This document shows, in pieces, positions 1-64,000 of a stretch of 64,000 nucleotides of DNA (position 1 is its first letter; every line of letters starts with the position of its first letter). Position numbers and translations under genes: made by a program. The notes under the pieces were generated by a model. That model saw nothing but the letters and a program-made list of their open reading frames with translations. It made no database searches and was not told the origin of the DNA. This DNA comes from Candidatus Saccharimonadota bacterium (GTDB taxonomy: Bacteria; Patescibacteriota; Saccharimonadia; Saccharimonadales; SZUA-47). The stretch lies in contig CP065013.1 of the NCBI GenBank assembly GCA_016700315.1, positions 65,449 through 129,448 of the forward strand. The letters are read 5' to 3'.

Positions 1-1124
1 TTAAGCAGCGGAAAAACAGCATACCGAACAGGCGCAAGCTCTGGCTTTAGCTTAAGCAGTGTTCTAACTTCGCCGTTTTGGAGCGTCTCTTCTGTATAAG
101 CGTCACTTAGTACAGCTAGGAATATGCGCCCCATTCCAGCCGACGTTTCTAGCACCCATGGAATGAATTTTTCTTTAGTTTGTGGGTCAGTGTAGCTCAG
201 ATCAACTCCAGAAAACTTCGTGTGCTGGCTTAGATCGTAATCACTACGGTCGTGGATTCCCTCTACCTCGTCAAAGCCTAGACTTGGATAATTGTATTCA
301 ATGTCCCAAGCATCCTTTGCATAAAAAACCAGGTTCTGGTGCTGTGTTAGCCTCAGATTCTCTTCCTTTATTCCCAGACTTAGGTACCAGTTCCATCTGT
401 CCTGCTTAATCTTTTCGTAAATTTCTTTATTCTGATTTGGTTTGACGAAATATTGGGTGTCCGCCTGCTCCATTTCGCGCGTTCTAAACAAGAAATTCCT
501 AGGACTAATCTCATTTCTAAAAGCTTTACCTATCTGGGCAATGCCAAAAGGCACCTTCATGCGCGTAGTATCAATGACGTTTTTAAAGTTCAAGTAAATT
601 CCTTGACAAGCCTCTCCGGGTAGGTAAACTGGCCGCTCGTCATGACCAGTAAAATCCCCAAGATTTGATTTTACTAAAAGATTAAAAGCCTTAACTTCTG
701 TAAAATCTTTTTTGCCGCAGCTGGGGCACTTTATTTTTTCACGATTGGAATCAAAAAGTTTATTTAGCTGGTCTTCGGTCATTTTTTCGTCGGCAACAAC
801 TCCAACGACAGTAAGCTCTTTGTCTACTCTAATACGGGTGTGGCACTGCTTACATTCGCTTAGCGGATCGCTAAATCCGCCGACATGACCACTTGCCTCC
901 CAGACTTTTGGGTTTTTAAACATTGCGGAATCGATACCAACCATATCCTCGCGGTCATGAACATTACTCTTCCACCAAGATTTTTTAATGTTGTTTAGCA
1001 GCTCTACTCCATACGGTCCGAAGTCATATAGACCTGCCTCACCCCCATATATCTCACTGCCCGGATATACAAAGCCGCGACGCTTGCATAAGGAAATTAT
1101 TTTTTCTAGAGTTACATCATTCAT
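1..1124 (-). CDS. glyQS: glycine--tRNA ligase (dimeric GlyQS type); C-terminal part runs off the window
   Basis: Not in the ORF track because there is no stop inside the window. My minus-strand translation from the ATG at 1122-1124 reads MNDVTLEKIISLCKRRGFVYPGSEIYGGEAGLYDFGPYGVELLNNIKKSWW...GKAFRNEISPRNFLFRTREMEQ...ETSAGMGRIFLAVL. The frame stays open to position 1. Confidence 0.85.
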   Translation of the reverse strand, partial: MNDVTLEKIISLCKRRGFVYPGSEIYGGEAGLYDFGPYGVELLNNIKKSWWKSNVHDREDMVGIDSAMFKNPKVWEASGHVGGFSDPLSECKQCHTRIRVDKELTVVGVVADEKMTEDQLNKLFDSNREKIKCPSCGKKDFTEVKAFNLLVKSNLGDFTGHDERPVYLPGEACQGIYLNFKNVIDTTRMKVPFGIAQIGKAFRNEISPRNFLFRTREMEQADTQYFVKPNQNKEIYEKIKQDRWNWYLSLGIKEENLRLTQHQNLVFYAKDAWDIEYNYPSLGFDEVEGIHDRSDYDLSQHTKFSGVDLSYTDPQTKEKFIPWVLETSAGMGRIFLAVLSDAYTEETLQNGEVRTLLKLKPELAPVRYAVFPLL

Positions 1125-1133
1125 TAAGGTGTA

Positions 1134-1466
1134 TTATAAACCAAACGCAAACTTTATACGACGCAGTATGGAGACATTTGGCACTTCATGAACACAGAAA
1201 CTACTCTGCGGAGGCCCTATGATGCAGGTTGGCTCTTGTGCGCGAAGCTTAGAAAGTCTCCTGCTCTCAACCGCATGATCAATCACACATAGTCTCTCTA
1301 AGCCAGTTCGTCGTACAATCCGGGGCGGATTTTCTTCACCGACATGTTCAATAGGCGGCATTCGCTTTTCGAAATCCTCTGGGTCGAATAAGCCAGCAAC
1401 CAGATCAGGCCTGGCACCTTCGCAATTTGCTAATAATTTTACACAACATCTATCCGACACTCGCAC
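1134..1466 (-). CDS. hypothetical protein (doubtful; may be a non-coding leader instead)
   Basis: 110-aa ORF with a GTG start that exactly fills the recO-glyQS gap. It is Cys/Arg-rich with no recognisable domain and looks G+C-richer than its neighbours. Confidence 0.25.
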   Translation of the reverse strand: MRVSDRCCVKLLANCEGARPDLVAGLFDPEDFEKRMPPIEHVGEENPPRIVRRTGLERLCVIDHAVESRRLSKLRAQEPTCIIGPPQSSFCVHEVPNVSILRRIKFAFGL

Positions 1467-1485
1467 TATTATATTATTCGTACTG

Positions 1486-2169
1486 CTATAATGAAAGACT
1501 TACTAGCCTTTCGAACAAATTAGTCGCCTTAAAGCCTTCATCAATGCTAATACTTAAACGATTTAATCTTTGAACGTCGTATTCTTGAGCCAGCCTGATG
1601 ATTTTTATATCTTTTGCGGTAAAATCACCGGCACTACTTAATACAAAAGCCTGTGCTAGAAGATCATAATTATATGTCTTGTTCAGTTCAAGTACTTTGC
1701 CGGTAGCCTCTTTGTATGCATCAACATTTCGCCCGTTCAAGTTAAGCCAGCGTGAATAGAAATATAACTTAGCAGCCCACAATTTAGAAGTTTGCTCGTT
1801 CAAAAAACTAATTGTGTTTTTAAGTAGCTCATACAGGTCGCCGTCAGCAGAAGACTCGATGTGCTTATTGTACAGTTTTAGCACCTCATACAGCCACATT
1901 GTTTTCTCTAGGTTTTTAGAGATATTGTCATAAACTCGTTTACTACTCGCTCCTACCAGAGTCTTAAGTTCTGAGCGGCCGTTAATGAATACTATGTCGG
2001 ACACGCAAAAAAGCTCGATTCCACCTGCCATTTTGCTTTTTGGTTTTCTTGCTCCTTTTACTAGGCAGCTAATTTTTCCAAACTTGGGGCTAAGAAAGGC
2101 TACGATCCTATCCGCCTCGCCATAGTCTCGTCTCGACAAAACAATTGATTCAGTTTGTTCGCGTTGCAT
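1486..2169 (-). CDS. recO: DNA repair protein RecO
   Basis: 227 aa. The N-terminal OB-fold signature IVLSRRDYGEADRIVAFLSPKFGKISCLVKGARKPKSK is typical of RecO. The recO-glyQS neighbourhood is also common. Confidence 0.85.
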   Translation of the reverse strand: MQREQTESIVLSRRDYGEADRIVAFLSPKFGKISCLVKGARKPKSKMAGGIELFCVSDIVFINGRSELKTLVGASSKRVYDNISKNLEKTMWLYEVLKLYNKHIESSADGDLYELLKNTISFLNEQTSKLWAAKLYFYSRWLNLNGRNVDAYKEATGKVLELNKTYNYDLLAQAFVLSSAGDFTAKDIKIIRLAQEYDVQRLNRLSISIDEGFKATNLFERLVSLSL

Positions 2170-2175
2170 CTTCTA

Positions 2176-2538
2176 TTAGGCCTGGAGCTCAGCAGTTACT
2201 CTTTTTAGGTCTGCTAACGTAGTATTGGGTTTGTATAAGTATCTTGCCACTCTAAGTCGTTTGAAGTTTTTGGACTGTAGAACCGCTGAGCTAATAAATG
2301 TGTTAGTTAGTAGCACCACTATTAGATCAGAAAGATCAGAGTAGCTGCGAAGTTCGTTTAAGATGTCAAAACAATTGTGATCACCAAGTTGATACTCGCA
2401 TATCAGAAGATCAACTTTTTGATTATCCAATGTTTCAAATAGTTGCTCAACGCTTTCCACTGTAATTACGCTAGAACCGATATACTCGGTTATTGACGCA
2501 GCTTGAATTGGGTCTGGTTCAAACAAAATGGTTGTCAT
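2176..2538 (-). CDS. atypical receiver-domain protein (Glu at the predicted phospho-acceptor)
   Basis: 120 aa with a CheY-like pattern: VDLLICEYQLGDHNCFDIL, VVLLTN, YLYKP. The acceptor Asp position reads Glu. Confidence 0.6.
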   Translation of the reverse strand: MTTILFEPDPIQAASITEYIGSSVITVESVEQLFETLDNQKVDLLICEYQLGDHNCFDILNELRSYSDLSDLIVVLLTNTFISSAVLQSKNFKRLRVARYLYKPNTTLADLKRVTAELQA

Positions 2539-3230
2539 ACTATTTTCAGTTGAGCACTTGGCATTAATGTCATGCTGTAACCCGACCCAGCAGTAGATGA
2601 GATTAGTTTTAACTTACCGTTCATAGCGCATAGAAGTTGGTTCGCAACATAAATACTTGCCGTAGGACCACCCCCAGCAATGTGAGACAAATCCGCACTG
2701 TTTTTGTGCTTCAAGCCATCAACACTTATTTGCCAAAGCGCCTGTTTAATATCGGCAGAACTTATAATCTTAATGTTCGGACAGTTATTTTTTTGGCCAA
2801 CATAAATCATGATTTTTTGAACTTTGCTAAAACCATAGCCAATGGTTGCAATCGTTCTCAATAATGTTCTGAGTACGGCGGTTAGCGCTTCAGGATTGAG
2901 CATGGCATTGTTTTTGACCCTAAAGTCGGTAGTAACTTGGCAGCCATAGCGCCTTATAAAGCTATGGCTCAAATTGATCGCATCGTAAACAGCTGCCGAA
3001 GGTGATTGAGCAACCAGCGGTAGCTCTAGTTGATTCAACCCACTGCGCAGTCCCAGCAACAAACTATCTATGTCATTCATCGCGCTACGAGCCAGTAGCT
3101 CTATCTGCCCAAAAGAATCAAGGTTTTTTGTATGTCTAGCCAACTCGGCAGTGTAGGCAATCTGCATCAGCGGCGTCTTTAAATCATCCGCCAAAGCCCC
3201 TACTATATAAGTTTGATCAATCTTGTTCAC
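2535..3230 (-). CDS. degenerate histidine-kinase-like protein (Asp at the H-box His position)
   Basis: 231 aa with an H-box-like ALADDLKTPLMQI. The C-terminal HATPase_c-like lid reads GGGPTASIYVANQLL...GSGYSMTLMP. No TM or sensor domain. It overlaps the receiver ORF by 4 nt. Confidence 0.55.
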   Translation of the reverse strand: MNKIDQTYIVGALADDLKTPLMQIAYTAELARHTKNLDSFGQIELLARSAMNDIDSLLLGLRSGLNQLELPLVAQSPSAAVYDAINLSHSFIRRYGCQVTTDFRVKNNAMLNPEALTAVLRTLLRTIATIGYGFSKVQKIMIYVGQKNNCPNIKIISSADIKQALWQISVDGLKHKNSADLSHIAGGGPTASIYVANQLLCAMNGKLKLISSTAGSGYSMTLMPSAQLKIV

Positions 3231-3262
3231 CTTACCCTCAATTATTACTAATTATACTTTAA

Positions 3263-3925
3263 TTAGGGTACGAAGGTTAGGCTTTCTAGCACTATGTTGT
3301 CGAAATCACTGGCGAATTCTTTGCTTTCGCTATAAATAAATATCGTTTTATCACGTAGCGGCAGTATTACCATAGATCCCACTTTACGAGAATCGACTTC
3401 CCCGTCTAGTCTTGTGCCCAGTATCGATGGCACTAATTTGGCCCGGTACGGCATTGCTGTCAGCTTACCGCTTTTAATCGAGGATTTATACGACTCTAGT
3501 GTTTTATCGTAGTTCTGATTCGTTACTCTAACTTTCAGAGCATAAGAAAAACTATCGCTAACTCCCGATGACGGTATCAAGATTGGATGAAAAGTGGCAT
3601 TGACAGGAGTTGAGGCACTTGGATTGGTAAGGCCGCTCCAGGTTTTGGGATAAGAGAAAGTAATCTGGCCATAGGTTGGGTCGCCTTGAAACTGCCGTGT
3701 AGGCTGTTTCTCTTTTTCGGCAAACTCTAGTTCCTTTTTGCTAGCTTCTTGTTTCTTGGCAACTTCTACGGCCTCGGCTATTTTCTTATCAACACTTGTT
3801 TGTAAATCCTGCTTGCGAGCAAAAGTAAAAGCACCAAAAACGCTACTGACAACAAACAAAACACCTAAAGTAATAGCTACGACTAAAGTAGCTGCTACTT
3901 CCCCACGATAATAACGCTTGTGCAT
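3263..3925 (-). CDS. hypothetical membrane-anchored exported protein
   Basis: The ORF track gives 3263..4042. I trimmed it to the ATG at 3925 (MHKRYYRGEVAATLVVAITLGVLFVV) to avoid overlap with 3963..4457. It has a single N-terminal TM helix and no recognised family. Confidence 0.5.
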   Translation of the reverse strand: MHKRYYRGEVAATLVVAITLGVLFVVSSVFGAFTFARKQDLQTSVDKKIAEAVEVAKKQEASKKELEFAEKEKQPTRQFQGDPTYGQITFSYPKTWSGLTNPSASTPVNATFHPILIPSSGVSDSFSYALKVRVTNQNYDKTLESYKSSIKSGKLTAMPYRAKLVPSILGTRLDGEVDSRKVGSMVILPLRDKTIFIYSESKEFASDFDNIVLESLTFVP

Positions 3926-3962
3926 ATCTGTAATATTACTTGAGTTTAAATCGCTATGCAAG

Positions 3963-4457
3963 CTAGTTGTACATGTAAAGCAGCATGCCTTGCCTCTCAT
4001 CAGATATGCTTTTTTCAGGTATCCTGAAAGCATAACTAACAAGTTTAACCGGCTTAACCTTACATTCGTTTATAATTTTTTTGTGCAATCTCTGCATAAA
4101 CCTTGTGTGCAGAAATACAAATATGCCATCTGCATCGGAGACGCTGGTAGTCCAAAAATTACCCCACCTTACAGTTACGAGCTGGCCATAACGGCGGGTT
4201 CTGAGCCACGCGATTATCACTAGAAACAAGTTTATTTCTACTCCTACGGCTTTAATTCCTTGTTGTGCAGCTAAGCTCAGGATTTTACCGTCACCGCAAC
4301 CAAGATCAAATAATGTTTGACCCTTTTTTAGATCAAGCATTTTAAGCGCCACTTCAGCTTGTGGCCTAAGGGTCGGCAGGTACGGTGCTCCGACAAAAAC
4401 CACGATTCCGAAAAGCAATATGACCGCCAAAACTATTATTAATATCAATGCCGGCAT
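3963..4457 (-). CDS. class I SAM-dependent methyltransferase with an N-terminal TM anchor
   Basis: 164 aa. A hydrophobic N-terminus is followed by SAM motif I, LFDLGCGDGKILSLAA. Confidence 0.7.
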   Translation of the reverse strand: MPALILIIVLAVILLFGIVVFVGAPYLPTLRPQAEVALKMLDLKKGQTLFDLGCGDGKILSLAAQQGIKAVGVEINLFLVIIAWLRTRRYGQLVTVRWGNFWTTSVSDADGIFVFLHTRFMQRLHKKIINECKVKPVKLVSYAFRIPEKSISDERQGMLLYMYN

Positions 4458-4464
4458 ATCGCCC

Positions 4465-4644
4465 CTAGGCCTTCTTTATCTTCTTGATTTGTAGCTCGGC
4501 TTTCGCGATCCGTTCATTAAGCTCGGCAATGAGCTTCTGCCCCTGTTTAAATTTATCAACTGCTTCGTCTATATCAACCTGATCTGACTCAAACCATTCA
4601 ATTATTTGGTCTAGCTGAGCCTGCAATTCCGAAAAACTCTTCAT
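4465..4644 (-). CDS. xseB: exodeoxyribonuclease VII small subunit
   Basis: Below the ORF-track size cutoff. My translation is MKSFSELQAQLDQIIEWFESDQVDIDEAVDKFKQGQKLIAELNERIAKAELQIKKIKKA (59 aa), a typical XseB helical hairpin. Its start overlaps the xseA stop as ATGA. Confidence 0.75.
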   Translation of the reverse strand: MKSFSELQAQLDQIIEWFESDQVDIDEAVDKFKQGQKLIAELNERIAKAELQIKKIKKA

Positions 4645-5759
4645 GTCGAACTAATTGTAACCGACACATCACCATCTGCAAAACTAAGATCAAAACTTTT
4701 TTCGTTTTTAGCTTTGACCGCGGAGACAATGTACTTGCCGTTTTTTCTAGCCAGAGCATAGCCGCGCCGCAAAACCGCTGCCGGGTCAAGAACCCGAAGC
4801 GCCTTGGTGCTAGACTCTATAGCTTTTCTTTTGTTGCTAAAGATCCTATCGACAACCGCATTCAATACATCAGTCCTAACACCGATCCAGCTGCTGTTAG
4901 CGCCAATACAGCCAATTAAACCTTGTCTCAACCAGTCATTTTTGTTTGCAAGATTTTGGATAAAGTCTTTCTTGTCGGGTAGTAGCAGCTCGGCCGCATT
5001 ACTAGGAGTACTTGCCCGTGCATCAGCCGCAAGCTCTGCCAAGCTAAAGTCACGTTCATGCCCTATTGCCGCCAAGGTTGGTATGCGACTTGAGGCCACA
5101 GCCCGCACAACTCTTTCATCATTAAATGCAGCCAGATCATCGGCACTACCGCCGCCGCGAGTGATCACCACAACATCCGCAGGCTGTTCGGCCAAGTTAG
5201 ATAAAGCTATGGCCTCGATAATTTGTGCCGGCGCATCGACGCCTTGCACCAAAACAGAATAAACCTCGATTTCTGCAAGCGGCCAGCGACTCCGAGCTAT
5301 TTTTATGAAATCACTGTATGCGGCTGACTCATCGGATGTCACTAGTGCTACTTTCTGCGGCAGCAGTGGCAGCGCTCTTTTTCTCTCGACAGCAAAAAGA
5401 CCTTCGCGCTCTAGCTTTTTTTGTAGCAAACTTGCCGCTTTTACAATCGAACCCTCGCCAACCGGCCTGACAGAACTTAAGTTGGCCGTAAAGCCGAATT
5501 GTGGGTGCAACCTCGGTGCAACCGTAACCTCAACCATCATTCCGTCTTCCAGCGGCCCCGGCAGCATATAGACTGTGCCAAAACAGTGTAGCTTGGCATA
5601 TTCATCACGCACATCAAAGTACAGCCATTTCCCCTTAGCAACACGAAAGTTAACCAGCTCACCAACTATGGTCATCTGCGGATAGACCATTTCTAAAGTC
5701 TGGTTAAGCAAACCTACAGCGTCACTAACACCTAAAATAATGCTTTCTATTCCCTGCAC
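4641..5759 (-). CDS. xseA: exodeoxyribonuclease VII large subunit
   Basis: 372 aa. The N-terminal OB fold reads VGELVNFRVAKGKWLYFDVRDEYAKLHCFG, followed by the catalytic region ITRGGGSADDL. It is translationally coupled to xseB. Confidence 0.85.
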   Translation of the reverse strand: MQGIESIILGVSDAVGLLNQTLEMVYPQMTIVGELVNFRVAKGKWLYFDVRDEYAKLHCFGTVYMLPGPLEDGMMVEVTVAPRLHPQFGFTANLSSVRPVGEGSIVKAASLLQKKLEREGLFAVERKRALPLLPQKVALVTSDESAAYSDFIKIARSRWPLAEIEVYSVLVQGVDAPAQIIEAIALSNLAEQPADVVVITRGGGSADDLAAFNDERVVRAVASSRIPTLAAIGHERDFSLAELAADARASTPSNAAELLLPDKKDFIQNLANKNDWLRQGLIGCIGANSSWIGVRTDVLNAVVDRIFSNKRKAIESSTKALRVLDPAAVLRRGYALARKNGKYIVSAVKAKNEKSFDLSFADGDVSVTISST

Positions 5760-5762
5760 CTG

Positions 5763-6842
5763 CTAAACCTCTTCGTGAGATTCAATATCTTTTTCTAGCT
5801 CATAGATTTGGCGGTTGTTCATGTTGCGATGATAGAAATAGTAGCCAATTGGCAGACCGATTAGCATCGTGATAACTCGATAGACGACTGTCGCCGATAG
5901 TGCCAAAGCCTTGTCCACACCACTGGCCGTCATGACCGCCGTCATTAGGCCTTCATAAACGCCGACACCACCAGGCAAAATCGCTACCAACCCAGCTAGG
6001 TTGGCGATGGCGTAGGCAATTATGAGTCCACCTGGGTTGATGTATTCTCCGAATGCAACGTAAGCTGAATAAATCGTCAATATTTCTGTAGTATTTATCA
6101 AAAGCGCCCACAAAAATGGACGCTTTAGAGCACTCTTGTCAGCCATCAGACTCATGTAATCTCGGTGCATCTCATCGAGCGTTTTCTCGACTTTAGCTAT
6201 GCTGATCGTATCCTTTTTGTTCTTTCTAAATAACCCTACGACTCGATTAACGAAGCGCGGCAGCCAACGAACAAAAGCTTTTATGCGGTTTGAGTCACTA
6301 ATAATGTAAATCGAAAGCAGTACACCAAAAATTGTCAAAAACATCACGCTGCTAGCTATCAAGATTGTAAGCGGGTTGGTCTTTCGTCTGAGCGCCAGCA
6401 CAAATAAGCCGAAAACCAGAAGAAGCAGAAACGAAATAAAAGTGAGAGCAAACCGAAGTAGCTGCGCCAAAGTACTTTGTGCAGTGCCAATACCCTCTTT
6501 TTTGAGTCTCAAGCTCAAATAGCTAAAACCACTGACACCGCCACTTGGGAAAACGTGATTTACAAAGTTTAGCTCCATGGCAATTTTGAAAGCCGTTTTT
6601 GGCTTTAGCGCCTCACCTCGAGCTTTGAAGAAGTCGCCGTACAACCTACCGACCGCGTAATAACCCAAAAACTGGAGTGGGATCATTAGCAGTAACGAAA
6701 AAGTATCGAGCTGCCCAAGCTTACTGAAGGCATCGACAATGGCGTGCCGACTAACAAAAATAAGTACCAGCAGCGCCAGACTAGTCAGCAGATTAAGTAG
6801 GAGCTTAATCCTTTTTGTTTTTTTGGTTTCTTTGATATCCAT
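5763..6842 (-). CDS. polytopic membrane protein, flippase-like / lysyl-PG-synthase TM-domain (UPF0104) family
   Basis: 359 aa with a Lys-rich N-terminus followed by about 8 hydrophobic helices. The family assignment is from memory of the architecture only. Confidence 0.5.
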   Translation of the reverse strand: MDIKETKKTKRIKLLLNLLTSLALLVLIFVSRHAIVDAFSKLGQLDTFSLLLMIPLQFLGYYAVGRLYGDFFKARGEALKPKTAFKIAMELNFVNHVFPSGGVSGFSYLSLRLKKEGIGTAQSTLAQLLRFALTFISFLLLLVFGLFVLALRRKTNPLTILIASSVMFLTIFGVLLSIYIISDSNRIKAFVRWLPRFVNRVVGLFRKNKKDTISIAKVEKTLDEMHRDYMSLMADKSALKRPFLWALLINTTEILTIYSAYVAFGEYINPGGLIIAYAIANLAGLVAILPGGVGVYEGLMTAVMTASGVDKALALSATVVYRVITMLIGLPIGYYFYHRNMNNRQIYELEKDIESHEEV

Positions 6843-6906
6843 CAGCTTGAATTATAAGCCACACCCTCTACCACTTCAATCAAAACTCTATTTGATTATC
6901 ACGGAG

Positions 6907-7959
6907 CTATATTTTTTCTGCGAAAACTACAAGCCTGTCCTCATAATGATCACCACTAATTTTTCCTGTACAAGTTACCAAATTTAATCCCTGTTTATCC
7001 CGAGATACAGAGCTATATAGATCGACGTTTGCCTCTCCAGCCTTGTATGTCTGACTTCTAACAACCACATACGTGTACGTTTGCCCTGTGACGTCTGTTA
7101 CTACTATCTGGTCGCCCGCAGCTAACTTGCCGAGATTATAAAATATTCCTGGTTTAGTCGGGCCGTGCACATGCCCGTTTATCACCACAACTCCCTTATC
7201 TTCAGACGGTTTGGCGCTGTTATTTGCCCAGCCCACATTCCATATATTGCCCGGTACGGCTAGCGCGCCGGATTTTGTAACTCCAACAGCTTGCACGTAA
7301 CCAGCTATACCTAACTTTTTAATACTAATTTTTCTAGGACGAGAACCATCTGCTGACTTGTAAGCCCCAGCTGGCTTTGTTTCGTCAATTTTACTGCGGC
7401 TCAGATCTTCGTTCTGTTGGACGTCTTCTGTTTCCGTCGATTCACCGAGAACTGCTGTTTGATCCTCTGTGGCATAAGCAACTTCTGGCACTGCCTCAAC
7501 TTTTCGCAAAGCCTTTTGGTATTGCAGAGCCGTAAAGCCCAGAAGCCCGCTCATAGCGAATGCCAGTACCACCGCCAGGTTTGCAACTTTTTTTGACCTA
7601 CTGCGCTTTGGTTTTTTTGGTGTTGTGCTTAACTCGGTGGCTGCTACAGTTTGAATGGGTTGAGGTCGCCGAACAGTTTTGGATGCTGTTTTTCCAACAG
7701 GCATTGTTGCTGGCAACGCCGCTGGCACGAGCTTGGCTGGCTGACGATAAAATCGGGCGTAGTTTTCACTGCTACTGTTGAGTCTTTTTTTGCTGACTAC
7801 AATATCCTGAAGGTGATGAGTTGGCCTGGATTTTGGCAAACTGTAAACTAGCCCTGCCCGACTAACCCTTTGATCGCCTAAAAGGCGGCGCGCACTCGAA
7901 GAATAGTCCAGTACTGCAGCTGGAGTCGAAACAGATTGTCTTTGCGTCCGAGCGTCCAT
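6907..7959 (-). CDS. sortase family transpeptidase
   Basis: 350 aa with a disordered N-terminus and one TM helix (VANLAVVLAFAMSGLLGFTAL). The C-terminal sortase fold has His (VVINGHVHG) and the catalytic Cys motif LNLVTCTG. Confidence 0.75.
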   Translation of the reverse strand: MDARTQRQSVSTPAAVLDYSSSARRLLGDQRVSRAGLVYSLPKSRPTHHLQDIVVSKKRLNSSSENYARFYRQPAKLVPAALPATMPVGKTASKTVRRPQPIQTVAATELSTTPKKPKRSRSKKVANLAVVLAFAMSGLLGFTALQYQKALRKVEAVPEVAYATEDQTAVLGESTETEDVQQNEDLSRSKIDETKPAGAYKSADGSRPRKISIKKLGIAGYVQAVGVTKSGALAVPGNIWNVGWANNSAKPSEDKGVVVINGHVHGPTKPGIFYNLGKLAAGDQIVVTDVTGQTYTYVVVRSQTYKAGEANVDLYSSVSRDKQGLNLVTCTGKISGDHYEDRLVVFAEKI

Positions 7960-8018
7960 ATTTTTGGGCGCGTCCTTTTTTGGTTATTTTTATTTTTCGT
8001 TAAAGATACTAGTTCATT

Positions 8019-9524
8019 CTAGCGCTTGTTGCGTGCGCCTGCAAACCTTCTGGACAGCAGCGCGGCAGAAATTGTAACAGCGATTAGAGCCATCACAACT
8101 GGCATAGACATGGTACTAACGCTGATGCCCGTAGCTGGATCGCTGGCGATTCCGGCACTAAAGCCACCAGAACCAGTCAAGCCATCTATTTGCCAGAACT
8201 TATTGCCGTTCAGAGTTATTATGGTTGCCTTGACACTCTTGCCTGCAGGTATAGATTTTGTGTCGGCGTCAGTTTTTGTCTGGCCATCTTTCAGGTAGTA
8301 GATACCAGAGCATTTATCGTTAACAGCAGCCATTTCGCTCGCTCCAGCACAGATACCAACAAAGCTCGTGCCTGTCTTATAGGGTACAAATAGCGTAAAC
8401 GAGCCATCTTTTGTGACAGTATTCAGATTATGAGCTAAAGCTTTGAAATCTGTAGCCGAAGTATCTAGTTTGACGCTGTTACCGGCCAAGTCTATATCCC
8501 CCGCCAACATGTCGAAGATACCGCCAGCGATAGGCCAAGCAGCGTCTTTTGGTATAGCCTTACCATCAGAAACTGTATCCAGCGAAAAGTAAACTTGCTG
8601 GGCTGCGCTATCGCTGAATGATAGATAATCAGTCGGAAAACCGCCCGAGTTGTACGTCAAAGAAGTAGAAGCCTCCAAATACGCTCCCTCTACATTGATA
8701 ACCGTCGTGCCGGTACCAACTACGCTATGTTTAACCACTACTCCACTACTGTTTCCCGCAATATTCTTGATATTAGCAACCTTGGTAGACGAATTGTACG
8801 TAGACTGATCGACTGCCGAGCAAGCACCAGCGTCCTTACTAAGACTTAGGTCTTCGGCTGTTGAGCCACTGAGCACCTGAACGTTTATTTCGTTTGCAGC
8901 AAGACTTGTGCAGGTGCCTTCACCATCAGAAGTGCCCCGACCTACATTTACACTTTTCAGCTGGTCTTCAGCCATAGCAATGTCGGCTAACTTCGCATCA
9001 GCTCCTGCTCCTTCTTTGAGGTACATACTAACTACGCCAGGACTTGAAGTATCAAATCCCACAATGTACTCTGTACCAGCAGCAAAATTATGGGTATATG
9101 TAATTCCGCAACCTGTACCTATACCATCAACACCTGTTCTGCCTACCACTCCGCTCGCAAGATTAGTGTAGTCGCTTGCCGACCAGCTATAGCTTGCTCT
9201 GGGTTTTGCGGCGTTATCATTTTCATAGCAAGTCATTGCCAGACTTGTAGGTGATACAGTGAAGCTGATCGAACCAGAGCTATTTGTAACAGACGATATT
9301 GCCGTGTTTATATTAACTGATACCCTGCCGCTAACATAAGCTGACACGCTATTAAGGCTAACATTTAATCTGCTGGGATAAGGGCTACTGAAGCTCTTTT
9401 CTACGCCACTATAATAAAGTGACCCTCCACCTTGTTGCGCCGAAGCTGCCATAGGAGCTAGTGCGAATAATGCAAGAAGAGTACTACTCAGCAGGCTCAA
9501 TGTTCGTTTAATATTTTTGTACAT
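8019..9524 (-). CDS. cell-surface protein with a C-terminal sortase-type sorting signal
   Basis: 501 aa with a signal peptide (LLALFALAPMAASAQQ) and a Ser/Thr/Gly-rich body. The C-terminus reads DPATG, then hydrophobic MPVVMALIAVTISAALL, then the basic tail SRRFAGARNKR. Confidence 0.6.
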   Translation of the reverse strand: MYKNIKRTLSLLSSTLLALFALAPMAASAQQGGGSLYYSGVEKSFSSPYPSRLNVSLNSVSAYVSGRVSVNINTAISSVTNSSGSISFTVSPTSLAMTCYENDNAAKPRASYSWSASDYTNLASGVVGRTGVDGIGTGCGITYTHNFAAGTEYIVGFDTSSPGVVSMYLKEGAGADAKLADIAMAEDQLKSVNVGRGTSDGEGTCTSLAANEINVQVLSGSTAEDLSLSKDAGACSAVDQSTYNSSTKVANIKNIAGNSSGVVVKHSVVGTGTTVINVEGAYLEASTSLTYNSGGFPTDYLSFSDSAAQQVYFSLDTVSDGKAIPKDAAWPIAGGIFDMLAGDIDLAGNSVKLDTSATDFKALAHNLNTVTKDGSFTLFVPYKTGTSFVGICAGASEMAAVNDKCSGIYYLKDGQTKTDADTKSIPAGKSVKATIITLNGNKFWQIDGLTGSGGFSAGIASDPATGISVSTMSMPVVMALIAVTISAALLSRRFAGARNKR

Positions 9525-9627
9525 CAGCTATCCTTTCAGCGTTTGATTTATTGTCTATCTTATTTTTACTTATATATAACAAAAACACAAGCACAATGAT
9601 TTGCGCCATACAAGTTATAATTGAGTA

Positions 9628-11045
9628 GTGAAACAGTACATATCAATTCTTGGGAGGCTACCAAAGCTCTCGCTAGCCGAGCTAGAGGCCGTTTTTGGGG
9701 CGCAAAATATCCAGCCCTTCACGAGCGAAGCGGCGATAATAAATAGCGAGGTCACCGCCGCCGACTACGCACGGCTTGGCGGCAGTCTTAAGCTTGCCAA
9801 AATACTGGCTGAGCTCCCAAACGATTGGCCGTCAATCGAGCAGTACTTAAGCCGCACCCTACCTGAACATGCTAGCTACACCCAGGGCAAGCTAACGCTA
9901 GGCATAAGCCTATATGGCCTCAGAGTCCCCGTGCCCAAACTCCAGCGGTCGATACTAGGCTTCAAAAAATTACTCAAAACTAGCGGCAAGCCTGTGCGAG
10001 TAATCCTCAACAAAAACCTCGAACTTTCAACCGCCGAAGTCTATCACAATAAATTGACAACTCAGAATGCTTGGGAGCTACTGATAGTTAGCAGCGGCAA
10101 GCAAACATACCTAGCCCAAACTAAATTTGTTCAAGATATTGATAGCTACGTTGCCCGCGACCGCGGCCGACCAAAGCGCGACAGCAGAGTTGGTATGTTG
10201 CCACCAAAACTGGCTCAGACCATCATCAACCTTGCAGTTGACGAGTACGGAGTGCAAGGTACGCGGTACGATAACAACGGGCTGGTTGGCGCAAGTAACG
10301 GCACACGGCCTGCGCTTGAGGAAGTTTCGGTGCCAAGAGGAAGCGCGCAACGAGCCGTAGTAAACTACGGTGAAGTGAACACTGGACTCTTGAAGCCGGA
10401 AATGCCCAAGAAGCCGGCAGAGTTTCTGGCTCAGCCAGAAAGCAGGCCGGCTGGCGCAGTCTGTGTGCTAGATCCGTTCTGCGGAACTGGCGTGGTGCTG
10501 CAAGAAGCTCTGTTGATGGGCTACAGCGCCTATGGCAGCGACCTAGAACCACGAATGATCGATTATTCAAGAGACAACTTAGACTGGCTCTAAAGAACGT
10601 GAACGATCAAGAGGAATGATCGCTTATCAACTATCAACGAGTTTCGTTCCTGGTGGGATGCAACCACTACTATCGCTGGGATTTTTCAAAGCTCAAAGCA
10701 CAAGGCTCAAAGCTTGCGATTGCCTGCGAGACCTACCTTGGGCCTCCTCTAACTAAGCAGATTTCCGACAACGAACTCAGCAAAATGGTTGCAGCCGTAG
10801 ATAGGCTGCACGAGAAGTTTTTGATTAACCTTGCCAGCCAGATTAGTGCCAACACTCGCCTCTGCTTAGCAGTACCGGCTTGGCGGCGCGGCGTACGGGG
10901 GTACAAAAAGCTACCTGTGCTTGAAAAGCTAGAGCAAATCGGCTATAATTGGGTGAAATACGAACATTGTGACAGCAAAAATTTGTTTTATGATCGTGAA
11001 GATCAGTTTGTTGCCCGCCAACTCGTAACTATCACTAAGCAATAA
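9628..11045 (+). pseudogene. Trm11/THUMP-like SAM-dependent RNA methyltransferase, split into two ORFs (9628..10593 and 10653..11045)
   Basis: ORF1 has GRPKRDSRVGMLPPKLAQTIINLA and motif I VLDPFCGTGVVLQEALLMGY. ORF2, in a different frame, has the motif-IV-like ACETYLGPP. Stops lie between them in all joining frames. Confidence 0.45.
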
Positions 11046-11059
11046 GGAGTCTATAACAA

Positions 11060-11332
11060 ATGTCCAAGGTAAAAGCTGGCGGCACCAGTAAAAATGTCAA
11101 AGACAGTCCCGGCCAAAGACTTGGTCTAAAGCGCAGCGGCGGCCAAAAAGTCCGCGCAGGCGAAGTCTTGGTGCGCCAAGTTGGTGTCACTAAACTAGCT
11201 GGAGACGGCACCTACAAAGCTCGTAATCACACCATACATGCTGCTCGTGACGGCGTTGTAAGCTTTGTTACACGCCGCAAGAAAAACTACACCGGCAAAA
11301 CCGTCCGCCGCACCGAAGTCGTCGTTAAGTAA
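11060..11332 (+). CDS. rpmA: 50S ribosomal protein L27
   Basis: 90 aa. KAGGTSKNVKDSPGQRLGLKRSGGQKVRAGEVLVRQVG matches the L27 core pattern. Confidence 0.85.
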   Translation: MSKVKAGGTSKNVKDSPGQRLGLKRSGGQKVRAGEVLVRQVGVTKLAGDGTYKARNHTIHAARDGVVSFVTRRKKNYTGKTVRRTEVVVK

Positions 11333-11439
11333 CTTTTCAATAAAAATATTTGTCTAACTTCCAGAAGATACAGTTTTTGCTATAGCTAATAACGCCCTTG
11401 TACACACTGATTTCGTTCAGTTCACTGGTATTCTATAAT

Positions 11440-12120
11440 TCATTCCTTACGTAGTGCTGCGTAACCAAAAGTACCGCTGTACAGATTGCCATCTTCTTCA
11501 CTTAGTAGTCTCGTAAAATAGTCTTTAACGCTACCAAAACTTTGTAAATCAAGATTCTGACCTAGGTCTAGACTCGAAAGCTTCAAAAAAGGTGCTGCCA
11601 ACTCATGGCTTGCTAACCCCTTTGCCTTTGCCTGATCTCTACTAGCAGTTACATAGCTGAAGTTCTTGGCATAATCAGCTTGATCGTCGTAAAGATCATG
11701 TAGCATGAAAGAAACTGCTCGTCCGGTCCGACCATTAGCTTCCTTGAAGGGATGTAGCGTAGTAATTACCATTGCTAACGCATCGCCCGCTCTTTCCGGA
11801 TTGATATTGTTAGCTGCAAGGTTGAGCTGTTCATAAAAATCCTTAAACAAATCATATCGATTTTTAATCGGCACCATATCTACGCCACCCACCTGCATTG
11901 TCGAGTCGTGAATTTGAGTTTCTTCTTCCCCTTGAATACATCGATTTATATCAGTCAGAAACAAAGCCAGACCATCAAGACCAAGACCTAACATTGCTTG
12001 TAATCTTTCTGACGGACTATCGCCGACGACGCCCCATGATTCTACAAAAGACTTGAAACTGTCCGGGCCGATTGGTTCATGATTTATAGTATTTGCTTGT
12101 TTATTTGCTTCGTATGACAT
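11440..12120 (-). CDS. Fic family protein (AMPylase-type fold)
   Basis: 226 aa. The Fic motif reads HPFKEANGRTGRAV, against the consensus HxFx[DE]GNGRxxR. Confidence 0.8.
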   Translation of the reverse strand: MSYEANKQANTINHEPIGPDSFKSFVESWGVVGDSPSERLQAMLGLGLDGLALFLTDINRCIQGEEETQIHDSTMQVGGVDMVPIKNRYDLFKDFYEQLNLAANNINPERAGDALAMVITTLHPFKEANGRTGRAVSFMLHDLYDDQADYAKNFSYVTASRDQAKAKGLASHELAAPFLKLSSLDLGQNLDLQSFGSVKDYFTRLLSEEDGNLYSGTFGYAALRKE

Positions 12121-12133
12121 ATTTTATTGATGC

Positions 12134-12370
12134 CTATTGCGTTATTTTCACGACTTTAGTTGGCTTTTCAGGCTGTCTGTCGGCTTGAGTAGCAGCAGGA
12201 CTTCGAACCTCTCCAAACAAAGCGACGAGGCCTAGATGAGTTGTTACTAAATGGTTAAAATTGTGCCTTGCCGATTGTTCTGCGGCTGCCGTCTCTGATC
12301 TTAGAAATTCAATGGTAGCCCTGCTTACTTCATTAGGAACCTTCCCTTTTCTTGGTCCTAAAATTGACAT
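12134..12370 (-). CDS. small protein upstream of Fic (possible antitoxin or inhibitor)
   Basis: 78 aa, lying 13 nt upstream of the Fic start. It contains TAAAEQ, which resembles the Fic-inhibitory [ST]xxxE[GN] motif but does not match it. Confidence 0.4.
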   Translation of the reverse strand: MSILGPRKGKVPNEVSRATIEFLRSETAAAEQSARHNFNHLVTTHLGLVALFGEVRSPAATQADRQPEKPTKVVKITQ

Positions 12371-12714
12371 CGCTACCTTCCGCCGAAGATGCCAAAGCGA
12401 GTAGCAGCTGGGACTTGGTCAAGGTCAAGGTTTAGCGGCCCTGTAGCCTGCAGCGTCTGTTCTGTTTCGACCGGTTTGTTAGTTTTTGTTTTGAATATCA
12501 TAATAATATTATCTTAGCATAAGCTTTATAATTTTGCAATGCTATAGTAACGAAAGGTATTATGTAATTTTTATAACATTACCAAAAATATGTTTTTTGG
12601 ATAGCACCTTATAATAAAGAACCGTGCGGAATAGGCAGTAATTATATAAGAAGCTATTATTGTCCTAGATTGGCATTTTTAGAAGGCTGCTTCGTAGGAG
12701 TTCGCTGCGCTAAA

Positions 12715-13155
12715 TTATGCTTCGTGAGGTAATTTTACGCCACTTTGTTTGGCGAGCTCAATAACTAGATTATAAATCTCTATCACTCTACCCTTTTGGG
12801 TTTTACTCTTAAAACTAGGCGTCGGCATATTTGCCATAGAATATAACTCTTTGATATCTGTTTCGATAGCAGCCAATCTACCTTCAACTCGGGTGAGCCT
12901 ATCAACAACATCACGTTGCGTTGATTCCATGCTAACCATGCGGGTTTCTAAGCCGTCCATGCGATTGTCCAAACCGTCCATGTGGGTTTCTAGACCGTCC
13001 ATGCGGGTTTCTAAGCCGTCCATGCGGGTTTCTAGACCACCGAACCTCTCATCTACTTTATCAAACCTGTCTGTAACTTCATTCGCAAAATTACCGATCA
13101 TATCTGTTAGCTGATCGATCTTTTTATCCAGGACTGTAAATTCATTAGACTTCAT
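12715..13155 (-). CDS. coiled-coil protein with five tandem MDGLETR-type heptads
   Basis: The ORF track starts at a TTG (13173); the first ATG is at 13155 (MKSNEFTVLDKK). The repeat reads GGLETRMDGLETRMDGLETHMDGLDNRMDGLETRM. Confidence 0.55.
   Translation of the reverse strand: MKSNEFTVLDKKIDQLTDMIGNFANEVTDRFDKVDERFGGLETRMDGLETRMDGLETHMDGLDNRMDGLETRMVSMESTQRDVVDRLTRVEGRLAAIETDIKELYSMANMPTPSFKSKTQKGRVIEIYNLVIELAKQSGVKLPHEA
12937..13041 (-). repeat. 5 x 21-nt tandem repeat inside the CDS
   Basis: The units on the + strand are catgcgggtttctaagccgtc, catgcgattgtccaaaccgtc, catgtgggtttctagaccgtc, catgcgggtttctaagccgtc and catgcgggtttctagaccacc. Confidence 0.9.
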
Positions 13156-13226
13156 ACTAACATTATAAATCAATCATGCGTACGAGGTTGCAGTATCTTT
13201 TACTTAAAAAACGGCAAAATCACAAC

Positions 13227-13631
13227 TTAGGACAAGTGTTGACGTATACGCTCGACAACGTCGGCTATAACAACTTGAGATTTGACGAGGTAATCGTCTA
13301 CGCCCAAGCTCATGGCTTTTTCACGGTCACTGTCTTGGCTTAGAGCTGTTAGCATAATGACTTTTGTATTGGCGGTTTCTGGGGTATTACGAAGTATATC
13401 TAGAACATCGAATCCGCTAACCTTTGGCATCATAACATCGAGCAATATTAAATCTGGATCAAACTTAAGCGCAGCAGCTAGTGCCTCTTCGCCGTTTGGT
13501 ACACGTTGGATGTCGAAACCTTCGGCCTGCAAGCGCGTCGTATAGACACTGGCTAAGCTGTCATCGTCCTCGACAAGTAGAATTTTCTTTGGTTTTAGGT
13601 CTGAAGGTTTAAGTGGTTGTTGATTATCCAT
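13227..13631 (-). CDS. single-domain response regulator (CheY-like receiver)
   Basis: 134 aa. It has the canonical KKILLVEDDD, DLILLDVMMP, VIMLTA and DDYLVKS motifs. Confidence 0.8.
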   Translation of the reverse strand: MDNQQPLKPSDLKPKKILLVEDDDSLASVYTTRLQAEGFDIQRVPNGEEALAAALKFDPDLILLDVMMPKVSGFDVLDILRNTPETANTKVIMLTALSQDSDREKAMSLGVDDYLVKSQVVIADVVERIRQHLS

Positions 13632-13723
13632 AACCCTATCTTACCATAAGCAATTTTATTATTTCAATTTTGGAGCTATAGAAAAGTGTTTGATATGAGA
13701 GGAGTCGGCGTAGCATGAACAAG

Positions 13724-15316
13724 CTACAGCATAGATCTTATGAAACCGACGAACATTGGGTGCGGGCGGTTAGGGCGTGACTTAAACTCTGGATGCGCTT
13801 GTGTAGCTAAGAAGAAAGGATGATCTATGGCTTCGATCATTTCTACAAGATTGTTTTCGCGGTTTAGGCCACTGGCTTTGATACCCCAGCTCTCGTATTC
13901 GCTACGGAAGTCATTGTTACATTCACCGCGGTGTCGATGACGTTCGACAATTTCAGTTGCGCCATAAGTCTTGTGAGCTAGGCTGTTCTTTTCGATATGA
14001 CAAGCGTAGTTTCCTAGTCTCATTGTGCCGCCAGTTTGGAGCTTATCCTTTTGATCCTGCATAGTTGTGATTACTTGGTTCTTTGAAGCTTGATCTAACT
14101 CGAAGGTAGTAGCGCCGTGAACGCCTGCGTTACGCGCAGCCGCAATTACAGCCATTTGAAGTCCTAGACAAATTCCTAGATATGGTTTTTTATTCTGGAG
14201 TGCGTACTGCGCAGCCATTATTTTTCCCTCTAGACCGCGCTGCCCAAAACCTCCAGGTACCAGAATGCCGTCAAAATCTGCAAGCCCCACAGCTTTGTTC
14301 AGTTTTGCGGCATCAACCCATGTAATATCTACGTTCACACCTTCTTGCCAGCTGGCCGATCTAAGCGCTTCAAAAACCGACATATAAGTATCTGTGTTGT
14401 CCATATACTTTGCGATAAAGCCTACTTTGACAGTTTTTGGATGCTGCATTTTGGCTCGATCTACCACTTTGCGCCATTCTTTGAGGTCTGGTTTGCCAGT
14501 CTTTAAACCTAGCTTAGAAATAACGGCTTCAGCAATACCATCTTCTTCGAGAGTAAGAGGAACTTCATAGATAGTGGAGGCATTATGCAAAAGCGCAATT
14601 GCACTCTCAGAGACACCAGAGAATAGACTCAGCTTGCTACGTGCAGACTCGCTAGCTTGTTTTTCGCTGCGAGCAACTAAGATGTTTGGTGCAATACCTA
14701 GCCCACGCAAGTCCCGAACAGAATTCTGCGCTGGCTTGGTTTTGAATTCATTACTCGCTCCTAAATATGGCAAGTAAACAACGTGTACATAGGCGCAGTT
14801 CTCAAGACCAACTCTAATCCCAAGTTCTCTTATCGCCTCCATAAAACTCAACGATTCATAGTCGCCAACTGTACCGCCGATTTCTACAATGTGTACATCA
14901 TAGCCCTCACCTGCTTTTAGGATCCATTCTTGTATCGCACCTGTTAAGTGCGGGATGATCTGCACATCATCTCCGTCAAACTTGCCAGCCCGTTCGTCTT
15001 GAATGAGCTTGAGTAAAACTTTGCCGCTCATCAGGCTACTCCTGGTGTTTAGCTCTTCATCGATAAAACGCTCGTAATGGCCAAGATCGAGATCGGTCTC
15101 TGCTCCGTCATACGTAACATAGCACTCACCGTGTTCCCGAGGATTTAAAAGGCCCGCATCAACGTTTAGATACGGGTCACATTTTTGTAGATTCACTTTC
15201 AAGCCACGAGCTTTTAAGAGGTTGCCAATCGAGGCGGCAGTAATACCCTTCCCAAGTCCGGAAAGCACACCACCTGTAACAAATATAAATTTCGTTGGTT
15301 TTTTAACCAATTCCAA
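13724..15316 (-). CDS. pyrG: CTP synthase
   Basis: 530 aa. FIFVTGGVLSGLGKGITAASIG lies at the N-terminus. The glutamine amidotransferase half has GICLGLQ and HRHR. Confidence 0.9.
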   Translation of the reverse strand: MELVKKPTKFIFVTGGVLSGLGKGITAASIGNLLKARGLKVNLQKCDPYLNVDAGLLNPREHGECYVTYDGAETDLDLGHYERFIDEELNTRSSLMSGKVLLKLIQDERAGKFDGDDVQIIPHLTGAIQEWILKAGEGYDVHIVEIGGTVGDYESLSFMEAIRELGIRVGLENCAYVHVVYLPYLGASNEFKTKPAQNSVRDLRGLGIAPNILVARSEKQASESARSKLSLFSGVSESAIALLHNASTIYEVPLTLEEDGIAEAVISKLGLKTGKPDLKEWRKVVDRAKMQHPKTVKVGFIAKYMDNTDTYMSVFEALRSASWQEGVNVDITWVDAAKLNKAVGLADFDGILVPGGFGQRGLEGKIMAAQYALQNKKPYLGICLGLQMAVIAAARNAGVHGATTFELDQASKNQVITTMQDQKDKLQTGGTMRLGNYACHIEKNSLAHKTYGATEIVERHRHRGECNNDFRSEYESWGIKASGLNRENNLVEMIEAIDHPFFLATQAHPEFKSRPNRPHPMFVGFIRSML

Positions 15317-15388
15317 AAACCCCTTCTGCTCCCACGCTTATGGATATATTTTACACATTGCTCCGACAATAGACAAGAGAAATAAGAA

Positions 15389-15836
15389 GGCTTAAGGTTA
15401 TTGGTTAGACTGACTGGGAACCAAGGTCTAGGAGCTACGGACCCGGGTCTAGTAGCTAGCAAGTATTACCCCGTACTGCCTACCGCTCAAGTAGAGTCAA
15501 GAGTCAAGAGTCATGAACCAAGAGCTAGGGACTCGAATCTAGGGTCTAGGGACTAGGGACGAGTTTATAGTTTATAGTTGATGGTTTATAAAAGAGCAAT
15601 GATTAGGTTATAGGTTAGAGGTTAGAGTTTAGAGTGATTAGTAGGACTACGGTCTAGGGTCCAGGGACTAGGGTCTATTATAGAATTTAGAGCTTAGAAT
15701 TTAGAATTTTACGCTTGCTACTTACTACTAACTACTCGCTACTATCTCTGGGCTTATACTTTATACATAATACTTAATACTATCTAGAGCTTAGATTTTC
15801 TATCCCCTCGTTCATCGTCCGCCTTCGGTGGGCTTG
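15389..15836. repeat. mosaic of phase-locked heptanucleotide tandem repeats
   Basis: Manual phasing gives 58 consecutive 7-mers (15389-15794) in one register, in blocks of related units (gagtcaa x3, tagggtc/cagggac, tttatag, ggttaga, gaattta, ctactaa, ttaatac). Confidence 0.85.
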
Positions 15837-17051
15837 CTACTTTAGCGCACTGAAAGCTGCATCCAACTGCGGATCCAGTTTGGCTTTTATGTCATCAAGG
15901 CTGCGCTTAACTTCTTGGTCTGGTTTTATGCCTTCTTTGTCGATATTTTTATCTGACGGCGTATACCAACGAGCAATCGTGACCTTAAGTGTGCCACCAC
16001 TCTTTAGGGGGATAACCTGCTGCACACTGCCTTTACCATAGGACTTCACACCAATTAGAGTTGCCTTGCCGTTATCTTTTAGTGCTCCAGCCGTAATCTC
16101 GCTAGCGCTGGCGCTACCTTCATTGATCAGTACAACAGTCTTTGCATCTTTAAACTTCTGATTGCCGCTGGCCTTGAGGGTTTGTATAACTTTACTACCC
16201 TGTTTTTCCATAAGCACAGTCTGGCCTTTATCAAGCCACAGACTAGATAGCGCAACCGCTGCATTCAGTGAGCCACCTGGATCGTTACGTAAATCTAGTA
16301 CGATCTTTTTGATACCTTTTTGGTTAAAATCATCTGCAGCTTTTTCGGCCAAACTCGCGGTGTCATCCCAAAAACGAGAAACAGTTATTATGCCGACATC
16401 GCCTTTGATCTCAGACTTTACGCTAGGAATGTTAATTTGAGCACGAGTAATATCGAAGCTCAGTGCTTCGGTTTCCCCGCGCACGATTCCTAGCTTCACT
16501 TTCGTACCTTCTTTACCTCTGATTTTGTCTACGGCTTGGCTAACGCTTAAGCCTGCGGCCGACTGGTCATCTATGCTAGCAATTACGTCTTTAGGCAGTA
16601 AGCCTGCCTTCGAAGCTGGACTATCTGCAATCGGAGAAATAACTACGAGTTTTTCGCCATCTTTACCAAGCTCAGCCCCGATCCCACTGAATGTACCGCT
16701 AAGCTCTTGATTAAACTCTTTGCTGCCTTCTTCGTTAAAATATTCGGTGTAAGGATCACCTGTTGCCTGAGCTAGGCCTATTTTAATACCGTCAATTAGC
16801 TTATTTGTGTCTAGTTCACCATCGTAATTTTCTTTCAACTCAGAATAGAGCTCATCAACACTTGAGAAATCTAGCTCTTTTGGCGTAGTGCTTACGGCTA
16901 CTTTTTTTGTACCATCTAGACTAATGCGACCGCTGCCAATACCCCAGCCTGCAAAAAACAAGCCAGAAGCCAAAATCAAGGTCAGTGCTAGTTTTCCGTA
17001 TTTGGTTTTGTTGTTAGCTCGCTTAGCAAAAGCGTCTTCGCTATTTTCCAA
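15837..17051 (-). CDS. ctpA: S41 family carboxy-terminal processing protease with PDZ domain
   Basis: 404 aa with an N-terminal TM anchor and a PDZ domain (SPIADSPASKAGLLPKDVIASID). The S41 core reads LINEGSASASEI, KSYGKGS. Confidence 0.85.
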   Translation of the reverse strand: MENSEDAFAKRANNKTKYGKLALTLILASGLFFAGWGIGSGRISLDGTKKVAVSTTPKELDFSSVDELYSELKENYDGELDTNKLIDGIKIGLAQATGDPYTEYFNEEGSKEFNQELSGTFSGIGAELGKDGEKLVVISPIADSPASKAGLLPKDVIASIDDQSAAGLSVSQAVDKIRGKEGTKVKLGIVRGETEALSFDITRAQINIPSVKSEIKGDVGIITVSRFWDDTASLAEKAADDFNQKGIKKIVLDLRNDPGGSLNAAVALSSLWLDKGQTVLMEKQGSKVIQTLKASGNQKFKDAKTVVLINEGSASASEITAGALKDNGKATLIGVKSYGKGSVQQVIPLKSGGTLKVTIARWYTPSDKNIDKEGIKPDQEVKRSLDDIKAKLDPQLDAAFSALK

Positions 17052-17235
17052 TCTTCTCTCCCATTTTTACTTATGCTTTATTACAGTTTAGCAAATTATA
17101 GTTAGTTGAACTAAGATTTGAATCAAGTTGCCTAGATACAGCTCGTGTAAAAGATCTTACCGGCTCTTATTTTTTTACTAACAATAAAATTCACATGAAT
17201 CTCTTCATTAATCAACAGATATAAATATCATAATT

Positions 17236-17288
17236 CACATATTCCTTATCTGTATAAGGACGGACCTTATACAGATAAGGAATATGTG
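17236..17288. repeat. perfect 24-bp inverted repeat (hairpin with a 5-nt loop)
   Basis: cacatattccttatctgtataagg / acgga / ccttatacagataaggaatatgtg. It lies in the 360-nt spacer downstream of the CHAP hydrolase gene. Confidence 0.9.
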
Positions 17289-17411
17289 GGTTTTAAGTAA
17301 TTTTACGTAGCCGTTAACACGTAAAATACGCCGCAGTGATAAGATTTACAGATACAAATTTATATTAACTTAGGTTGCTTTATTTCACGCTGGGGATATT
17401 ATAGAAATCGC

Positions 17412-18560
17412 TTATGGGAAGCGAATGTATTTATTGAACATATAGATTGAGACTGTTGCTTCGCTGTAGCTACCTGTTAACTGCGCATTGTATTGGCTAA
17501 TACGCATTGTACCATCGCCATAGACTTGTTCTATGTATACAACATGCCCGTAGCCACCACCTGTTGCAACGCCCACGTCTCCAGCTTGTGGAGTATTGAA
17601 CTGCCATGAAGCTGGTGCTACATTCACCCAATTTTTGGCATTACCGTAGCCGACTGGCGCTTGTCTACCGGAACGCTCGACCGCCCATGCGGCATAGCTA
17701 ACACATTGTCGAGTACAGTAGTTCCAGCGGTCCGGACCTTCGCCGGGACCGCAGCCGCCAGGCGTCATACTAAAGGCATAGTCGTTATATGGATAGCCAC
17801 CGTTGTTTCCGTTACCGCTTTCCAAACGAATTGCCGCGAAAAGTGCCGCATTTACCTGCTGCTGTTGTGCTAGAAGGCCAGCGACTAGACCTTCGTAGGT
17901 TCTTTGATCGCCTTTTGTCTGCTCTAAGAGCTGCTGTTGTTCCTGCTGCTTGGTCGCTAAAATGTTGCGTTGATTTTCTTGTTCGACCAAAAGCGCTTTT
18001 TGTTCATCTTGCTCGGCCTGAATTTGTTGCTTAAGTTTGACAACCTCGTCGGCCGAATCTTTGACTGAAGTCTGCAAACGATCTAGATACTCTTGATTGC
18101 TGATAAAATCCGAAAAGCTTTCGCTGGCAATCAGAAGTTCAACCGGCGATGCACCTTTCTTCTGATACAAAGCTCGTAATGATGCTTTCAGAAGTCCTTT
18201 TTGGCGATCTAACTCTGCTTGAGTCCTGACTAAACGATCAGCTAGTTCTTCTAACTTAACTTGAGTGAGACGTATTTGGTCATTGGCTGTCGAGATTTCT
18301 GCTGTTAAGCCTTCGATTTTAACTTGAAGAGTTTGCGCTTGTGCTTGCAGTTCTTTAATACGTTGTTTGCTGGCATTTATCTGATCCTGAAGTGCGCTTG
18401 ACTGAGCGCGAAGTTCAACACTACTGGCTGCATCGGCTTTACTAGTCGGTTTTAGCTGCAAACCTCCAACGACAAATACGGCTGCTAAAAGAATCGCCGT
18501 GAAAAGTTTTGTTTTAGAAAGTTTTTGTGTTGTATTCACAACTTTTATATTGTACCACAT
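17412..18560 (-). CDS. PcsB-like secreted peptidoglycan hydrolase (coiled coil plus C-terminal CHAP domain)
   Basis: 382 aa with a signal/TM segment and a long Q/E/L-rich coiled coil. The CHAP domain reads CTRQCVSYAAWAV...GYGHVVYIEQV. It is adjacent to ftsEX. Confidence 0.75.
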   Translation of the reverse strand: MWYNIKVVNTTQKLSKTKLFTAILLAAVFVVGGLQLKPTSKADAASSVELRAQSSALQDQINASKQRIKELQAQAQTLQVKIEGLTAEISTANDQIRLTQVKLEELADRLVRTQAELDRQKGLLKASLRALYQKKGASPVELLIASESFSDFISNQEYLDRLQTSVKDSADEVVKLKQQIQAEQDEQKALLVEQENQRNILATKQQEQQQLLEQTKGDQRTYEGLVAGLLAQQQQVNAALFAAIRLESGNGNNGGYPYNDYAFSMTPGGCGPGEGPDRWNYCTRQCVSYAAWAVERSGRQAPVGYGNAKNWVNVAPASWQFNTPQAGDVGVATGGGYGHVVYIEQVYGDGTMRISQYNAQLTGSYSEATVSIYMFNKYIRFP

Positions 18561-18618
18561 AATGCAATACCTCCGTCTTATTTATAGAGGTAACTATATT
18601 GTAGCAAATGCAACCGGT

Positions 18619-18800
18619 GATTAGGGATTAGCAGCAAGCAGTAAGTCCGCCGAAGGCGGGCCTAGAACGATGAACGAAGAACGAGGAAGTCGAAAATCTA
18701 AAAAAAATTCATAAACAGTTATCAGCAAACAGTCTTCAGTCTTCATTCACGAGTATTCAGTCTTCATCTATCAACTATAAACCCGAAGCTTTAGCCCTTA
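18619..18800. repeat. phase-locked heptamer tract (26 units) ending at the ftsX stop codon
   Basis: gattagg gattagc agcaagc agtaagt ccgccga aggcggg cctagaa cgatgaa cgaagaa cgaggaa ... agtcttc agtcttc attcacg agtattc agtcttc atctatc aactata, all in one register. Confidence 0.8.
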
Positions 18801-19733
18801 CCAATGCTTCAGCTTCAAATGTCGTTCCATCGCCAAAAGACTCGAGAATACTCCTATCATTACCCCTATGAGAATCGAACCAAGTAACATAGCAATCATG
18901 ATAGAAGTTTTTGTAAAAAGTTGGTAAGTTGCAGCGAACTCTGCCTGTTCTGCTACTTTAGCTCCGATTGAAACGACCATTGCATAGACAATGCTGTTAG
19001 CCAAAATACCTGCAATTATCCCATATAAGGCCGACTCAACCAGGAATGGTCCACGTATGTAGTTAGGTGTAGCGCCGATTAACTTCATAATTCTTATCTC
19101 TTCTTGACGAGTAAAAATGGCCATTCTAATGGTGTTAAAAATTATCATGATTGAGATAATCGCCAAAGTACCGGCCGCCACAATACTCCCAACTGTTATG
19201 GACTTCTGCGCGCCGGCTGCACGATCTATCGTTTTTTTAGCGTCTGTTTGGCCAAGTGAAACGTTACTTACTATGTCTCTAAACTCGTTTGCTTCTGCAA
19301 CTGTCTGGACTTCTGAGATTCTTGATAAATCTTTGACGCTGACCTTATATGAGGCAGGCAGTACCCCGCCACCAACCAAAGCATAGGCCTGCAGAATCTC
19401 TTCATTATTCTTGAAGCTACCTGCTAAGTCCTTCTGGGCTTTTTCTGGACTGATGTATTCGATACTATCAACATTATTGTTTGCTTTTAGGGCGCTAAAC
19501 AGCTTTTGCCTGTCACTATCACTAACGTCGTCTTTGAGATAAACTGCTGCTTTTAGATTTTTGGCGATCTGGTTGATGGCGTTGCTGGCAGTTACATTCA
19601 AAACAACTGCTAGCTGGATTATGACCAAAGAAACAATCATAACTGCGATAGCTGCGATAGTCAGCCATGAGTTTCGGAAAAGGTTTTTGGCGCCCATACT
19701 GAGCACTCGACGGAGAGTATTGAGGTTTTTCAT
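18798..19733 (-). CDS. ftsX: cell division permease-like protein FtsX
   Basis: 311 aa with four TM helices and a large first extracellular loop. It overlaps ftsE by 4 nt. Confidence 0.85.
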   Translation of the reverse strand: MKNLNTLRRVLSMGAKNLFRNSWLTIAAIAVMIVSLVIIQLAVVLNVTASNAINQIAKNLKAAVYLKDDVSDSDRQKLFSALKANNNVDSIEYISPEKAQKDLAGSFKNNEEILQAYALVGGGVLPASYKVSVKDLSRISEVQTVAEANEFRDIVSNVSLGQTDAKKTIDRAAGAQKSITVGSIVAAGTLAIISIMIIFNTIRMAIFTRQEEIRIMKLIGATPNYIRGPFLVESALYGIIAGILANSIVYAMVVSIGAKVAEQAEFAATYQLFTKTSIMIAMLLGSILIGVMIGVFSSLLAMERHLKLKHW

Positions 19734-20416
19734 CTCTGGACGTACTCCGATCCAGCCCGATCACTTATTACGCGGCCGTCCTTAATTGTCACAACTCGGC
19801 GACGCAGTTTATTAACAATCTCCTGGTTGTGAGTAGTCAAGATCACGGTGGTTCCGAAACGGTTAATTTTTTCGAGGACGCGTATGACGTCCCACGCATG
19901 TTTGGGGTCGAGGTTGCCCGTTGGCTCATCGGCTATTAATATTTTGGGCTGTCTAACAACTGCTCTAGCAATCGCTACACGCTGACGCTCTCCACCAGAT
20001 AGTTCGGCCGGGTAAAAATGCTCTTTGCCCTTTAGCCCTACGATATCTAAAACTTTGGGCACTGTATGGGCGATCTCTTTGTTGCCCATGCCAACTATCT
20101 CTAGCGCGAAGGCTACATTCTCAAAAACTGTACGCTTTGGCAGCAGCTTAAAATCCTGAAACACAACGCCAATTTTACGTCGTAGGTATGGAATATCTTT
20201 GTTTTTCAGTTTGTCATAATCAACGCCGCCGATCACGATCTTGCCGCTAGTCGGGCGTTCTTCTCGGGTTAGTAGCCGTAGAAGCGTACTCTTACCCGCC
20301 CCGCTCTGGCCAATAATAATAACAAACTCTTTGGGTTCGACGTGTAAAGAGACACGATCGAGCGCCGCCCCCGCTTTTTTGCTATAAGCCATTGTTACCC
20401 GATCGAGCAGTATCAT
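19730..20416 (-). CDS. ftsE: cell division ATP-binding protein FtsE
   Basis: 228 aa with Walker A GQSGAGKST, signature LSGGERQR and Walker B ILIADEPT. Confidence 0.9.
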   Translation of the reverse strand: MILLDRVTMAYSKKAGAALDRVSLHVEPKEFVIIIGQSGAGKSTLLRLLTREERPTSGKIVIGGVDYDKLKNKDIPYLRRKIGVVFQDFKLLPKRTVFENVAFALEIVGMGNKEIAHTVPKVLDIVGLKGKEHFYPAELSGGERQRVAIARAVVRQPKILIADEPTGNLDPKHAWDVIRVLEKINRFGTTVILTTHNQEIVNKLRRRVVTIKDGRVISDRAGSEYVQR

Positions 20417-20466
20417 ACTCTTATAGTATAAAGTATCGAGTAATAAGTATAAAGCTTATGCGGTTT

Positions 20467-20808
20467 TTATCTGATATTACCCTTTATTACTTGGCCTGCC
20501 CGAAATACCCTTGATGCCTCAGCAGCACTCACATTAGCACTTTCTCTCATTAGTCTAGCATGCTGGAGTGGCGAGTGCGTATTTCTACCTGCTATCATGT
20601 CGTCCTCTGCCTTATTTACCGCTTTTACTACGGCCTCCTCTGCTAACTAGCTTGCGTGTGCCATTACTTCGGCTTCTCTAGGGTCTTGTACTGCATTGGG
20701 GTGTGCTTGCAGGTAGTCGTCTACTCTTTCTTCTTTAGAGAATTGTGGTTGATATGCCTGTTCAATCGGTAATGATTCATTTGTTTGTGTTGGAAATCCT
20801 TCGCTCAT
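20467..20808 (-). pseudogene. small hypothetical ORF interrupted by one in-frame TAG (codon 54)
   Basis: My translation is MSEGFPTQTNESLPIEQAYQPQFSKEERVDDYLQAHPNAVQDPREAEVMAHAS*LAEEAVVKAVNKAEDDMIAGRNTHSPLQHARLMRESANVSAAEASRVFRAGQVIKGNIR. The TAG is at 20647-20649. Confidence 0.3.
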
Positions 20809-20921
20809 TTTTGTATTCCTTTTTTATTTTTTGATTAATACAAAACGAATATTACTCTCTCTCTCGATTTGTCAAAGAAATAATAAACACCCTTTGCCAG
20901 AGGCCTGGCCTCTAGTAACTG

Positions 20922-21449
20922 TTACACTGGATACAATTTGTCCGTGAATCTATTGAGCCTAGCCTGATCTTCTACGTCAATACCGAAAACCGTAGGATGA
21001 ATCATGGGCAGCACTTCCACTTGTGGGACAATAGCATCACCTAAGAACCCCTCAATAACCCACTCTTCTGGCTGGCTATCGTCGAATGCTGTGAAAGCTA
21101 CGACTGCTAATACACCCGCGCTGTAGCCTAGTTCAATAAAGCTTTGCTGGTATAGACGTTCTTGACTTAGTCTAGGATTTGCAATCTGTTCTTCAAGCCT
21201 GGCCGCAGCAAGCTTCTTATTATGAGCCAGGCCAATATCGCAACTCTGTAAATATCTTAATAGGTTGTCCCTACCGATATCTGAGAAATCTTTTGGTTCT
21301 TCAGCATCACCAAGAGCCTTAATAACTGCGCGATTCATTTTCTCTAACTCTGCCGCTACGTCAGCAAAGCTTTCGAATTTATCGGCCTTTGGGGTTAGAG
21401 CCCAAATCTTTTTTTCTTTCTCTGCAAAAAATTTTACTTCTTTTGGCAT
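20922..21449 (-). CDS. hypothetical protein
   Basis: 175-aa ORF with an ATG start, divergent from 21526..22200. No recognised domain. Confidence 0.5.
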   Translation of the reverse strand: MPKEVKFFAEKEKKIWALTPKADKFESFADVAAELEKMNRAVIKALGDAEEPKDFSDIGRDNLLRYLQSCDIGLAHNKKLAAARLEEQIANPRLSQERLYQQSFIELGYSAGVLAVVAFTAFDDSQPEEWVIEGFLGDAIVPQVEVLPMIHPTVFGIDVEDQARLNRFTDKLYPV

Positions 21450-21525
21450 TTCTCATCTCCTTATTATTAGTAACTGAATTCTGCAGCATAGACAAAGCAT
21501 GTTCTAGTCGAATAAAATTACCTTG

Positions 21526-22200
21526 ATGGACTTACACCACGTACAAAGAGATGTAATTAAGAAACTAGTAGAGACATCAGGCGCTCGTTATTCAGATCTG
21601 AAGCCGAAGACTTTGGAGGGTAACGTGTTTACTTACCATCTGAAATCATTGATATCACAAAAACTAGTTCAGAAAGATAGAGATAGCTTATACTCACTTA
21701 CTAGCGAGGGTAAGCTATACTGCATAAACTCAAGCCAAAACAAAAAATTCACCCTTTATCAAGCTCATTCAATCATACTTATATACTCACTTATAGACGG
21801 ACTATGGTTGGTTAGAAAAAGACTTGTCCAACCGATGTTTGGAAAGTACGGATTTATTCACGGAGAACCGATAGCTGGGAAAACCATAATAGAGGCGGCT
21901 AAGTACGCACTGCTACGCAGAACTTCCCTAACTGCAGATTTTACCGTGATTGGCTCGGGCTTCATACATATCTCAGAAAATAATGAAACCGTTTCATATG
22001 TAAATTTTACCATGCTATTAGCAGTTAACTTGAAGGGTGAAATGATAGAGAAAGACGCGCATGGGGAGAACAAGTGGGTAACGTACTCAGAACTAATGTC
22101 GTTAGATTTAATCCCTAGTATGTGTGATCTTATCAACGCAGTTAAAAACAGTGAGATGTTTTTCCTAGACTTAAGCTACGATGTAGAAAGCTCCAAGTAA
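21526..22200 (+). CDS. winged-helix DNA-binding protein with a degenerate Nudix-like C-terminal domain
   Basis: The first ATG is at 21526 (the track starts at a TTG, 21523). The N-terminal wHTH pattern reads VQRDVIKKLVETSGARYSDLKPKTLEGNVFTYHLKSLISQKLV. The segment HGEPIAGKTIIEAAKYALLRRTSL resembles a Nudix box without its Glu residues. Confidence 0.5.
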   Translation: MDLHHVQRDVIKKLVETSGARYSDLKPKTLEGNVFTYHLKSLISQKLVQKDRDSLYSLTSEGKLYCINSSQNKKFTLYQAHSIILIYSLIDGLWLVRKRLVQPMFGKYGFIHGEPIAGKTIIEAAKYALLRRTSLTADFTVIGSGFIHISENNETVSYVNFTMLLAVNLKGEMIEKDAHGENKWVTYSELMSLDLIPSMCDLINAVKNSEMFFLDLSYDVESSK

Positions 22201-23249
22201 CTGAGCATAAACTCGTCAAGCCCACCGTCTAAGACACTCTGTGCATCAGTTGTCTCGTGCTTTGTTCGAGTATCTTTGACCATTGTGTATGGATGAAGGA
22301 CATAGTTTCGTATCTGGTTGCCCCACGCCGCCTGTTCATTCGGACCGCGTAGCTCACTTAGTTCTTCTTTGTGCTGCTCCTCAAGTAATTGCGCGAGCTT
22401 GGAGCGCAGAATCGTCATGGCCATGTCTTTGTTCTGAACCTGACTACGCTCATTCTGAATCGCCACGACAATCCCGGTTGGCAAATGCGTAATCCTTACA
22501 GCCGAGTCTGTAGTGTTGACACTTTGGCCACCTTTGCCACCACTTCGATAAACATCAATTTTGAGATCTTTTTCATCGATTACCACTTCACTATCTTGCT
22601 CAATAGCTGGTACGACTTCAACTTTGGCAAAAGAAGTCTGGCGCAGGCTGTCGGCATTAAAGGGACTTAGACGCACCAAACGATGTACACCATGCTCGGC
22701 TTTGGCAAGACCGTAGGCGTGTGGCCCAGCAATACTAAAAGTCACGCTCTTTAAACCCGCTTCCTCGCCGGCACTTCTGTCAATCACCACCGCCTTGAAG
22801 CCTTTCTGCTCTGCCCATCTTAGATACATCCGCTCCAGCATTTCTGCCCAATCTTGCGCGTCCGTCCCACCTGCCCCAGCGTGAATACTAATAATTGCTG
22901 GATAATCGTCGTGTGCCCCATTGAACAACAAGGCCGTTTTTAAGATGTCATACTCCGATTTAAGCTTGCTATATGACTGCTCTATTTCGCTACTCAGCGA
23001 CTCGTCACCGAGCTCAGCTAGCTCCGCCAGATCTTTGGCATTTTCGGTGAGCTTGGCCCATGTTTCTACTTCGTTTTTTAGGCTAGCAGCCTGACGACTG
23101 GTCGCCTCAGCGCTGCTTGGATCACCCCAAAAATCTGCTGCCTGCATCAACTGTTCCAACTTGGCTAAACTCTCAGATTTTTCAGTAATTTTAAGCTGGG
23201 CGGAAGCTTTTTTGATGTCTTCATAAAGCAGCTTGATTTCAGACAGCAT
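22176..23249 (-). CDS. prfB: peptide chain release factor 2
   Basis: It has the SPF tripeptide (VRLSPFNA) and the GGQ motif ([22 protein letters not shown]). I use the ATG at 23249; the track starts at a TTG, 23261. The frame is uninterrupted. Confidence 0.9.
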   Translation of the reverse strand: MLSEIKLLYEDIKKASAQLKITEKSESLAKLEQLMQAADFWGDPSSAEATSRQAASLKNEVETWAKLTENAKDLAELAELGDESLSSEIEQSYSKLKSEYDILKTALLFNGAHDDYPAIISIHAGAGGTDAQDWAEMLERMYLRWAEQKGFKAVVIDRSAGEEAGLKSVTFSIAGPHAYGLAKAEHGVHRLVRLSPFNADSLRQTSFAKVEVVPAIEQDSEVVIDEKDLKIDVYRSGGKGGQSVNTTDSAVRITHLPTGIVVAIQNERSQVQNKDMAMTILRSKLAQLLEEQHKEELSELRGPNEQAAWGNQIRNYVLHPYTMVKDTRTKHETTDAQSVLDGGLDEFMLSYLELSTS

Positions 23250-24538
23250 TACTTGCTCCAAACGGGCTTTAGGGTTTCGCTTAACTCACGTACAAAGCTA
23301 AGTTTTATGTTGCCTAGACTTGCAAGCCCCCAAATATTTTCCGTAAACATACTTTTGAACACCCTCGTCACATCTTCTACTGTCACAGCGTTCATACGCT
23401 CAGTAAAATGCGCAAAATCTTCTAGTTGATCTTCGAAATAGTATGAGGGTGTGTAACCGTTGACGATCCCGCTCACTGTCTGGCCTGAGCGCTGATACCG
23501 GCCGATGAGGTATTGGGTAGCAGCTTTGATCTCATGCTCTGCCAAAATCCCGCTATGAACACTGGCCAGCTCGTCGCGTATCATTTTGAAAAGTGCTGGC
23601 GCGTTAGCAAGGCTAACCTGCGCACCTAGCCACCAACCGTGACCTTTTTTGAGTGGCGACTGCCCTGAACCCATAGCATAAACCAATCCACGCTCACGAG
23701 CTAAGCCAAAAATCCTCGAATAAAGTGTCTCGGTAAGGAGCGTACTCGCTACAAGTAGCGCATCGCGGTCTTCGTTTTTGAGATGTTTCTTGGTGTAAGT
23801 GTCGAGATAAAAATACATATTTGGCACATGCGTACGTCTCACTACCAAAGGCTTAGCTAGCTTCCTTGGAACTTCCACTGGCAGCTCAAATCTAGGTCCG
23901 CCAGTCGGCACAGTCAAAAACTTAGTGAACATTTCCTCGATTTGCTGCTCGCGGCCCTTCAGTTTACCGGCAACAACGAATCGAGCGTTGTTGATTGTAT
24001 GGGTATTTCTATAATGATCGGCGACGTCTTTTAGGGTCACCTCCTTCATGGCTTCCAGGCGTTTTTGGTCGGTCATTGCTATAAGCCCCATCTGTTCCCG
24101 AAGAGCAATATTGAGATGGCGAAAATGATTATTGCTCCGACCGACTAATTCTTCACGAACATTACCGGCTTCGCTGACAAATTCTTCCTCCAAAAAAAGC
24201 GGTTCGGCAATGGCTACCAACAACAGCTCTAGCACCCGCTTCCATTCAAAATCTGCACACTCCGACTCGTAAGTTATGTCATAAACACCTGTAGAAGCGT
24301 TGCAGTAAGCACCGTTTTTTTCTATTTCAGCCTGGAATTCGCGAGCTTTTGGATAGCGCTTATTGGCACCAAGCAGCACATGTTCCATCAAATGCGCAGT
24401 CTCCCACTTACCACGCTCTAGAAGGTACTCACCTGCGCGAAAGTTTATCTCTGTATATAGAACATCTGCATCTGGCACATCAACGAATAAACCCTTGAGG
24501 CCGCTTTTGAACTTCACTTCTGTGATTGTATGTTTCAT
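23249..24538 (-). CDS. M16 (pitrilysin/insulinase) family zinc peptidase
   Basis: 429 aa with the HxxEH motif in TAHLMEHVLLG. Its stop overlaps the prfB ATG (TAATG). Confidence 0.8.
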   Translation of the reverse strand: MKHTITEVKFKSGLKGLFVDVPDADVLYTEINFRAGEYLLERGKWETAHLMEHVLLGANKRYPKAREFQAEIEKNGAYCNASTGVYDITYESECADFEWKRVLELLLVAIAEPLFLEEEFVSEAGNVREELVGRSNNHFRHLNIALREQMGLIAMTDQKRLEAMKEVTLKDVADHYRNTHTINNARFVVAGKLKGREQQIEEMFTKFLTVPTGGPRFELPVEVPRKLAKPLVVRRTHVPNMYFYLDTYTKKHLKNEDRDALLVASTLLTETLYSRIFGLARERGLVYAMGSGQSPLKKGHGWWLGAQVSLANAPALFKMIRDELASVHSGILAEHEIKAATQYLIGRYQRSGQTVSGIVNGYTPSYYFEDQLEDFAHFTERMNAVTVEDVTRVFKSMFTENIWGLASLGNIKLSFVRELSETLKPVWSK

Positions 24539-24569
24539 TCTTTAAGATGCTTACTTAAGACGCTGCCTC

Positions 24570-27194
24570 TTACTTCCGACGACGGTTTTTGGCCTTATTT
24601 TTGCGTTCTTTTTTGCGTGATTGTTGCTTCTTCTTATGACTTAGGCTTGGCCTTGTAGCTGCATGCTTAGCTTTATCCGATCCCAAGAAATCTTCCTCGG
24701 AATAATTATCCTCGATTTCAACAACTACGTCGCTGCCTTCAACCGAACTACGAGCAGCTCGAGTCAGTTCGGTTTCGACCGGCCTATCAAGCGCATCTTC
24801 TTCGATCGGCTCGGCGTGGAAAAGCGTGCGCAGAGTATCATGCCTGAGATCTTGCTGCATCGTCTCAAACAAATGCTGAGCTTGACGGCGATATTCAACC
24901 AGCGGGTCACGCTGGCCAATACCAACCCAACCTATACCTTCGCGCAAGTGCTCCATGTTTTCTAGGTGTTGCATCCAAAGATTATCCAAAATCTGCAAAT
25001 AAACATCGCGCTCCACTTTTCGCAGAACTTCTGCGCCGAAGCGAGTCTCTTGAGTTGAGTATTGTTTTAGCGCAGCCTCTTCGAGTGACTTCTCGAATTT
25101 GTGAGTATCTGAATCAAAAAGTTTATCTAAAGTCTTCTCGCTAAGCGGGAAAACTTCCTTGACCATTGGCTCAAAATTGTCAGTGATGCTTTCTGGGCTG
25201 CGAGAAAGCTGACGCGCTTCATCGTTGATGAATACTTTTATGCGTCCATGAATGTCGGCCTCGTGCAAGATTTGTTTGCGCATTATGTATGTTGCCTTAC
25301 GGTGTCTGTTCATGACGTCGTCGTATTGAACAACATTTTTACGAGTATCGAAGTTAAAACCTTCGACCTTTTTCTGCGCGCCTTCTAGACTCTTGCTTAC
25401 GAAGCGGTTCTGAAGCGGCATCGAGTCGTCAATTTTTAGTCTGCCCATGACGGCCTGTATCTTCTCGCCACCGAAAATTCGCATTAGGTCGTCTTCGGTA
25501 CTAACGAAGAACTGACTTGTACCTGGGTCGCCCTGACGACCACCACGACCACGCAGCTGGTTATCGATACGTCTGGATTCGTGGCGTTCACTTCCGATCA
25601 CAGCCAAACCGCCGACTTCTTTCACCCCTTCTCCAAGCATAATGTCGGTGCCACGACCAGCAATGTTGGTAGCAAGCGTAACCGCACCTTTTTGGCCAGC
25701 CTGCATAATTATCTTGGCTTCACTTTCGTTGTTCTTGGCGTTTAAGACTTGGTGGGGTACGCCAGCTTTTTTGAGCAAGCGGCTTAACACTTCGTTTTTT
25801 TCGATTGAAACGGTACCAATTAGGACGGGCCGGCCTTCGGCATGAAGAACTTTTACTTCGTCGATTATGGCGTTAAACTTGCCCATTTCGGTCTTGTAAA
25901 TCTTGTCGGCTCGATCATCACGAACTACCTTGCGGTTTGGCGGAATCTGGACGACATCGAGTTTGTATATCTGGTGAAACTCTTCTGCCTCAGTTTCGGC
26001 TGTTCCGGTCATACCAGCTAGCTTGTTGTAGAGACGGAAATAGTTTTGGAAAGAAATTGTCGCAAGCGTCATTGATTCTTCCTGAACTTCGACGCCTTCT
26101 TTGGCCTCGATAGCTTGGTGCAAACCTTCGTTGTAGCGCCGACCTTTGAGTAGACGTCCAGTGAATTCGTCAACGATTACCACCTCGCCGTCGTTAGTGA
26201 CAACGTAGTCTTTGTCGCGCTTGAAGAGCGCCTGGGCTTTTAGAGCTTGGTTGAGGTGATAGATGTTGCGGATATTATCTGTACCGTAGAGGTTCTTGAT
26301 GCCGAGAGCTTTCTCAACTTGATCAATACCTTCGTCGGTCAAAGCAGTTTCTTTGCGTTTTTCGTCAACTTCGTAATGCTTATCGCGCTTGAGCTGGCGG
26401 ATAATTTTGGCAAATTGCGCATAAGAACTACCGCTTGTGGTGGCTGGCGCCGAGATGATCAACGGCGTTCTGGCCTCATCAATCAAGATTGAGTCAACTT
26501 CGTCGACAATAGCATAGTTTAGATCACGTTGGCGCAGCTGATCGACTTCGCGCACCATGTTGTCACGAAGATAATCAAAACCAAACTCATTGTTTGTTCC
26601 ATAAGTAATATCAGCGGCATATGCCTCTTGTCGAGTACAAGGCATTAGATGGCGGAAGCGTGGGTCATCGTGATCTTTGTTGTCAAAGGTCGGATCAAAA
26701 ATATACGACAAATCGGCCATAATAACAGCACAAGAAAGTCCCAAAAAGTTATAAATTTCCCCCATCCAGCCAGCATGCAGCTGAGCCAAATAATCGTTGA
26801 CGGTAACAAGATGCGCGCCCTTACCTTCTAGAGCGTTCAGATAAAGCGGCAGTGTTGCCACAAGGGTTTTTCCTTCACCGGTCTTCATTTCGGCAATCTT
26901 ACCCTCATGTAGCGTCATACCGCCGATCAGCTGAACATCGAAGTGGCGTTGTCCGATTGTTCGGCTAGCCGCTTCACGGACTAGCGCAAAAGCGTCATTA
27001 AGCACGATGTCAAGCGGGTTCTTCTTCTCGTTTTTGATACGATCCTTCAGAATAGCTGTTTGCGCAGCTAGCTCTTTATCGCTCATTTTTTTGTATTTAT
27101 CTTCGAGAGCATTAATCTGCACAACACGCTTTTTATAGCGTTTCAAAGTCTTTGCTTGAGGATCACCAAGCGCACGCTTCAAAAATTTTTTCAT
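24570..27194 (-). CDS. secA: preprotein translocase ATPase SecA
   Basis: 874 aa. MKTGEGKTLVATLP is the Walker A motif. DEVDSILIDEARTPLIIS and TNIAGRGTDI are also present. The C-terminal tail is Lys/Arg-rich. Confidence 0.95.
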   Translation of the reverse strand: MKKFLKRALGDPQAKTLKRYKKRVVQINALEDKYKKMSDKELAAQTAILKDRIKNEKKNPLDIVLNDAFALVREAASRTIGQRHFDVQLIGGMTLHEGKIAEMKTGEGKTLVATLPLYLNALEGKGAHLVTVNDYLAQLHAGWMGEIYNFLGLSCAVIMADLSYIFDPTFDNKDHDDPRFRHLMPCTRQEAYAADITYGTNNEFGFDYLRDNMVREVDQLRQRDLNYAIVDEVDSILIDEARTPLIISAPATTSGSSYAQFAKIIRQLKRDKHYEVDEKRKETALTDEGIDQVEKALGIKNLYGTDNIRNIYHLNQALKAQALFKRDKDYVVTNDGEVVIVDEFTGRLLKGRRYNEGLHQAIEAKEGVEVQEESMTLATISFQNYFRLYNKLAGMTGTAETEAEEFHQIYKLDVVQIPPNRKVVRDDRADKIYKTEMGKFNAIIDEVKVLHAEGRPVLIGTVSIEKNEVLSRLLKKAGVPHQVLNAKNNESEAKIIMQAGQKGAVTLATNIAGRGTDIMLGEGVKEVGGLAVIGSERHESRRIDNQLRGRGGRQGDPGTSQFFVSTEDDLMRIFGGEKIQAVMGRLKIDDSMPLQNRFVSKSLEGAQKKVEGFNFDTRKNVVQYDDVMNRHRKATYIMRKQILHEADIHGRIKVFINDEARQLSRSPESITDNFEPMVKEVFPLSEKTLDKLFDSDTHKFEKSLEEAALKQYSTQETRFGAEVLRKVERDVYLQILDNLWMQHLENMEHLREGIGWVGIGQRDPLVEYRRQAQHLFETMQQDLRHDTLRTLFHAEPIEEDALDRPVETELTRAARSSVEGSDVVVEIEDNYSEEDFLGSDKAKHAATRPSLSHKKKQQSRKKERKNKAKNRRRK

Positions 27195-27317
27195 TCTGTA
27201 ATAATTACCCTTCTATTTTTGGGCTGTTTCCACCATACACTAACGCCCGTTTATAGGAGTAATTATAACACGACCTTCGCTAGTTTTGAGCTAAAAAACT
27301 TGAAAATAATAAATAAC

Positions 27318-27695
27318 CTAGCGTTTTGGTAAAATCTTGCCTAGGGCAGCACGCACTCTGTTCTGCTTACGGCCTTGATGACGCATAACTTTTGTCTCTT
27401 TGTACTTGCTTAGCTGTGTCTTTAGTTTGGCATGGACAATGTCAAATGCAGCATACATATTGGTTGCGGTCTCAGTTACAGTAATCGTTTCGTTTGGTAA
27501 CTTAAAAATCACTTCGCAAGTTAATTTGCGCTTATCTTTGCTCGGGGTTTGCTTGAGTTTAACGCTGGCGTGCATCGCTTCGCGGTTGCGGCGGCCGCCG
27601 TATTTGAAAAGTTTAGAAAGTTTTTTGTCGATATACTTTTTGATATCTTCGTCAGCCTCAAAATGCACTCCATCTATGTCAATTTGTTTGTTCAT
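27318..27695 (-). CDS. hpf: ribosome hibernation promoting factor / RaiA family
   Basis: 125 aa. DEDIKKYIDKKLSKL ... TETATNMYAAFDIVHAKLKTQLSKYKE matches the YfiA/HPF pattern. Confidence 0.8.
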   Translation of the reverse strand: MNKQIDIDGVHFEADEDIKKYIDKKLSKLFKYGGRRNREAMHASVKLKQTPSKDKRKLTCEVIFKLPNETITVTETATNMYAAFDIVHAKLKTQLSKYKETKVMRHQGRKQNRVRAALGKILPKR

Positions 27696-27696
27696 T

Positions 27697-29004
27697 TTAT
27701 AGAACTTCCCTTCCGCCCATATAGGGCCTTAATACTTCTGGCACGATTAATTTGCCGTCAGAGGTTTGATAATTTTCGATAATTGCCACTAGGGGACGCA
27801 TGGATAAGGCCGTAGCATCGTTAGTATAAACAAGCTCAGTTTCACCACTACTACGCCGCACTTTGGTCTGGAGGCGGCGGGCCTGATAGTCTGTCATGTA
27901 ATCGGCGGTATGGGTTTCGCGGTATTTATTTTGGGTTGGAATCCAGGCCTCTATGTCGACAGCTTTAGCATCAGGCTTGCCTATGTCGAAAGTACACTTT
28001 TCTAATATGTGATAAGGCAGGTTAAGTTGCTGCATCAGGTATTCTTGAATGGCTACCATAAATAAGTGTTCGCTTAACCCATCTTCAGCTACCGTTAAAG
28101 ATTCCATTTCCAGCTTATCGAATTGATGCATACGGATTATGCCCTCCATATCCTTGCCGTAGGTCCCTGCTTCGCGCCTAAAACTTGTGGCATAACCTAG
28201 GTAGCGAATTGGCAGGTCTGCCTCGGCAAGAATTTCGTCGGCGTGCATACTACCAAGCACGTGTTCGGCGCTGCCCTGCAGCCACAGCTCATCACCTTCA
28301 ATTTTGTAGCGTTCTTCTTGTGGCTCTAGTCGATCCATCTTGTCGTAGATTTCGGTTTTTAAAAGGTGCGGCGGCAACACCAAAGTAAATGGCTTACTAC
28401 TCACTTTAAGGCTTGCACTTTCTGCGATACTGCTAAGTTGAGTTTCATCGGTTAAGATGTCGCTAGCAAACTGCAAAAGTGCCCAGTGAAGTTTTACTAA
28501 ATCGCCCTTAATATAAGCAAATCGTGCACCCGTAACTTTGGCAGCGCGCTCTTTGTCAAGCCAGCCTCTATTTTCGGCAAAAACTGCGTGATTCAACGGT
28601 TGAAAATCGAACTGTCTTTTTTGCCCCCAAACTTTTACCTCAAGATTCTCGTCTTCGCTTGCGCCAACCGGCACTGAATCGAGCGGCATGTTTGGTACCT
28701 GCTTTAAAAGCTGCGTTAGATTTTGCTCGATGCTGTTTAAATAATTCTCCTTTTCTGCAAGCTCGATCTTAAGATTTTTGCCCTCTTCTATTAAGGCTTG
28801 GTCTGGCTTACCACCGCCAACCGACTGCTTCATTCGTTCGGTTAGTTCGTTGCGCTTTGCGCGAAGCGCCTCAACAACTTGCAACAACTCACGACGTGAT
28901 TTATCAAGCTCTAAGATTTTCGGCACATCAACTTCGTAGCCTTTTTGCTTTGATTTTTCAGCAACAAGATCGGGATTATCCCTGAGTATTTGTATATCAA
29001 TCAT
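27697..29004 (-). CDS. serS: serine--tRNA ligase
   Basis: 435 aa with an N-terminal coiled-coil arm and class II motifs (FRREAG, RMHQFDKLE, TNDATALS). Confidence 0.9.
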   Translation of the reverse strand: MIDIQILRDNPDLVAEKSKQKGYEVDVPKILELDKSRRELLQVVEALRAKRNELTERMKQSVGGGKPDQALIEEGKNLKIELAEKENYLNSIEQNLTQLLKQVPNMPLDSVPVGASEDENLEVKVWGQKRQFDFQPLNHAVFAENRGWLDKERAAKVTGARFAYIKGDLVKLHWALLQFASDILTDETQLSSIAESASLKVSSKPFTLVLPPHLLKTEIYDKMDRLEPQEERYKIEGDELWLQGSAEHVLGSMHADEILAEADLPIRYLGYATSFRREAGTYGKDMEGIIRMHQFDKLEMESLTVAEDGLSEHLFMVAIQEYLMQQLNLPYHILEKCTFDIGKPDAKAVDIEAWIPTQNKYRETHTADYMTDYQARRLQTKVRRSSGETELVYTNDATALSMRPLVAIIENYQTSDGKLIVPEVLRPYMGGREVL

Positions 29005-29073
29005 CTATAATTATTATACAACTAACAGTCTACAGTCTACAGCTTTTAGTTATTATTTTTTGCTTTTTAGGAT

Positions 29074-29862
29074 TTATGATATAGATTTTAGTGCTTTTAG
29101 AGTTAGCTCTGTTCTGGCTTTGGCATAAGCACAGAATTCGCAAGGACCGCCCATGGCAGCCGTACCCACCTCTGGCATTTTGTCGTTATCAAGACAATTT
29201 TTCATGGCAACAAGCGTATCGCCCACCCAGTCGCTCTTGCCTTTATGCGGGAAAACATGAGTCTCGAACTCAACAACATTGTTAAAGCCGGCACGATCAG
29301 TCGTTCCGGTAGCATAAACAAAGTAACCAGTATCGCTGACGTCGAAGCCATTGGCTCGTAGTAACCATTGATAAATCTCCATCTGCCGGCGGTACATGTC
29401 TTGCCAGCCGCCTTCAGCGCCTAGTTCTTTAACGGGCTTATCTTTGGCAGTAGCTTTGTAGTCAACGACCATCAGTTTGCCGGCATCATCCACCCAGATG
29501 TCGTCTACTGCGCCAAAAACGTGTAAGTTCGTAGGTTCGTGCAGAGTCGCAACCCCAACAAAATTCTCTCGCCAAGTATCGAGATCTTTGTGAGCATAAG
29601 GCACCGCTCTTACTTTGTGTTCAAGCATCAAAGGATGCGGCTCAGCTTTGGCCCGATACATATCAAACTCTTTCTTAAAAAGTTCGTCGATGGCTTTATT
29701 GATATTGAACGGCGGGCTACTGGGCCGTTTAATCTTAAGCCGGGCGTCTAGCCAAAAACAACGTGGGCACTGCATGAAAAGTTCGATCTTACTACGGCTT
29801 ACTTTAAACGGCTCTTTCTGCCCTGACTGATACGGTTTTGATCTCTCCCTCATGTAACTCAT
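29074..29862 (-). CDS. PD-(D/E)XK (RecB/Cas4-like) nuclease family protein with terminal Cys pairs
   Basis: 262 aa with QCPRC near the N-terminus, VVDYKA (D-x-K core), QMEIYQWLL (QxxxY) and a C-terminal CEFC. Confidence 0.65.
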   Translation of the reverse strand: MSYMRERSKPYQSGQKEPFKVSRSKIELFMQCPRCFWLDARLKIKRPSSPPFNINKAIDELFKKEFDMYRAKAEPHPLMLEHKVRAVPYAHKDLDTWRENFVGVATLHEPTNLHVFGAVDDIWVDDAGKLMVVDYKATAKDKPVKELGAEGGWQDMYRRQMEIYQWLLRANGFDVSDTGYFVYATGTTDRAGFNNVVEFETHVFPHKGKSDWVGDTLVAMKNCLDNDKMPEVGTAAMGGPCEFCAYAKARTELTLKALKSIS

Positions 29863-29921
29863 GTACTTAGGTTATAGGTTTTAGGTTAGAGGGTCTAGGG
29901 TTAAAGTTACAACTAGGATGA

Positions 29922-30356
29922 TTATTTAATGTTTGGCCTAGCTTTTTGCTTCTCATTTAAGTGAGAAACAATCGGACCAACTATTGCTACTAAAACTGCC
30001 GAGCCTAGCGGAAAAACTAATAAGCTTTTTCTAAAACGTGCGTCGTTTGTGGCATCCTGTTTTTCAGCAATTCGCGTCAGGTCTTCTTTTGTCGGTACAA
30101 CATAAGTAACTCTTTTGGATGTATTGGAGTTTTCATGAGTATAGACTTCAGTCCTGGTTATTAGGACAGACAAGGCTGCGCACGAATCGGGTAGTTCGGA
30201 AATTTTAGTTCCTGGAGTTGGTAAGGCTTGTACGCATTTGTCGACCTTTGGGGAATGCTCAGGTCCTTCAGTAAGACCTATTGCCAAAGGCACCATACCC
30301 CCCATGCCGGCCCCTAAAGCTCCATAAGCTAACATTTGTTTAATCAGTTTAGTCAT
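29922..30356 (-). CDS. hypothetical membrane protein
   Basis: 144 aa with hydrophobic N- and C-terminal segments. No recognised family. Confidence 0.45.
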   Translation of the reverse strand: MTKLIKQMLAYGALGAGMGGMVPLAIGLTEGPEHSPKVDKCVQALPTPGTKISELPDSCAALSVLITRTEVYTHENSNTSKRVTYVVPTKEDLTRIAEKQDATNDARFRKSLLVFPLGSAVLVAIVGPIVSHLNEKQKARPNIK

Positions 30357-30392
30357 GACTTTATACTCCTATAGATTTGAATGCTATTGAAG

Positions 30393-31088
30393 TTATTTAT
30401 ACCACGTTAGGCTGCTAACTGCAACAATTGAGGCGGTTTCGGCGCGGAGGGTGAATTGACCGAGATTAAGTTTTTCACAATTGGCTGCCAATAGCTCTTT
30501 TTCTTCTTCGGTCCAGCCGCCCTCAGGACCGATGAAAACCCCTACGGCGCTTGGTAGATGGGATGTAGTAGATAGTAGATGGTCTGATTGCTCGGCAAAA
30601 TATAAATCAATTTTACCTTCAAATTCTTTGAGAGCTGTTTCGAGATGAATTGGCTCACGCACGCGCGGGACGTCGGAGCGTCCGCACTGCTCTGCCGCCT
30701 CGACAACTATTTTTGCTGCTCGCTCAAGGTTGAAGCCGGTCTTCTCGGTTCTTGAACTAAGTATGGGCACAAAATGTCGCACACCAAGCTCGGTGCACTT
30801 CTGGAGTACCCAATCATTTTTGTCTTTTTTGAGCAAAGAAAAAAGCAGATACAAATCACGTTCTGGTATACGCCTTTCAAGCTCAGTAACCAACTTTAGC
30901 TGCACAGCCCCATTACCAATCCTTGTAAGTTCGTATAGTCTGTCTTCTCGCTCTCCGTCAAACAGCACGAGTTGAGATCCTGTCTGATATCTTAGGACGC
31001 TAAGCCATTGCCTGAGTAAGTTTTTGTCATCTACCCAGATCGACTCGCCAAGTTCAGTATCTTTAACAAAAAAACGGTGTTGTTTCAT
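30393..31088 (-). CDS. rsmE: 16S rRNA (uracil1498-N3)-methyltransferase
   Basis: 231 aa. MKQHRFFV ... KKDKNDWVLQKCTELGV ... IGPEGGWTEEE ... TLRAETA matches the RsmE pattern. Confidence 0.8.
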   Translation of the reverse strand: MKQHRFFVKDTELGESIWVDDKNLLRQWLSVLRYQTGSQLVLFDGEREDRLYELTRIGNGAVQLKLVTELERRIPERDLYLLFSLLKKDKNDWVLQKCTELGVRHFVPILSSRTEKTGFNLERAAKIVVEAAEQCGRSDVPRVREPIHLETALKEFEGKIDLYFAEQSDHLLSTTSHLPSAVGVFIGPEGGWTEEEKELLAANCEKLNLGQFTLRAETASIVAVSSLTWYK

Positions 31089-31960
31089 TTTGCTACTCCA
31101 TTTTCCACTTTATATTTATTGAGAAGCTGGTTGTATGCGACCTGCAGTTCTGAGCATTTTGTTTGTTGATTAGCGAATGTAGTAACCAAACTTTCACGCT
31201 CATTTTTTAATTGACTGTATGCAACTTGGTCTCCACTCACGAAGGCTTTATCTATCTGTTGATTTGTTAGCTGCAACTGAGTACTAACTTGAGTAAAGTC
31301 ACTTTGACATGATTCGTAGGAGTTTCTCGCTTCTTTGATCTTGGAGAGTGCATCATCATTTAAAACTGCCGACGAAACTACGCCGGTTTTTTCGCCACGA
31401 TACCGCGCTAGAATTCCGTAAGTCCCAAAACCCACTACCAATACAGCCATAGCATAACAGGTAAAAAGAATCCTGGTTTCCAAAAAAGTTGTTTTTGGTT
31501 TTGCGCGCAAACTTAAACGATCATAAAATGCGCGTGAAAAACGCAAAGTCGCAATCAACATCAGCGGCAGAACTGCTAAGTAGATATTGCTGTTAGTGTA
31601 AAGATAAATTAAAACGGCCACCGCACTCGATACAGCTGTCACTAAACCATTTTGGCGCAGACTCTTATTGGTATCTTCCAGCAGCTGCTCTCTGGTTCTA
31701 TGATCGCTGGCCATTTCTGTGAAAAAAATCGATTCGTCCGGCGCCGGGCTATATTTGGCGCGGTGTATCTCGTCGTACAGTGCTCTGGCTCTCTCGTCTT
31801 TCAGAGTTTCGTAGGCTTCATTGATTTTGTGCATACGCTGCTCTTGGCCACCACGATCAGGATGATGTTCTTTGGCGCGATTTAAGTAGGCCTTTCTGAT
31901 TTCGGCCGAACTCGCTGATTTCTTCAGCCCTAAAACTTTGTAGTAATCAACGAACTTCAT
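31085..31960 (-). CDS. J-domain (DnaJ-like) membrane protein
   Basis: The N-terminal J domain reads YYKVLGLKKSASSAEIRKAYLNRAKEHHPDRGG. It is followed by TM helices and a C-terminal coiled coil. Confidence 0.7.
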   Translation of the reverse strand: MKFVDYYKVLGLKKSASSAEIRKAYLNRAKEHHPDRGGQEQRMHKINEAYETLKDERARALYDEIHRAKYSPAPDESIFFTEMASDHRTREQLLEDTNKSLRQNGLVTAVSSAVAVLIYLYTNSNIYLAVLPLMLIATLRFSRAFYDRLSLRAKPKTTFLETRILFTCYAMAVLVVGFGTYGILARYRGEKTGVVSSAVLNDDALSKIKEARNSYESCQSDFTQVSTQLQLTNQQIDKAFVSGDQVAYSQLKNERESLVTTFANQQTKCSELQVAYNQLLNKYKVENGVAK

Positions 31961-31998
31961 CTATATAACTCTAGCTTAAATTATTGCTTTCTCAGAAC

Positions 31999-32379
31999 TT
32001 AAACTTCTATGACATTTATTTTTTTGCCATAGAGCTTCTTTATTTGTCTGTCGGCAGTAACAAAATTTTCCACATTATTATCAAGCGCGCACGCTACTTG
32101 CAATGCATCTTCTAGATCGTTTTCAGCAGCAATATCGAATGCAAGCTCTACTGTATTGCCATTAACATTACAGATATGGTAGCTACCCATGGCTTTCCTA
32201 AATACATGATTCGGAATCTTTGAGTCTTTATTGATTATGTAATATACCGTATCAATTATCGAAGGGTTAATGAATAAATCGTAGTCTTTTAGTAGTTTTT
32301 GGATTTTCTCTGCCCTAGATCTTTGAATGATAATATCTATAATGATATTAATATCCAAAAAAGCTTGTTGCGCCGCCAC
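31999..32379 (-). CDS. PIN-domain (VapC-like) toxin
   Basis: 126 aa. It has FLDINIIIDII at the N-terminus and an acidic DLEDALQVACA...FVTADRQ at the C-terminus. Its GTG start overlaps the antitoxin stop. Confidence 0.7.
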   Translation of the reverse strand: MAAQQAFLDINIIIDIIIQRSRAEKIQKLLKDYDLFINPSIIDTVYYIINKDSKIPNHVFRKAMGSYHICNVNGNTVELAFDIAAENDLEDALQVACALDNNVENFVTADRQIKKLYGKKINVIEV

Positions 32380-32660
32380 TACAAATTACCCAGATACCTA
32401 TGGTCCTTATATTCTTCTTTGATTTTCTCTCGGTATTCTAAATCGTCAAGTTTGCCCCTAGTCTGGCTCGAAAGATAGTTAGATACTTCGCTATTAGCAG
32501 CAAACACACGAGATGCATTTGATTGTTTGGGAGTTTGGACCGGCCCGATTTGAGCCTGAAATTTATTTTTGTAAGTTATGCGTACAGTTTCACCACGACT
32601 TGCCCTTGCTAAAATAGATTTTAGATCTTCGCGAAGTTCTAATGCTGTAATTGTTTTCAT
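32379..32660 (-). CDS. Phd/YefM-like antitoxin
   Basis: 93 aa. The N-terminus is MKTITALELREDLKSILARASRGETVRITYKNK. It lies directly upstream of the PIN gene. Confidence 0.6.
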   Translation of the reverse strand: MKTITALELREDLKSILARASRGETVRITYKNKFQAQIGPVQTPKQSNASRVFAANSEVSNYLSSQTRGKLDDLEYREKIKEEYKDHRYLGNL

Positions 32661-32681
32661 AGTTGAAGTTTAACATGAAGT

Positions 32682-33938
32682 TTAACTTAAAGTCAAGCTG
32701 ATAAGTGTTTCGATATGTGGAGTGCGTGGAAAAAAGTTGTAGGCATCGAAGTTTTGGATTTTGTAACCGCCGTCAACGAGTAGCCGCACATCCCTGGCCT
32801 GAGTAGCTGGATTACAAGAAAGGTAAACAATTTGCGCCGGTTTCTCGTTGATAATTTTTGCGACAACATCCTTGTGCAGACCCGACCGAGGTGGATCAAC
32901 TATAATTACCGAGTCTTTTGTTATGTAGCGAAGCGCTTTTTCGGTACTGGCTTCAACTACTTCGATTGGTTGTTTACTGACATTTTCGCGAGCCATTTTT
33001 GCATTTACTGGGTCGAGTTCGACCAGAACTTTGGTGCCGCCAATAGGTATGCCGATCGAGCCGACACCTGAGTACATATCAACTTTATTGGTTGCTCCGC
33101 TAGTTAAATGGTCGATTCGTTTAAGCGCCAGTTCAAAAATTGGTAAGTTAACCTGGAAAAACGATAACACGTCATAGCTTAGCGCGCAGCCCAGTAACCG
33201 ATCGCTCAAGATTGTTGAACCGTTCTGATAAATCTTCTCGGTTGTAATCGATGCTGGGCTTTTGGGATCACTGTAGTAGACAACAAGGTTATCTAGTTTG
33301 AGCTTGGGAAAAGTTTTGGTTTTGACGAATAGAGCTAGTGCCACTTTTGCGTTTTTGGAAGCCGTTTCGCTGCGTATAATAACCGACTTTAGACTGCCCG
33401 CTCTAATTTTTTGATCATTTAACTCTTGTAAAAGGGCTTTAGCTTGGTCAGACATATTCTGGTAAATAAGATCATTGTACGGCAGTTCTAAGAATATTTT
33501 GCGGTGAGTTGCTCGCAAGTAATGCGCAAAATGAAGCCCGGCTTCGTCACCCCAAAACGAGAATTCAACCTTGTTTCGATAGTGATTAACCGGACCAGTG
33601 CTTTGCACCTCAAAATCTGGCAAGATAACTGACTCACGCTCAAATATCTCTGTGACTATCGACCTTTTGGCGGACAGTTCTGCCTCATAGCTCATTATTT
33701 TAAGCGGCTGGGTTGATAGCTCGATGTCCTCTCGACCTAGCTCACTTATGCGATCTGGGCTTGGCTTGATTATCTTGGTAGCAAAACCTTCGGCGTGTGT
33801 CTTTTTGGATTTGCTAATCTCAACTTCTACTTCTTCACCCGGCAGCGCATTCCATGCAAAAATCTTACGGCCGTCAGGAAGCGTGCCTAACCCCTGCCCA
33901 CCATGAACCAGCTTCTCAATTGTAACGAACTCGGTCAT
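32682..33938 (-). CDS. TRAM-domain RNA (uracil-5)-methyltransferase, RlmD/TrmA family
   Basis: 418 aa. The N-terminal TRAM-like barrel reads IEKLVHGGQGLG...VEVEI. The C-terminal MTase has DMYSGVGSIG, DPPRSG and YLSCNPAT. Confidence 0.8.
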   Translation of the reverse strand: MTEFVTIEKLVHGGQGLGTLPDGRKIFAWNALPGEEVEVEISKSKKTHAEGFATKIIKPSPDRISELGREDIELSTQPLKIMSYEAELSAKRSIVTEIFERESVILPDFEVQSTGPVNHYRNKVEFSFWGDEAGLHFAHYLRATHRKIFLELPYNDLIYQNMSDQAKALLQELNDQKIRAGSLKSVIIRSETASKNAKVALALFVKTKTFPKLKLDNLVVYYSDPKSPASITTEKIYQNGSTILSDRLLGCALSYDVLSFFQVNLPIFELALKRIDHLTSGATNKVDMYSGVGSIGIPIGGTKVLVELDPVNAKMARENVSKQPIEVVEASTEKALRYITKDSVIIVDPPRSGLHKDVVAKIINEKPAQIVYLSCNPATQARDVRLLVDGGYKIQNFDAYNFFPRTPHIETLISLTLS

Positions 33939-33941
33939 TTA

Positions 33942-34916
33942 CTACGGGCGGAGGGCGCCGGCAAAGACCTGCCATGCCAGTAAAGTTTTGGCTACAAGAC
34001 TGAGCACAATATAAGTTTTTTCACCATAAAGGTAGTCTGCCCAGCGACCTTTGCGCTTGTACTGAAGCCACATGTTGATAGCAAACGAGTTAAACATCAA
34101 GAATATGCTAACTAGTATTGCGTAGACAAAAGTTGGTGGGCTAGCTTCACCGTAGCGGCTTGAACCAAAAACGTACCACGCATAAACAAACCAAGGTAAC
34201 GCGCCGGCCACACAACCTACAACGTAGCTTGACCAATTAACTTTTTCGCTCCGCTTGTTATGTAGCTCCATTACCAAACCGCATAGATTCATGACTGCCG
34301 TTAGGCCAAACATCATCAGAAGCGTCGCTAAGTCTGCCACACCGGCAATCATGGCAATCGCTACAATCATAGTGCTGGCACTAAGCGAATACTCATACCA
34401 ACGAGCACGGTTAATGCCCTGGCTTAGATCGCTTTCATATTTTTTACGATACCAGGTGCTAACTGAGAAGTGAGCGATCGCCGATAGGGCAAAAAATGCC
34501 GCAATAACATAAGCAAGGTTTAAATCAAAGAAGCTCCTTGATGCATTGACCAATACTGGTGCGCTGCCTCCGGCTAGACTATCAGTTGTCAAATAACTAG
34601 TTGTAACTGGGAAGGTTCGATTACTTGCCAACAGTACAACTGCCACAGCCTGAGCTAAATGCAATAAGCCCGCTGCCATATTCCAGCGGCGAAGCCTCTC
34701 CATGACCGACAATGATTTATTTTTACTCTTGCTGTTTGTTGAATTCTCGACTTTACTTACAGGCTTAATTGAAGCGATTTTTGATGCTTTGGCAATTGCC
34801 GATTTTGTTGTTTTTGTGCTAGATTTCTTAGTTGTTTTAGAGCTAACTTTTTTGCCAGTTTGTTTAACGGTACTAGCTGTCCGCTTTGTGGTTGTACTTT
34901 TCCTCTTTGTAGCCAT
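33942..34916 (-). CDS. heliorhodopsin with a Lys/Ser/Thr-rich N-terminal extension
   Basis: 324 aa. RWYEYSLSASTMIVAIAMIAGVADL and GEKTYIVLSLVAKTLLAWQVFAGAL match my memory of heliorhodopsin 48C12 (RWVEYSLSSSVMIV, ERAYIVLSLVAKSALAWQIF). An alternative start at Met72 is at 34703. Confidence 0.85.
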   Translation of the reverse strand: MATKRKSTTTKRTASTVKQTGKKVSSKTTKKSSTKTTKSAIAKASKIASIKPVSKVENSTNSKSKNKSLSVMERLRRWNMAAGLLHLAQAVAVVLLASNRTFPVTTSYLTTDSLAGGSAPVLVNASRSFFDLNLAYVIAAFFALSAIAHFSVSTWYRKKYESDLSQGINRARWYEYSLSASTMIVAIAMIAGVADLATLLMMFGLTAVMNLCGLVMELHNKRSEKVNWSSYVVGCVAGALPWFVYAWYVFGSSRYGEASPPTFVYAILVSIFLMFNSFAINMWLQYKRKGRWADYLYGEKTYIVLSLVAKTLLAWQVFAGALRP

Positions 34917-34955
34917 AATGAGTTAAGTGTAACAGCGGCAAGCCAAACATACAAA

Positions 34956-35609
34956 TTACTGCTGAATTTCTGACATCAACTGCTCAAAAATCGGTCTCGT
35001 GAACGCTTCGTTTTCGCTAGAATTACCATTACTCGCATTAACTGAAAATATCCGGTTTTGCTGTAATGTCATGAAGCCTTCGTTCGAGTATATAACTCTT
35101 TGGTTCTGTACTTGAGCAAGCTCAAAGGCTTGATTCTGCCCAGCTTTTAGAAAGTAGTCAAACACGGCTGCGGCTTTTTGAGGACTGCTATAGCTGACCA
35201 AGCTCAGACTAACAAACTTTTGATTGTTATCCTTGTTGTGATAAACACAGGATTCATTTAAACCACTCTCAAGATCAGGCTTGTTGTGGTCTATCCTGGC
35301 ATAGAAAACACTTGGTGTGTTAATGATGGTTTTGCTTACATCACCTGCTAAGAATTGCTTAGCTTTTTTGTCGGTTAACAGCCCGCAGCCAAAACCTAGA
35401 CTAGCCTTTTGTGCAGCAAAGCTTCTATCATAGACGTCGTTCTGGTCACGCGAAACAGTGACTAGCAAGCTATTTTGTAATGCCAAAGCTGCAATTGAAA
35501 TAAAAAACCAGAATATTAGAATTAGTAACAATAGATTCCTGTATTTAGATTTCAAGTTATTACCACCAACCTTTTTTTGTTCAATGGTTTTTTTAGTCTT
35601 TTTTGTCAT
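34956..35609 (-). CDS. hypothetical membrane-anchored protein
   Basis: 217 aa with one N-terminal TM helix (LLLLILIFWFFISIAALAL). No recognised family. Confidence 0.5.
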   Translation of the reverse strand: MTKKTKKTIEQKKVGGNNLKSKYRNLLLLILIFWFFISIAALALQNSLLVTVSRDQNDVYDRSFAAQKASLGFGCGLLTDKKAKQFLAGDVSKTIINTPSVFYARIDHNKPDLESGLNESCVYHNKDNNQKFVSLSLVSYSSPQKAAAVFDYFLKAGQNQAFELAQVQNQRVIYSNEGFMTLQQNRIFSVNASNGNSSENEAFTRPIFEQLMSEIQQ

Positions 35610-35618
35610 ACTCTTTGG

Positions 35619-35921
35619 TTAGTCGGTAATCTTTACATTGCCATAGAAGGCTATGTATCCAGCAAATTCCCTGCCTACTCGCTGAACAGCCGAGGCCATC
35701 GGTTCTGGATAGCACCAGGCGTTGTCTTCTGACCAGTCTTCGCCTTCACCGACATCGAAGAACTGGCAGGCACCCTTCCACGGACATGTGTATGGTGTGT
35801 CACTTTTTCGCAAAAGTTTAAGATTGACGCTACTAGGCGGAAAATACCAGTTGCCTTCAATATTAACTAGGTCGTCTTGCACAGATTCGGCAACTATTTT
35901 ATCTTTCCAAATGGCCTTCAT
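35619..35921 (-). CDS. DUF427 domain protein
   Basis: 100 aa. AIWKDKIVAES...IEGNWYFPP...YTCPWKGACQFFDV matches my memory of the DUF427 pattern. Confidence 0.65.
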   Translation of the reverse strand: MKAIWKDKIVAESVQDDLVNIEGNWYFPPSSVNLKLLRKSDTPYTCPWKGACQFFDVGEGEDWSEDNAWCYPEPMASAVQRVGREFAGYIAFYGNVKITD

Positions 35922-35939
35922 AATGCCCCTTTTTTAGCT

Positions 35940-37328
35940 TTACTCTGTTCTGAGAGCCTCAATAGGATCAAGCTTGGCGGCTTTACGGGCCGGCAAATAA
36001 CCTGCCATTATTGCTACAAAACAGAGAACCAAAAGCAGCATGACTACCTGCTCAATTCTAAAGATCAATAGATCATTGCCTAGATCGAGTTTCTTGCTAA
36101 TCCATGGGTTCATCATTGTCCCCACAACAAAGGCTATCAGCGCACCTAAGATACCGCCGAGTAAACCAATCCACCCAGCTTCGAGCATGAACAGCCTTCG
36201 CACATCACGGTTGCGCATACCCAATGCTTTCATTAAGCCAATCTCGCGAGTACGCTCTAACACGCTAATGTACTGCGTGTTGACAATGCCGAAGATTGAG
36301 GCGATGAGGGTTATGAACCCAAAAACCGCCACGACAATCTGAAGTGTATCAACTATTTGTGTGACTGATTTCTGGATTTCTCTTGTACCGATGACGTAAT
36401 AGCCTTTTTTGCCGAGATCGTCTCGGGCTTCGTCCATTGCTTTTTGATCTTGGCCATTTCGTATACGTACATATGCGTAAATATACTTACCATAGCCAGA
36501 CGTATCTTTAGAGGTATATTCGTATATGTCGCTGGCATCTTTCTCGGAAACAATGAATGGTGGCGCACCAAAACTAAAACTAGTTGGTGATTTTCGACTA
36601 ACTGCTGAGATAGTTAACACCATATCCTTGCTGGCAACTTGTGACTCAGCCAGACTCTGCGGGTTTAGCTGCCCACTTTTAAAACTATCAACTAAACTCT
36701 GTACATTTGCAGTAGTAAAAGATTGTTGAATGTTCAGATTCACGGTTTTGCCAAGAGCTTCGTTAGCATCTTTGAAACCCAAAGCACCCAAAAAATTATC
36801 TGGAATAATGATGTGCCCCGGGCTTAGTGAGTCCTGGTCTAGATTGCCAGCTGTTATTTCTGGCCGCTGCGCCGGGTTAAACCCGATCAAACTTAGTGCA
36901 TACTTTTTCTGGCCTTCGCGGGTAATGTAGCGAGCTGAAATTTGCGTTTCTTCCCTGACTCTTTCAGCGTAAGGTAGAGACTTTAGCTCAGCTAGATCGG
37001 TGCTGCTAACTTGTTTTATTGCGATGCTACTCGAACCGCCACCACCGCCACCGAAGTTTAGGTTGGATGTATTCTCGTCATACTCTTTTGGTGCGGTGTT
37101 TGGGCTGCCGGTATTAGCCACTTCCGGGTCGCGGCCAACTATCAGCTCAGATGGGTCAAAATTACTCTTAATAAGATTCGAGGTGTACTGCCTAATGCCA
37201 TTACCGGCTGCCAAAGTTGCTGTAAGCGTAAAACCTCCAACAGCAATGGCGAGTGCCGTTAGAATCGTGCGGCCTTTAGCACTCCGCAAACTTCGGCCAC
37301 TTCGAGCAATTGTATCAAGCAATCTCAT
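35940..37328 (-). CDS. ABC transporter permease, MacB/FtsX type
   Basis: 462 aa with an N-terminal TM helix, a large periplasm-like loop and a C-terminal FtsX-type 3-TM bundle (REIGLMKALGMRNRDV). It overlaps the ATPase gene by 4 nt. Confidence 0.8.
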   Translation of the reverse strand: MRLLDTIARSGRSLRSAKGRTILTALAIAVGGFTLTATLAAGNGIRQYTSNLIKSNFDPSELIVGRDPEVANTGSPNTAPKEYDENTSNLNFGGGGGGSSSIAIKQVSSTDLAELKSLPYAERVREETQISARYITREGQKKYALSLIGFNPAQRPEITAGNLDQDSLSPGHIIIPDNFLGALGFKDANEALGKTVNLNIQQSFTTANVQSLVDSFKSGQLNPQSLAESQVASKDMVLTISAVSRKSPTSFSFGAPPFIVSEKDASDIYEYTSKDTSGYGKYIYAYVRIRNGQDQKAMDEARDDLGKKGYYVIGTREIQKSVTQIVDTLQIVVAVFGFITLIASIFGIVNTQYISVLERTREIGLMKALGMRNRDVRRLFMLEAGWIGLLGGILGALIAFVVGTMMNPWISKKLDLGNDLLIFRIEQVVMLLLVLCFVAIMAGYLPARKAAKLDPIEALRTE

Positions 37329-38023
37329 TTTTTGCCTCCAGCTTTGGCGGCGCCAGTGATCTTTTCTAGCCGTCCGTCTTTGATGTAAACTTTTATGTCA
37401 CACATACTAGCCAGGTCATGATCGTGGGTCACCATAACCAAAGTTGCACCCAGTTTTTTGTTCATGTTAAAGAGCAGCTGCATGATTTTGTCACCAGTCT
37501 CACTATCGAGGTTGCCTGTAGGCTCATCGGCAAAAATTATGCTTGGTTTGTTAACAATTGCTCTGGCTATCGCCAAGCGCTGCTTCTGGCCACCAGATAG
37601 ATTACGAGCTCTTGAATCGGCTTTGTCGGCAAGCTCAACTTGCGTTAAAGCCTGGAGTGCCCTTGCCTTTCGAGCCCTTGGTCTGACATTGGAAATTTCT
37701 AGAGGTAAGCTGACATTGCTAAGAACTTTTTGGTTGGCCTCGACAAAGAACGACTGAAAAACAAAACCCATTTTTTTGCTTCTAAAACTGTCTTTGGCCT
37801 TGGCTTTCATCCCAGCAATATTTACACCGTCAACAATCACTTGGCCTTCTGTTGCAGGGTCAAGCCCACTCATGACGTGCATCAGAGTGCTCTTGCCAGA
37901 GCCGCTTTTACCCACTATCGCCACACTAGCGCCATCAGGAATTGAAAAGCTCACTTCTGAGAGAGCAGTGAAGGCAGTCTCTTTTTTGCCATAAGTCTTG
38001 GATATATTTTTTAGTTCAATCAT
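37325..38023 (-). CDS. ABC transporter ATP-binding protein (MacB/LolD-like)
   Basis: 232 aa with Walker A GKSGSGKST, signature LSGGQKQR and Walker B IIFADEPT. Confidence 0.9.
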   Translation of the reverse strand: MIELKNISKTYGKKETAFTALSEVSFSIPDGASVAIVGKSGSGKSTLMHVMSGLDPATEGQVIVDGVNIAGMKAKAKDSFRSKKMGFVFQSFFVEANQKVLSNVSLPLEISNVRPRARKARALQALTQVELADKADSRARNLSGGQKQRLAIARAIVNKPSIIFADEPTGNLDSETGDKIMQLLFNMNKKLGATLVMVTHDHDLASMCDIKVYIKDGRLEKITGAAKAGGKK

Positions 38024-38038
38024 TACTATTATTGTACA

Positions 38039-39286
38039 CTAATTTAATACTTCAATTATGGGGATTGGGATCGTGCATATTTCCGGACAACTGTCTTCGC
38101 TAGTATCGACCGCCGTAGTGTCGACAGACAAAACGCCACTTTCGTTGACAACCGTCTTTATCTTGGATATATCAATATTTTTATGGGTAGTAAGCTTGAC
38201 GTTGCTGTACCAAGTGTCTAAAACATGATTATTGATCTTGCTGTTGTCACTAACTTCGAGCTTACCGCTTACAATTATGGAGTTGAACGGCTTCAGTGTT
38301 CTACTTTCAACGCTATACGTGCTACGATAACGCGCTTCCAACTTTGGCGCAGTACTACCAATCATACTCAATCCCAAGCAAAAGCTGAATGCCATAATAA
38401 CACCGAACCAGTTTGCCTTACGTTCTGACATGGCCCTTTTCTTACGAATTATTCTCAGGCTAACCATTACTATGCCTGCGAAAAACAGCAATACCGACAG
38501 TATCGTAAACCCAAAACCAAACTTCTCAATTAGGGTTAGTGGGAAAATATCGACTCCGTTTAACTTCAGATTTGCAAAATATATATAACTTGCCGCTGTA
38601 AAAACCCCGAACAAAGACAATAAAGAAACTACAAGTAAGATATAGGCGAAAAAATTAACAACTAGGCTGACGATAAAAGATGCAGCTTTTGTGAACTTCT
38701 TGCTAGCCTGAGTGGTTTTATCGTTGATGTTTAGAGATTCGATTCTCTCTTTTATATTATCAACTGTCACGGGGATCCCCTGCATCTTGAGTCTGTCTGA
38801 TTCGGTTATTGCTTGAGGGAGCAATATCCACATCGCAACATACAGCATGACACCGAAACCACTACCAAATGCTAGTGCGATGAATAGTAGTCGAAACCAC
38901 AGAGGATCGGTTTCAAAATATACACCCAAACCACTGGCCACGCCTCCGATTATCTGACCCTCTGGGTCTCGCATCAGTTTACGGCTTTCGTTTGTTTTTG
39001 ATCTACTATTATACCTGTCACCTACCGGTTCGTCACTTTCAAAGTCTACCGGCTGACCAAGCTGGTTTTTTAAGTATTCAATATCTTCTTTTAGAACAAC
39101 CTTTTCATTAGCGATACCACGATTCTCAATTAGTAGTTCGGCCATTCGTGCTTCAATTTCGTTAACAACTTCTTCACTTTCGGCGTGTTTTTTGACAGCC
39201 TCTAGGTACACTTGCAGGTGTTTGTAGGCATCGTGCGCAATCACGAATTGCGAACGGTTAAGGTTGATGCGTTTCACTTCGTTCAT
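38039..39286 (-). CDS. PspC-domain membrane protein
   Basis: 415 aa. The PspC motif reads IIGGVASGLGVYFETDPLWFRLLFIALAF. Further TM helices follow. It overlaps the PadR gene by 4 nt. Confidence 0.7.
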   Translation of the reverse strand: MNEVKRINLNRSQFVIAHDAYKHLQVYLEAVKKHAESEEVVNEIEARMAELLIENRGIANEKVVLKEDIEYLKNQLGQPVDFESDEPVGDRYNSRSKTNESRKLMRDPEGQIIGGVASGLGVYFETDPLWFRLLFIALAFGSGFGVMLYVAMWILLPQAITESDRLKMQGIPVTVDNIKERIESLNINDKTTQASKKFTKAASFIVSLVVNFFAYILLVVSLLSLFGVFTAASYIYFANLKLNGVDIFPLTLIEKFGFGFTILSVLLFFAGIVMVSLRIIRKKRAMSERKANWFGVIMAFSFCLGLSMIGSTAPKLEARYRSTYSVESRTLKPFNSIIVSGKLEVSDNSKINNHVLDTWYSNVKLTTHKNIDISKIKTVVNESGVLSVDTTAVDTSEDSCPEICTIPIPIIEVLN

Positions 39287-39642
39287 CTGCTTTTTTCTCC
39301 TTCCAGTTTCTTTATCGCACTATTTAAATTCTTGTAGGCGGCCGCTAGACCCTTCATTACCGTTTTTCCCTCATCTGTTAACCAGTAGTATTTACGGGGC
39401 GGTCCCTGCTCTGACTCTTGCCATTCATAGCCCAAAAGCCCAATTCCAGCTAATCGGTTTAGCAGCGGATAGAGCGTCCCCTCGACGACGATTAGCTCAC
39501 TGGCGTGAAGTTTGACAATTATTTGACTGCTATACACTTTTCCTTGCGAACAAAGCAGTAGCACGGCGTAGGTTAAAGCGCCCTTTTTCATCTGTACGGC
39601 ACTTGATTCGACGAATTCGTTTTGGTCAGTAGTCTGATTCAT
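39283..39642 (-). CDS. PadR family transcriptional regulator
   Basis: 119 aa. GTLYPLLNRLAGIGLLGYEWQESEQGPPRKYYWLTDEGK is a typical PadR wing. Confidence 0.8.
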   Translation of the reverse strand: MNQTTDQNEFVESSAVQMKKGALTYAVLLLCSQGKVYSSQIIVKLHASELIVVEGTLYPLLNRLAGIGLLGYEWQESEQGPPRKYYWLTDEGKTVMKGLAAAYKNLNSAIKKLEGEKSR

Positions 39643-39763
39643 ACACTACTATGTTATACAAGGTAGTAAGTAATGTCAAGTACAAAATTTAATGTTAGGA
39701 AGCTTTTGCTTTAGATAACCCCAGCTCAACACAACACTTGGGTTGCCTTATGTCGATCTGGGG

Positions 39764-41266
39764 TTAAAGTACCAGTTTTTCTAAGCGAGCTTTTATAGAG
39801 CCTTCGTGACGGCCAAACTGCTGGCTCAATTGCCGGAATGTTTTGCCTTTTGAGTTTAGTTTGAGCAGTTTTTGGTCATCTTGCCCTGTCCATGGAGTAT
39901 AGGCATTCGGATACTCAAGTCTCATCTTGGCAAGTTTTTCTGCCCAAGTTCCGCCTGATTTAGTCTTTTTGAGCTTCTTTTGAGCACATGCTTTTTCCCA
40001 TGCGCTCTCTAGGGTTTTATACAAAGCGTCATTTTGGAGAGATGATTTTCGTAATTGTTTATCGATTTCCTGCGCACGCTCATTCATTGTTAGGGCCGTC
40101 CTGTTAAGCCCACCAAGACTCAAACTATCCAGCGACCTAACACGACTGATCGCTACGTAACCCATGCCCGGGACAAAGGCCTTTGATAGATCAATGTGCG
40201 CAGAGTCCAGGGTCATACCCTGGCTTTTGTGAATGGTGATCGCCCAGGCTAAGCGCAGCGGGATCTGACTAATGCTAGCTATCTTTTTTTCACCGTCTCT
40301 TAGTTCCCATGTTTCGTAGTCGGCAACTACTTGCTTACTGTTTTTGATTCTGACTATTGGCAATCCCGAATCTTCTTCAAAACCGACCACCTCGCCAAGC
40401 GTACCATTAACATATTTTTGCTCTTGGCTGTTTTTGACGAACATCACAAATGCACCCTCTTTAAGTTTCAAAACTTCTGGCGCTAGGCAACTTTTTTTGA
40501 GCGTAGCTACGCCCGTTTTGCGCCCACTTGAGTTCATAAAAAACTCATGTTCTTCACCCTCCACTGCGCCGAGCTTAGCGTTATTTATTACATCTACATT
40601 TATATTGTGAGTGTAGAGTTCTGTTGTCCCCTCCGGTAATTCAGTGCTTAAACGTCTATTCATTAGCGCCTCAACATGACGACGACGTAAATCATTCTCA
40701 CGAAAGGCCGTCAGAATTTCACTAAGCATGTCGTCGTTCTGACGATGCTGTTCCTCCAGATAACAAACTATTGGATCAAGCTCTTGCCATGAAAAACTAT
40801 CAAAAATAAAATCACCCTGCCTACTACCATCTCGGTTAATAGGTGGTAATTGGAAAAAGTCACCGCTCAGCACAACCTGCAAACCACCAAACGGTGAATC
40901 GTTTTCTCGAACCAATCTACAAACCTTTTCCACCATATCTAGCCTAAAATCATGAAGCATAGAAACTTCGTCGATGATCAAAATGTCGGAGGTTTGGATT
41001 TGTGCCTTTCGGCTCTTACTCATCGATTCGATCTGCCCTTTATTAAGTTCATCAGCGATACCAATACCCGCCCAGGAGTGTATCGTGTTTCCTCCAAGAT
41101 GAGTTGCAGCAAGGCCTGTGCTCGCGGTAACGGCTACTTTCTTTCCATTGGCCCTCGCCCACTTAACAAACTCGTTAAGAACGTACGTTTTTCCGCTACC
41201 TGCGGGCCCAGTCAAAAAAACAGAATTACCTTCACTCAAAATCCCCAGAGCCATAGCTTGCTTCAT
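39764..41266 (-). CDS. Pif1/RecD-like ATP-dependent DNA helicase with a C-terminal HTH-like tail
   Basis: 500 aa. It has Walker A LTGPAGSGKTY and the motifs ILIIDEVSML, VLSGDFFQLPP and ITIHKSQG. Confidence 0.8.
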   Translation of the reverse strand: MKQAMALGILSEGNSVFLTGPAGSGKTYVLNEFVKWARANGKKVAVTASTGLAATHLGGNTIHSWAGIGIADELNKGQIESMSKSRKAQIQTSDILIIDEVSMLHDFRLDMVEKVCRLVRENDSPFGGLQVVLSGDFFQLPPINRDGSRQGDFIFDSFSWQELDPIVCYLEEQHRQNDDMLSEILTAFRENDLRRRHVEALMNRRLSTELPEGTTELYTHNINVDVINNAKLGAVEGEEHEFFMNSSGRKTGVATLKKSCLAPEVLKLKEGAFVMFVKNSQEQKYVNGTLGEVVGFEEDSGLPIVRIKNSKQVVADYETWELRDGEKKIASISQIPLRLAWAITIHKSQGMTLDSAHIDLSKAFVPGMGYVAISRVRSLDSLSLGGLNRTALTMNERAQEIDKQLRKSSLQNDALYKTLESAWEKACAQKKLKKTKSGGTWAEKLAKMRLEYPNAYTPWTGQDDQKLLKLNSKGKTFRQLSQQFGRHEGSIKARLEKLVL

Positions 41267-41329
41267 CTGCTCTAGTATACACTCGCAGCAAGCTTGCAGT
41301 ATCCCATCTGGCCAGTTAAGACCTTAAAT

Positions 41330-41365
41330 ACAACAAACTTTGCGCACATGTGCAAAGTTTGTTGT
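41330..41365 (-). terminator. 14-bp perfect-stem hairpin downstream of the doc operon
   Basis: acaacaaactttgc / gcacatgt / gcaaagtttgttgt. It lies 14 nt after the doc stop. There is no clear U-tract, so the terminator role is tentative. Confidence 0.4.
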
Positions 41366-41378
41366 AGCTTTCTGATGT

Positions 41379-41762
41379 CTAGATACTGGAGGTGTGTGAT
41401 TTAAACCAAGCAGCTATTTCGGGAATATCCGCTTTCGAGAAGGCTATATGAACCGCAAAATCTTCTAGTTCTTTAGGCATAGCATTTAACAGATGGCCAT
41501 TCTGCATCATAAACAAAGCAGCACAAGTGATACCTGTTCTTTTGTTCCCATCAACAAAAAGATGATCAGAAATAACGATACGCGCGTAAACCGCAGCTTT
41601 TTCGAAAACTCCATTGTACTGCTCTTGCCCGAAAACGCTTTGTTGTGGTGCAGCTATAACCGAAAACAGACTTCTCTCATCACGAACACCATGACTTCCG
41701 CCATAGTCTTCAATTAGCTGAAAATGTATCAACAGAATATCTTCTGTACTAAGATACTTCAC
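41379..41762 (-). CDS. doc: Doc (death-on-curing) toxin, Fic superfamily
   Basis: 127 aa. The Doc motif reads HLFVDGNKRTG. Confidence 0.8.
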   Translation of the reverse strand: MKYLSTEDILLIHFQLIEDYGGSHGVRDERSLFSVIAAPQQSVFGQEQYNGVFEKAAVYARIVISDHLFVDGNKRTGITCAALFMMQNGHLLNAMPKELEDFAVHIAFSKADIPEIAAWFKSHTSSI

Positions 41763-41764
41763 TA

Positions 41765-41980
41765 TTATCTACCTGCTAGATTTTTGAGCGCCTGGCCGTA
41801 TTGCTGTTTAAATTTTTTGTAGTTTAGTGCTACTTCATTAGCAGGCGCTTCTAGCTTTTTAAATGTAACACTAACTTCATCGCCCGGTTTTAGGTTGAGG
41901 CTTTTGAGGTTTTTTGCAGGTATCGTGACTCCTGCGGATGTGCCAATTTTTATAATTTTTTGGATTGTTGTTACTGTCAT
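41765..41980 (-). CDS. AbrB/MazE/SpoVT-type antitoxin
   Basis: 71 aa. IKIGTSAGVTIPAKNLKSLNLKPGDEVSV is a swapped-hairpin barrel pattern. It lies 2 nt upstream of doc. Confidence 0.7.
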   Translation of the reverse strand: MTVTTIQKIIKIGTSAGVTIPAKNLKSLNLKPGDEVSVTFKKLEAPANEVALNYKKFKQQYGQALKNLAGR

Positions 41981-42040
41981 ACTATGACTTTAGCAAATTC
42001 CGCAAAATATTACAATATTATTATAATGTTTCCGAGAACT

Positions 42041-42165
42041 ACAGGAATTACGTGTTTAGTGCATTTTCGGATGAAAATAGAGTACCGCAAGCCGAGCCGT
42101 ACTCAACGTACGGTGAGCGCGTAACGGAGATTTTCATCAAAAAGGTGCAAACGTGTAATTCCTGT
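42041..42165 (+). ncRNA. candidate structured RNA or inverted-repeat element (three nested stems)
   Basis: The outer stem is 16 bp (42041-56 with 42150-65) and has two G-U pairs only if read on the + strand. The middle stem is 9 bp (42070-78 with 42130-38). The apical stem is 6 bp (42097-102 with 42108-113). No family assigned. Confidence 0.35.
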
Positions 42166-42244
42166 TTACTTGGGTTGACTAATGTCGAGCTGGGGGTTAT
42201 TAAAACTACCGCCCAAATTACGTCAGAGTCTTCATCTTATTTCT

Positions 42245-43759
42245 CTAAAATTTCAGTTCTGAGTAGATAGACTTTGTTACGTCGTCTATTTCGTGGCGCA
42301 TTTGTGGGAACGGCACACCCTCACGGGCCGAAACACCTTCAAAAATCCAAAAAACACGTTCAGAAAAGCCAAGCCCACAAGTTGGCGGCATGCCATATTC
42401 GAGCATTTCGACGTAATCAATATCAAGCATTTGAGCTTCTGCATCGCCGCTGGCGCGCATCGCTTCTTGTTCTAGGAAGCGATTTAACTGATCAATTGGG
42501 TCATTAAGCTCAGAATAGCCGTTGCACAATTCGCTGCCAGCAATCACTGCCTGAAAACGCTGCACAGTATCGGGATTTTCAAGATTAGTTTTTGCAAGCG
42601 GACTAATAAATAACGGCGTATTGATTAGCCAAGCTGGCCCCGCCACACCTGCCCTGATTCGTTTCCAAAGCTTGTCGATAGACCGCGGAATATTATCGGT
42701 TTTTTCGACCTCAAGTTTGTGTTCTTTTAATGCTTTTTGGACCTGCTCCAACGTACAATCAAAAACATCTATACCGTACTCGGCTTTGATAACACTTGCG
42801 TAATCGAGTTTGGCCCATGGTTTTGCAAAATCGACCTCGAAACCACGAAGGTTGAACTTCTTGGTTCCAAAAGTTTTTTCTAGCACAAAGCTAAACATGT
42901 CTTCCATCAGCTGCATACCATCTTGCCAGCTAGCGTAAGCCCAATACCATTCCATTGCGATATGCTCTGGCAGATGCTCTTCTGTATAATTTTCGTTTCT
43001 AAAACGCGGCCCGATATCGTAGACTTTTTCGTAACCGCCGCCTATCAATCTTTTAAGTGGCAGCTCATGACTAATGCGTAAATAAAAATCCTGATCCAGC
43101 GCATCCATGTGAGTAACAAATGGGTTCGCGTCAGCCCCGCCAGTTGTGTGCTCAAGTACTGGGATGTTTACTTCCAAAAACCCACGCTCATTCATAAAAT
43201 CTCTGGTAGCCTGCCAAAACTTACTACGCCTAATGTATCGCTGTTTTACTTCATCATTGACATTGGTATCTATGTATCTACGACGTAGGCGCTGTTCTTT
43301 GTCAGTAAAACCCTCCTGACGTGTTGGCATCGGCCTCAAAGCTTTGGAAAGCAAGCGCATAGTTTTTACTTCGACCGATATTTCGCCGGTCTGGGTTCTA
43401 ACCACTTCGCCTCTAGCCTCAACGAAATCGCCACTGTCGAGCAGTGGTAATTCTTCTGGCACTGCCAGCTCGCTATCAGCCCGTTTCGGGTTGCCAGATT
43501 GGTTATCCGCCTTAACAAAAAGCTGCAGTTCACCACTAGCATCTTTTATGACCACGAACGCTATTTTGCCAAACTTACGGATTGAGACTATGCGACCAAC
43601 CACACCGACCGTCGCACCTTCTAGCTGGTCGAAGTCATTCAATATCTGCCCTAAATTGTGTGTACGATTAGAATCTGCCGGGTATGGGTTTATGCCAAGC
43701 TTTCTCAGCTCTTCAAGTTTGCGCAGTCGCTCATCACGAAAATCTTTTAGTGTTGCCAT
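42245..43759 (-). CDS. lysS: lysine--tRNA ligase (class II)
   Basis: 504 aa with an N-terminal OB anticodon-binding domain and class II core motifs (FRNENYTEEHLPE, GLGFSERV). Confidence 0.9.
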   Translation of the reverse strand: MATLKDFRDERLRKLEELRKLGINPYPADSNRTHNLGQILNDFDQLEGATVGVVGRIVSIRKFGKIAFVVIKDASGELQLFVKADNQSGNPKRADSELAVPEELPLLDSGDFVEARGEVVRTQTGEISVEVKTMRLLSKALRPMPTRQEGFTDKEQRLRRRYIDTNVNDEVKQRYIRRSKFWQATRDFMNERGFLEVNIPVLEHTTGGADANPFVTHMDALDQDFYLRISHELPLKRLIGGGYEKVYDIGPRFRNENYTEEHLPEHIAMEWYWAYASWQDGMQLMEDMFSFVLEKTFGTKKFNLRGFEVDFAKPWAKLDYASVIKAEYGIDVFDCTLEQVQKALKEHKLEVEKTDNIPRSIDKLWKRIRAGVAGPAWLINTPLFISPLAKTNLENPDTVQRFQAVIAGSELCNGYSELNDPIDQLNRFLEQEAMRASGDAEAQMLDIDYVEMLEYGMPPTCGLGFSERVFWIFEGVSAREGVPFPQMRHEIDDVTKSIYSELKF

Positions 43760-43856
43760 ATGTAATTGATTATAGATTATAGATTATAGAATTCCGAATT
43801 TTGTGGGACCATTAAGTTGCACTGACCCAAATAGACATAAAATCTACCCGCAGCGA

Positions 43857-43960
43857 ACTACTACTAACTACTAACTACTAACTACTAACTACTAACTACT
43901 AACTACTAACTACTAACTACTAACTACTAACTACTAACTACTAACTACTAACTACTAACT
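43857..43960. repeat. (CTACTAA)14 perfect heptamer array abutting the greA stop codon
   Basis: I counted 14 consecutive perfect copies at 43861-43958, plus a degenerate copy on the lysS-proximal (low-coordinate) side. On the transcribed minus strand the unit is TTAGTAG. Confidence 0.95.
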
Positions 43961-44421
43961 TATGATATTTCAGCTACTTTGTAACTATCAATGCCTGCCG
44001 GCGTCTTGATTTCTACTTGGTCGCCAACTTTTTTACCGATTAATGCCTGGCCAATTGGCGATTCATCGCTAATTTTACCTTTAAGAGGGTCAGCTTCAAC
44101 TGTGCCTACTACCTGGAACTCTTTCGCCTTACCGTCGTCGCTCTTGAGCTTCACGTTACTACCCATGGCAACTTTGTTATCGCCTTTGGGTTTTGCAATC
44201 ACTTCAACATTTAGAAGTATATTTTCAATATCAGAAATTCTGCCTTCGGCTTTGTTCTGCTCTTCACGCGCTGAGCTATACTCAGCATTCTCGGCCAAAT
44301 CACCAAATTCACGAGCGGTCTTTATACGCTCGGCTACCGCCGTTCGCTGACTCTTAAGTAGTTCTAGCTCTTTCTCAAGTTCGGCCACCCCTTCTTTGGT
44401 CAAGTGAAACTGCTTTTTCAT
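43960..44421 (-). CDS. greA: transcription elongation factor GreA
   Basis: 153 aa. AREFGDLAENAEYSSAREEQ lies in the coiled-coil finger, followed by the C-terminal FKBP-like domain. Confidence 0.9.
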   Translation of the reverse strand: MKKQFHLTKEGVAELEKELELLKSQRTAVAERIKTAREFGDLAENAEYSSAREEQNKAEGRISDIENILLNVEVIAKPKGDNKVAMGSNVKLKSDDGKAKEFQVVGTVEADPLKGKISDESPIGQALIGKKVGDQVEIKTPAGIDSYKVAEIS

Positions 44422-44553
44422 GAAATAAAATATCCTTTTTAGGTTACTAGATTTATCTACCGTCGCTTGTTGGTTTTTGCCTGAACTTACTGGAGTTTCC
44501 TCCGCACATAACGCCCAACTAGTCTTTACTATACCAAGCTTAAAAGGACTTGG

Positions 44554-45801
44554 CTAGACTTTTATCGCCGCTACTAAATCTTCAATTTTGACCATTTGTA
44601 TGTCTGAGCTTGTTCTCTCTTTTAGCTCAACCGAACCCCCCGACAGTGTACGTTCGCTAATTACAACTCTGAAAGGGATGCCCAGCAAGTCGGCGTCAGC
44701 GAATTTTTCACCAGGGCGTTCATCTCTATCATCATAAAGCACCTCAATACCAGCATCTTCTAAATTATGATAGATTTCTTCGGCGGCTTTTGAGACCGAT
44801 TCTGCTTGCCCTACCGTTGCAAGATAGACCCTAAAAGGCGCTACTTCTGCTGGCCAAACAATGCCTTTTTCATCTGCAAATTTCTCAACAATCACTCCCA
44901 TAACTCTAGTAATACCTATACCGTAACTACCAATATAGAGCGATTTTCTGGTACCACTTGAATCGGTATAAAACAGTTCCATTTCATCCGTTTTCTGAGT
45001 ACCAAAATTAAAAATATTGCCGACCTCGGCTGTTTTTATAGGCTCTAACTCTTGCCGGTTTATCCCGAGCTCTTTGATGGCTTCGTCGATAACCTCTTCA
45101 TTGACTGCGATATTCTTCTCTCGATGAAGATAAATAACATCTTCGCCAGCACCACAGATAGTCTGGAATTCGTGGCTAAACTTAGTGAACGCGCCGCCAC
45201 TAGCGAAGGTCACATAAGTATCGCCGCCAAGCCCTAATCTTTCGTAGACCCTTTTATAAGCTTCGATAGTTTGATTGTAGTAATCGTCCAAATCTTCTGC
45301 AGATTCATGAAAACTGTACATGTCTTTCATGACAAACTCACGACCACGCATAATGCCGCTTTTGGCTCTCAGTTCATTGCGTAGTTTGGTTTGGAACTGA
45401 TATAAGCTTGCAGGCAAATCTTTGTAGCTATGTATGTGCTGCTTCATCATTTCCACAATTGGTTCCTCGTGACTCCAGCCCAGACCAAGCTCTATGCCGT
45501 CTTGCATTTTGGTTTTGAACCAAACATCGACCACTTTATCATCCCAGCGGCCAGTTTTCTCCCATATTTCTCTGCGTTGCAGACTACTCATAATGACTTC
45601 TTGGCTACGAACTTTGTTCATTTCCTCGCGGACAACTTGCTTGATCTTTTCTATTACTCTAAGTCCCAGCGGTAAATAATCGTAGACTCCGGCCATTTCC
45701 TTAAAAACATAGCCTGCTCGAATTAATAATTGGGCATTCTTTGCGACTTCGTCGGCTGGCGCCGTTTTGGAAGTGCGAGTAAATAATTCACTTCGTCTCA
45801 T
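44554..45801 (-). CDS. proS: proline--tRNA ligase (short form without the INS editing domain)
   Basis: 415 aa. RAGYVFKEMAGVYDYLPLGLRV, FRNELRAKSGIMRGREFVMKDMYSF and an anticodon-binding C-terminus are present. Confidence 0.9.
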   Translation of the reverse strand: MRRSELFTRTSKTAPADEVAKNAQLLIRAGYVFKEMAGVYDYLPLGLRVIEKIKQVVREEMNKVRSQEVIMSSLQRREIWEKTGRWDDKVVDVWFKTKMQDGIELGLGWSHEEPIVEMMKQHIHSYKDLPASLYQFQTKLRNELRAKSGIMRGREFVMKDMYSFHESAEDLDDYYNQTIEAYKRVYERLGLGGDTYVTFASGGAFTKFSHEFQTICGAGEDVIYLHREKNIAVNEEVIDEAIKELGINRQELEPIKTAEVGNIFNFGTQKTDEMELFYTDSSGTRKSLYIGSYGIGITRVMGVIVEKFADEKGIVWPAEVAPFRVYLATVGQAESVSKAAEEIYHNLEDAGIEVLYDDRDERPGEKFADADLLGIPFRVVISERTLSGGSVELKERTSSDIQMVKIEDLVAAIKV

Positions 45802-45813
45802 ATAAGTGTTATT

Positions 45814-46605
45814 TTACTTTACGAGAAAGAGAAACACAAAGGCTAGCGAGTTCTTTAGAGCGTGTAGCATAATCGGGGCTGTTATAGTCCCAGTTCTTTT
45901 ATACAGCTTAATCAAGAAGACAGACAGAATCGCCGTGTCAATCCCGGCCGCCCAGTTGAGCGGCTTTCCGCCAATAAACTCTAGATGAGCCGCTCCAAAA
46001 AGTAAGGTAGTTATAGTTGCGGCAATTAGATAGCCAACGTACCGATTTAGCCCCTTAAAAAGCAGACCTCTAAACATTAGCTCCTCACCGATTGGCACAG
46101 CCACACATAGCGCAAGAAAAACAATTGATAATTGCCAGCCTGCCGCATTCTTAAATCCTATGTCTTGCTCCATTTCGGTATCAACTCTGGGTAGAGTCTG
46201 GCTTATTAGTAACATTGCGGCCCACGAAACCAGTAGATAAAGGAGAAAAACTTTTACTACTTTCCACAATAGCGATAACGTAGGTTTCTGAAGATTAAAA
46301 ACAGTTTTTAGCTTACGATCATAGAATTGCACCATAACCCAGACACCTGCAACAACTAATGCTTCAATCATTAGTACGAGAACAAACTGCGTCAGTATAG
46401 AATCAGTTAGTAGATTTTCAATTTTTGCAGCGTCAAACCCACCGGCAGCACTTAGAAATATTCCTAACAATATCATTGCCAGAAACTGTGCACCTACAAA
46501 TATCGCAGCGCTACCAGTTACAACTTTTAATGACTCAGTTAGCTTTTTAAGTAGTGAGAAAGTACCCTGCTGCGGATTCTTTTTTTTAGAGGTTGTGATA
46601 GACAT
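45814..46605 (-). CDS. CPBP family intramembrane glutamic endopeptidase
   Basis: 263 aa, polytopic, with the motifs PIGEELMFRG and FGAAH. Confidence 0.75.
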   Translation of the reverse strand: MSITTSKKKNPQQGTFSLLKKLTESLKVVTGSAAIFVGAQFLAMILLGIFLSAAGGFDAAKIENLLTDSILTQFVLVLMIEALVVAGVWVMVQFYDRKLKTVFNLQKPTLSLLWKVVKVFLLYLLVSWAAMLLISQTLPRVDTEMEQDIGFKNAAGWQLSIVFLALCVAVPIGEELMFRGLLFKGLNRYVGYLIAATITTLLFGAAHLEFIGGKPLNWAAGIDTAILSVFLIKLYKRTGTITAPIMLHALKNSLAFVFLFLVK

Positions 46606-47744
46606 TAGTAAAACCGTTTTACGTCGACAATAGTTATAAGAATGAACAATAACATAAGGATTGCAAAACCAGTACCATGAATTCTCTCTTCGGTCTCTTT
46701 ACTCAGAGGTCTTTTGGCGTAACGAAACAGCATCATCACAAATAACCTACCACCATCGAGCGCCGGTATCGGCAGCACGTTCATAATCGCCAGCGTCAGA
46801 GAGATTACGGCAATGATCACTAGCAAAAAGTTTATTCCCAGCCTACTGCCCTCTTGAAGAATCTTAAAAATTCCTAACGGTCCTGAAACTTGCTCGCTAG
46901 CCGTTGTCGTGTCTCCTTTGACCAGACTACTTAGCGCCCTTCCTATACCCTTAAAAGTCTCCTTGGTGATCTGGTAACTCAAAACCACACCTTGGATCGG
47001 CGCGCTCCAAGTGCTACGAGTCTGCGTAAACTCGCTTGGTAAAACTCCCATGAATCCTTTGGGGTTATCGGTGCTATTGCTAGCTTCAACTTCTTCATTG
47101 GAGCGCAAATTTACGCTTGCGGTTTTTATAGTTCGATCACGTTCGTATTCGACAGTTATAGTTTTGCCGGCATTACTGCTAGTAGCGGCTCTCAGGCCAT
47201 CGGCAGAACTAAAAAGTTTGCAGGTCTGGGCCTCCGAACAATCATCGCTGCTGTATCTTAGCAGCCTATCTCCAACCCTTAAGCCCGCGCTGCTAGCCGG
47301 GCTGTCGGGCTCAATATAACCGACATACACGTCATTTCGAACAATTTTTGTGTCCGATTTTATACTAAATTGATGTGGGATTAACTTCGGTAACCCCGTC
47401 ATCGCTAGCAAGGTAAAGAGGCTAATCGCAACCACTAAATTCATTACCACGCCGGCCAGCATAATCCGAATCTTATCGGCATCACTTGCCGCGCCGAAAC
47501 TCCCCTTACTGCGGTCGGCATCGTGCTCGCCTTTGAGTTTTACAAAACCGCCTAGTGGCAACAAATTAACACTCAAAAGCATGCCGCTTTTGAGTTTTTT
47601 GCCCCAAATTCGTGGTGGAAAGCCTAGACCAAATTCTTCAACATCAACTCCACTAGAACGAGCGGCTTTGTAGTGTCCCCACTCGTGCACCAACACCAAA
47701 CAGATGAAAAGCACCAACCCCAAAATGATTAGAAACAATGACAT
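46605..47744 (-). CDS. rseP: RIP site-2 metalloprotease RseP (M50) with PDZ domain
   Basis: 379 aa with HEWGHY (HExxH), a PDZ domain (DSPASSAGLRVGDRLL) and a C-terminal NVLPIPALDGG. Confidence 0.85.
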   Translation of the reverse strand: MSLFLIILGLVLFICLVLVHEWGHYKAARSSGVDVEEFGLGFPPRIWGKKLKSGMLLSVNLLPLGGFVKLKGEHDADRSKGSFGAASDADKIRIMLAGVVMNLVVAISLFTLLAMTGLPKLIPHQFSIKSDTKIVRNDVYVGYIEPDSPASSAGLRVGDRLLRYSSDDCSEAQTCKLFSSADGLRAATSSNAGKTITVEYERDRTIKTASVNLRSNEEVEASNSTDNPKGFMGVLPSEFTQTRSTWSAPIQGVVLSYQITKETFKGIGRALSSLVKGDTTTASEQVSGPLGIFKILQEGSRLGINFLLVIIAVISLTLAIMNVLPIPALDGGRLFVMMLFRYAKRPLSKETEERIHGTGFAILMLLFILITIVDVKRFY

Positions 47745-47781
47745 TAGCTACAGTATACATTAGCTAACTCGCTGATTGTAG

Positions 47782-48030
47782 CTAAAAATTACGATACGTT
47801 TGATCGTCTCGTCTGGAGAGCTCTAAAATAATGACAGTGCCTGTTGTTTTCTTGCTAAAAATAATTCGAATTTGGCCTTTTCGAACTCTATAAATATCTT
47901 TGTGGCCTTTTAAAGGTTTTACGTCAAGATTGTCCAACTGATCATTACGAATGTCTAGAAGCAAAGACTCGAAAAGTTCAAATTCTTTGCGGGATAGTTT
48001 ATTTAGAAACTTTTCGATCTTATCGGCCAT
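47782..48030 (-). CDS. RelE/ParE family toxin
   Basis: I start at the internal ATG (MADKIEKFLNKL), 82 aa. LKGHKDIYRVRKGQIRIIFSKK...ILELSRRDDQTY matches the RelE pattern. It overlaps the antitoxin gene by 11 nt. Confidence 0.7.
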   Translation of the reverse strand: MADKIEKFLNKLSRKEFELFESLLLDIRNDQLDNLDVKPLKGHKDIYRVRKGQIRIIFSKKTTGTVIILELSRRDDQTYRNF

Positions 48031-48298
48031 ACTTATCAGGATTATCTCGCTTGACCTTTTCCATAGCACCCAATATATCTTTGATCTCCACACCTTCGTG
48101 GTTGACCTTGGTAAAATCTATTACTGTTTGCCAGACTTCTTCCTCGACAGGCACAATACGAAAAACTGCTTCGCTTTTTCGCCGCACCAAATAACTTTGG
48201 CCACTTCGAACTGCCTCAACAACCTCGTCTGCATTTAGCCTTAGCTGTCTTAAGCCTATTTCTCGTACTTTTTTTGGGTTAGATTCAATAATTTTCAT
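48020..48298 (-). CDS. Phd/YefM-like antitoxin
   Basis: 92 aa, immediately upstream of and overlapping the RelE-like gene. Confidence 0.6.
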   Translation of the reverse strand: MKIIESNPKKVREIGLRQLRLNADEVVEAVRSGQSYLVRRKSEAVFRIVPVEEEVWQTVIDFTKVNHEGVEIKDILGAMEKVKRDNPDKYGR

Positions 48299-48305
48299 AT
48301 CCTAA

Positions 48306-48327
48306 GTTTAACAAATGTTTAACAAAT
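48306..48327. promoter_or_regulatory. 2 x 11-nt direct repeat just upstream of the antitoxin start (possible operator)
   Basis: gtttaacaaat gtttaacaaat on the + strand, which is ATTTGTTAAAC x2 on the coding strand. It lies 8 nt from the start codon. Confidence 0.3.
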
Positions 48328-48384
48328 CTGTCAAATTACTAGTTTATCTTACTTTAGAATTTAGGATTTAGTACTTAGAATTTA

Positions 48385-48948
48385 CTAAAGTGTCATTATT
48401 TCTTGCTCTCTGGCTTTGGCTACCGACTCAATTTCGGCTTTGACCTTTGCCATAGCTTCGTCGATCTGCTTTTCTAGTCGGGCTACGTCATCTTTACTTG
48501 CAAGCTTATCTTTTTCGGCTTGAGTAATTTTACTCCTAGCTTCGTGTCGGGCGTTGCGCATAGCAATCATGCTCTCCTCAAGCTTTTCATGGAGCTGCTT
48601 AACGATTTGGGCGCGGCGTTCAGTTGTGAGCGGCGGTATCTGCAGGCGTATCACATGACCATCGTCCGAGGGGTTCAAGCCCAGACTCTGGTTGTCACGA
48701 ATTGCTTGAGAGATGGCACTCAGGTTACTTGGGTCAAAAGGAGAAATTTGAATCAGCTGAGCCTCAGGAGTAGTAATAGTAGCCAGCTGAACCAGTGGCA
48801 TTGGCGTGCCGTAGGCTAGCGCAGTGACACCCTCAACCATGCTCGGGTGGGCCCGGCCAGTACGAAGCTTCTTGGCCTCGTCCTCAAAACGTTCACGAGC
48901 TTTGTCGAACTCTTTTTTGGCTGTTTCTAGATAAGAATTTGGGTTCAT
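48385..48948 (-). CDS. frr: ribosome recycling factor
   Basis: 187 aa. GRAHPSMVEGV ... IRLQIPPLTEERR-type sequence (here IRLQIPPLTTERR). Confidence 0.9.
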   Translation of the reverse strand: MNPNSYLETAKKEFDKARERFEDEAKKLRTGRAHPSMVEGVTALAYGTPMPLVQLATITTPEAQLIQISPFDPSNLSAISQAIRDNQSLGLNPSDDGHVIRLQIPPLTTERRAQIVKQLHEKLEESMIAMRNARHEARSKITQAEKDKLASKDDVARLEKQIDEAMAKVKAEIESVAKAREQEIMTL

Positions 48949-48987
48949 TGATTCTCCCTTTAGTTTTACTAACTCATTATACGCCTT

Positions 48988-49746
48988 TTAGAGCGTGAAT
49001 TTGGTACCGATTTGGCCTTTTTCGGCTTCGGCTAATGCATAGGGTTCTTCGGCAGAGGCCACGTAAAGCGCCTTTTGCGGAGCATCAAGAAAGAGCCTTG
49101 CAGCTTCGAGCTTGGTTGTCATACCGCCTACGGCTTGCGGATCATTAGTTGGTTGGCAAACATCCTCCACCCCAACAAAGTTCGCTAAACTTATGTCTTT
49201 GATCCGAGTCTGATTGCTTGGATAATCGCTAAAAACCGCCCCCGCAGTACCAAGCAAATGGACACTTCCGGCGCCCACCGCTAATCCAACTCTTGCAGCA
49301 AGCTGGTCATTGTCGCCCAACTTTATCTCATCTGCCGCAACAGAGTCGTTTTCGTTGACGATAGGCACTATACCCTGCTTTATCATGCCCAGTAACACGC
49401 CTTTTACCATGGGATCGTTTCTCTTGCTACCCACTTTTAGCTCCTGCGGTGTGACCAAAACTTGACCAACACGTCTGCCAAATAAGGTAAAGGCTTTTGC
49501 CCATTCGGCCATCAGCAGCGGCTGGCCGACGCTAGCCTGAACTTGCGAACCGTGCACGTCGGCTCGATCAATTGACTGCCCCAAAGCTACTGCCCCGAAA
49601 GCAATCGCTCCGGACGAAACCAGAATATGCGTTTTGCCAAGGTTCTGATCATCAAAAATCTGCGCGGCAATGGATTCAAAGATTTGCAGCCTGGGCTTTT
49701 CACCGTTATGCAGACTACTAGAACCAAGTTTAATTACTTTTAGCAT
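48988..49746 (-). CDS. proB: glutamate 5-kinase-like amino-acid-kinase family protein (no PUA domain)
   Basis: I start at the ATG at 49746 (MLKVIKLGSSSL). LVSSGAIAFG, SVGQPLLM, IVPIVNENDSVAADEIKLGDNDQLAA and VGGMTTKLEAA track E. coli ProB motifs. The PyrH motif GGGN.fRG is absent. Confidence 0.7.
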   Translation of the reverse strand: MLKVIKLGSSSLHNGEKPRLQIFESIAAQIFDDQNLGKTHILVSSGAIAFGAVALGQSIDRADVHGSQVQASVGQPLLMAEWAKAFTLFGRRVGQVLVTPQELKVGSKRNDPMVKGVLLGMIKQGIVPIVNENDSVAADEIKLGDNDQLAARVGLAVGAGSVHLLGTAGAVFSDYPSNQTRIKDISLANFVGVEDVCQPTNDPQAVGGMTTKLEAARLFLDAPQKALYVASAEEPYALAEAEKGQIGTKFTL

Positions 49747-49945
49747 GATTATTGTTTTGATTAGCCTGTAGCACAAGCGAGCCTACTGCGCCAATGAACG
49801 GCCTACCCAAATCAACCTTAGGTAAGTGCGCTCTTTTTGCCGCTTCTGGGTCGTGTTCCCACGTATACCTGACATACCCTCGCCAGACTTCATCTGGGTT
49901 ACGCAAAGGCACGTCCATAGTAAATCCTGGCCTAAAACTAGACAT
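49730..49945 (-). CDS. hypothetical small protein
   Basis: 71-aa ORF starting 4 nt after the tsf stop. It overlaps the ProB-like start by 17 nt. No recognised family. Confidence 0.3.
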   Translation of the reverse strand: MSSFRPGFTMDVPLRNPDEVWRGYVRYTWEHDPEAAKRAHLPKVDLGRPFIGAVGSLVLQANQNNNHAKSN

Positions 49946-49948
49946 AAT

Positions 49949-50545
49949 TTATGCAACTTCGCCTAACTGCAAACGACTAAAACGACGCACAACAATGTTT
50001 TCACCGAGCTGAGCATTGGCTTCTTTAACAACATCACCAACCGTAATATCGGGGTTTTTGACAAATGGTTGGTCAAGAAGACAACGCTCTGCATAATGCT
50101 TTTTGAGCATTCCCTCGACAATCATGTCAGCCTTGTCGGCTGGCTTGCCTTCAGTAATTACCTTTTCCTTAAACTCATGCGCTTGCTTTGCGCGCTCTTC
50201 GGCTGGCACATCGTCTATACTCACGTACATCGGTGCACTGGCAGCGATATGGAGGCAAATGTCTTTTACAAGGTCGGTGAACTTTTCGTTGCGGGCAACA
50301 AAGTCTGTTTCACAGTTTACTTCTGCGAGCACCCCAATGCGGTTGTCGTGAACGTAGCTGCCGATCAAGCCAGCACGTGCTTCACGCTCACCGCGCTTTT
50401 CGGCTTTGGTCATGCCTTTTTTGCGCATTGCTTCTAGAGCTTTGTCGAAATCACCGCCAGCTTCGGTTAGCGCCTGCTTTGCATCAGTTAAACCGACACC
50501 TGTTAGTTCTTTTAGTCTTTTGATTGTATCGATATCTACAGCCAT
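49949..50545 (-). CDS. tsf: translation elongation factor Ts (short form)
   Basis: 198 aa. The UBA-like N-terminus reads IKRLKELTGVGLTDAKQALTEAGGDFDKALEAMRKKG. Confidence 0.9.
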   Translation of the reverse strand: MAVDIDTIKRLKELTGVGLTDAKQALTEAGGDFDKALEAMRKKGMTKAEKRGEREARAGLIGSYVHDNRIGVLAEVNCETDFVARNEKFTDLVKDICLHIAASAPMYVSIDDVPAEERAKQAHEFKEKVITEGKPADKADMIVEGMLKKHYAERCLLDQPFVKNPDITVGDVVKEANAQLGENIVVRRFSRLQLGEVA

Positions 50546-50629
50546 AAAAAATCCTTTCAGTAAATTTTAGTTGTTGGTAGATAGAAGATGGTAGATGGTA
50601 GCTCTCAACTACCAAATACTAACTACTGC

Positions 50630-51379
50630 CTACTCTTTTGTTTCTTCCGCTTTGGCTTGCTTGTCCGCAGAAACTTCGTCGGAGTTTTTGGCGGATGCGC
50701 CCTGTCCTGCTTCTATAGCTTTTTTGACTTCGTCAAGTATAAGTTTAACGGCCTTTAGCGAGTCGTCGTTGCATGGAATTGGGTACTTTATATCTGAAGG
50801 ATCGGTGTTGGTATCAACTAGGGCCACGACAGGTATATTTAGTTTGTTCGCTTCAGCAACTGCATTTTTGTCGGCTAGAATGTCGAGCACAAAAACTACC
50901 CCCACTCTTGCAGCCATGTGTTTCACACCAAGATAAAGCTCGTTCATGGCGTCGATTTCCTCTTGGAAACGCTGTACTTCAAGCTTGTTGTATTTGTTTG
51001 CAAGCTCACCGCTCTCCATGCGTGCCTCTAGATCTTTGAGGTGCTTGACGCGTGCATTCATGGTATTGGCGTTAGTCAGCATGCCGCCCAACCAACGATT
51101 GGTAACATATGGCATTTTGGTAGACTGCGCAACCTCAAGTAGCGACTCTTGCATCTGCTTTTTGGTTGAGACTAGCAGCACCTGTTTACCGCTTGCAACT
51201 TCTTTTTCGATGAAGGCTAACGCCTCATCGAGCATTGGCACAGTCTTAGCAAGGTCAATAATATGAACTCCGCCACGCTTACTGTGAATATATTGTGCCA
51301 TTTTAGGGTGCCAACGGCTAGTTTTGTGGCCAAAATGTGCGCCGGCCTCAAATAGCGCTTTTATATCGACGTCTGACAT
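50630..51379 (-). CDS. rpsB: 30S ribosomal protein S2
   Basis: 249 aa. LFEAGAHFGHKTSRWHPKM and VTNRWLGGMLTN are present. The C-terminal tail is acidic and Lys-rich. Confidence 0.9.
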   Translation of the reverse strand: MSDVDIKALFEAGAHFGHKTSRWHPKMAQYIHSKRGGVHIIDLAKTVPMLDEALAFIEKEVASGKQVLLVSTKKQMQESLLEVAQSTKMPYVTNRWLGGMLTNANTMNARVKHLKDLEARMESGELANKYNKLEVQRFQEEIDAMNELYLGVKHMAARVGVVFVLDILADKNAVAEANKLNIPVVALVDTNTDPSDIKYPIPCNDDSLKAVKLILDEVKKAIEAGQGASAKNSDEVSADKQAKAEETKE

Positions 51380-51510
51380 CGTTATAAATCCTTTCTCTTC
51401 GGTTCGGTACTAGCCCGCTAAAAGCCTACATGACTCAAAGCAGGAGGATTAGTATTTACCGCCCTGTTTAGTTTATTACTAGGTTATTGTAACAGATAAA
51501 ACCTAGTACT

Positions 51511-53280
51511 TCAATACTCTTTGTGCAACTTTTGGCGGTTCCAAAGCTTGGCGTAAAGCCCGTTTTTCGTAAGCAAAGCTTCATGACTGCCTTCTTCTAT
51601 AATCCTACCTTTGTCAACCACTATGATGCGGTCCATGTGAGAAAGTGTACTCAAACGGTGGGCCACTACAATGGCTGTTTTACCCTTAAATATTTCAACA
51701 AATGAGTCCTTTATAATCTGCTCACTCTCACTATCGAGCGCGCTGGTGGCTTCGTCAAAAACGACAATTGGTGTATTTTGTAGTACAGCGCGCGCGATCG
51801 CTACACGCTGCTTCTGGCCGCCGCTAAGTTTTACTCCTCTCTCGCCAACTACACTTTGATAACCCAGTGGTAGCACGTCTATGAACTCTGCGGCGTGCGC
51901 AGCTTTAGCAGCCTTTTTGACTTTATCCACCGAGGCATCAGGCTGACCGATCAAGATATTGTTGAGAATTGTATCGTGAAAAAGTAGCGGTTCTTGAGCC
52001 ACGTAAGCAACTTGCGAGCGTAGATCTTTTTGGAGCAAACTCCGAACATCAAAGCCATCAATCAAAACACTGCCTTCTTGCACATCTTCAAAGCGCATGA
52101 GTAGCTTTGTTAGTGTACTTTTGCCAGCACCACTTATACCAACAACACCCAACTTTTCTCCACGCTTTATTTTGAGATTGAATTTATCAAAAACCTTCGC
52201 AGCACCAGGCTCATAGGCAAAAGTCACATCAGAGAAGTCAATATCTCCTTTTATCCGCCCTACTGTTGCCGGTTCCGCCGGGTCGGTAACTGTGCTTTTA
52301 TAAGAGTATACCTCAAGCGCTGGCAAAATTTTGTCTACATAATCATCATGTTCTTCTACTTTGTCCGACAATTCATAAATAGCTGTCATAATCGACAAGC
52401 TGTAAGCCGCCATCAACACAGCTTCGGCCACACCGATCGCCCCACTTTTCATTCGTGAAACGGTGAGAAGAAATGTCAACAGAAAGAACACAACCGTTAT
52501 ACCTTCACGTATTAGAGCTAGTTTGGCCTGCTTGATATAACGAGTTGTAAATAGTTTAGTTTCACGCTGCAACTTGACTTTCAAATCTTCCGACTTGGAG
52601 TCTTCCTGCGCTGTTGAACGTACCGCCAAGATATTAGAAATAGTGTCTGAAATGAAGCCAGAGCCTAGCCTGTATTGTTCACGTGACTCGCTACGTAGAC
52701 TAGATAAGGCATTAGAAGCCCAAAACAAGTAGACTATCTGAACGCCAGCAAGGATAGCGGTCGCCAAACCCAGTGGAATATCATAGTAAGCTATAACCCC
52801 CACCGGCATGACGATAGCCATGACGGCGTTGATATATTTATCTCGCAAACTCCTCTCAAGATTCAAGGTATTATCAGAAAATTGCCTGACAGAAGTCGTA
52901 AGGTAGCCTGCCATGTTGTCGTTAAAAAACTTCATGTCAGTCGACAGCAGTTTGGCGAAGTAGTCCTTTACGGCAGATGCATATATTCGGTTTTCGTCTC
53001 TCAGTGACAAAAACTTGGTTGCAGGGTTAAGAAGCCCAAGCAGTGCAGAAAAGATTGCATACATAAAGCTAAACTTAACTGCGGCCGCAAAATCATACCG
53101 CGACAAGTGATAGACAATGCGACTAACCATAATTGGGAGCATTATCAGTTTACAAACCCTACTCAACATCAAAGTCAGATACGAAGCACGGACTTTCCAA
53201 CTCTGACCATAAGTAGACCACAGCAAGCCGTAAACAAGCCGATAATCAGCTAGTGCTTTCTTTTTTCCCATTGAATTCAT
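51511..53280 (-). CDS. ABC exporter, fused permease/ATPase (MsbA-like type I exporter)
   Basis: 589 aa with a six-TM N-terminal half. It has Walker A GISGAGKST, signature LSGGQKQR and Walker B VVFDEATS. Confidence 0.85.
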   Translation of the reverse strand: MNSMGKKKALADYRLVYGLLWSTYGQSWKVRASYLTLMLSRVCKLIMLPIMVSRIVYHLSRYDFAAAVKFSFMYAIFSALLGLLNPATKFLSLRDENRIYASAVKDYFAKLLSTDMKFFNDNMAGYLTTSVRQFSDNTLNLERSLRDKYINAVMAIVMPVGVIAYYDIPLGLATAILAGVQIVYLFWASNALSSLRSESREQYRLGSGFISDTISNILAVRSTAQEDSKSEDLKVKLQRETKLFTTRYIKQAKLALIREGITVVFFLLTFLLTVSRMKSGAIGVAEAVLMAAYSLSIMTAIYELSDKVEEHDDYVDKILPALEVYSYKSTVTDPAEPATVGRIKGDIDFSDVTFAYEPGAAKVFDKFNLKIKRGEKLGVVGISGAGKSTLTKLLMRFEDVQEGSVLIDGFDVRSLLQKDLRSQVAYVAQEPLLFHDTILNNILIGQPDASVDKVKKAAKAAHAAEFIDVLPLGYQSVVGERGVKLSGGQKQRVAIARAVLQNTPIVVFDEATSALDSESEQIIKDSFVEIFKGKTAIVVAHRLSTLSHMDRIIVVDKGRIIEEGSHEALLTKNGLYAKLWNRQKLHKEY

Positions 53281-53355
53281 TATACTAAGATGACTGCATA
53301 AAAACTAACTCCTTGACTAAGAAGTTAGGCTCATGTATAGTTATTGTTAAGTTTT

Positions 53356-53694
53356 ATGAAAAAAGATATCCACCCGACCAATTATCAGTTTGTTGTTTTC
53401 GAAGATTTGAACGACGGCACGCGCTTTTTGACACGCGCATGTGTTGCCAGTGAGGAAACAACTAAATGGGAAGATGGCAACACCTACCCATTAGTTAAAG
53501 TGCACATTTCAAGCTCTTCTCACCCATTCTTCACTGGTCAAGAGAAGCTAATCGACATCGAAGGCCGCGTTGACAAGTTTGAAGCTCGCCGCAAAGCCGC
53601 CGAAGAAGCCCGCAAAGCCGCTGCCGCTCGTGTCAGCAAGGCAGATAAAAAAGCTGCGAAAGCCGAAAAAGACGAATCCAAGAAAATAGGTTAG
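53356..53694 (+). CDS. rpmE: 50S ribosomal protein L31 (type B, no CxxC) with a Lys/Ala-rich C-terminal extension
   Basis: First ATG at 53356. [21 protein letters not shown]...HPFFTG matches the L31 pattern. Confidence 0.85.
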
Positions 53695-53717
53695 AGGTTA
53701 TAGGTTAGAGGTTATAG
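53689..53717. repeat. heptamer tract ggttaga ggttata ggttaga ggttata overlapping the rpmE stop
   Basis: Read directly from the sequence. An inverted, imperfect copy lies inside prfA at 54318-54348. Confidence 0.85.
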
Positions 53718-53721
53718 ATAA

Positions 53722-54075
53722 ATGCCTATAACTTCTTACGAGCAACTTACCGTATGGCAAAAGTCTTTCGAACTAGTGAGACAAGTGTATGTTTTGACAG
53801 AAAAGCTGCCTAAACACGAGCAGTTTGGGTTATCTAACCAGATTCGACGTTGTGCAGTTTCGATACCAAGTAATATAGCTGAAGGACAACAAAGACATAG
53901 CCGAAAAGAGTATCTGCAGTTTCTGGCAATAGCAAGAGGCTCGGCTGCAGAACTGGATACCCAACTACTACTTATTGAGAGTATCTACGGTTTAGATTGC
54001 GAAAAAGAACTAAGCTTACTAGACGAAGTACAAAGAATGCTTACTGTATTAACAAATAAACTTAGCGCTTTATAA
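53722..54075 (+). CDS. four-helix-bundle protein (23S rRNA intervening-sequence protein / Avd-like family)
   Basis: 117 aa. [70 protein letters not shown] is the family signature. Confidence 0.8.
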
Positions 54076-54082
54076 TATACTT

Positions 54083-55135
54083 ATGGATAAACACGGCAAA
54101 CTAAAAGAAGAACTATCGCAAATCGACTTACAATTAAGCGATAGCTCTATATACTCGTCGCCTAAATACCCTGCACTCGCTAGAAGAAAAAGTGAAATAG
54201 AGAAGCTAAATGAGCTTTTTGAGCAACAAGCGAAACTATCTAGAGATCTCAAAGAAGCTGAAGTATTAGCAAATGGTACTGATGAACTTGCCGAACTAGC
54301 TAAGGAAGAAGTTAAATCTATAACCTCTAACCTCTCCACTATAACCTCGAGTCTGGAGGAGGCTTTGCTTCCCAAAGACCCGAATGATAACAAAGACTGC
54401 ATTATTGAAATTCGGGCTGGCGCTGGTGGTGACGAGTCAAGCCTTTTCGGAGCTGAGCTATACAAAATGTATGCACGCTACGCCGAGACTCACTCCCTCA
54501 AAATCGAGCTTTTAAGCGAAAGCCCAAGTGAAGTCGGCGGTTTCAAAGAAATAATCTTTGCCGTCCGCGGCGACAGCGCATATGGCCTGCTCAAATATGA
54601 GGCCGGCGTGCACCGTGTACAACGCGTCCCTGCTACAGAAAGTCAGGGCCGGATTCATACCTCGACTGTCACTGTTGCCGTACTGCCTGAAGCCGAAGAA
54701 ACAGACATCGAAATCAGCCCGAACGACCTGCGCATAGATGTCTACCGCAGTAGTGGTAATGGCGGCCAAAGCGTCAACACTACCGACTCGGCGGTACGTA
54801 TTACTCATTTACCAAGTGGAGTGGTTGTAACCTGCCAAGATGAAAAGTCCCAGATCAAAAACAAGCTAAAAGCTATGGGCGTGCTCCGCTCGCGCCTACT
54901 TCAGGCCAAAATTGACGCTGAAAACGCTAAGCTCAGCGCTGAACGGAAAGCGCTCATTGGCTCTGGCGATCGTAGCGAAAAAATCCGCACCTACAACTTC
55001 CCTCAAGACCGCATTACTGACCACCGAATTGGCTACTCGCGCTCTAACATCCCAGCAGCACTTGCTGGGCAGATCGAAGACCTCTTTGAAGAGCTCAAAA
55101 AAGCCGAACTCTCCTTGCTAAAAACCGAAGTTTAA
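54083..55135 (+). CDS. prfA: peptide chain release factor 1
   Basis: 350 aa with the PAT tripeptide ([17 protein letters not shown]) and the GGQ motif ([22 protein letters not shown]). Confidence 0.9.
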
Positions 55136-55242
55136 ACGTTTTAGAACTTGTCTCATGTGTTACTTATACGATGTAACATCGTAGTTTTTGCGAATATTTA
55201 CAACATAGCAACTGAGATTAGATACCTAGTCAGTAAGACAGC

Positions 55243-55269
55243 AAAAAAAAGCACCTATCATAAAGGTGC
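55243..55269 (-). terminator. Rho-independent terminator (minus strand)
   Basis: On the minus strand the stem is gcacct / ttatgat / aggtgc, followed by tttttttt (+ strand A-run at 55243-55250). Confidence 0.6.
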
Positions 55270-55358
55270 CTCCAAAAAATCACCTGTACTTAAACAAATG
55301 TTTATTAGATTGTACTACTTAGCCAGTACTACCAGTTTGCGTTTCTGTACGGTCCCAT
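55243..55358 (-). ncRNA. candidate small RNA in the prfA-prmC spacer
   Basis: Minus-strand promoter-like TTGAAT (55392-55387), a 16-nt spacer, then TATCAT (55370-65). About 115 nt further on is the terminator above. The only ORF inside is 8 codons. Confidence 0.3.
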
Positions 55359-55443
55359 GCATTTATGATATCAACCTAGCTGATATATTCAAAATTGTAT
55401 ACCATTTTTAGTTAGTTTGGCCGTTGTTGAGTACAATACTTCT

Positions 55444-56292
55444 ATGACTATTAAAAGATGGATTTTAGATAGTACTCTATTATTAAGCCCCTACTCCGCT
55501 ACCGCAAGATTAGACTGCGAGGTATTGCTAGCGCACGTTTTAGACAAAGATAGAGTTTGGCTGCTGGCTCACCCAGAGCACGTTCTTCAAGGACAGTCCC
55601 TGAAAAGAGTAGATCGGTATTTGCAGCGCCGTAAATCTCAGGAACCGATCGCTTACATAATCGGCCACAGTGAATTTTATGGGCGTGAGTTTGAGGTTTC
55701 GGCTGATACTCTGCAGCCGCGCCCGGAAACAGAGACCATGGTTGAGCTTCTTCTCGACACAATAAACAGTAAACAGTTGTCGGTAAACAGTATTGTTGAT
55801 GTTGGCACTGGATCTGGCGCAATTATTATCTCTGCATTCCTAGAGCTCTCTATCAACCATAAACTATCAACTATCAACTTCCATGCTACCGACATCAGCC
55901 CAGCTGCTTTAGAAATCGCCCGTCAAAACGCTAAGAGGTACGATGCTGATATCAAATTCTATCAAGGAGATTTACTAGGTCCCCTACTATCTACTATCTA
56001 CCATCTACCATCTGCCATAATTCTGGCTAATCTGCCCTATGTGCCAGACAGCCACACAATCAATCAAGCCGCCATGCACGAACCAAAACACGCTATTTTC
56101 GGCGGCACTGATGGCCTCGATTTGTATAGAACTATGTTCGACCAACTATCAACTATCAACTATCAACTATCAACTATCCTGTTTACAGAATCTTTACCTC
56201 CGCAGCATAAAGAATTAGCTCGGATTGCCGAACAAGCTGGCTTCAAGCAAATTGCCGAACAAGACTTTATCCAAGTTTTCGAAAAAAAGTAA
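55444..56292 (+). CDS. prmC: release-factor glutamine methyltransferase PrmC-like, with heptamer-encoded segments and NLPY in place of NPPY
   Basis: EPIAYIIGHSEFYGREFEV, LQPRPETE and motif I VDVGTGSGAI are present. Motif IV reads ANLPYV. I start at the ATG at 55444; the track starts at a TTG, 55417. Confidence 0.7.
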   Translation: MTIKRWILDSTLLLSPYSATARLDCEVLLAHVLDKDRVWLLAHPEHVLQGQSLKRVDRYLQRRKSQEPIAYIIGHSEFYGREFEVSADTLQPRPETETMVELLLDTINSKQLSVNSIVDVGTGSGAIIISAFLELSINHKLSTINFHATDISPAALEIARQNAKRYDADIKFYQGDLLGPLLSTIYHLPSAIILANLPYVPDSHTINQAAMHEPKHAIFGGTDGLDLYRTMFDQLSTINYQLSTILFTESLPPQHKELARIAEQAGFKQIAEQDFIQVFEKK

Positions 56293-56316
56293 TACTTTTT
56301 GTGTATAATTGCAATA

Positions 56317-56919
56317 ATGAATGTCGGGATTAGTAAAACTCAACGTACTGAGCTGGACACGATGTCTAGCCCAGAAGTATTAGGCAGATATTTTGAAAGT
56401 CTTCAGCAAGTAGCACGGCAAGGAGAAGCCATACGCGAAGAGGTAACAGACGGAGAAATCGAAGGAGCGTACACAGCTGGGTGGTCTTTAGGCAATCTAC
56501 GCTTTATTGAGGGCAAAGACCCTATCGAATCGGCCGATTTAGACCCAGTTACTATAACTAATGCCAAGTTTTTCAGAGCTCAGACTAGACTAGAAAGTTA
56601 TATTAACAACCGTTTTTTGGGCAGTATGGTGCAAGTAATACCACTCGATCAAGAAATTGTAGCAGCAAGAGCACCCTGGGGGACACTGTCTGTTGTGCCA
56701 CACTTTCTGAGGGGTGGTGAGACGAGACTTAATCATGCAAGATTACTAGCATTTGGGACTTCATCAAATGGCCGAACGGTGTTGTCTGTTGTAACAAGAC
56801 GAGGCTTACCTTCTATTACCCACTATATGAACATCGTTGGACCTGACGGTCCCAAAATCAGCATTAGTGTTAGAGATGACAAAAAACGCATGTCAGCAAA
56901 ATCTATATCCAGACTTTAG
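56317..56919 (+). CDS. hypothetical protein
   Basis: First ATG at 56317, with TATAAT at 56304-56309 just upstream. No recognised domain. Confidence 0.45.
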   Translation: MNVGISKTQRTELDTMSSPEVLGRYFESLQQVARQGEAIREEVTDGEIEGAYTAGWSLGNLRFIEGKDPIESADLDPVTITNAKFFRAQTRLESYINNRFLGSMVQVIPLDQEIVAARAPWGTLSVVPHFLRGGETRLNHARLLAFGTSSNGRTVLSVVTRRGLPSITHYMNIVGPDGPKISISVRDDKKRMSAKSISRL

Positions 56920-57010
56920 TATGTAACTTACTGAAACTTAGCCCCCTTCTTCGAACTCCTGAGGAGTTGAGTGCCAAATAGACAATCAGAATGATGGGAG
57001 TGTTTTAATA

Positions 57011-57035
57011 CCCCACGAAATATCATTTCGTGGGG
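57011..57035. terminator. 11-bp stem hairpin in a convergent intergenic region
   Basis: ccccacgaaat / atc / atttcgtgggg. It lies between the 3' ends of 56317..56919 (+) and htrA (-). There is no strong U-tract. Confidence 0.45.
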
Positions 57036-57237
57036 GCCACTATTAAAGCTTAATCAAGAAAAATATTATTGTGTATTTTTCTTGTCAAGCAAGTTGCCCG
57101 AATATTGTCTTATTTGACTACGAAAGCATCAAGAGTTTGAAGCGGGGGTCGTTTCTTTCGTCTATTTCTTTGCGACAAAAGAAATGGACTCGACAAAGCC
57201 AGGCGAAGCCGGGTGGCGAAACAAGGTGAAAAAGTGA

Positions 57238-58410
57238 CTAATTGCTTGGGGCGGCTTCGAGAGTAACAGTAATAGTTTGCTCTTTGCCGTCTCGTAAAAT
57301 TGTCAGATCAACTTTGTCGCCGACTGATTTACTGCCCAAAATACTCACCAGACTCCTCTTGGGAGTAATTGCTTCACCTGCAATTTTGGTGATGATGTCT
57401 TTTTCTTGAAGGCCTGCTTTTTCTGCGGGGCTGCCCGACACAATCGAGGCTGAGTTTCGGCTCGGAATAATGTAAGCACCCTCCTGAACGGGTAAATTAT
57501 ATGTGTAGGCCAGATCTGCGGTGATCGAAGCGTAGCGCACACCAAGATACGGCCGCTCAAGCTTACCCTTATCGAGAACTGTTTTAATCAACGGCTGAAT
57601 ATCATCAATCGGAATTGCGAACCCTATATTCTCTGCCCCGCCGCCGGCAACAGCGGTATTGATCCCAATAACTTCACCTTTTAGATTAACCAAAGGCCCG
57701 CCAGAGTTGCCCTGATTGATAGATGCATCTGTCTGAAAAAGATTTAGTAAGGTTTCGGTCTGTGCGCTGCCACTGCTATCGCCAGCCTGGATAGAGCGTC
57801 CAAAACCCGAAATAATGCCGCTAGTAACCGTGTTCTGAAATTGGCCGAGAGCGTTACCGATTGCTACCACACGGTCGCCAACTTTTACATCGGCTGATTT
57901 GCCTAGAGCCGCCGGCTTCAGCTCTTTACCTTTGGCATCTTTGATCTTCAGAAACGCTACGTCCAGAGGATCGGTTGCATTGGTTCTGCCCAAGACTTCA
58001 ACCTGATCTAGTTCGGTTCCATCTGACAAAGTAATGCTGACCTTATCGTTAGCATTAGGTACCACATGACGGTTAGTGATGACCACACCTTCTTTGGTTA
58101 GGATAAGGCCGGTGCCCGCACTCTCCTGCTCAAAACTCTGAGTTCCAAAAAAGACACTGTTTTGAGTAGCGGTACCAGTCACATTGATAGAGACGACGCT
58201 ATCACCCATATTTTTACTAATCTGACTGATAAGGTCGCCTTCGCTATTGATGACTTCTCGTTGCACCTGGGTGTTGCTTGCCTGCTGGACTTTAGTGTTA
58301 TTAGCTAACAGTCCGCCGCCAAAACCAGCCAGTACAGCTAGCGCTAGCATTCCGAATCGTGATATTTCTAATGTTTTTTTTGATGAAGATAAGCTCTGCT
58401 CTGGTTTCAT
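57238..58410 (-). CDS. htrA: HtrA/DegP family serine protease with PDZ domain
   Basis: 390 aa with an N-terminal TM anchor, the catalytic GNSGGPLVN and a C-terminal PDZ domain (GSPAEKAGLQEKDIITKI). Confidence 0.85.
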   Translation of the reverse strand: MKPEQSLSSSKKTLEISRFGMLALAVLAGFGGGLLANNTKVQQASNTQVQREVINSEGDLISQISKNMGDSVVSINVTGTATQNSVFFGTQSFEQESAGTGLILTKEGVVITNRHVVPNANDKVSITLSDGTELDQVEVLGRTNATDPLDVAFLKIKDAKGKELKPAALGKSADVKVGDRVVAIGNALGQFQNTVTSGIISGFGRSIQAGDSSGSAQTETLLNLFQTDASINQGNSGGPLVNLKGEVIGINTAVAGGGAENIGFAIPIDDIQPLIKTVLDKGKLERPYLGVRYASITADLAYTYNLPVQEGAYIIPSRNSASIVSGSPAEKAGLQEKDIITKIAGEAITPKRSLVSILGSKSVGDKVDLTILRDGKEQTITVTLEAAPSN

Positions 58411-58446
58411 TATTGCCTTTCTGCTTTTTTACCCATATTTTTAGCT

Positions 58447-59199
58447 TCAAAGTACTATGTTGTCGGAGCGACCTGAAAACATAATTATTACAAAAGCCAA
58501 TGCGCATATTGTAATCACAACTTGCCTTAAAACATGCTTAGAAAGTGCTGACTTGTGATCCAGATAGTATAGTGTGGCCGTACCATAGCCCATCACTGAG
58601 ATTAGTAAGACTGGCTGAGCGATGGTGCCAAAATAAATCAGCCAATGTGTCGACAACCAGACAATCGCAGCCGTCACGTAACCCCAAGTATATGCAATCA
58701 TTCGCGACATGTTCTCGTCAAACGAGCTCAAAAAATGCCTAGCTGCAAGAACGCAAATTAGAGCAGTAGCCGCAACCAAAAACAGCACACTGTGTTCACC
58801 CCAAATATGAAAAACTGTATAAAGTGAAATGGTTTGGCCGATCAGTGCCTGCATTGATACCCAGACCAGACTAGAGCGCGGTTTAATAACTACTAACCAT
58901 ATGACGTAGAGCGCCGCCAGTAACAAATGGGACAACATGGAGTTGGTTGATGACATCAAAAGTACTACCGATAGCCCAACAGAGATATCTATTGAGTTAC
59001 TTCTAAGGTGCGCTGGCCAATAGCGTGCTCGAACTGCAAATATTCGCCACTTGCTTAATAAGATAACTGCTACCGAGAGCTCGGTAAAGCCGACACGAGC
59101 CAAAATATATAGTATTGCTGGTAGCAAAATCAATCCAACGCTATGAACTAGACGTCCAAAACCCCTTTGAGGTTTAATTAGCCTGCCGATTTGCTTCAT
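58447..59199 (-). CDS. hypothetical polytopic membrane protein
   Basis: 250 aa with about 7 hydrophobic helices. Its start overlaps the 3' end of the LCP gene by 26 nt. Confidence 0.5.
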   Translation of the reverse strand: MKQIGRLIKPQRGFGRLVHSVGLILLPAILYILARVGFTELSVAVILLSKWRIFAVRARYWPAHLRSNSIDISVGLSVVLLMSSTNSMLSHLLLAALYVIWLVVIKPRSSLVWVSMQALIGQTISLYTVFHIWGEHSVLFLVAATALICVLAARHFLSSFDENMSRMIAYTWGYVTAAIVWLSTHWLIYFGTIAQPVLLISVMGYGTATLYYLDHKSALSKHVLRQVVITICALAFVIIMFSGRSDNIVL

Positions 59200-60796
59200 T
59201 CTTACCGATTATTATAACAAAATCTGCATCCAGAGGGTTAATGTTTGGATCAGTCAGGTCTGTCCGACCCACTACCTGCATACGTCTTTCCAAGTAGCTT
59301 AGAGTATACTTCATAGCGCCGTTTGTACGGTCGATGACAAAGTTATTGACATAATCCTGGGTTGGCGCATTGCCAACACTAAGCACATTGTAGCCGTAAG
59401 ATTTTAATTCTGTAGCCGTTTTACTCGCCAAGCCGACTGTTGTCGTACCATTTAAAATGAGTATTTTAGCGTTTTCATTCTTTAGGTATGCATCTTTGAG
59501 AGCATTGTTTCGGACATAACTTTGAATTTGACTGTAATCAAAGGTCCCGGCTTTAGGATAGACAACGGATTGGTCGCCTACTATGCCCGTTGTTAGCAGG
59601 ACGTTTGGTTCGTCAACTAAACTGACTGATGCGATCTTGTCTGAGCTAATCTGTTTAGCAATTTCATACATCCGGCCTATCTCGTCAGTACCTATATCGG
59701 TACGCACATTACCGCTGAATGTTGCCAGCAATTGTTGCAGCTTATAAGGGTTTGAGTAGGTCCCGCTGCTTAATATTTTATCTTTTAGGGCGATTAGAAT
59801 CTCGCGCTGACGCTCCGAACGACCAAAATCAGAGCGAGCATCGCAATGGCGACAACGAGCATATCCAAGCGCACGCAAACCGTTAAACTGTTGCTGCCCG
59901 GTACCGACGTTCAGAAAATAAGGTTTGCCGTTTAGTAGCATCTGTTCGCTGACAGCCTGCTTAACGTCAATTGTTATGCCGCCAACGGTGTCTATAGCTT
60001 TTTGGAAAGCAGTAAAATCTACCATAACATGGTAATGAATCGGCACTCCAAGTACCGCTTCGACACGATTAGAAATAGCCTCAGTTCCGGCTTGCTCGGC
60101 TGCCTCTTTATCTTTAGGATTATTATTTAGTGCCCGTTCTTTAGCGAAGGCGTATACTGCATTAATTTTGGTCGCGGAACCGTTGTCTTTAACCCAAAGA
60201 TCGCGAGGAAGACTCAAAATAGCTGCTTCATTCTGGACAGGGTCAATACTGGCCAACAGAATCGTGTCTGTCAGATCGGGGCCATCCTCTTGCGTCGGCC
60301 CTCCTTTGCCTAGAATCAAAACATTTACGCGGCCATCGCCCTCGCCCTTAAGCCTTGCAGGGTCGGGATTTTTCTGAAGGGCTACAGCACCTTCTGCATT
60401 ACCACGAAAAACATTTTTCACTTTGAAATAAACATAGCCTAAGCCGCCACCTGCTAGAAGTATTAATACCAAAAAACTGACCATTGCCCGCTTTAAAGTA
60501 AATCGCCGTTTTCTTTTGACCAGTTGTTCTTTTTTGTTGCGACGAAAAAGCCGCTTTTTAGGACGCGGCTCTTTAAAATTTTCTAGCGGAATGTTTTCAT
60601 CGAAGCTGGAGGCATTTTGCTTCTGATTATTGGTTAAAAAGCCCTCCGTACGATCAAACGAAGGATCAGAACTAGAACGATCCTTAAGGTAGCTGCGATT
60701 AAAACGCTTCGTCGGCTGACGATTTGCAGAACTAAAGCCGTCAATTGACCCAGAAGCTACGCGACCAGGCCGTTTTTTTGGTCTGAAATTATCCAT
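59174..60796 (-). CDS. LytR-CpsA-Psr (LCP) family cell-wall glycopolymer transferase with a LytR_C-like C-terminus
   Basis: 540 aa with a basic disordered N-terminus and one TM helix. The LCP core reads VNVLILGKGG...TDTILLASIDP...SLPRDLWV. Confidence 0.8.
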   Translation of the reverse strand: MDNFRPKKRPGRVASGSIDGFSSANRQPTKRFNRSYLKDRSSSDPSFDRTEGFLTNNQKQNASSFDENIPLENFKEPRPKKRLFRRNKKEQLVKRKRRFTLKRAMVSFLVLILLAGGGLGYVYFKVKNVFRGNAEGAVALQKNPDPARLKGEGDGRVNVLILGKGGPTQEDGPDLTDTILLASIDPVQNEAAILSLPRDLWVKDNGSATKINAVYAFAKERALNNNPKDKEAAEQAGTEAISNRVEAVLGVPIHYHVMVDFTAFQKAIDTVGGITIDVKQAVSEQMLLNGKPYFLNVGTGQQQFNGLRALGYARCRHCDARSDFGRSERQREILIALKDKILSSGTYSNPYKLQQLLATFSGNVRTDIGTDEIGRMYEIAKQISSDKIASVSLVDEPNVLLTTGIVGDQSVVYPKAGTFDYSQIQSYVRNNALKDAYLKNENAKILILNGTTTVGLASKTATELKSYGYNVLSVGNAPTQDYVNNFVIDRTNGAMKYTLSYLERRMQVVGRTDLTDPNINPLDADFVIIIGKNEANRQAN

Positions 60797-60883
60797 TTAT
60801 GTAAGTAATATTATAGCTGTTTTAAGCTAACGAAACCAAATTATTTCCGTTTATCAGAGTCTTTGGAGTATAGTAATAAGTCA

Positions 60884-61543
60884 ATGGATCAGCAAAACAT
60901 ACACAGTACGCCACAGATGACACCAGTTGTTAATGGTCAAACGCAGCCACCTGCTAGTAACAAAACTAGCCGCGAGGGTAAGAAAAATATTATTTCGACG
61001 GTTCTGGCACTTGTACTGGCACCGCTCTTGGCCGTTTTCTTAACATCTTACGTTTTTCATTCCTATGAAGTTTTTGGCCCAAGCATGCAACCAACACTTG
61101 AACAAGGTGATCGATTAATAGTACTAAAAGCTCCCCGTACGTGGGCTAAGATTACCGGTAAGCAGTTTATGCCGAAGCGCGGCCAAATTGTAGTTTTTGA
61201 CAAACCCGACCTGCTTATTGGTGGAGAGCACGGTAAACAATTAATCAAGAGAGTGATTGGTTTGCCAGGCGATCGAGTTGTTGTCGCTGGTGGTAAGATT
61301 ACTGTTTATAACAACGATCACCCAGAGGGTTATGACGTAGATAAAGACACTGATTACGGAGATAAAATTCCAGAAACTGAAGGTAATGACGACCGTATAA
61401 TACCTGAGGGCGAAGTCTATGTAAGTGGAGATAATCGCCAAAACTCGCTAGATTCACGCTCGTTTGGTTCAATCAAAACCAGCTACATCGTTGGGACCGC
61501 CGAGTATCGCCTTTTTCCTTTCAGCAAGCACCGTAGCTTCTAG
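60884..61543 (+). CDS. lepB: signal peptidase I
   Basis: GPSMQPTLEQGDRLIV (catalytic Ser), KRVIGLPGD (Lys) and SGDNRQNSLDSR are present. First ATG at 60884; the track starts at a TTG, 60863. Confidence 0.85.
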   Translation: MDQQNIHSTPQMTPVVNGQTQPPASNKTSREGKKNIISTVLALVLAPLLAVFLTSYVFHSYEVFGPSMQPTLEQGDRLIVLKAPRTWAKITGKQFMPKRGQIVVFDKPDLLIGGEHGKQLIKRVIGLPGDRVVVAGGKITVYNNDHPEGYDVDKDTDYGDKIPETEGNDDRIIPEGEVYVSGDNRQNSLDSRSFGSIKTSYIVGTAEYRLFPFSKHRSF

Positions 61544-61607
61544 CAGCTATTATAATCATTTTTCTACGATGACTACTTTGATTGTACGGTTCTGCCTCTT
61601 GCAAGCC

Positions 61608-63374
61608 TTAACGAGACGCTAAAAATACCTTGTTTGAATCAAGTGACCTATTTAAGACTTCGGCTGAGGTGAGCCTAGCGAAGTTGGCATAGCCGCCGAT
61701 GTGAGCTAGGTTAGTTAGACCTTCGGCTGAGGTGAGCCTATCGAAGTAGGCATCGCCGCCGATGTGAGCTAGGTTAGTTAGACCTTCGGCTGAGGTGAGC
61801 CTATCGAAGTAGGCATCGCCGCCGATGTGAGCTAGGTTAGTTAGACCTTCGGCTGAGGTGAGCCTAGCGAAGTTGGCATAGCCGCCGATGTGAGCTAGGT
61901 TAGTTAGACCTTCGGCTGAGGTGAGCCTAGCGAAGTTGGCATAGCCGCCGATATGAGCTAGGTTAGTTAGACCTTCGGCTGAGGTGAGCCTATCGAAGTT
62001 GGCATAGCTGCCGATGTGAGCTAGGTTTGTTAGACCTTCGGCTGAGGTGAGCCTATCGAAGTAGGCATCGCCGCCGATGTGAGCTAGGTTAGTTAGACCT
62101 TCGGCTGAGGTGAGCCTATCGAAGTTGGCATCGCCGCCGATGTGAGCTAGGTTAGTTAGACCTTCGGCTGAGTTGAGCCTAGCGAAGTTGGCATAGCCGT
62201 TTATCGTTCTAACTCCTTCAAGTATTAGAGCAAGAAGCTCGTTACTATTACCAAAGTAATTAACATCTACATTTGAATTATTGATTATGTCTGCTAAATT
62301 ACTTGGCCGACTAGATAGATCGTATTCGTCACTGAAACTAAGGCTGCCAAACAATACGTCTGACGCATCGAGATTTGCTAGCTTTTCCAGTTCGACCAGC
62401 TGACCCTGCCGCGTGAGTAACGTGTTTTCTGGTAGTTTAATATCCAGCACTTTAGGAGGCTTTTCATCTCTCGCAAGCTTGCTCATTAGTACCCCCAGAC
62501 CAGCAAAAACCTCCTCCCAATTTTGGCCACCAACAACCACAGCTTTATTGTCGCTAGTCTTGATCTGCTTTATGCTGTGGCTTGCAACGACATATTCGAT
62601 AGAATAGTGCTGACTAGAAGCATCAGCCTGATTTACTCGTATCGAGAAGAACCTTGCTTTGCCAACTTCAAGAGCTTTAGAGTAGGAGGTAGACGTACCG
62701 ATACAGTGACCGGTTACAACCGACTCTTGGGCTAAATGTTCTTTAGTAGTAAGCTCTACAAGACTGAATGAGTCACTTTCGTGGATTAAGCTAGGTTCGG
62801 CACCTTCGGCGTTGGCGGCATTGCGCCTAGCTTCGGCAATCCTTTGCTCGGTTACCGCATTGTGGCGTGCTATAAGCTTGCCTATGCCACCGTTATTTTT
62901 GGCTGCTTTCGGAGCAGTGGCTGGGGCGATGCAACCTAAAGTTTCAGAACTCAGCTCAGTCAAAGGAACTTTGAACCACTCAACTACGCTTGCTCGTTTT
63001 TTGGCGATGCTCTTGCTGGTGGCAGCAGGATTGCTTACATAGGCTAGTAGCCCTTCGATTATGGAGTCGGCTATAGTTGAAGAATCGGCTACATCCTCAT
63101 TTGCCTGACTACCGTCAAGGACTGATTCGATAAAGTACTGCGCAATTTTATGAGCTAGCAGCCTTCTACGCTCACCTTTTGTTTCTCCGTTATTATCTGA
63201 GCCTAGGAACTCACCAACATATGTCATATTGCGCTGCGCAGTGTACTCTACGAGTTGGTCGCGCTCAGCCAGTGTCCCAACTACTTCATCTGTAAGTTTT
63301 TCAACCGAACCTAGGAATGCTAACTGCTCAGGGGTCAAAGCTTCGATTGATGGCAATATGGATGTCATGGTCAT
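61608..63374 (-). CDS. PcfJ-like domain protein fused to a C-terminal array of 21-aa leucine-rich repeats
   Basis: 588 aa. The central segment LAQESVVTGHCIGTSTSYSKALEVGKARFFSIRV...HYSIEYVV..IKQIKTSDNKAV fits my memory of the PcfJ-like motif. The C-terminus has 8 full LTSAEGLTNLAHIGGxAxFxR units. Confidence 0.6.
   Translation of the reverse strand: MTMTSILPSIEALTPEQLAFLGSVEKLTDEVVGTLAERDQLVEYTAQRNMTYVGEFLGSDNNGETKGERRRLLAHKIAQYFIESVLDGSQANEDVADSSTIADSIIEGLLAYVSNPAATSKSIAKKRASVVEWFKVPLTELSSETLGCIAPATAPKAAKNNGGIGKLIARHNAVTEQRIAEARRNAANAEGAEPSLIHESDSFSLVELTTKEHLAQESVVTGHCIGTSTSYSKALEVGKARFFSIRVNQADASSQHYSIEYVVASHSIKQIKTSDNKAVVVGGQNWEEVFAGLGVLMSKLARDEKPPKVLDIKLPENTLLTRQGQLVELEKLANLDASDVLFGSLSFSDEYDLSSRPSNLADIINNSNVDVNYFGNSNELLALILEGVRTINGYANFARLNSAEGLTNLAHIGGDANFDRLTSAEGLTNLAHIGGDAYFDRLTSAEGLTNLAHIGSYANFDRLTSAEGLTNLAHIGGYANFARLTSAEGLTNLAHIGGYANFARLTSAEGLTNLAHIGGDAYFDRLTSAEGLTNLAHIGGDAYFDRLTSAEGLTNLAHIGGYANFARLTSAEVLNRSLDSNKVFLASR
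61659..62205 (-). repeat. about 8.7 x 63-nt near-identical tandem repeat (coding LRR units)
   Basis: The unit start ttcggctgagg recurs at 61659, 61722, 61785, 61848, 61911, 61974, 62037, 62100 and 62163, an exact 63-nt spacing. Confidence 0.9.
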
Positions 63375-63401
63375 TGCTTAATCACTGGCTCCGAAGTAAA
63401 A

Positions 63402-63863
63402 TTAGTACACTCCCAGTCGAGGGTTAGCTCCGGGCGAGTCCTTGCAGCTCGATAAGATCAGAGTTGCTGTGTGGTATCGTAGATCATCTGTAAGTGGCTG
63501 CAAGAATACTAGTGATGACACAGCCATTCCAGCCCCTACCGATATGCATGCTGACGACACTACCTTTCGCTGGTGATCAATAATTTCACCAAGGTTCCCT
63601 TCGTAGTTCGGAAAAAAATGTACAGCGTCATTATCTACAAAAGCTCTTGGAGTATGGGGTGGGTGCTGCACACTATTGCCATGCATTCTCTCAAAAATAC
63701 TTGGCTCGAGTGAGCCTAAAAACGGAAGTTCTACGATTTCACAAGGGTTACCTAAAACCAGCCCAAAAAGACGCCCTGCAATCTCAGCCTCATTACTACT
63801 TGGACCATAAAGCTTAGAAATCTCAACTCTGTCCAGAGTCTGGTTTGGAATAATAGCAAACAT
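63402..63863 (-). CDS. hypothetical protein
   Basis: 153-aa ORF ending 27 nt upstream of the PcfJ-like/LRR gene start, so probably co-transcribed with it. No recognised domain. Confidence 0.45.
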   Translation of the reverse strand: MFAIIPNQTLDRVEISKLYGPSSNEAEIAGRLFGLVLGNPCEIVELPFLGSLEPSIFERMHGNSVQHPPHTPRAFVDNDAVHFFPNYEGNLGEIIDHQRKVVSSACISVGAGMAVSSLVFLQPLTDDLRYHTATLILSSCKDSPGANPRLGVY

Positions 63864-63920
63864 ATATAATATTATACTTCATTATAGGTAAAATGTAAAT
63901 TAAATTATCCTGATAGAACG

Positions 63921-64000
63921 CTACCGTAGGAGCATCCTTTTGAGCTTGGCTAGTTCGGCATCATTTTTGTATGCAATGGCTACTATCCCACCGCGTTTTT
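63921..64000 (-). CDS. 3' end of an unidentified gene entering from the right edge
   Basis: Open minus-strand frame from the window edge: ...KRGGIVAIAYKNDAELAKLKRMLLR, then TAG at 63921-63923. Too short to identify. Confidence 0.25.
   Translation of the reverse strand, partial: KRGGIVAIAYKNDAELAKLKRMLLR

Follow-up and report, generated by a model that had tools for sequence, protein, structure and literature searches.

The greA-lysS spacer and its repeats

In the 64-kb window (the whole stretch of DNA that was analysed), greA is followed on the minus strand by lysS, and the two genes are separated by a spacer of exactly 200 nt (43760-43959). The spacer holds two tandem repeats with a 7-nt unit: a long array of CTACTAA (TTAGTAG on the gene strand) on the greA side, and a short array of GATTATA (TATAATC on the gene strand) on the lysS side (Table 1). 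The perfect period-7 run of the long array covers 43860-43960, i.e., 101 bp or 14.4 copies with 100% matches and a score of 202, according to both Tandem Repeats Finder and an exact-run scan. One base lies between the array and the greA stop codon (43960-43962), and 101 nt lie between its other edge and the lysS ATG. A perfect run of 101 bp cannot have originated by chance.

An earlier note on this DNA had counted 14 perfect CTACTAA units at 43861-43958, and the sequence, Tandem Repeats Finder and the exact-run scan all agree with this count. The note had placed three GATTATA copies at 43767-87; there are indeed three perfect copies, and the position is one base off (43768-43790, 3.3 copies). 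That repeats fill the whole spacer, as was also claimed, is an overstatement: together they take up 124 of the 200 nt, and the remaining stretch of 69 nt (43791-43859) is unique. The stop codons noted in all sense and antisense frames of the long array are present, as every frame of both strands is closed and the longest open stretch is 5-6 codons. This property is automatic, because any 7-nt unit with a stop triplet provides it, 7 and 3 having no common factor.

Table 1 Features of the greA-lysS region and other heptamer arrays in the window. Positions are those of the window.
Feature	Position	Strand	Evidence or remark
lysS, class II lysyl-tRNA synthetase (504 aa)	42245..43759	-	Pfam tRNA-synt_2 and tRNA_anti-codon
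(TATAATC)3.3, three tandem perfect -10 hexamers, putative lysS promoter	43768..43790	-	Tandem Repeats Finder, exact-run scan
Remnant of deleted small gene orf99, last 12 codons and stop	43812..43850	-	tblastn, 12/12 identity at 43850-43815
(TTAGTAG)14, heptanucleotide variable-number tandem repeat, CTACTAA on + strand	43861..43958	-	Sequence, Tandem Repeats Finder, exact-run scan
greA (153 aa)	43960..44421	-	Pfam GreA_GreB_N and GreA_GreB
Spacer of at least nine different back-to-back heptamer arrays, 520 bp	15317..15836	-	Includes TTAGTAG-type array at 15714-15744
TAAATTC-type heptamer array flush with frr stop codon	48353..48384	-	TTGATAG x4 at the same slot in other strains
rpsB-tsf spacer, (NNNGTAG)x4 flush with rpsB stop, then inverted array (CTACCAT)x4	50546..50629	-	
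Three in-frame heptamer arrays inside prmC	55850..56178	+	55850-55879, 55984-56018, 56143-56178

Copy number in contigs of the same species

Exact-protein look-ups with GreA, LysS, ProS and the Fic protein brought together many conspecific contigs from ENA, JGI, NCBI and Logan assemblies, with flanks that share 99.2-99.97% identity with the window. Six units are found in L081/L222 and L091 (two samples; this allele retains an extra segment of ~440 bp), 8 units in L082, 10 in L220, 14 in the window, 15 in L223, and at least 16 in L225, where the contig end falls inside the array. Between L223 and the window there are 16 mismatches in 5 kb and a difference of exactly one unit, and L220 and L223 are five units apart. 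The greA stop codon is also polymorphic (TAA in the window, TAG in other strains), and one nearby SNP segregates as well. Because unit counts differ between contigs with near-identical flanks, the array is a true, fast-changing variable-number repeat within one Saccharimonadales (TM7) species. The recent expansion with varying copy number in natural populations that the earlier note had foreseen is thus seen in alleles of 6, 8, 10, 14, 15 and at least 16 units; the contrary outcome that it had named, a fixed copy number everywhere, does not hold, as spanning contigs have 6, 8, 10, 14 and 15 units. A pattern of unit differences in multiples of three (21 bp, two helical turns) was looked for among these five copy numbers and not found, so they give no sign of a face-of-helix constraint.

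Perfect tandem repeats collapse or break in short-read assemblies, and contigs often end inside the greA-lysS array: many Logan and JGI contigs stop within it, and two scaffolds have N gaps there. Short-read assemblers may miscount perfect repeats, so that single copy numbers are possibly imprecise, with the 6-, 8-, 10-, 14- and 15-unit alleles being bounded by unique flanks. It is nevertheless extremely improbable that an assembler produced the long perfect array or its copy-number differences. The array occupies the same position in every examined assembly of the species (ENA, JGI, NCBI, Logan); the 6-unit allele is identical in the assemblies of two independent samples (ERZ28613422 and ERZ15185498) and goes together with a structural variant and the TAG stop codon; and the contigs with 10, 14 and 15 units run through the array into unique sequence on both sides.

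A probable promoter next to the lysS start codon

On the gene strand, the sequence before lysS reads TATAATC TATAATC TATAATC AATTACAT ATG, the proximal TATAAT ending 10 nt from the ATG. A Shine-Dalgarno sequence is absent before this start codon. Among 80 relatives, 50 have a -10-like hexamer (at least five of six matches to TATAAT) that ends at -8 to -11 from the lysS ATG, with an upstream TG (extended -10) in 22 of those 50, and any other single position upstream of lysS gives at most three such hits. The copy number of TATAATC is three in 17 of 17 same-species loci (~12 distinct contigs). Given the conserved -10 position and the invariant triplet, it is probable that lysS has its own, near-leaderless promoter; the GATTATA triplet is then probably the functionally important part of the spacer, as a lysS promoter element, and the lysS mRNA would be leaderless or carry a leader of 2-4 nt. 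A by-hand search for a -35 hexamer belonging to the three TATAAT boxes gave no convincing match (best 3/6).

Tandem heptamers of other sequence are found at the same site before lysS in several close relatives, namely CTGTAAA arrays in L002, L011, L022 and L034, CCTAGAA x3.4 in L047 and CCTATAT x2 in L001. The same -10 layout recurs elsewhere in the window, at prmC (TACAAT) and at the genes that start at 29004 (TATAAT) and 41378 (TATACT). For annotation, a -10 box 7-11 nt before the start together with the lack of a Shine-Dalgarno site, at lysS and apparently at several other genes of the window, suggests leaderless or near-leaderless mRNAs.

Does the array regulate lysS or greA?

As the -10 box adjoins the lysS ATG, the 14-unit array lies ~100-200 bp upstream of the likely promoter, and with the conserved -10 position downstream of it, the array would be part of a lysS transcript only via read-through from greA. 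This bears on the proposal of the earlier note that copy number causes phase variation of lysS or of greA 3' end formation. In that case, with Haemophilus influenzae hmw1A as a model, the number of units would tune lysS via a greA read-through leader, or would tune greA 3'-end formation or mRNA stability. Copy number does vary between strains, and rheostats made of heptamer simple-sequence repeats (SSRs) are documented (PMC12721329). A terminator scan of 43760-43960 found no terminator on the gene strand, the sole hairpin being weak and A+U-rich, so read-through transcripts of the window strain would carry the array as an intercistronic leader; an intrinsic terminator of greA was rejected, as the gene strand has no G+C-rich hairpin followed by a U tract. 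The 6-unit allele, which bears a small gene described below (orf99), does have a 10-bp GC-rich hairpin and then a T-run. A promoter scan gave a TTGATA-18-TATCAT match at the greA 3' end that would transcribe through the array, but the number of hits is within chance (4 found, 1.6 +/- 1.3 expected) and the sequence of the greA 3' end differs among the inspected relatives; this match was not relied on.

Several observations stand against such tuning. The conserved -10 position adjoins the lysS ATG and lies downstream of the array, and a read-through transcript would probably be translated poorly from an internal start codon that no Shine-Dalgarno sequence precedes. The array itself has no -10-like hexamer on either strand. 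Its RNA has neither a partner sequence nor a hairpin, unlike the hmw 5' UTR: RNA structure of the spacer does not exceed that of shuffled sequence (z = +0.97 for the 226 nt of 43750-43975; z = -0.41 for the unique part), so that a riboswitch, a T-box, an hmw-like hairpin and a terminator in the spacer were rejected. Rfam gave no match, with permissive thresholds on 43600-44100 and with gathering thresholds on the whole window. The neighbours greA and lysS have housekeeping functions and are not contingency genes of the surface, host-interaction or restriction-modification type, and equivalent arrays occur at many unrelated loci. The data support variation in copy number. They do not support a regulatory phase variation of either gene, the likely promoter being downstream of the array, RNA structure lacking, the genes being housekeeping and the array being genome-wide in kind; we regard tuning by unit number as unlikely.

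Relatives, orf99 and the origin of the array

LysS puts the window in the Saccharimonadales (TM7, Patescibacteria), its best match among species-representative genomes having 76% amino-acid identity. The gene order greA-lysS, with both genes on one strand, is shared by most of the 80 relatives, the spacer being mostly ~25-100 bp, and none of the greA-lysS spacers inspected has a long TTAGTAG array. This comparison identifies the 101-bp array as a recent expansion specific to the lineage. The closest relative (L001) has a single TTAGTAG in a spacer of 59 bp, and this isolated unit is a plausible seed of the array. A metagenome scan with the greA end plus array as pattern gave no match. With (TTAGTAG)5, it gave at least 120 contigs with a G+C content of 0.27-0.60, among which no contig of this species was recognised, the sole match to a query protein being a distant lysS with 27% identity (L109); these contigs therefore show only that the unit is widespread.

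In the 6-unit allele, the ~440 bp after the array consist of the GC-rich hairpin with its T-run and a 99-codon gene, orf99, which is intact in L081, L091 and L222. Weak homologues of orf99 are found at the same position in four other species (L004, L019, L029, L043), and no Pfam family was found for it. Window positions 43815-43850 correspond to the last 12 codons of orf99, which indicates that the window strain has lost most of this gene together with the hairpin, the deletion edge being at the end of the array.

Period-7 bias across the window

Perfect runs of at least three units occur in the window at period 7 only, with none at periods 4-6 or 8-12 (exact-run scan). Perfect runs of at least 17 bp number nine at period 7, two at period 6, and zero at periods 4, 5 and 8-12 in the 64-kb window, and the density of perfect period-7 runs is 14 per 100 kb versus 0.9 per 100 kb in the 80 relatives. 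Autocorrelation of the intergenic DNA, calculated without the greA-lysS spacer, peaks with z values of 6.4 (lag 7), 4.9 (lag 14) and 3.7 (lag 21); of the 80 relatives, the closest 30 show this signal faintly and the other 50 lack it. The greA-lysS array is thus one instance of a genome-wide excess of period 7, seen in the 64 kb of genome examined, and not a device specific to this locus.

The excess extends into coding sequence. The three in-frame arrays of prmC are loop insertions relative to Thermotoga maritima HemK, and in two contigs the CAACTAT array has four units instead of five, resulting in a frameshift and a truncated protein. In-frame arrays and a frameshift by loss of one unit would be the expected product of a blind mutational process filtered by selection. 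An exact-protein look-up for the 206-aa gene downstream of prmC gave no record, and look-ups around 15837-17051 and 51511-53280 gave just short contigs that end at heptamer arrays, without informative variation.

Unit families recur at unlinked loci: six identical-family pairs were found in 24 arrays, versus ~0.5 expected (P ~0.001), and slippage alone, acting locally, does not explain this recurrence. Arrays of the TTAGTAG type are further present at or shortly downstream of four gene 3' ends, i.e., those of greA, rpsB, the S41 peptidase gene and, in other strains, prmC, always with TTAGTAG on the sense strand, which could hint at a 3'-end function and is a second point against the slippage reading. 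In that case the sense RNA (UUAGUAG)n, rich in UAG and free of C, would be a functional element whose sequence matters, placed directly behind stop codons. It could act as a translational stop pad for all frames, as a platform for an RNA- or DNA-binding protein or, through its antisense strand (CUACUAA, 29% C, no G), as a Rho-loading site that blocks antisense transcription into greA. The above-chance recurrence of unit families and the occurrence of at least five TTAGTAG units in 120 or more metagenome contigs that differ widely in G+C content fit such a role, but four of four arrays in one orientation are weak statistics. Strains also differ in the unit that follows frr (TAAATTC versus TTGATAG), so that the slot matters and not the sequence; the number of units, from 6 to at least 16, is free of constraint; spacers of ~25-100 bp without a long array suffice in most relatives; and a known binding protein or RNA family is lacking (Rfam without match). 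A sequence-specific 3'-end element is accordingly an unlikely explanation.

Heptamer arrays also border all three cassette polymorphisms found among strains, namely orf99, a ParE-like cassette downstream of frr, and the 206-aa gene that follows prmC and is replaced in other strains by a spacer of 331 bp made of arrays. In addition, the MAG contig L090 joins the array to unrelated sequence, and its first 32 nt are absent from the window, as a result of either an assembly chimera or a true rearrangement. Arrays could on these grounds mark or mediate the insertion and deletion of small-gene cassettes, the greA-lysS array being the scar or the substrate of the orf99 deletion; the array is longer in the alleles without orf99, with 8 to at least 16 units versus 6 where the gene is retained. 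At its other end, however, the orf99 segment lacks a TTAGTAG array, so the deletion was not an array-to-array recombination. Arrays are also present in spacers without known polymorphism, the sample is three cases, and the L090 junction is possibly a chimera. We consider a role of the greA-lysS array in cassette recombination very unlikely.

Comparison with known heptanucleotide repeats

Heptanucleotide repeats are over-represented in many bacterial genomes, for which polymerase slippage has been proposed, seven-base loops being among the sizes that slippage favours in many bacteria (Mrazek et al. 2007, as cited in PMC4679880 and PMC4692102). The long heptanucleotide SSRs described there are tandem, mainly intergenic, and variable in length between close relatives. 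The present arrays share these features: tandem 7-nt units beyond chance, a period-7 over-representation that is mostly intergenic (in 64 kb), and copy-number polymorphism between strains. They differ from the SSRs known from that work, as far as it is cited in these two papers, in belonging to a Saccharimonadales (Patescibacteria) genome and in being present also in frame in prmC, an essential-type gene. Literature searches, of limited coverage, found no report linking heptamer repeats with Saccharibacteria.

Cyanobacteria (short tandemly repeated repetitive sequences, STRR) and Xanthomonas are the classic hosts of dispersed heptamer families; Nostoc and Xanthomonas have GGGGA(T/C)T / GGGAATC arrays (PMC4692102). 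The arrays described here resemble these in the dispersal of heptamer families over many intergenic loci, in different units standing side by side, in some inverted pairs, and in a length and sequence that vary between related strains. In contrast to the STRR, Nostoc and Xanthomonas arrays, the units here (TTAGTAG, TATAATC, AGGTTAG and others) are A+T-rich and TAG/TAA-rich and cannot form G-quadruplexes; the host is not a cyanobacterium but a member of the Saccharimonadales, in another phylum, and the canonical unit sequences are not shared.

TAACTGA direct repeats are known from marine Beggiatoaceae, Cyanobacteria and Bacteroidetes; in Beggiatoaceae, 2-6 copies of one dominant unit are located immediately before start codons (PMC4679880). 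Like the present array, these are stop-containing intergenic heptamers present at genes without Shine-Dalgarno sites, and the TAACTAC register of our unit shares five of seven bases with TAACTGA. Unlike them, the arrays here comprise many unit families, and the greA-lysS array abuts the stop codon of the upstream gene, ~100 bp from the next start. The TAACTGA type was rejected on this basis, the nearest register matching at 5/7 and the array adjoining the greA stop and not a start codon.

In Haemophilus influenzae, the (ATCTTTC)n repeat of hmw1A/hmw2A is a phase-variable 7-bp SSR in the 5' UTR; it pairs with a G-rich arm into a hairpin cleaved by RNase III and controls the adhesin (PMC12721329, PMC8262952). 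The greA-lysS array is likewise a perfect 7-bp SSR upstream of a gene, hypermutable and varying in copy number among strains, but it has no hairpin or other regulatory RNA structure, the likely promoter is downstream of it, and its neighbours are housekeeping genes instead of contingency-type genes. Taken together, the array shows every tested defining feature of heptanucleotide long SSRs and behaves like STRR; it is a known kind of repeat in a new phylum.

Interpretation and significance

We consider the greA-lysS array to be a hypermutable heptanucleotide SSR that is most likely a by-product of replication slippage and not a gene switch. Slipped-strand mispairing during replication would add and remove 7-nt units, and the array would persist owing to its location in the least constrained region of the spacer, past the greA stop and ~100 bp upstream of the lysS promoter. 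The three invariant TATAAT copies adjoining the ATG would drive lysS, whose mRNA would be leaderless or have a leader of 2-4 nt. The array would have no sequence-specific task, and its length polymorphism would be neutral or nearly so for greA and lysS.

It is possible, though unlikely, that the heptamer arrays instead form a dispersed, family-structured system resembling STRR, which is actively generated or spread and favours post-stop sites and the junctions of strain-variable cassettes. If so, the arrays would either bring about the acquisition and loss of small genes or function as UAG-rich 3'-end modules in sense orientation, and the greA-lysS array would be one such module, re-expanded after the loss of orf99.

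No new regulatory mechanism is revealed, and the added value of the analysis is in the copy-number series, the reinterpretation of the lysS promoter, the orf99 deletion and the prmC frameshift allele. The greA-lysS array is a ready strain marker for this species in metagenomes, and it accounts for the assembly breaks at this site. The bias towards heptamer repeats that has been described in cyanobacteria, Xanthomonas, Burkholderia and Beggiatoaceae is at work also in a Patescibacteria genome that is ultrasmall and reduced, where it builds intergenic DNA, triplicates a promoter -10 box, and inserts into prmC and, in some strains, frameshifts it.

Strain-variable segments and contig ends at heptamer arrays

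Segments whose content differs among strains border several heptamer arrays (coordinates in the table). In some strains, about 440 bp of additional sequence lies between the TTAGTAG array and the putative lysS promoter and includes a hairpin terminator and a gene for 99 amino acids, orf99, of which the window retains the last 12 codons alone; four further species have weak homologues of orf99 at this position. The spacer from frr to the M50 protease gene also differs among strains: in the window it contains a ParE-like gene on a cassette of about 640 bp, in the same-species contigs L220 and L223 the cassette is missing and a TTGATAG x4 array is present, and in a third such contig, L226, it contains an unrelated gene for 446 amino acids. 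Of these alleles, those of the window, L220 and L223 have heptamer arrays adjoining the frr stop, and that of L226 lacks one. The gene for a 206-aa protein 3' of prmC is missing from several strains, where a 331-bp spacer is found instead; this spacer consists nearly entirely of back-to-back arrays of the TTAGTAG, TAAATCC, GTATTAT, and TCAGTAA types, similar to the arrays at 15680-15790 of the window.

The TTAGTAG array also coincides with contig ends in one metagenome-assembled genome (GCA_041909835.1). The first 32 nt of its contig L090/L231 are not present in the window and are directly followed by eight TTAGTAG units, and another of its contigs, L225, ends after at least 16 units. Either the junction in L090/L231 reflects a true rearrangement, or assembly produced a chimera at the repeat.

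Table of features and their coordinates
Feature	Window	Other contigs	Gene (strand)
CTP synthase gene-S41 peptidase gene intergenic region (520 bp)	15317-15836		
21-bp repeat, 4.9 copies	12936-13038		12715-13173 (minus)
MazE-like antitoxin and Fic/Doc toxin pair; PIF1-family helicase gene	41379-41980 and 39764-41266		
orf99 remnant; full allele	43812-43850	L081 3463-4063	
frr-to-M50-protease spacer	47782-48384	L220 and L223 1425-1557; L226 170-1510	
rpsB-tsf spacer arrays	50546-50629		
14-bp unit ATAGGTTAGAGGTT, 2.3 perfect copies	53686-53717		
prmC (release-factor methyltransferase gene)	55444-56292	L242 and L243 4361-5137	
Heptamer arrays in frame within prmC (n=3)	55850-55879, 55984-56018, 56143-56178		55444-56292
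206-aa gene 3' of prmC; replacing spacer	56299-56919	L240 5225-5555	
63-bp repeat	61658-62199		61608-63374 (minus)
Start of MAG contig L090/L231		JAYRSA010000004.1 1-32	

Repeats within genes

The in-frame arrays of prmC correspond to loop insertions when compared with T. maritima HemK. Two same-species contigs (L242 and L243) have four units instead of five in the CAACTAT array, and this 7-bp loss shifts the prmC frame and cuts PrmC to 258 aa; the four-unit allele may reflect on/off variation driven by the simple sequence repeat, or gene decay. Longer periods occur in two other genes. The 63-bp repeat is present in 8.6 copies that are 96% identical; the 21-residue repeats that it encodes (LTSAEGLTNLAHIGGDAYFDR) lie at the C-terminal end of a protein of 588 aa, which has a weak PcfJ-like match. 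The 21-bp repeat, whose period is three times seven, lies within a 152-aa protein predicted to be a coiled-coil.

Repeats upstream of genes and the neighborhood of lysS

Tandem CTGTAAA and CTGTTTA heptamers, partly inverted (GTAAAC/GTTTAC), are located 30-40 nt 5' of lysS in genomes of related species (L002, L009, L011, L022, L034), where they occupy the expected site of the lysS -10 box; they may represent either an operator-like site or multiple copies of the -10 element. The toxin-antitoxin pair and the helicase gene lie immediately 3' of lysS; the helicase has 496 aa in some strains versus 500 aa in the other form, and the antitoxin call is absent in some. The unit ATAGGTTAGAGGTT, composed of two heptamers and including the Shine-Dalgarno-like motif GAGG, is repeated immediately 5' of a gene whose product is of the 23S-rRNA-intervening-sequence type. 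Logan contigs from this species are interrupted at the repeat.

Dispersed heptamer families

At least nine different heptamer arrays, side by side and partly decayed, make up the region between the CTP synthase and S41 peptidase genes. In the rpsB-tsf spacer, an array of four TTAGTAG-like units directly adjoins the stop codon of rpsB. Four inverted CTACCAT units come next, and the two arrays could jointly form a long hairpin. Families recur at unlinked loci among the 24 period-7 arrays of the window (AGGTTAG x3; AAATTCT, CTACCAT, and CTATCAA x2 each). Since six identical-family pairs were found against about 0.5 expected, the arrays behave as dispersed families, and in this they resemble the short tandemly repeated repetitive heptamers (STRRs) of cyanobacteria.

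Follow-up and report, generated by a model that had tools for sequence, protein, structure and literature searches.

Heptanucleotide repeat arrays carried in frame by the prmC gene of a Candidatus Saccharibacteria genome

The reading frame at 55444-56292 of the window (the whole stretch of 64,000 nucleotides analysed here) encodes PrmC, the methyltransferase of the release factors, and is occupied at several points by short tandem arrays of a 7-nucleotide unit, the length of which is not a multiple of three. Motif IV of the same protein also differs from the canonical NPPY. The locus thus raises the question of whether prmC is decaying or is a working gene that tolerates repeat DNA, and by which process such arrays could persist within an open frame.

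The prmC gene and its heptamer tracts

The features of the gene are as follows; copy numbers and percentages of matches are those of Tandem Repeats Finder.

55444-56292, + strand: prmC (release-factor N5-glutamine methyltransferase), intact ORF of 282 aa
55759-55792, + strand: tract 4, degenerate AACAGTA/ACAGTAA array, 4.9 copies, 66%; residues 106-117, from the last turns of helix 94-110 to the pre-β1 loop
55798-55818, + strand: motif I DVGTGSG (SAM binding), in prmC
55850-55879, + strand: tract 1, CTATCAA array, period 7, 4.3 copies, 82%; residues 136-146, αA to β2 loop
55984-56018, + strand: tract 2, CTACTAT/CTACCAT array, 5.0 copies of CTACCAT, 92%; residues 181-192, β3 to β4 connection, directly before ILANLPY
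56029-56040, + strand: motif IV NLPY (NPPY position), in prmC
56143-56178, + strand: tract 3, CAACTAT array, 5.1 copies, 100%; residues 234-245, αD end into β5

The original prediction, made from the letters alone, had described three heptamer tracts within a PrmC-like frame, translated here as LSINHKLSTINF, LLSTIYHLPSAI and DQLSTINYQLSTIL (tracts 1-3), and both Tandem Repeats Finder and the equivalog model TIGR03534 agree with this description. Tract 4 is an additional array that was overlooked at that stage. The ORF scores 211.5 bits against TIGR03534 (cut-off 199.1), and its product combines a class-I SAM methyltransferase domain, including motif I GxGxG, with an N-terminal PrmC_N helical domain (PF17827, E = 1.2e-16); D119 and G121-G125 of motif I are invariant in the ortholog alignment (A1). 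The AlphaFold2 model has a mean pLDDT of 84.6, its closest structures are HemK/PrmC 1NV8 and 2B3T, and a protein encoded on a Saccharibacteria contig of 988,272 bp (QQS65059.1) is 100% identical to the product. The gene lies 308 nt downstream of prfA, and the window encodes both release-factor substrates, each with GGQ, as had been reported (RF1 at 54083-55135, RF2 at 22176-23261).

Strong purifying selection acts on prmC outside the tracts, where comparison with strains L001 and L003 gives pN/pS values of 0.07-0.10; inside the tracts the ratio reaches 0.4-0.54, and the divergence of the tracts among strains (~7%) compares with a synonymous divergence of ~9%. The reading frame is open in five strain alleles, all of which have tracts 2 and 3 of equal length. 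The equivalog score, the HemK-like fold model, the pN/pS values and the intact frames contradict the decay that the original prediction had entertained and favor its other option, namely that the enzyme tolerates the heptamer patches. On the combined weight of sequence and model, prmC appears to be a working gene that carries its arrays in frame. Since the same loops hold heptamers of other units in many relatives, as described below, the tracts seem to represent a tolerated class of repeat, present genome-wide, and not the erosion of this gene.

The reading of motif IV as NLPY stood, whereas the idea that it marks a defect did not. The Asn, the second Pro and the Tyr of the canonical NPPY are retained in NLPY, which is invariant in alignment A1. 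Of the 120 top-ranking protein hits, 119 contain the motif; it is also present in 74 of the 76 extracted prmC locus genes, with 8 more loci recovered through the motif itself, and in 16 of 19 independently sampled Saccharibacteria-like metagenome loci, the remaining three being incomplete; it also occurs in 10 of 32 distant prmC genes with a readable motif. Because NLPY extends throughout the complete Saccharibacteria orthologs and into some distant prmC genes, it is the normal motif IV of the lineage and no lesion. For annotation, NLPY would thus be treated as the normal PrmC motif of the Saccharibacteria, and tracts of this kind would not be taken as marks of a pseudogene.

Relative to Thermotoga HemK, which is gapped at these positions, tracts 1-3 add 7, 2 and 4 residues, respectively, and tract 1 amounts to ~6-7 extra residues when compared with most orthologs as well. 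The arrays occupy four connecting segments of PrmC, which lead into β1, β2, β4 and β5. The claim that the tracts replace structured segments was borne out in part: the tracts reach the opening residues of β4 and β5, but the secondary structure of the model puts them for the most part in connecting loops, which differ in length among orthologs, and not in the core. Textbook class-I methyltransferase topology would place the tract-bearing loops along an edge of the Rossmann sheet that is remote from where SAM and the substrate bind, and it may be for this reason that PrmC tolerates the arrays.

Period-7 arrays in the window and among prmC orthologs

The window contains 9 exact period-7 runs of 2.5 copies or more, versus 0.0 expected from Markov-1 shuffles, and periods 8-13 yield none. 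A looser rule (17/21 matches) gives 14 blocks at lag 7 and none at lags 5, 8, 10, 11 and 13. A test of period 7, proposed in the original prediction as a possible refutation, thereby came out in favor of the tracts. Period 7 accounts for 25 of the 51 Tandem Repeats Finder rows of the window, with many different units (at least 15 different heptamers in the 64 kb), and the blocks are largely intergenic (6/9 under the strict rule, 10/14 under the relaxed one). Heptamer arrays are also translated in frame within prmC, prfA and rsmE, and the same unit family gives rise to near-identical peptides in unrelated genes (LLSTIYHLPSAI in prmC and LLSTTSHLPSAV in rsmE). The heptamer family proposed to recur at a methyltransferase break (10620-10640) was found there as a CAACTAT-family dimer at 10625-10638. 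No inverted partners were found near the intergenic arrays at 43.8, 18.6 and 48.3 kb of the window, and the arrays at 15.3-15.9 kb have weak ones only (71-86%, 13-21 nt).

The prmC tracts appear, from their sequence, to be of one class with the intergenic period-7 arrays of this genome, a class that resembles the STRRs. STRRs are short tandemly repeated repetitive heptanucleotide sequences, described for heterocyst-forming cyanobacteria. In both cases, tandem 7-nt units of many different sequences are dispersed and mostly intergenic, and a conserved gene can also harbor them. The host, in contrast, is here a member of the Candidatus Saccharibacteria and not a heterocyst-forming cyanobacterium; arrays are translated in frame (prmC, prfA, rsmE), in loops whose positions are shared across genera, and the units presumably differ from the classical STRR1-3 units. 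No paper tying 7-bp or heptanucleotide repeats to the Saccharibacteria turned up in a literature search. A kind of repeat regarded as peculiar to heterocystous cyanobacteria appears to reside also in a phylum of ultrasmall genomes, where essential genes of translation termination carry it in frame. A further parallel is offered by the Rickettsia palindromic elements, reportedly presented by Ogata et al. in 2000 as in-frame selfish insertions in genes and said to be single palindromes of ~100-150 bp. These likewise form a dispersed family, in frame in housekeeping genes at permissive surface sites with function kept, whereas the present arrays consist of 7-nt units in tandem, span 21-36 nt and undergo concerted turnover.

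The survey of orthologs covered ~90 Saccharibacteria prmC genes, 76 of them in a first array census, to which an independent metagenome sample was added. Period-7 arrays of at least 3 copies are present in 10 of the 76 genes, representing 7 lineages, and are confined to four alignment sites; among the control periods, period 5 occurs in one gene and periods 6, 8, 9 and 10 in none. The tract 2 site is the main hot spot, with strong arrays of other units in the same columns in L004, L007, L008, L022, L038, L044, L086 and L088, an array below the strict rule in L087 and degenerate arrays in ~15 further orthologs. Strong arrays occupy the tract 4 site in L038, L086, L087, L089 and L128, and the tract 3 site bears arrays in L004 (TCAAATA) and L022 (AGTTGAA); the array-bearing L086-L089 derive from the independent sample. 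Even in orthologs without a flagged array, identity at lags 7 and 14 is 0.300 at tract 2 versus ~0.25 elsewhere. The original prediction had suggested that similar residues lacking nucleotide periodicity in relatives would indicate ordinary divergence; the opposite was seen, as PSTVYQLP-like residues show a residual period of 7.

Arrays are absent from most prmC orthologs, and the genes that bear them cluster in one clade, with units 1-2 bases apart (ATCTACC, ATCTTCC, ATCTTCA, CAACTAC and others). Within 1.25 Mb around prmC there are 13 strong coding arrays, 10 in prmC and 3 in prfA, and none was found in the remaining ~1 Mb of coding DNA; distant, non-Saccharibacteria-like prmC loci show no period-7 enrichment. 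At the protein level, seven-residue periodicity was detected in only 1 of 120 prmC orthologs, because an array does not extend over two peptide periods. Loop lengths quantised by 7 residues were considered and ruled out, the lengths being continuous between 15 and 23 codons.

The arrays have long occupied these sites in one clade of the Saccharibacteria, in which the heptamer unit drifts between lineages and changes in a concerted manner within an array. Tract 3 reads CAACTAT CGACTAT CCACTAT CCACTAT CCACTGT in L001 and L003, and CAACTAA CGGCTAT AAACTAT CAACTAT CAACTAT in L084; in L001 the same A-to-C change affects three adjacent units, at three different codon positions. At the tract 1 site, L002 and L084 have another heptamer family (GTAAACA type) and 15 additional nucleotides. 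Saltatory replacement of the tract was considered for this case, and a recombination patch of ~60 nt fits better, because the flanking codons are altered too.

The prfA array and the four-helix-bundle cassette

Upstream of prmC, a second hot spot in prfA lies next to a small cassette:

53686-53719, + strand: AGGTTAG/AGGTTAT heptamer array, directly upstream of the four-helix-bundle gene; Tandem Repeats Finder period 7 and 14; left arm of inverted repeat I1
53722-54075, + strand: four-helix-bundle gene (TIGR02436 / PF05635 23S_rRNA_IVP family), between rpmE and prfA
54316-54347, + strand: degenerate heptamer array ATAACCT CTAACCT CTCCACT ATAACCT in prfA; RF1 residues ~79-89

The four-helix-bundle product scores 118.8 bits against TIGR02436 (cut-off 24), the identical gene of L002 is annotated with PF05635, and the gene order rpmE, four-helix-bundle gene, prfA is found again in L160 and L163. 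Over 32 nt, the stretch 53688-53719 shows 84% complementarity with the prfA array, 596 nt downstream (54316-54347). The RF1 site bears arrays of other units in L043, L033, L038 and L001, and in L043 an array ahead of the four-helix-bundle gene again pairs with that of prfA (GTAGTTT/AAACTAC, 23 nt, 87%). A comparison of the prfA hot spot with upstream sequence covered 71 loci, of which none but L043 and those of the window clade exceeded shuffles, so that this pairing is not general. Flanking inverted arrays were found, significantly versus shuffles, for 10 of the 16 four-helix-bundle cassettes tested, and inverted heptamer arrays bracket four-helix-bundle genes both in Saccharibacteria and in Nostocales plasmids. 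A search of 53000-57300 for known RNA families (Rfam) gave no match even at E <= 1.

Arrays located in one and the same gene are alike, often as direct copies or inverted counterparts of one another. Against a null of between-gene comparisons, in which the maximum match was 9 inverted and 11 direct, inverted within-gene matches in prmC reached 21 in L022, 19 in L087 and 13 in both L011 and L089, and tracts 1 and 3 of the window gave a direct match of 24. The 3' flank of tract 4 (55780-55800) is 86% complementary to 56169-56189. Seeding of the prmC arrays from the neighboring cassette arms was considered as a possible origin, with outcomes that differ among loci: L011 has agreeing units in its prmC arrays and cassette arms, as has L038 in prfA and tract 4, whereas the units differ in the window, L043 and L044.

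The protein family of the cassette is known from intervening sequences of 23S rRNA with an S23p ORF (Coxiella, Leptospira), where, as here, a PF05635/TIGR02436 gene lies between complementary flanks. The present cassette differs in that it resides between rpmE and prfA and not in rRNA, and in that, both in the window and in L043, the coding sequence of prfA contains its right arm. In addition, the arrays of Nostoc/Anabaena plasmids form inverted pairs, some of them around four-helix-bundle genes, as was found in this work. STRRs and the four-helix-bundle (23S-IVS) protein family have both long posed questions of origin and role, on which complementary arms around such genes in two unrelated phyla would provide a testable lead. 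In the Coxiella 23S intervening sequence, tandem heptamers (GACAGAT) of strain-variable copy number are located just upstream of the ORF, and an RNase III site falls at the first repeat (PMC4990558).

Explanations for the persistence of the arrays

The preferred explanation, to which a probability of roughly 0.6 is assigned, is that the arrays are tolerated repeat DNA, homogenised by slippage and template switching under selection that preserves the frame. Slipped-strand mispairing and template switching, within and between neighboring arrays, would uphold repetitiveness, purifying selection would purge frame-breaking variants, and the arrays themselves would have no role in the protein. Slippage by a single unit breaks the frame, and persistence over deep divergence would therefore need length-neutral events or an active process. 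The concentration of coding arrays in prmC and prfA is not predicted by a purely passive model. The locus may serve as a natural map of the class-I methyltransferase and RF1 loops that accept arbitrary sequence of 7-12 residues, and as a system for studying the concerted evolution of a period-7 repeat under reading-frame constraint.

A broader proposal, which we hold only tentatively, is that heptamer arrays, including the cyanobacterial STRRs, serve as paired arms in an IVS-like system that has four-helix-bundle (S23p / PF05635) genes at its center, common to Saccharibacteria, Nostocales and the Coxiella 23S intervening sequence, with the prfA and prmC arrays as working or recently copied arms. 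If so, the arms could act as RNA stems subject to processing by RNase III, or machinery linked to the cassette could write or maintain them, and the proposal would account for clustering beside the cassette, complementarity despite turnover and persistence across the clade.

Selection may instead act on the nucleic acid alone, the arrays being stem arms in RNA (or single-stranded DNA) that fold the transcript of rpmE, the four-helix-bundle gene, prfA and prmC, for example as RNase III targets in the manner of the intervening sequences of 23S rRNA, and control its processing or translation, while the protein loops merely provide sequence space. We regard this as unlikely, although arm complementarity is retained while the units change completely, as in the pairing of the upstream array with prfA in both the window (AGGTTAG/CTAACCT) and L043. 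The 10 bracketed cassettes and the Coxiella repeats point the same way, as do tracts 2 and 3 of L022, which pair over 30 nt at 90% in an RNA with a fold z of -4.41, and tracts 4 and 2, which are complementary in L087, L011, L089 and L038. In the window, however, tracts 1-3 are in direct orientation, the fold of the prmC RNA (z = -1.62) is no better than that of shuffles and leaves the arrays unpaired, and the mismatches of the arms, judged by eye, are not G-U compatible. The arrays of L004, L008 and L044 are partnerless, most orthologs are array-free, and the tracts diverge among strains at near the synonymous rate. Template switching at quasi-palindromes would, moreover, preserve complementarity without any function. 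Complementary arms that change sequence between lineages fit the preferred explanation and selection for a paired structure equally.

A phase-variable contingency switch, in which gain or loss of a 7-bp unit would toggle prmC and modulate release-factor methylation, is improbable. The five perfect CAACTAT units do form a slippage-prone tract inside an ORF, and the putative methyltransferase at 9628-11045 is disrupted beside heptamer arrays. Simple-sequence contingency loci, such as the tetranucleotide and heptanucleotide repeats of Haemophilus (PMC2651432), likewise have short tandem repeats within ORFs, with a unit that is not a multiple of three. In prmC, by contrast, five alleles from independent assemblies are open in frame and free of copy-number polymorphism at tracts 2 and 3, the tracts are short (4-5 units) and mid-gene, and a tblastn scan of metagenomes, which added one further close allele, revealed no frameshifted close allele. 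The host gene is, furthermore, a housekeeping gene and not one of surface structures or restriction-modification.

Decay of prmC to a pseudogene, with the low-complexity patches and NLPY as its lesions, is very improbable: the departure of motif IV from NPPY and the relaxed pN/pS inside the tracts would accord with it, but the score above the equivalog cut-off, the constraint outside the tracts, the lineage-wide occurrence of NLPY, the intact frame of all strain alleles and the confident HemK-like model speak against it. Ordinary divergence, chance low complexity or an assembly artefact can practically be dismissed, even for a metagenome assembly, given the 9 period-7 runs versus 0.0 in shuffles, the control periods that are empty in the window and nearly so among the 76 orthologs, and the presence of the same arrays in independent JGI, ENA and NCBI assemblies.

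State of the prmC gene and its heptamer tracts

The best-supported reading of the heptamer arrays inside prmC is that they represent tolerated repeat DNA, carried in permissive loops by an enzyme that still works. The original prediction had weighed such tolerance against decay of the gene, and had noted the motif NLPY in place of NPPY. The product scores above the NCBIfam equivalog cut-off for release-factor N5-glutamine methyltransferase (TIGR03534, 211.5 bits versus 199.1), contains the PrmC_N domain and is identical to QQS65059.1 from a Candidatus Saccharibacteria contig of 988,272 bp. As had been proposed, both of its substrates, RF1 and RF2, are present and carry GGQ. NLPY is invariant across the Saccharibacteria orthologs in a 24-sequence alignment and is shared by 119 of the 120 top protein matches, as well as in 16 of 19 Saccharibacteria-like loci retrieved independently (the remaining 3 are incomplete), and is thus no lesion. 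It also appears in 74 of the 76 genes extracted from the loci, a set biased for the motif by a retrieval pattern which itself contained it, in 8 more loci located by the motif, and in 10 of the 32 distant prmC genes whose motif is readable.

Purifying selection acts on the gene: relative to L001 and L003, two strains of the window species with ~98% nucleotide identity to the window, pN/pS lies at 0.4-0.54 within the tracts and at 0.07-0.10 in the rest of the gene, and overall divergence within the tracts is ~7% versus a synonymous divergence of ~9%. The AlphaFold2 model (mean pLDDT 84.6), for which the best structural matches are the HemK/PrmC structures 1NV8 and 2B3T, looks normal. Since NLPY is no lesion, selection is purifying and the model resembles HemK, decay is rejected, the equivalog score likewise speaking against it, and tolerance of the heptamer patches is supported, with enzymatic activity itself being predicted only.

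The three anticipated tracts were recovered by Tandem Repeats Finder, and a degenerate fourth, previously overlooked, was added.

Genes and prmC tracts in the window (residues and secondary structure from the model)
22176-23261: RF2 gene, carrying GGQ
54083-55135: prfA (RF1), upstream of prmC, carrying GGQ
55444-56292: prmC, 282 aa, identified as an ORF with profile matches
55759-55792: tract 4, degenerate; residues 106-117, from helix 94-110 to strand 116-120 (β1)
55850-55879: tract 1, CTATCAA, 4.3 copies, 82% matches; residues 136-146, from helix 126-137 to strand 145-150 (β2)
55984-56018: tract 2, CTACCAT, 5.0 copies, 92% matches; residues 181-192, from strand 171-174 to strand 190-195 (β4, directly before NLPY)
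56143-56178: tract 3, CAACTAT, 5.1 copies, 100% matches; residues 234-245, from helix 226-236 to strand 243-249 (β5)

In the model, all four tracts fill connecting segments that run into β-strands, where the protein has 2, 7, 2 and 4 residues more than Thermotoga HemK (tracts 4, 1, 2 and 3, respectively). In class-I methyltransferases of standard topology, the loops entering the strands are located at the sheet edge opposite the SAM/substrate site; by analogy, the tract loops would lie opposite the SAM and substrate site.

Period 7 in the window and in related genomes

The periodicity is significant, and no period other than 7 is enriched in the window. Counting exact runs of 2.5 copies or more, period 7 has 9, versus 0.0 expected, and periods 8-13 have none; a looser threshold yields 14 blocks at lag 7 and 0 at lags 5, 8, 10, 11 and 13. 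Period 7 accounts for 25 of the 51 Tandem Repeats Finder rows, with many different units, and the prmC tracts are members of a genome-wide repeat class. Their unit family recurs in both orientations (15562-15590, 50563-50601 and 10625-10638), and a degenerate array of the tract-2 family within rsmE encodes HLLSTTSHLPSAV, close to the PrmC LLSTIYHLPSAI, right before the GPEGG strand. The strongest arrays of the window are located in spacers, and a search near those at 15317-15836 and 43765-43961 gave no convincing inverted partners.

Arrays elsewhere in the window
15317-15836: 520-nt intergenic spacer, nine successive arrays with different units
30543-30578: array in rsmE (30393-31088, minus strand)
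43860-43960: (ACTACTA)x14.4, intergenic, in a spacer (43765-43961) built almost entirely of arrays
10625-10638: TATCAAC x2 (SLINYQ), CAACTAT-family dimer
10686-10714: TCAAAGC x4, just before a motif-IV-like strand

The last two arrays lie in a TIGR01177-like methyltransferase (9628-11045) which had been proposed to be broken at heptamers. The gene does appear broken: ORF 9628-10593 matches TIGR01177 no further than position 225 of the 330-position profile, and the continuation to 11045 lies in another frame, requires a frameshift near 10590 and includes a TGA at 10618. The break, however, falls beside the CAACTAT-family dimer and not within it. The structural position of the TCAAAGC array, ahead of motif IV, matches that of prmC tract 2.

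Longer repeats were also observed in minus-strand ORFs. A 63-bp tandem repeat (8.6 copies, 96% identity, 61658-62199) stays in frame within ORF 61608-63374, as 63 is both nine heptamers and 21 codons, and a 21-bp repeat (4.9 copies, 80%, 12936-13038), equal to three heptamers, lies within ORF 12715-13173.

The survey of relatives covered 80 prmC loci from Saccharibacteria, each with flanks of 10 kb, and 72 metagenome loci. Under a strict rule (at least 3 copies, at most 1 mismatch), 10 genes of 7 independent lineages among 76 orthologs contain period-7 arrays, compared with one gene for period 5 and none for periods 6, 8, 9 and 10. Every one of these arrays maps to the alignment sites of the four tracts. 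At the tract-2 site the units include ATCTGGA (L004), CCTACTT (L007), GCCCTCA (L008), TTCAACT (L022), CTACAAC (L038), TCGAGAC (L044), CTTCCAT (L086) and CCAACTA (L088), and ~15 further orthologs have degenerate arrays there. Orthologs without a flagged array retain an identity of 0.300 here at lags 7 and 14, versus ~0.25 elsewhere, and ordinary divergence, in which the same residues appear without nucleotide periodicity, thus fails as an account. The arrays concentrate in the clade nearest the window in a neighbour-joining ordering, where units differ by 1-2 bases, a pattern that fits vertical descent with unit drift. No period-7 enrichment was found in distant, non-Saccharibacteria-like prmC loci.

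Change and pairing of the tracts

Five assembled alleles of the window species were compared (window, L001, L002, L003 and L084, the last beginning at residue 81). The first 395 nt of prmC are identical in the four alleles covering that part, and the differences cluster in and around the tracts. Tract 3 is constant in length, and in L001 and L003 three adjacent units share an A-to-C change (CCACTAT); since this falls on three different codon positions, it marks a concerted change of the DNA and not selection on the protein. Tract 1 exists in two forms, 15 nt apart in length and of different unit families, which looks like a recombination patch, the flanking codons being altered as well. Phase variation is not indicated, as none of the five alleles differs by one unit.

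Next to prmC, a 206-aa ORF (56299-56919, in region 56283-57247) has no Pfam or NCBIfam match; L002 (6849-7195) has instead a ~330-nt heptamer-rich spacer and an altered PrmC C-terminus (FEFSSK). On the other side, the prfA-prmC spacer is 308 nt (55136-55443) in the window, whereas prfA directly adjoins prmC in 29 of the 67 orthologous loci.

Tract pairs within single genes match far above the between-gene null, which peaks at 9 (99th percentile 8) for inverted and at 11 for direct matches. Reverse-complement scores reach 21 for L022 tracts 2/3 (30 nt at 90% complementarity, RNA fold z = -4.41), 19 for L087 tracts 4/2, 13 each for pairs in L011 and L089, and 12 for window tracts 4/3; direct copies score 24 for both window tracts 1/3 and L011 tracts 4/3. 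The main rival explanation holds that paired arrays act as stems in the operon transcript and are under selection as such; it draws on complementary arms that co-vary between lineages. However, the window prmC tracts are repeated in direct orientation and yield no significant RNA fold, several arrays have no partner, most orthologs have no array at all, and the tracts diverge at about the synonymous rate. Under the preferred reading of tolerated repeats, permissive PrmC loops would accommodate the arrays while the enzyme keeps working; slippage and template switching, in one array or from one to another close by, may maintain repetitiveness, and selection for the reading frame, which single-unit changes in the prmC arrays break, would filter the variants.

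The prfA site and the four-helix-bundle cassette

Across 1.25 Mb of loci, prmC holds 10 of the 13 strong coding arrays and prfA, directly upstream, the other 3. Those in prfA occupy one site, RF1 residues ~79-92 in domain 1, and the unit differs per lineage; even L001, 98% identical to the window, has another one.

Arrays at the prfA site and the neighbouring cassette gene
Window 53722-54075: four-helix-bundle gene (TIGR02436/PF05635, 23S-rRNA-IVS-protein family), between rpmE and prfA
Window 54316-54347: degenerate array in prfA
L043 9200-9235: AAACTAC
L033 8693-8722: AGCTTTG
L038 8509-8531: AACCTCT
L001 66-95: AAAACTC

Over 32 nt, the window prfA array shows 84% complementarity to the array at 53688-53719, directly upstream of the four-helix-bundle gene, which is thus enclosed by a heptamer-array inverted repeat (53686-54347) whose right arm is part of the prfA coding sequence. 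This architecture is repeated in L043 with wholly different units. In a uniform test of 16 distinct four-helix-bundle cassettes, in which flanks of 110 nt were compared with 200 shuffles, the heptamer-array flanks proved significantly complementary in 10, 6 from Saccharibacteria and 4 from Nostoc or Anabaena plasmids. The Nostoc edaphicum plasmid cassette is preceded by TAGGGAG arrays and followed by TCCCTAC arrays, and a 50-kb portion of that plasmid lacking the gene contains only three period-7 arrays. In Coxiella, the 23S intervening sequence has three tandem heptameric repeats, of copy number differing among strains, just upstream of its S23p ORF, a homologue of the four-helix-bundle genes (PMC4990558). 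No statement of a general association between heptamer arrays and such genes was found in the literature.

The units AGGTTAG and AGGTTAT and the complement CTAACCT recur across several genera, frequently right before the start codon of the four-helix-bundle gene. They occur in the window (15605-15634, 29868-29898 and 53688-53717) and in relatives (L014 1795-1821 and 5893-5924; L038 8509-8531), and ahead of the four-helix-bundle gene or prfA in L011, L033, L035 and L163. The AGGTTAG-type unit includes the Shine-Dalgarno-like core GAGGT, while the complement of the unit is similar to the anti-Shine-Dalgarno sequence.

Follow-up and report, generated by a model that had tools for sequence, protein, structure and literature searches.

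A hypervariable repeat tail is fused to a PcfJ-like domain

Near the end of the window (the whole stretch of 64,000 nucleotides of DNA that was analyzed), an open reading frame for 588 amino acids combines a PcfJ-like N-terminal part with a tail of near-identical 21-residue repeats. The amino acid differences among these repeats, both within the window and between strains, fall at only a few positions in each unit. The explanation that we favor, with moderate confidence, is that the product is a non-exported or contact-delivered effector carrying a hypervariable target-recognition solenoid, and that this solenoid is diversified by repeat recombination and selection. The features of the locus are as follows.

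61608..63374, minus strand: PcfJ-like/repeat gene (open reading frame list, match to QQS65065.1)
62895..63374, minus strand: helical N-terminal region, aa 1-160, modeled with low confidence; it shares the motif L-T/S-x-E/A-Q-x-x-F-L with the distant relatives P0025 and P0029
62460..62882, minus strand: PcfJ-like core, aa ~165-305 (Pfam, alignment, structure model)
62241..62459, minus strand: alpha/beta linker and degenerate first solenoid turns, aa 306-378 (structure model)
62178..62240, minus strand: partial unit ahead of the array, aa 379-399 (ELLALILEGVRTINGYANFAR), the last 24 nt of which are already repeat sequence
61674..62177, minus strand: eight full 63-nt/21-aa units, aa 400-567, L[T/N]SAEGLTNLAHIG[G/S][D/Y]A[N/Y]F[D/A]R (TRF, translation)
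61608..61673, minus strand: terminal degenerate unit, aa 568-588 (LTSAEVLNRSLDSNKVFLASR), and stop codon (translation)
63402..63863, minus strand: 153-aa gene, co-directional with the main gene and 27 nt ahead of it, with no family match (open reading frame list, family searches)
63871..63899, minus strand: promoter-like site TTTACA-17-TATAAT directly upstream of the 153-aa gene (consensus match only, 11/12)

Evidence for a divergent PcfJ-like domain

The protein is the same as QQS65065.1 ('PcfJ domain-containing protein [Candidatus Saccharibacteria bacterium]'), identical except for a start codon two residues earlier. An earlier note on this DNA had assigned the N-terminal two-thirds to the PcfJ-like proteins from a motif and had proposed an HMM check. 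Scored directly against Pfam PF14284, the protein falls below the 25-bit gathering cutoff (E=0.0018 and 18.6 bits over its full length, 19.5 bits over aa 1-399), with a match that spans profile positions 29-136 of 147. The relatives of the protein, however, score above this cutoff in all nine full-length cases tested (26-116 bits), and PF14284 is matched by 25 of 26 aligned relatives, at best with E=5.7e-13. The window protein is itself linked by phmmer to four of its relatives (P0025, P0029, P0031 and P0040) with E-values from 5.5e-25 to 7e-7. Furthermore, the motif, given in the note as GHC...Y...G..FSIR...IE...IKQIK..N, is indeed present at aa 222-277 (GHC..Y..G..FSIR..IEY..IKQIK..N), and it coincides with family-invariant residues. 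Invariant in the family are L214, E217, C224, G226, S244 and R246, and conservation is at least 90% for H223, Y231, G238 and Q270.

A model of the PcfJ domain alone (pLDDT 90.3) has 20 matches in BFVD at E<=1e-3, the best of them to phage PcfJ-like proteins (E=6e-6, probability 1.00); about half of the 20 are named PcfJ-like protein, and several others are unnamed. As judged from this model, the window protein shares the PcfJ fold. Homology to members above the cutoff, the motif and the fold match together support the view that the N-terminal part is a divergent PcfJ-like domain, and the earlier assignment is upheld on these grounds rather than by the direct Pfam score. The constant module may be an enzyme, as its invariant Glu, (His-)Cys, Ser and Arg and its nearly invariant Tyr and Gln suggest.

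Members of the PcfJ-like family occur in phages, in plasmids and in giant multi-domain proteins, and we found no functional study of the family in the literature. A tblastn search with the PcfJ core against 50,697 phage and 72,556 plasmid records gave no match. NCBIfam yielded no match and PHROG no meaningful one, and sequence searches of the PDB with the family profile, the P0029 repeat region and the 153-aa partner returned nothing significant.

Near-identical units vary on one predicted face

A single TRF array occupies 61658..62199 (period 63, 8.6 copies, 96% matches, 0% indels, score 979). Repeats had previously been placed at 61659-62163, a span that lies inside this array, although the protein register differs in that the full units extend over 61674..62177. 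A 35-nt unit core occurs eight times in the window, each time within the array, and 0 occurrences are expected (100 shuffles). The partial unit that precedes the array ends in GYANFAR (aa 393-399). The array alone is GC-rich (53% versus about 43%), and composition carries no clear signal of horizontal transfer. Open reading frames of similar size elsewhere in the window (589 aa; 153 + 504 aa), considered as possible paralogues, proved unrelated, their sequences being those of an ABC-transporter-like protein, a GreA-like factor and a lysyl-tRNA-synthetase-like protein.

Within the window, codons 16, 18 and 20 vary repeatedly among the units, and codons 2 and 15 have changed once each. Read at residues 16/18/20, the eight units follow the order DND, DYD, S-YND, YNA, YNA, DYD, DYD, YNA. 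Three sites account for the recurrent one-nucleotide differences (GAT/TAT, AAC/TAC and GAT/GCT), and the singletons are two nonsynonymous changes (ACC>AAC, GGC>AGC) and two synonymous ones (ACT>ACA, CAC>CAT). The combinations DANFD, DAYFD, YANFD and YANFA, together with one G->S exchange, are thus exactly those claimed before. The broader description of near-identical 63-nt units with few variable codons likewise agrees with TRF, with translation and with a comparison of units that includes strain alleles.

The full AF2 model has a mean pLDDT of 81.5, rising above 95 in the repeats, and each unit contains short strands at positions 3, 12-13 and 17-18. Along a strand of this high-confidence solenoid model, the variable residues alternate with the presumably buried residues A17 and F19. 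This alternation, together with the secondary structure, makes it likely that the variable residues are exposed, as had been expected of them. The placement of the repeats among BspA-type, LRR_5 proteins fared less well. HMMs of LRR families have no match to the window repeats even at E<=10, and the relative P0038 reaches only sub-threshold scores (18.5 bits for LRR_5, PF13306, against a cutoff of 27.7; 24.7 bits for LRR_EndoS, PF23952). No PDB solenoid matches the full model significantly, and its best PDB match, the 21-residue LRR protein InlJ of Listeria, is not significant either (E=0.068, TM 0.16).

Strain alleles vary in unit sequence and unit order

Eight alleles are available as DNA and two more are known at the protein level. 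Their first 399 residues are about 99% identical. Unit sequence and number both vary among strains, as the earlier note had proposed to examine. Lengths of 462, 504, 546 and 586/588 aa correspond to 2, 4, 6 or 8 units in the assemblies; these copy numbers are provisional because several alleles come from low-coverage short-read assemblies (k-mer coverage is 1.2-1.4 for alleles L002 and L003), in which 63-nt arrays can collapse or turn chimeric. Scans of genome contigs, metagenome contigs (for the protein and the DNA pattern) and viral contigs for further population samples of the array gave no matches.

The 34 pooled units comprise 15 distinct DNA sequences and vary at 16 of 63 sites. Across the eight DNA alleles, nonsynonymous changes (11-19) are found exclusively at codons 2, 15, 16, 18, 20 and 21, and synonymous changes (5-6) at codons 6, 8, 10, 12 and 14, which belong to the other 15 codons. 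The variable codons therefore hold 0 synonymous changes, and the backbone codons of the unit hold 0 nonsynonymous ones (p<=0.002). When the unit types are joined in a minimum spanning tree, 19 steps are nonsynonymous and 6 synonymous. For the variable codons, which were chosen post hoc from the same data, omega is 2.7-3.9, with p=0.0015 from the tree counts, which recombination inflates, and p=0.046 from the minimal counts, which leave the nonsynonymous excess marginal. Within these bounds, the nonsynonymous excess supports the diversifying selection suspected earlier. Furthermore, units anchored by their flanks differ between lineages at 11/252 nt versus 5/1134 nt in the N-terminal part, a divergence about 10 times higher (Fisher p=1e-5). 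The main gene and its 153-aa partner together carry nonsynonymous and synonymous differences in a ratio of 6:1, as against 0:9 for the neighboring LCP gene (Fisher p=0.0009).

The alleles also appear to be assembled from blocks. Three of them have the structures ABCDEF (L001), ABEF (L005) and ADEF (L006), and an alternation of a and b units carries linked synonymous markers. By sequence, the alleles look like mosaics related via two-unit (126-nt) block indels, in keeping with the cassette shuffling proposed before. Between sites 6-15 nt apart, seven to eight of the nine possible residue combinations are seen. Unit types with GGT, AGC, ACT and AAG codons are absent from the window genome and present in other alleles, and are therefore not products of assembly collapse.

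The same architecture recurs in distant relatives

Word-index searches for homologues, even with a 26-sequence profile, recovered just the species' own cluster. Distant relatives amount to 49 matches among 1.84 billion representatives, and in about 17 of the 49 a PcfJ-like part is followed by C-terminal repeats with units of 19-21 aa, for which a super-period of 38-42 aa is common. Identity among the relatives that keep this architecture is only about 20-30%. The arrays of eleven relatives were examined, and in most of them the residues that follow the GG motif rank with the most variable ones. One relative, P0036, has near-identical 57-nt repeats whose differences are all nonsynonymous (TAC/GAC, GAC/TAC, GCC/ACC, AGA/AGC and TTC/TTA); its locus is surrounded by transposases, BrnT/BrnA and RepL. 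Both P0036 and P0051 toggle between Asp and Tyr at the same structural positions as the window units, and the recurrence of this exchange at matching sites of unrelated arrays suggests that binding faces of this kind follow shared rules.

The gene lies in a conserved chromosomal neighborhood

The 153-aa gene is co-directional with the main gene and separated from it by 27 nt, as reported before. Among four distant loci searched for a homologue of this partner, a clear one is present only beside P0025, the closest distant relative, and another relative lacks it. The P0025 counterpart is a weakly similar gene of 164 aa, 3 nt upstream (its stop ends at 1419 and the P0025 gene starts at 1423). From these comparisons, the small upstream gene appears to be conserved in the nearest clade only.

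The order parA-parB-153aa-gene-lepB-LCP-HtrA is kept in the strain contigs that are long enough to show it, and the locus is, judged by this synteny, conserved chromosomal core. This does not fit the earlier suggestion of a mobile or defence module, and neither gene matches a defence-protein family in PADLOC-DB at E<=1.

A recognition module that may guide a PcfJ-like effector

We envision a protein of two modules that would most likely act in the cytoplasm or be delivered on cell contact, rather than be exported through Sec. The PcfJ-like domain would be constant, and the C-terminal solenoid of 21-residue LRR-like turns would be variable, with its variable residues (D/Y/G, N/Y/S, D/A/T and R/S/K) confined to one face formed by the strand G-x-A-x-F-x-x and the next corner. 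If this face binds a rapidly changing ligand, as we infer, then the PcfJ-like domain would be directed to that ligand. One source of diversity would be nonsynonymous single-nucleotide changes, limited to five to six codons. A second would be exchange between near-identical 63-nt units, by gene conversion or unequal recombination, which would reshuffle unit types and shift copy number in steps of two; one lineage has 126-nt a/b pairs. Selection would keep amino acid changes on the binding face and purge them elsewhere. Life attached to a bacterial host is common to Saccharibacteria and other CPR bacteria, and how they recognize or manipulate their partners is poorly understood. The biological role of the protein may be conflict with the host bacterium, with phage or with mobile elements.

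An intracellular immune function, in which the solenoid would recognize a protein of an invading phage or mobile element and leave the response to the PcfJ-like domain, strikes us as credible but unlikely. A probable enzyme domain joined to a hypervariable repeat sensor, the lack of export signals, diversification at the strain level and the ties of the PcfJ family to phage and plasmid biology would all suit such a sensor. However, PADLOC matches neither gene, there is no NTPase switch domain, and the neighbors (parAB, lepB, LCP and HtrA) do not form a defence island. Moreover, an immune sensor is a special case of the effector explanation rather than a true alternative to it.

It is rather unlikely that the variation is a neutral by-product of a recent tandem expansion in which folding holds the backbone, exposed positions drift and assembly artefacts create the differences in copy number. 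A conserved core with variable exposed positions is expected of any solenoid, the k-mer coverage of L002 and L003 is low, and with minimal counts the excess of dN over dS is marginal. Against drift stand the roughly tenfold higher divergence of anchored units than of flanking coding sequence, the 0 synonymous versus 11-19 nonsynonymous changes at the variable codons, and the novel unit types that assembly collapse leaves unexplained. In addition, the independent lineages P0036 and P0051 vary at the same positions and likewise toggle between D and Y, and the architecture persists across highly diverged relatives.

We doubt that the protein acts as a surface adhesin or in host attachment, a role suggested earlier and one proposed for LRR proteins of oral Saccharibacteria; the variable face would then bind structures of the host cell surface. 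An LRR-like solenoid with strain-level hypervariability does recall such proteins, and some TM7 clades are enriched in LRR proteins, for which a role in adherence has been proposed (bioRxiv 10.1101/2020.04.29.069278). Nevertheless, the protein has neither a signal peptide or transmembrane segment nor a lipobox or cell-wall anchor (maximum KD19, the 19-residue Kyte-Doolittle hydropathy, is 1.03), and a hydrophobic core is missing from its N-terminus, MTMTSILPSIEALTPEQ. The repeats form an acidic region, the window allele has no recognizable export tail, and the family of the N-terminal domain is not known from surface proteins.

A diversity-generating retroelement (DGR), whose mutagenic reverse transcription of a template repeat would write the variable codons, is highly improbable and was rejected: PcfJ-like motifs do lie upstream of the variable region in some DGR target genes of CPR genomes (category g; Wu et al., 2018; PMC5758913) and the variable codons (AAC, GAT, TAT) fit the NAY/NNY pattern typical of DGRs, but the unit core has no second copy with up to 3 mismatches in the 64-kb window (of a 988-kb genome), gene tables of the syntenic loci list no reverse-transcriptase family within 6 kb on either side, at least ten adenines per unit never vary, the diversity sits in a tandem array with block-indel alleles rather than in one variable region, and P0036 shows the same pattern through different codons.

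Under the effector explanation, the locus is a compact candidate for a rapidly evolving recognition protein, with a clean readout of five or six codons per 63-nt unit. The repeated coupling of the PcfJ-like domain to hypervariable targeting domains, through repeat arrays here and in about 17 relatives and, according to the literature, through DGRs elsewhere in CPR, would also provide a first functional hint for this widespread, uncharacterized domain. If the repeats are modular, they might serve as engineerable binding scaffolds. A more speculative reading, which we hold to be improbable, is that the array is a programmable TALE-like module in which each 21-aa turn or 42-aa pair reads one element of a linear ligand, and that the PcfJ-like effector is delivered into, or used against, another cell. 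Such a ligand might come from the host bacterium or a phage and consist of a glycan, a peptide or a strand of nucleic acid. Were this true, recombination among units would rewrite specificity, and CPR would diversify the targeting domain of one PcfJ-like effector in two ways, by DGR mutagenesis and by repeat shuffling.

Comparison with known systems

TAL effectors of Xanthomonas contain near-identical tandem repeats of 34 aa that are alpha-helical and differ solely at their repeat-variable residues. The window array resembles them in its near-identical DNA units, few variable residues, small alphabet, copy-number variation and recombinant mosaics. However, the likeness is formal only, as the window encodes a predicted beta-rich 21-aa solenoid and its gene has no type III secretion context. 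The IpaH/SspH effectors, which join LRRs to an NEL ubiquitin ligase, offer a working analogy for a solenoid that recognizes targets and is fused to an enzymatic domain (here putative), although the two modules stand in the opposite order there, their catalytic domain is not related to the PcfJ-like domain, and the window gene has no linked secretion system.

BspA-type and EndoS-type LRRs are built from short solenoid repeats, and the window array shares their ..L..IGG.A.F.. signature; its unit differs in having 21 rather than about 23 aa and a SAEG turn in place of the usual concave strand. With PF14284, which is named for PcfJ of the Enterococcus faecalis plasmid pCF10 and is carried by many large phages, the window protein has the core L..ES...(H)C.G....Y......G....FS.R......IEY......Q in common. 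In contrast to typical PcfJ-like proteins, it is encoded in the chromosomal core, is fused to a repeat solenoid and scores below the Pfam cutoff.

The DGR targets of CPR genomes (PMC5758913) likewise combine a constant, PcfJ-like part and a hypervariable C-terminus, and do so in the same broad bacterial group. Here, by contrast, the window yielded no template and the syntenic neighborhoods examined yielded no reverse transcriptase; the diversity lies in a tandem array and would arise by point change and recombination. The same constant domain thus seems to have met a hypervariable C-terminus by a second route.

A repeat-bearing gene in a conserved chromosomal neighbourhood

The gene examined here encodes a protein with a PcfJ-like N-terminal part and a C-terminal array of 63-nt (21-aa) repeat units, and is preceded by a co-directional partner gene. 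Their arrangement, together with other ORFs of the window that are mentioned below, is as follows.

61608..63374, minus strand: main gene, ORF of 588 aa
aa 393-399 of the main gene's reading frame: GYANFAR, the end of a partial unit
aa 400-567 of the same frame: eight full units
aa 568-588 of the same frame: degenerate last unit
63402..63863, minus strand: partner gene, 153 aa
59174..60796, minus strand: LCP gene
58447..59199, minus strand: hydrophobic 250-aa ORF without a Pfam hit, sharing 26 nt with the LCP gene at the latter's 3' end
39764..41266, minus strand: PIF1/RecD-like helicase, 500 aa, with the Walker A motif GPAGSGKT
41379..41762, minus strand: Fic/Doc-like ORF, 127 aa, adjoining the helicase

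Tandem Repeats Finder detects a single array at 61658..62199 (period 63, 8.6 copies, 96% matches, no indels), and a 35-nt unit core occurs eight times in the window, always inside the array, and not once in 100 shuffles. The period and the eight full units in frame bear out the array described in the earlier note, and we likewise confirmed its four residue combinations (DANFD, DAYFD, YANFD and YANFA), the 27-nt gap to the 153-aa ORF, and the GHC...FSIR...IKQIK motif of the N-terminal part. Three single-nucleotide sites recur among the units of this genome, namely GAT/TAT at codon 16, AAC/TAC at codon 18 and GAT/GCT at codon 20, accompanied by two nonsynonymous and two synonymous singletons. 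When 600-nt segments were scanned across 52000-64000, the array (61600..62199) had the highest GC content (53% versus ~43%), and its GC skew is strongly positive (+0.21 on the plus strand).

The main protein is QQS65065.1, identical except for an alternative start two codons upstream, and is annotated on a 988,272-bp contig as 'PcfJ domain-containing protein [Candidatus Saccharibacteria bacterium]'; the partner is QQS65066.1, annotated as hypothetical. On contigs from other samples, the syntenic order is a 1249-aa protein, ParA, ParB, the 153-aa gene and the main gene, followed by an opposite-strand Signal peptidase I and then by LCP, a membrane protein and an HtrA-like protease. The locus belongs to the conserved chromosomal core and is not evidently a defence island or a mobile element. 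PADLOC, NCBIfam and PHROGs searches of the two genes returned nothing useful, and the proposal of a mobile or defence module found no support in either the synteny or PADLOC. A promoter-like TTTACA-17-TATAAT, a strong match judged against the consensus only, lies just upstream of the 153-aa gene, so that the pair may be transcribed as a unit of its own.

Several neighbouring ORFs also deserve mention. The 1249-aa protein, without a Pfam hit, adjoins parA-parB upstream (41..3790 in both L002 and L003, syntenic strain loci outside the window). The ORF at 58447..59199 is called at 250 aa in four such loci (L003-L006) and at a shorter 169 aa in L001 and L002. The helicase-like and Fic/Doc-like ORFs, assigned by sequence, are surrounded by housekeeping-like ORFs resembling GreA and lysyl- and prolyl-tRNA synthetases.

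A divergent PcfJ-like domain and a predicted solenoid

The main protein itself scores 18.6 bits against the Pfam PcfJ-like family (PF14284), below the cutoff of 25, over profile positions 29-136 of 147. An exhaustive phmmer search with aa 1-399 against 1.84 billion cluster representatives (E<=1e-3) gave 49 matches, all centred on aa ~150-300. PF14284 is matched by 25 of 26 aligned relatives (best 5.7e-13), and all nine full-length relatives tested pass the gathering cutoff. L214, E217, C224, G226, S244 and R246 are invariant in the alignment, and H223, Y231, G238 and Q270 nearly so. Furthermore, an AlphaFold model of aa 160-399 (pLDDT 90.3) has 20 BFVD matches at E<=1e-3 (best 6e-6) to predicted phage protein structures, about half of them named PcfJ-like. 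Because of the passing relatives, the conserved residues and these model matches, we regard the protein as a divergent family member despite its sub-threshold score; the earlier PcfJ-like assignment holds in this qualified form.

In the full-length model (mean pLDDT 81.5, repeats above 95), the C-terminal part is predicted to be a regular solenoid in which each 21-residue unit makes one turn and has the same three short strands, at unit positions 3, 12-13 and 17-18. Conserved positions L1, A4, L7, L10, I13, A17 and F19 are hydrophobic. In the third strand, variable positions 16, 18 and 20 are interleaved with A17 and F19; variable positions 21 and 2 flank L1. From this geometry we infer that the variable residues point outward, aligned along one face. 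The BspA-type LRR is the nearest named kind of repeat, although membership in this type or in LRR_5 is not supported: even at E<=10, no LRR family in Pfam is hit by the window repeats. Matches of one relative's repeats to LRR_EndoS and LRR_5 are both sub-threshold, and the best PDB match of the full model, the 21-residue LRR protein InlJ, is not significant (E=0.068).

Variation among strain alleles

Members of the 90% cluster are 462, 504, 546 and 586 aa long, against 588 aa in the window, and these allele lengths (462-588 aa) correspond to 2, 4, 6 or 8 full units. We recovered DNA for seven further alleles; several are short-read assemblies, two at very low coverage, such that copy numbers and some junction units are possibly assembly products. 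Among these alleles, both the sequence and the apparent number of the units vary between strains. The pooled alleles yield 34 units with 15 distinct DNA sequences and 16 variable sites among 63. Nonsynonymous changes are confined to six codons, and synonymous changes to codons 6, 8, 10, 12 and 14.

Variable codons in the pooled units
Codon 2: ACC / AAC / GCC
Codon 15: GGC / AGC
Codon 16: GAT / TAT / GGT
Codon 18: AAC / TAC / AGC
Codon 20: GCT / GAT / ACT
Codon 21: AGG / AAG / AGC

On a minimum spanning tree of unit types, all 19 nonsynonymous steps fall in the six variable codons and all six synonymous steps in the backbone. With the pooled synonymous rate as reference, variable-codon omega is 3.9 with tree counts (p=0.0015) and 2.7 with minimal counts (p=0.046), and the backbone has no nonsynonymous versus 5-6 synonymous changes (p<=0.002). 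This excess lends support to the diversifying selection proposed earlier. Between two lineages, flank-anchored units differ at 11/252 nt versus 5/1134 nt in the N-terminal part (p=1e-5), and only 11 sites segregate in those N-terminal 1134 nt.

The LCP gene differs from the window allele by 4-9 synonymous and no nonsynonymous changes, versus six nonsynonymous to one synonymous in the N-terminal part plus partner (Fisher p=0.0009). Taken separately, the partner has two nonsynonymous and no synonymous differences between strains, and the non-repeat part of the main gene (62241..63374, minus strand) has four to 0-1. This preponderance of amino-acid changes suggests that the whole two-gene unit, beyond the repeats alone, is under relaxed or positive selection.

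Units of a second lineage alternate between two types with linked synonymous markers.

Unit types of the second lineage
Type a: CTC, GGC; N or S at position 18; S or R at position 21
Type b: CTA, GGT; Y18; K21

The true repeat length in this lineage is therefore 126 nt, which fits both the exclusively even unit numbers and the two-unit blocks by which alleles differ. Alleles L001 (ABCDEF), L005 (ABEF) and L006 (ADEF) are mosaics related by such blocks, consistent with the cassette shuffling proposed earlier. Variable sites separated by only 6-15 nt show 7-8 of the 9 residue combinations that are possible between them, implying short-tract conversion or recurrent mutation.

Distant relatives and the partner gene

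Of the 49 distant relatives, about 17 have a C-terminal array of 19-21-aa repeats built on the signature L..L..(I/V)GG.Φ.Φ (Φ, hydrophobic), in which a 38-42-aa super-period is often as strong or stronger. Units of old arrays (relatives P0025, P0029 and P0060) have diverged throughout, and variation in recently homogenised arrays is essentially confined to positions after the GG motif. Relative P0036 has near-identical 57-nt (19-aa) units whose differences are nonsynonymous only (TAC/GAC, GAC/TAC, GCC/ACC, AGA/AGC and TTC/TTA), and P0051 toggles between D and Y at the same two positions. The P0036 contig (L010, 1..7433) carries an rve integrase, a Transposase_mut fragment, BrnT/BrnA toxin-antitoxin genes and a weak RepL match, and thus appears plasmid-like or mobile, unlike the chromosomal setting of the main gene.

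Some other relatives have C-termini unrelated to the repeats. P0028 (3332 aa) combines three PcfJ-like domains (115.9 bits) with the catalytic core of a eukaryotic-type topoisomerase I (PF01028, E=3.7e-26), an arrangement similar to that of the 'polyvalent' multi-domain proteins encoded by phages and conjugative elements. Strongly basic tails, which can serve as secretion or nucleic-acid-binding signals, follow the repeats in P0029 (…RKRVEPKRKRRRRT) and P0026 (…LLAAKKVDLRKIK); the main protein's tail (…NRSLDSNKVFLASR) is mildly basic.

The 153-aa partner has no family match, no solved relative and no homologue beyond the species cluster. P0025 is 28% identical to the main protein, and its PcfJ/repeat gene is preceded, at a distance of 3 nt, by a 164-aa gene whose product shares the short motif F.PN.EGNLG.I with the partner (pairwise E=7e-6). 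Since the P0036 and P0060 loci have no small partner-like upstream gene, the pairing appears to be kept in the nearest clade only. The P0029 locus has a truncated upstream ORF that runs into the start of the PcfJ/repeat gene. The partner has one moderately hydrophobic stretch (aa 101-119, VVSSACISVGAGMAVSSLV, KD19 = 1.81) that could be a membrane segment or buried core, and the matching region of the 164-aa protein is not hydrophobic-looking.

Interpretation and comparison with known systems

The evidence supports a protein that combines a constant, probably enzymatic PcfJ-like domain with a solenoid having one fast-evolving face. This face would evolve under selection for amino-acid change, its diversity being reshuffled by recombination among near-identical units. 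Targets may lie in the host bacterium, a phage or a mobile element, and an immune sensor would be a special case of this reading. Neutral drift combined with assembly artefact is a less likely rival; assembly could account for copy numbers and some junction units, but it cannot explain unit types carrying codons that the window genome lacks. A surface adhesin, as the earlier note suggested, is argued against by the lack of any export signal found in the main protein and by the phage and plasmid affinities of PcfJ; these favour a protein that acts inside the cell or is delivered into another by a non-Sec route. We rejected a diversity-generating retroelement (DGR) target on three grounds: the absence of a template copy from the window, the many adenines that stay invariant, and the block indels that separate the alleles.

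Neither a hypervariable LRR face nor a set of near-identical repeats differing at a few residues is new in principle, as exemplified by plant resistance proteins, lamprey variable lymphocyte receptors and TAL effectors, and the NCBI label already records the PcfJ domain of the main protein. Apparently new are the PcfJ-plus-repeat architecture as a family, its homogenise-and-vary pattern, which recurs with Asp/Tyr toggling across independent lineages, and the parallel to those PcfJ-like proteins that DGRs diversify in CPR bacteria, some of whose DGR target genes have a PcfJ-like motif upstream of the variable region (Wu et al., 2018; PMC5758913). Together, these repeat-bearing relatives and DGR targets suggest that a PcfJ-like constant domain has repeatedly been joined to a hypervariable C-terminal domain via different genetic routes.
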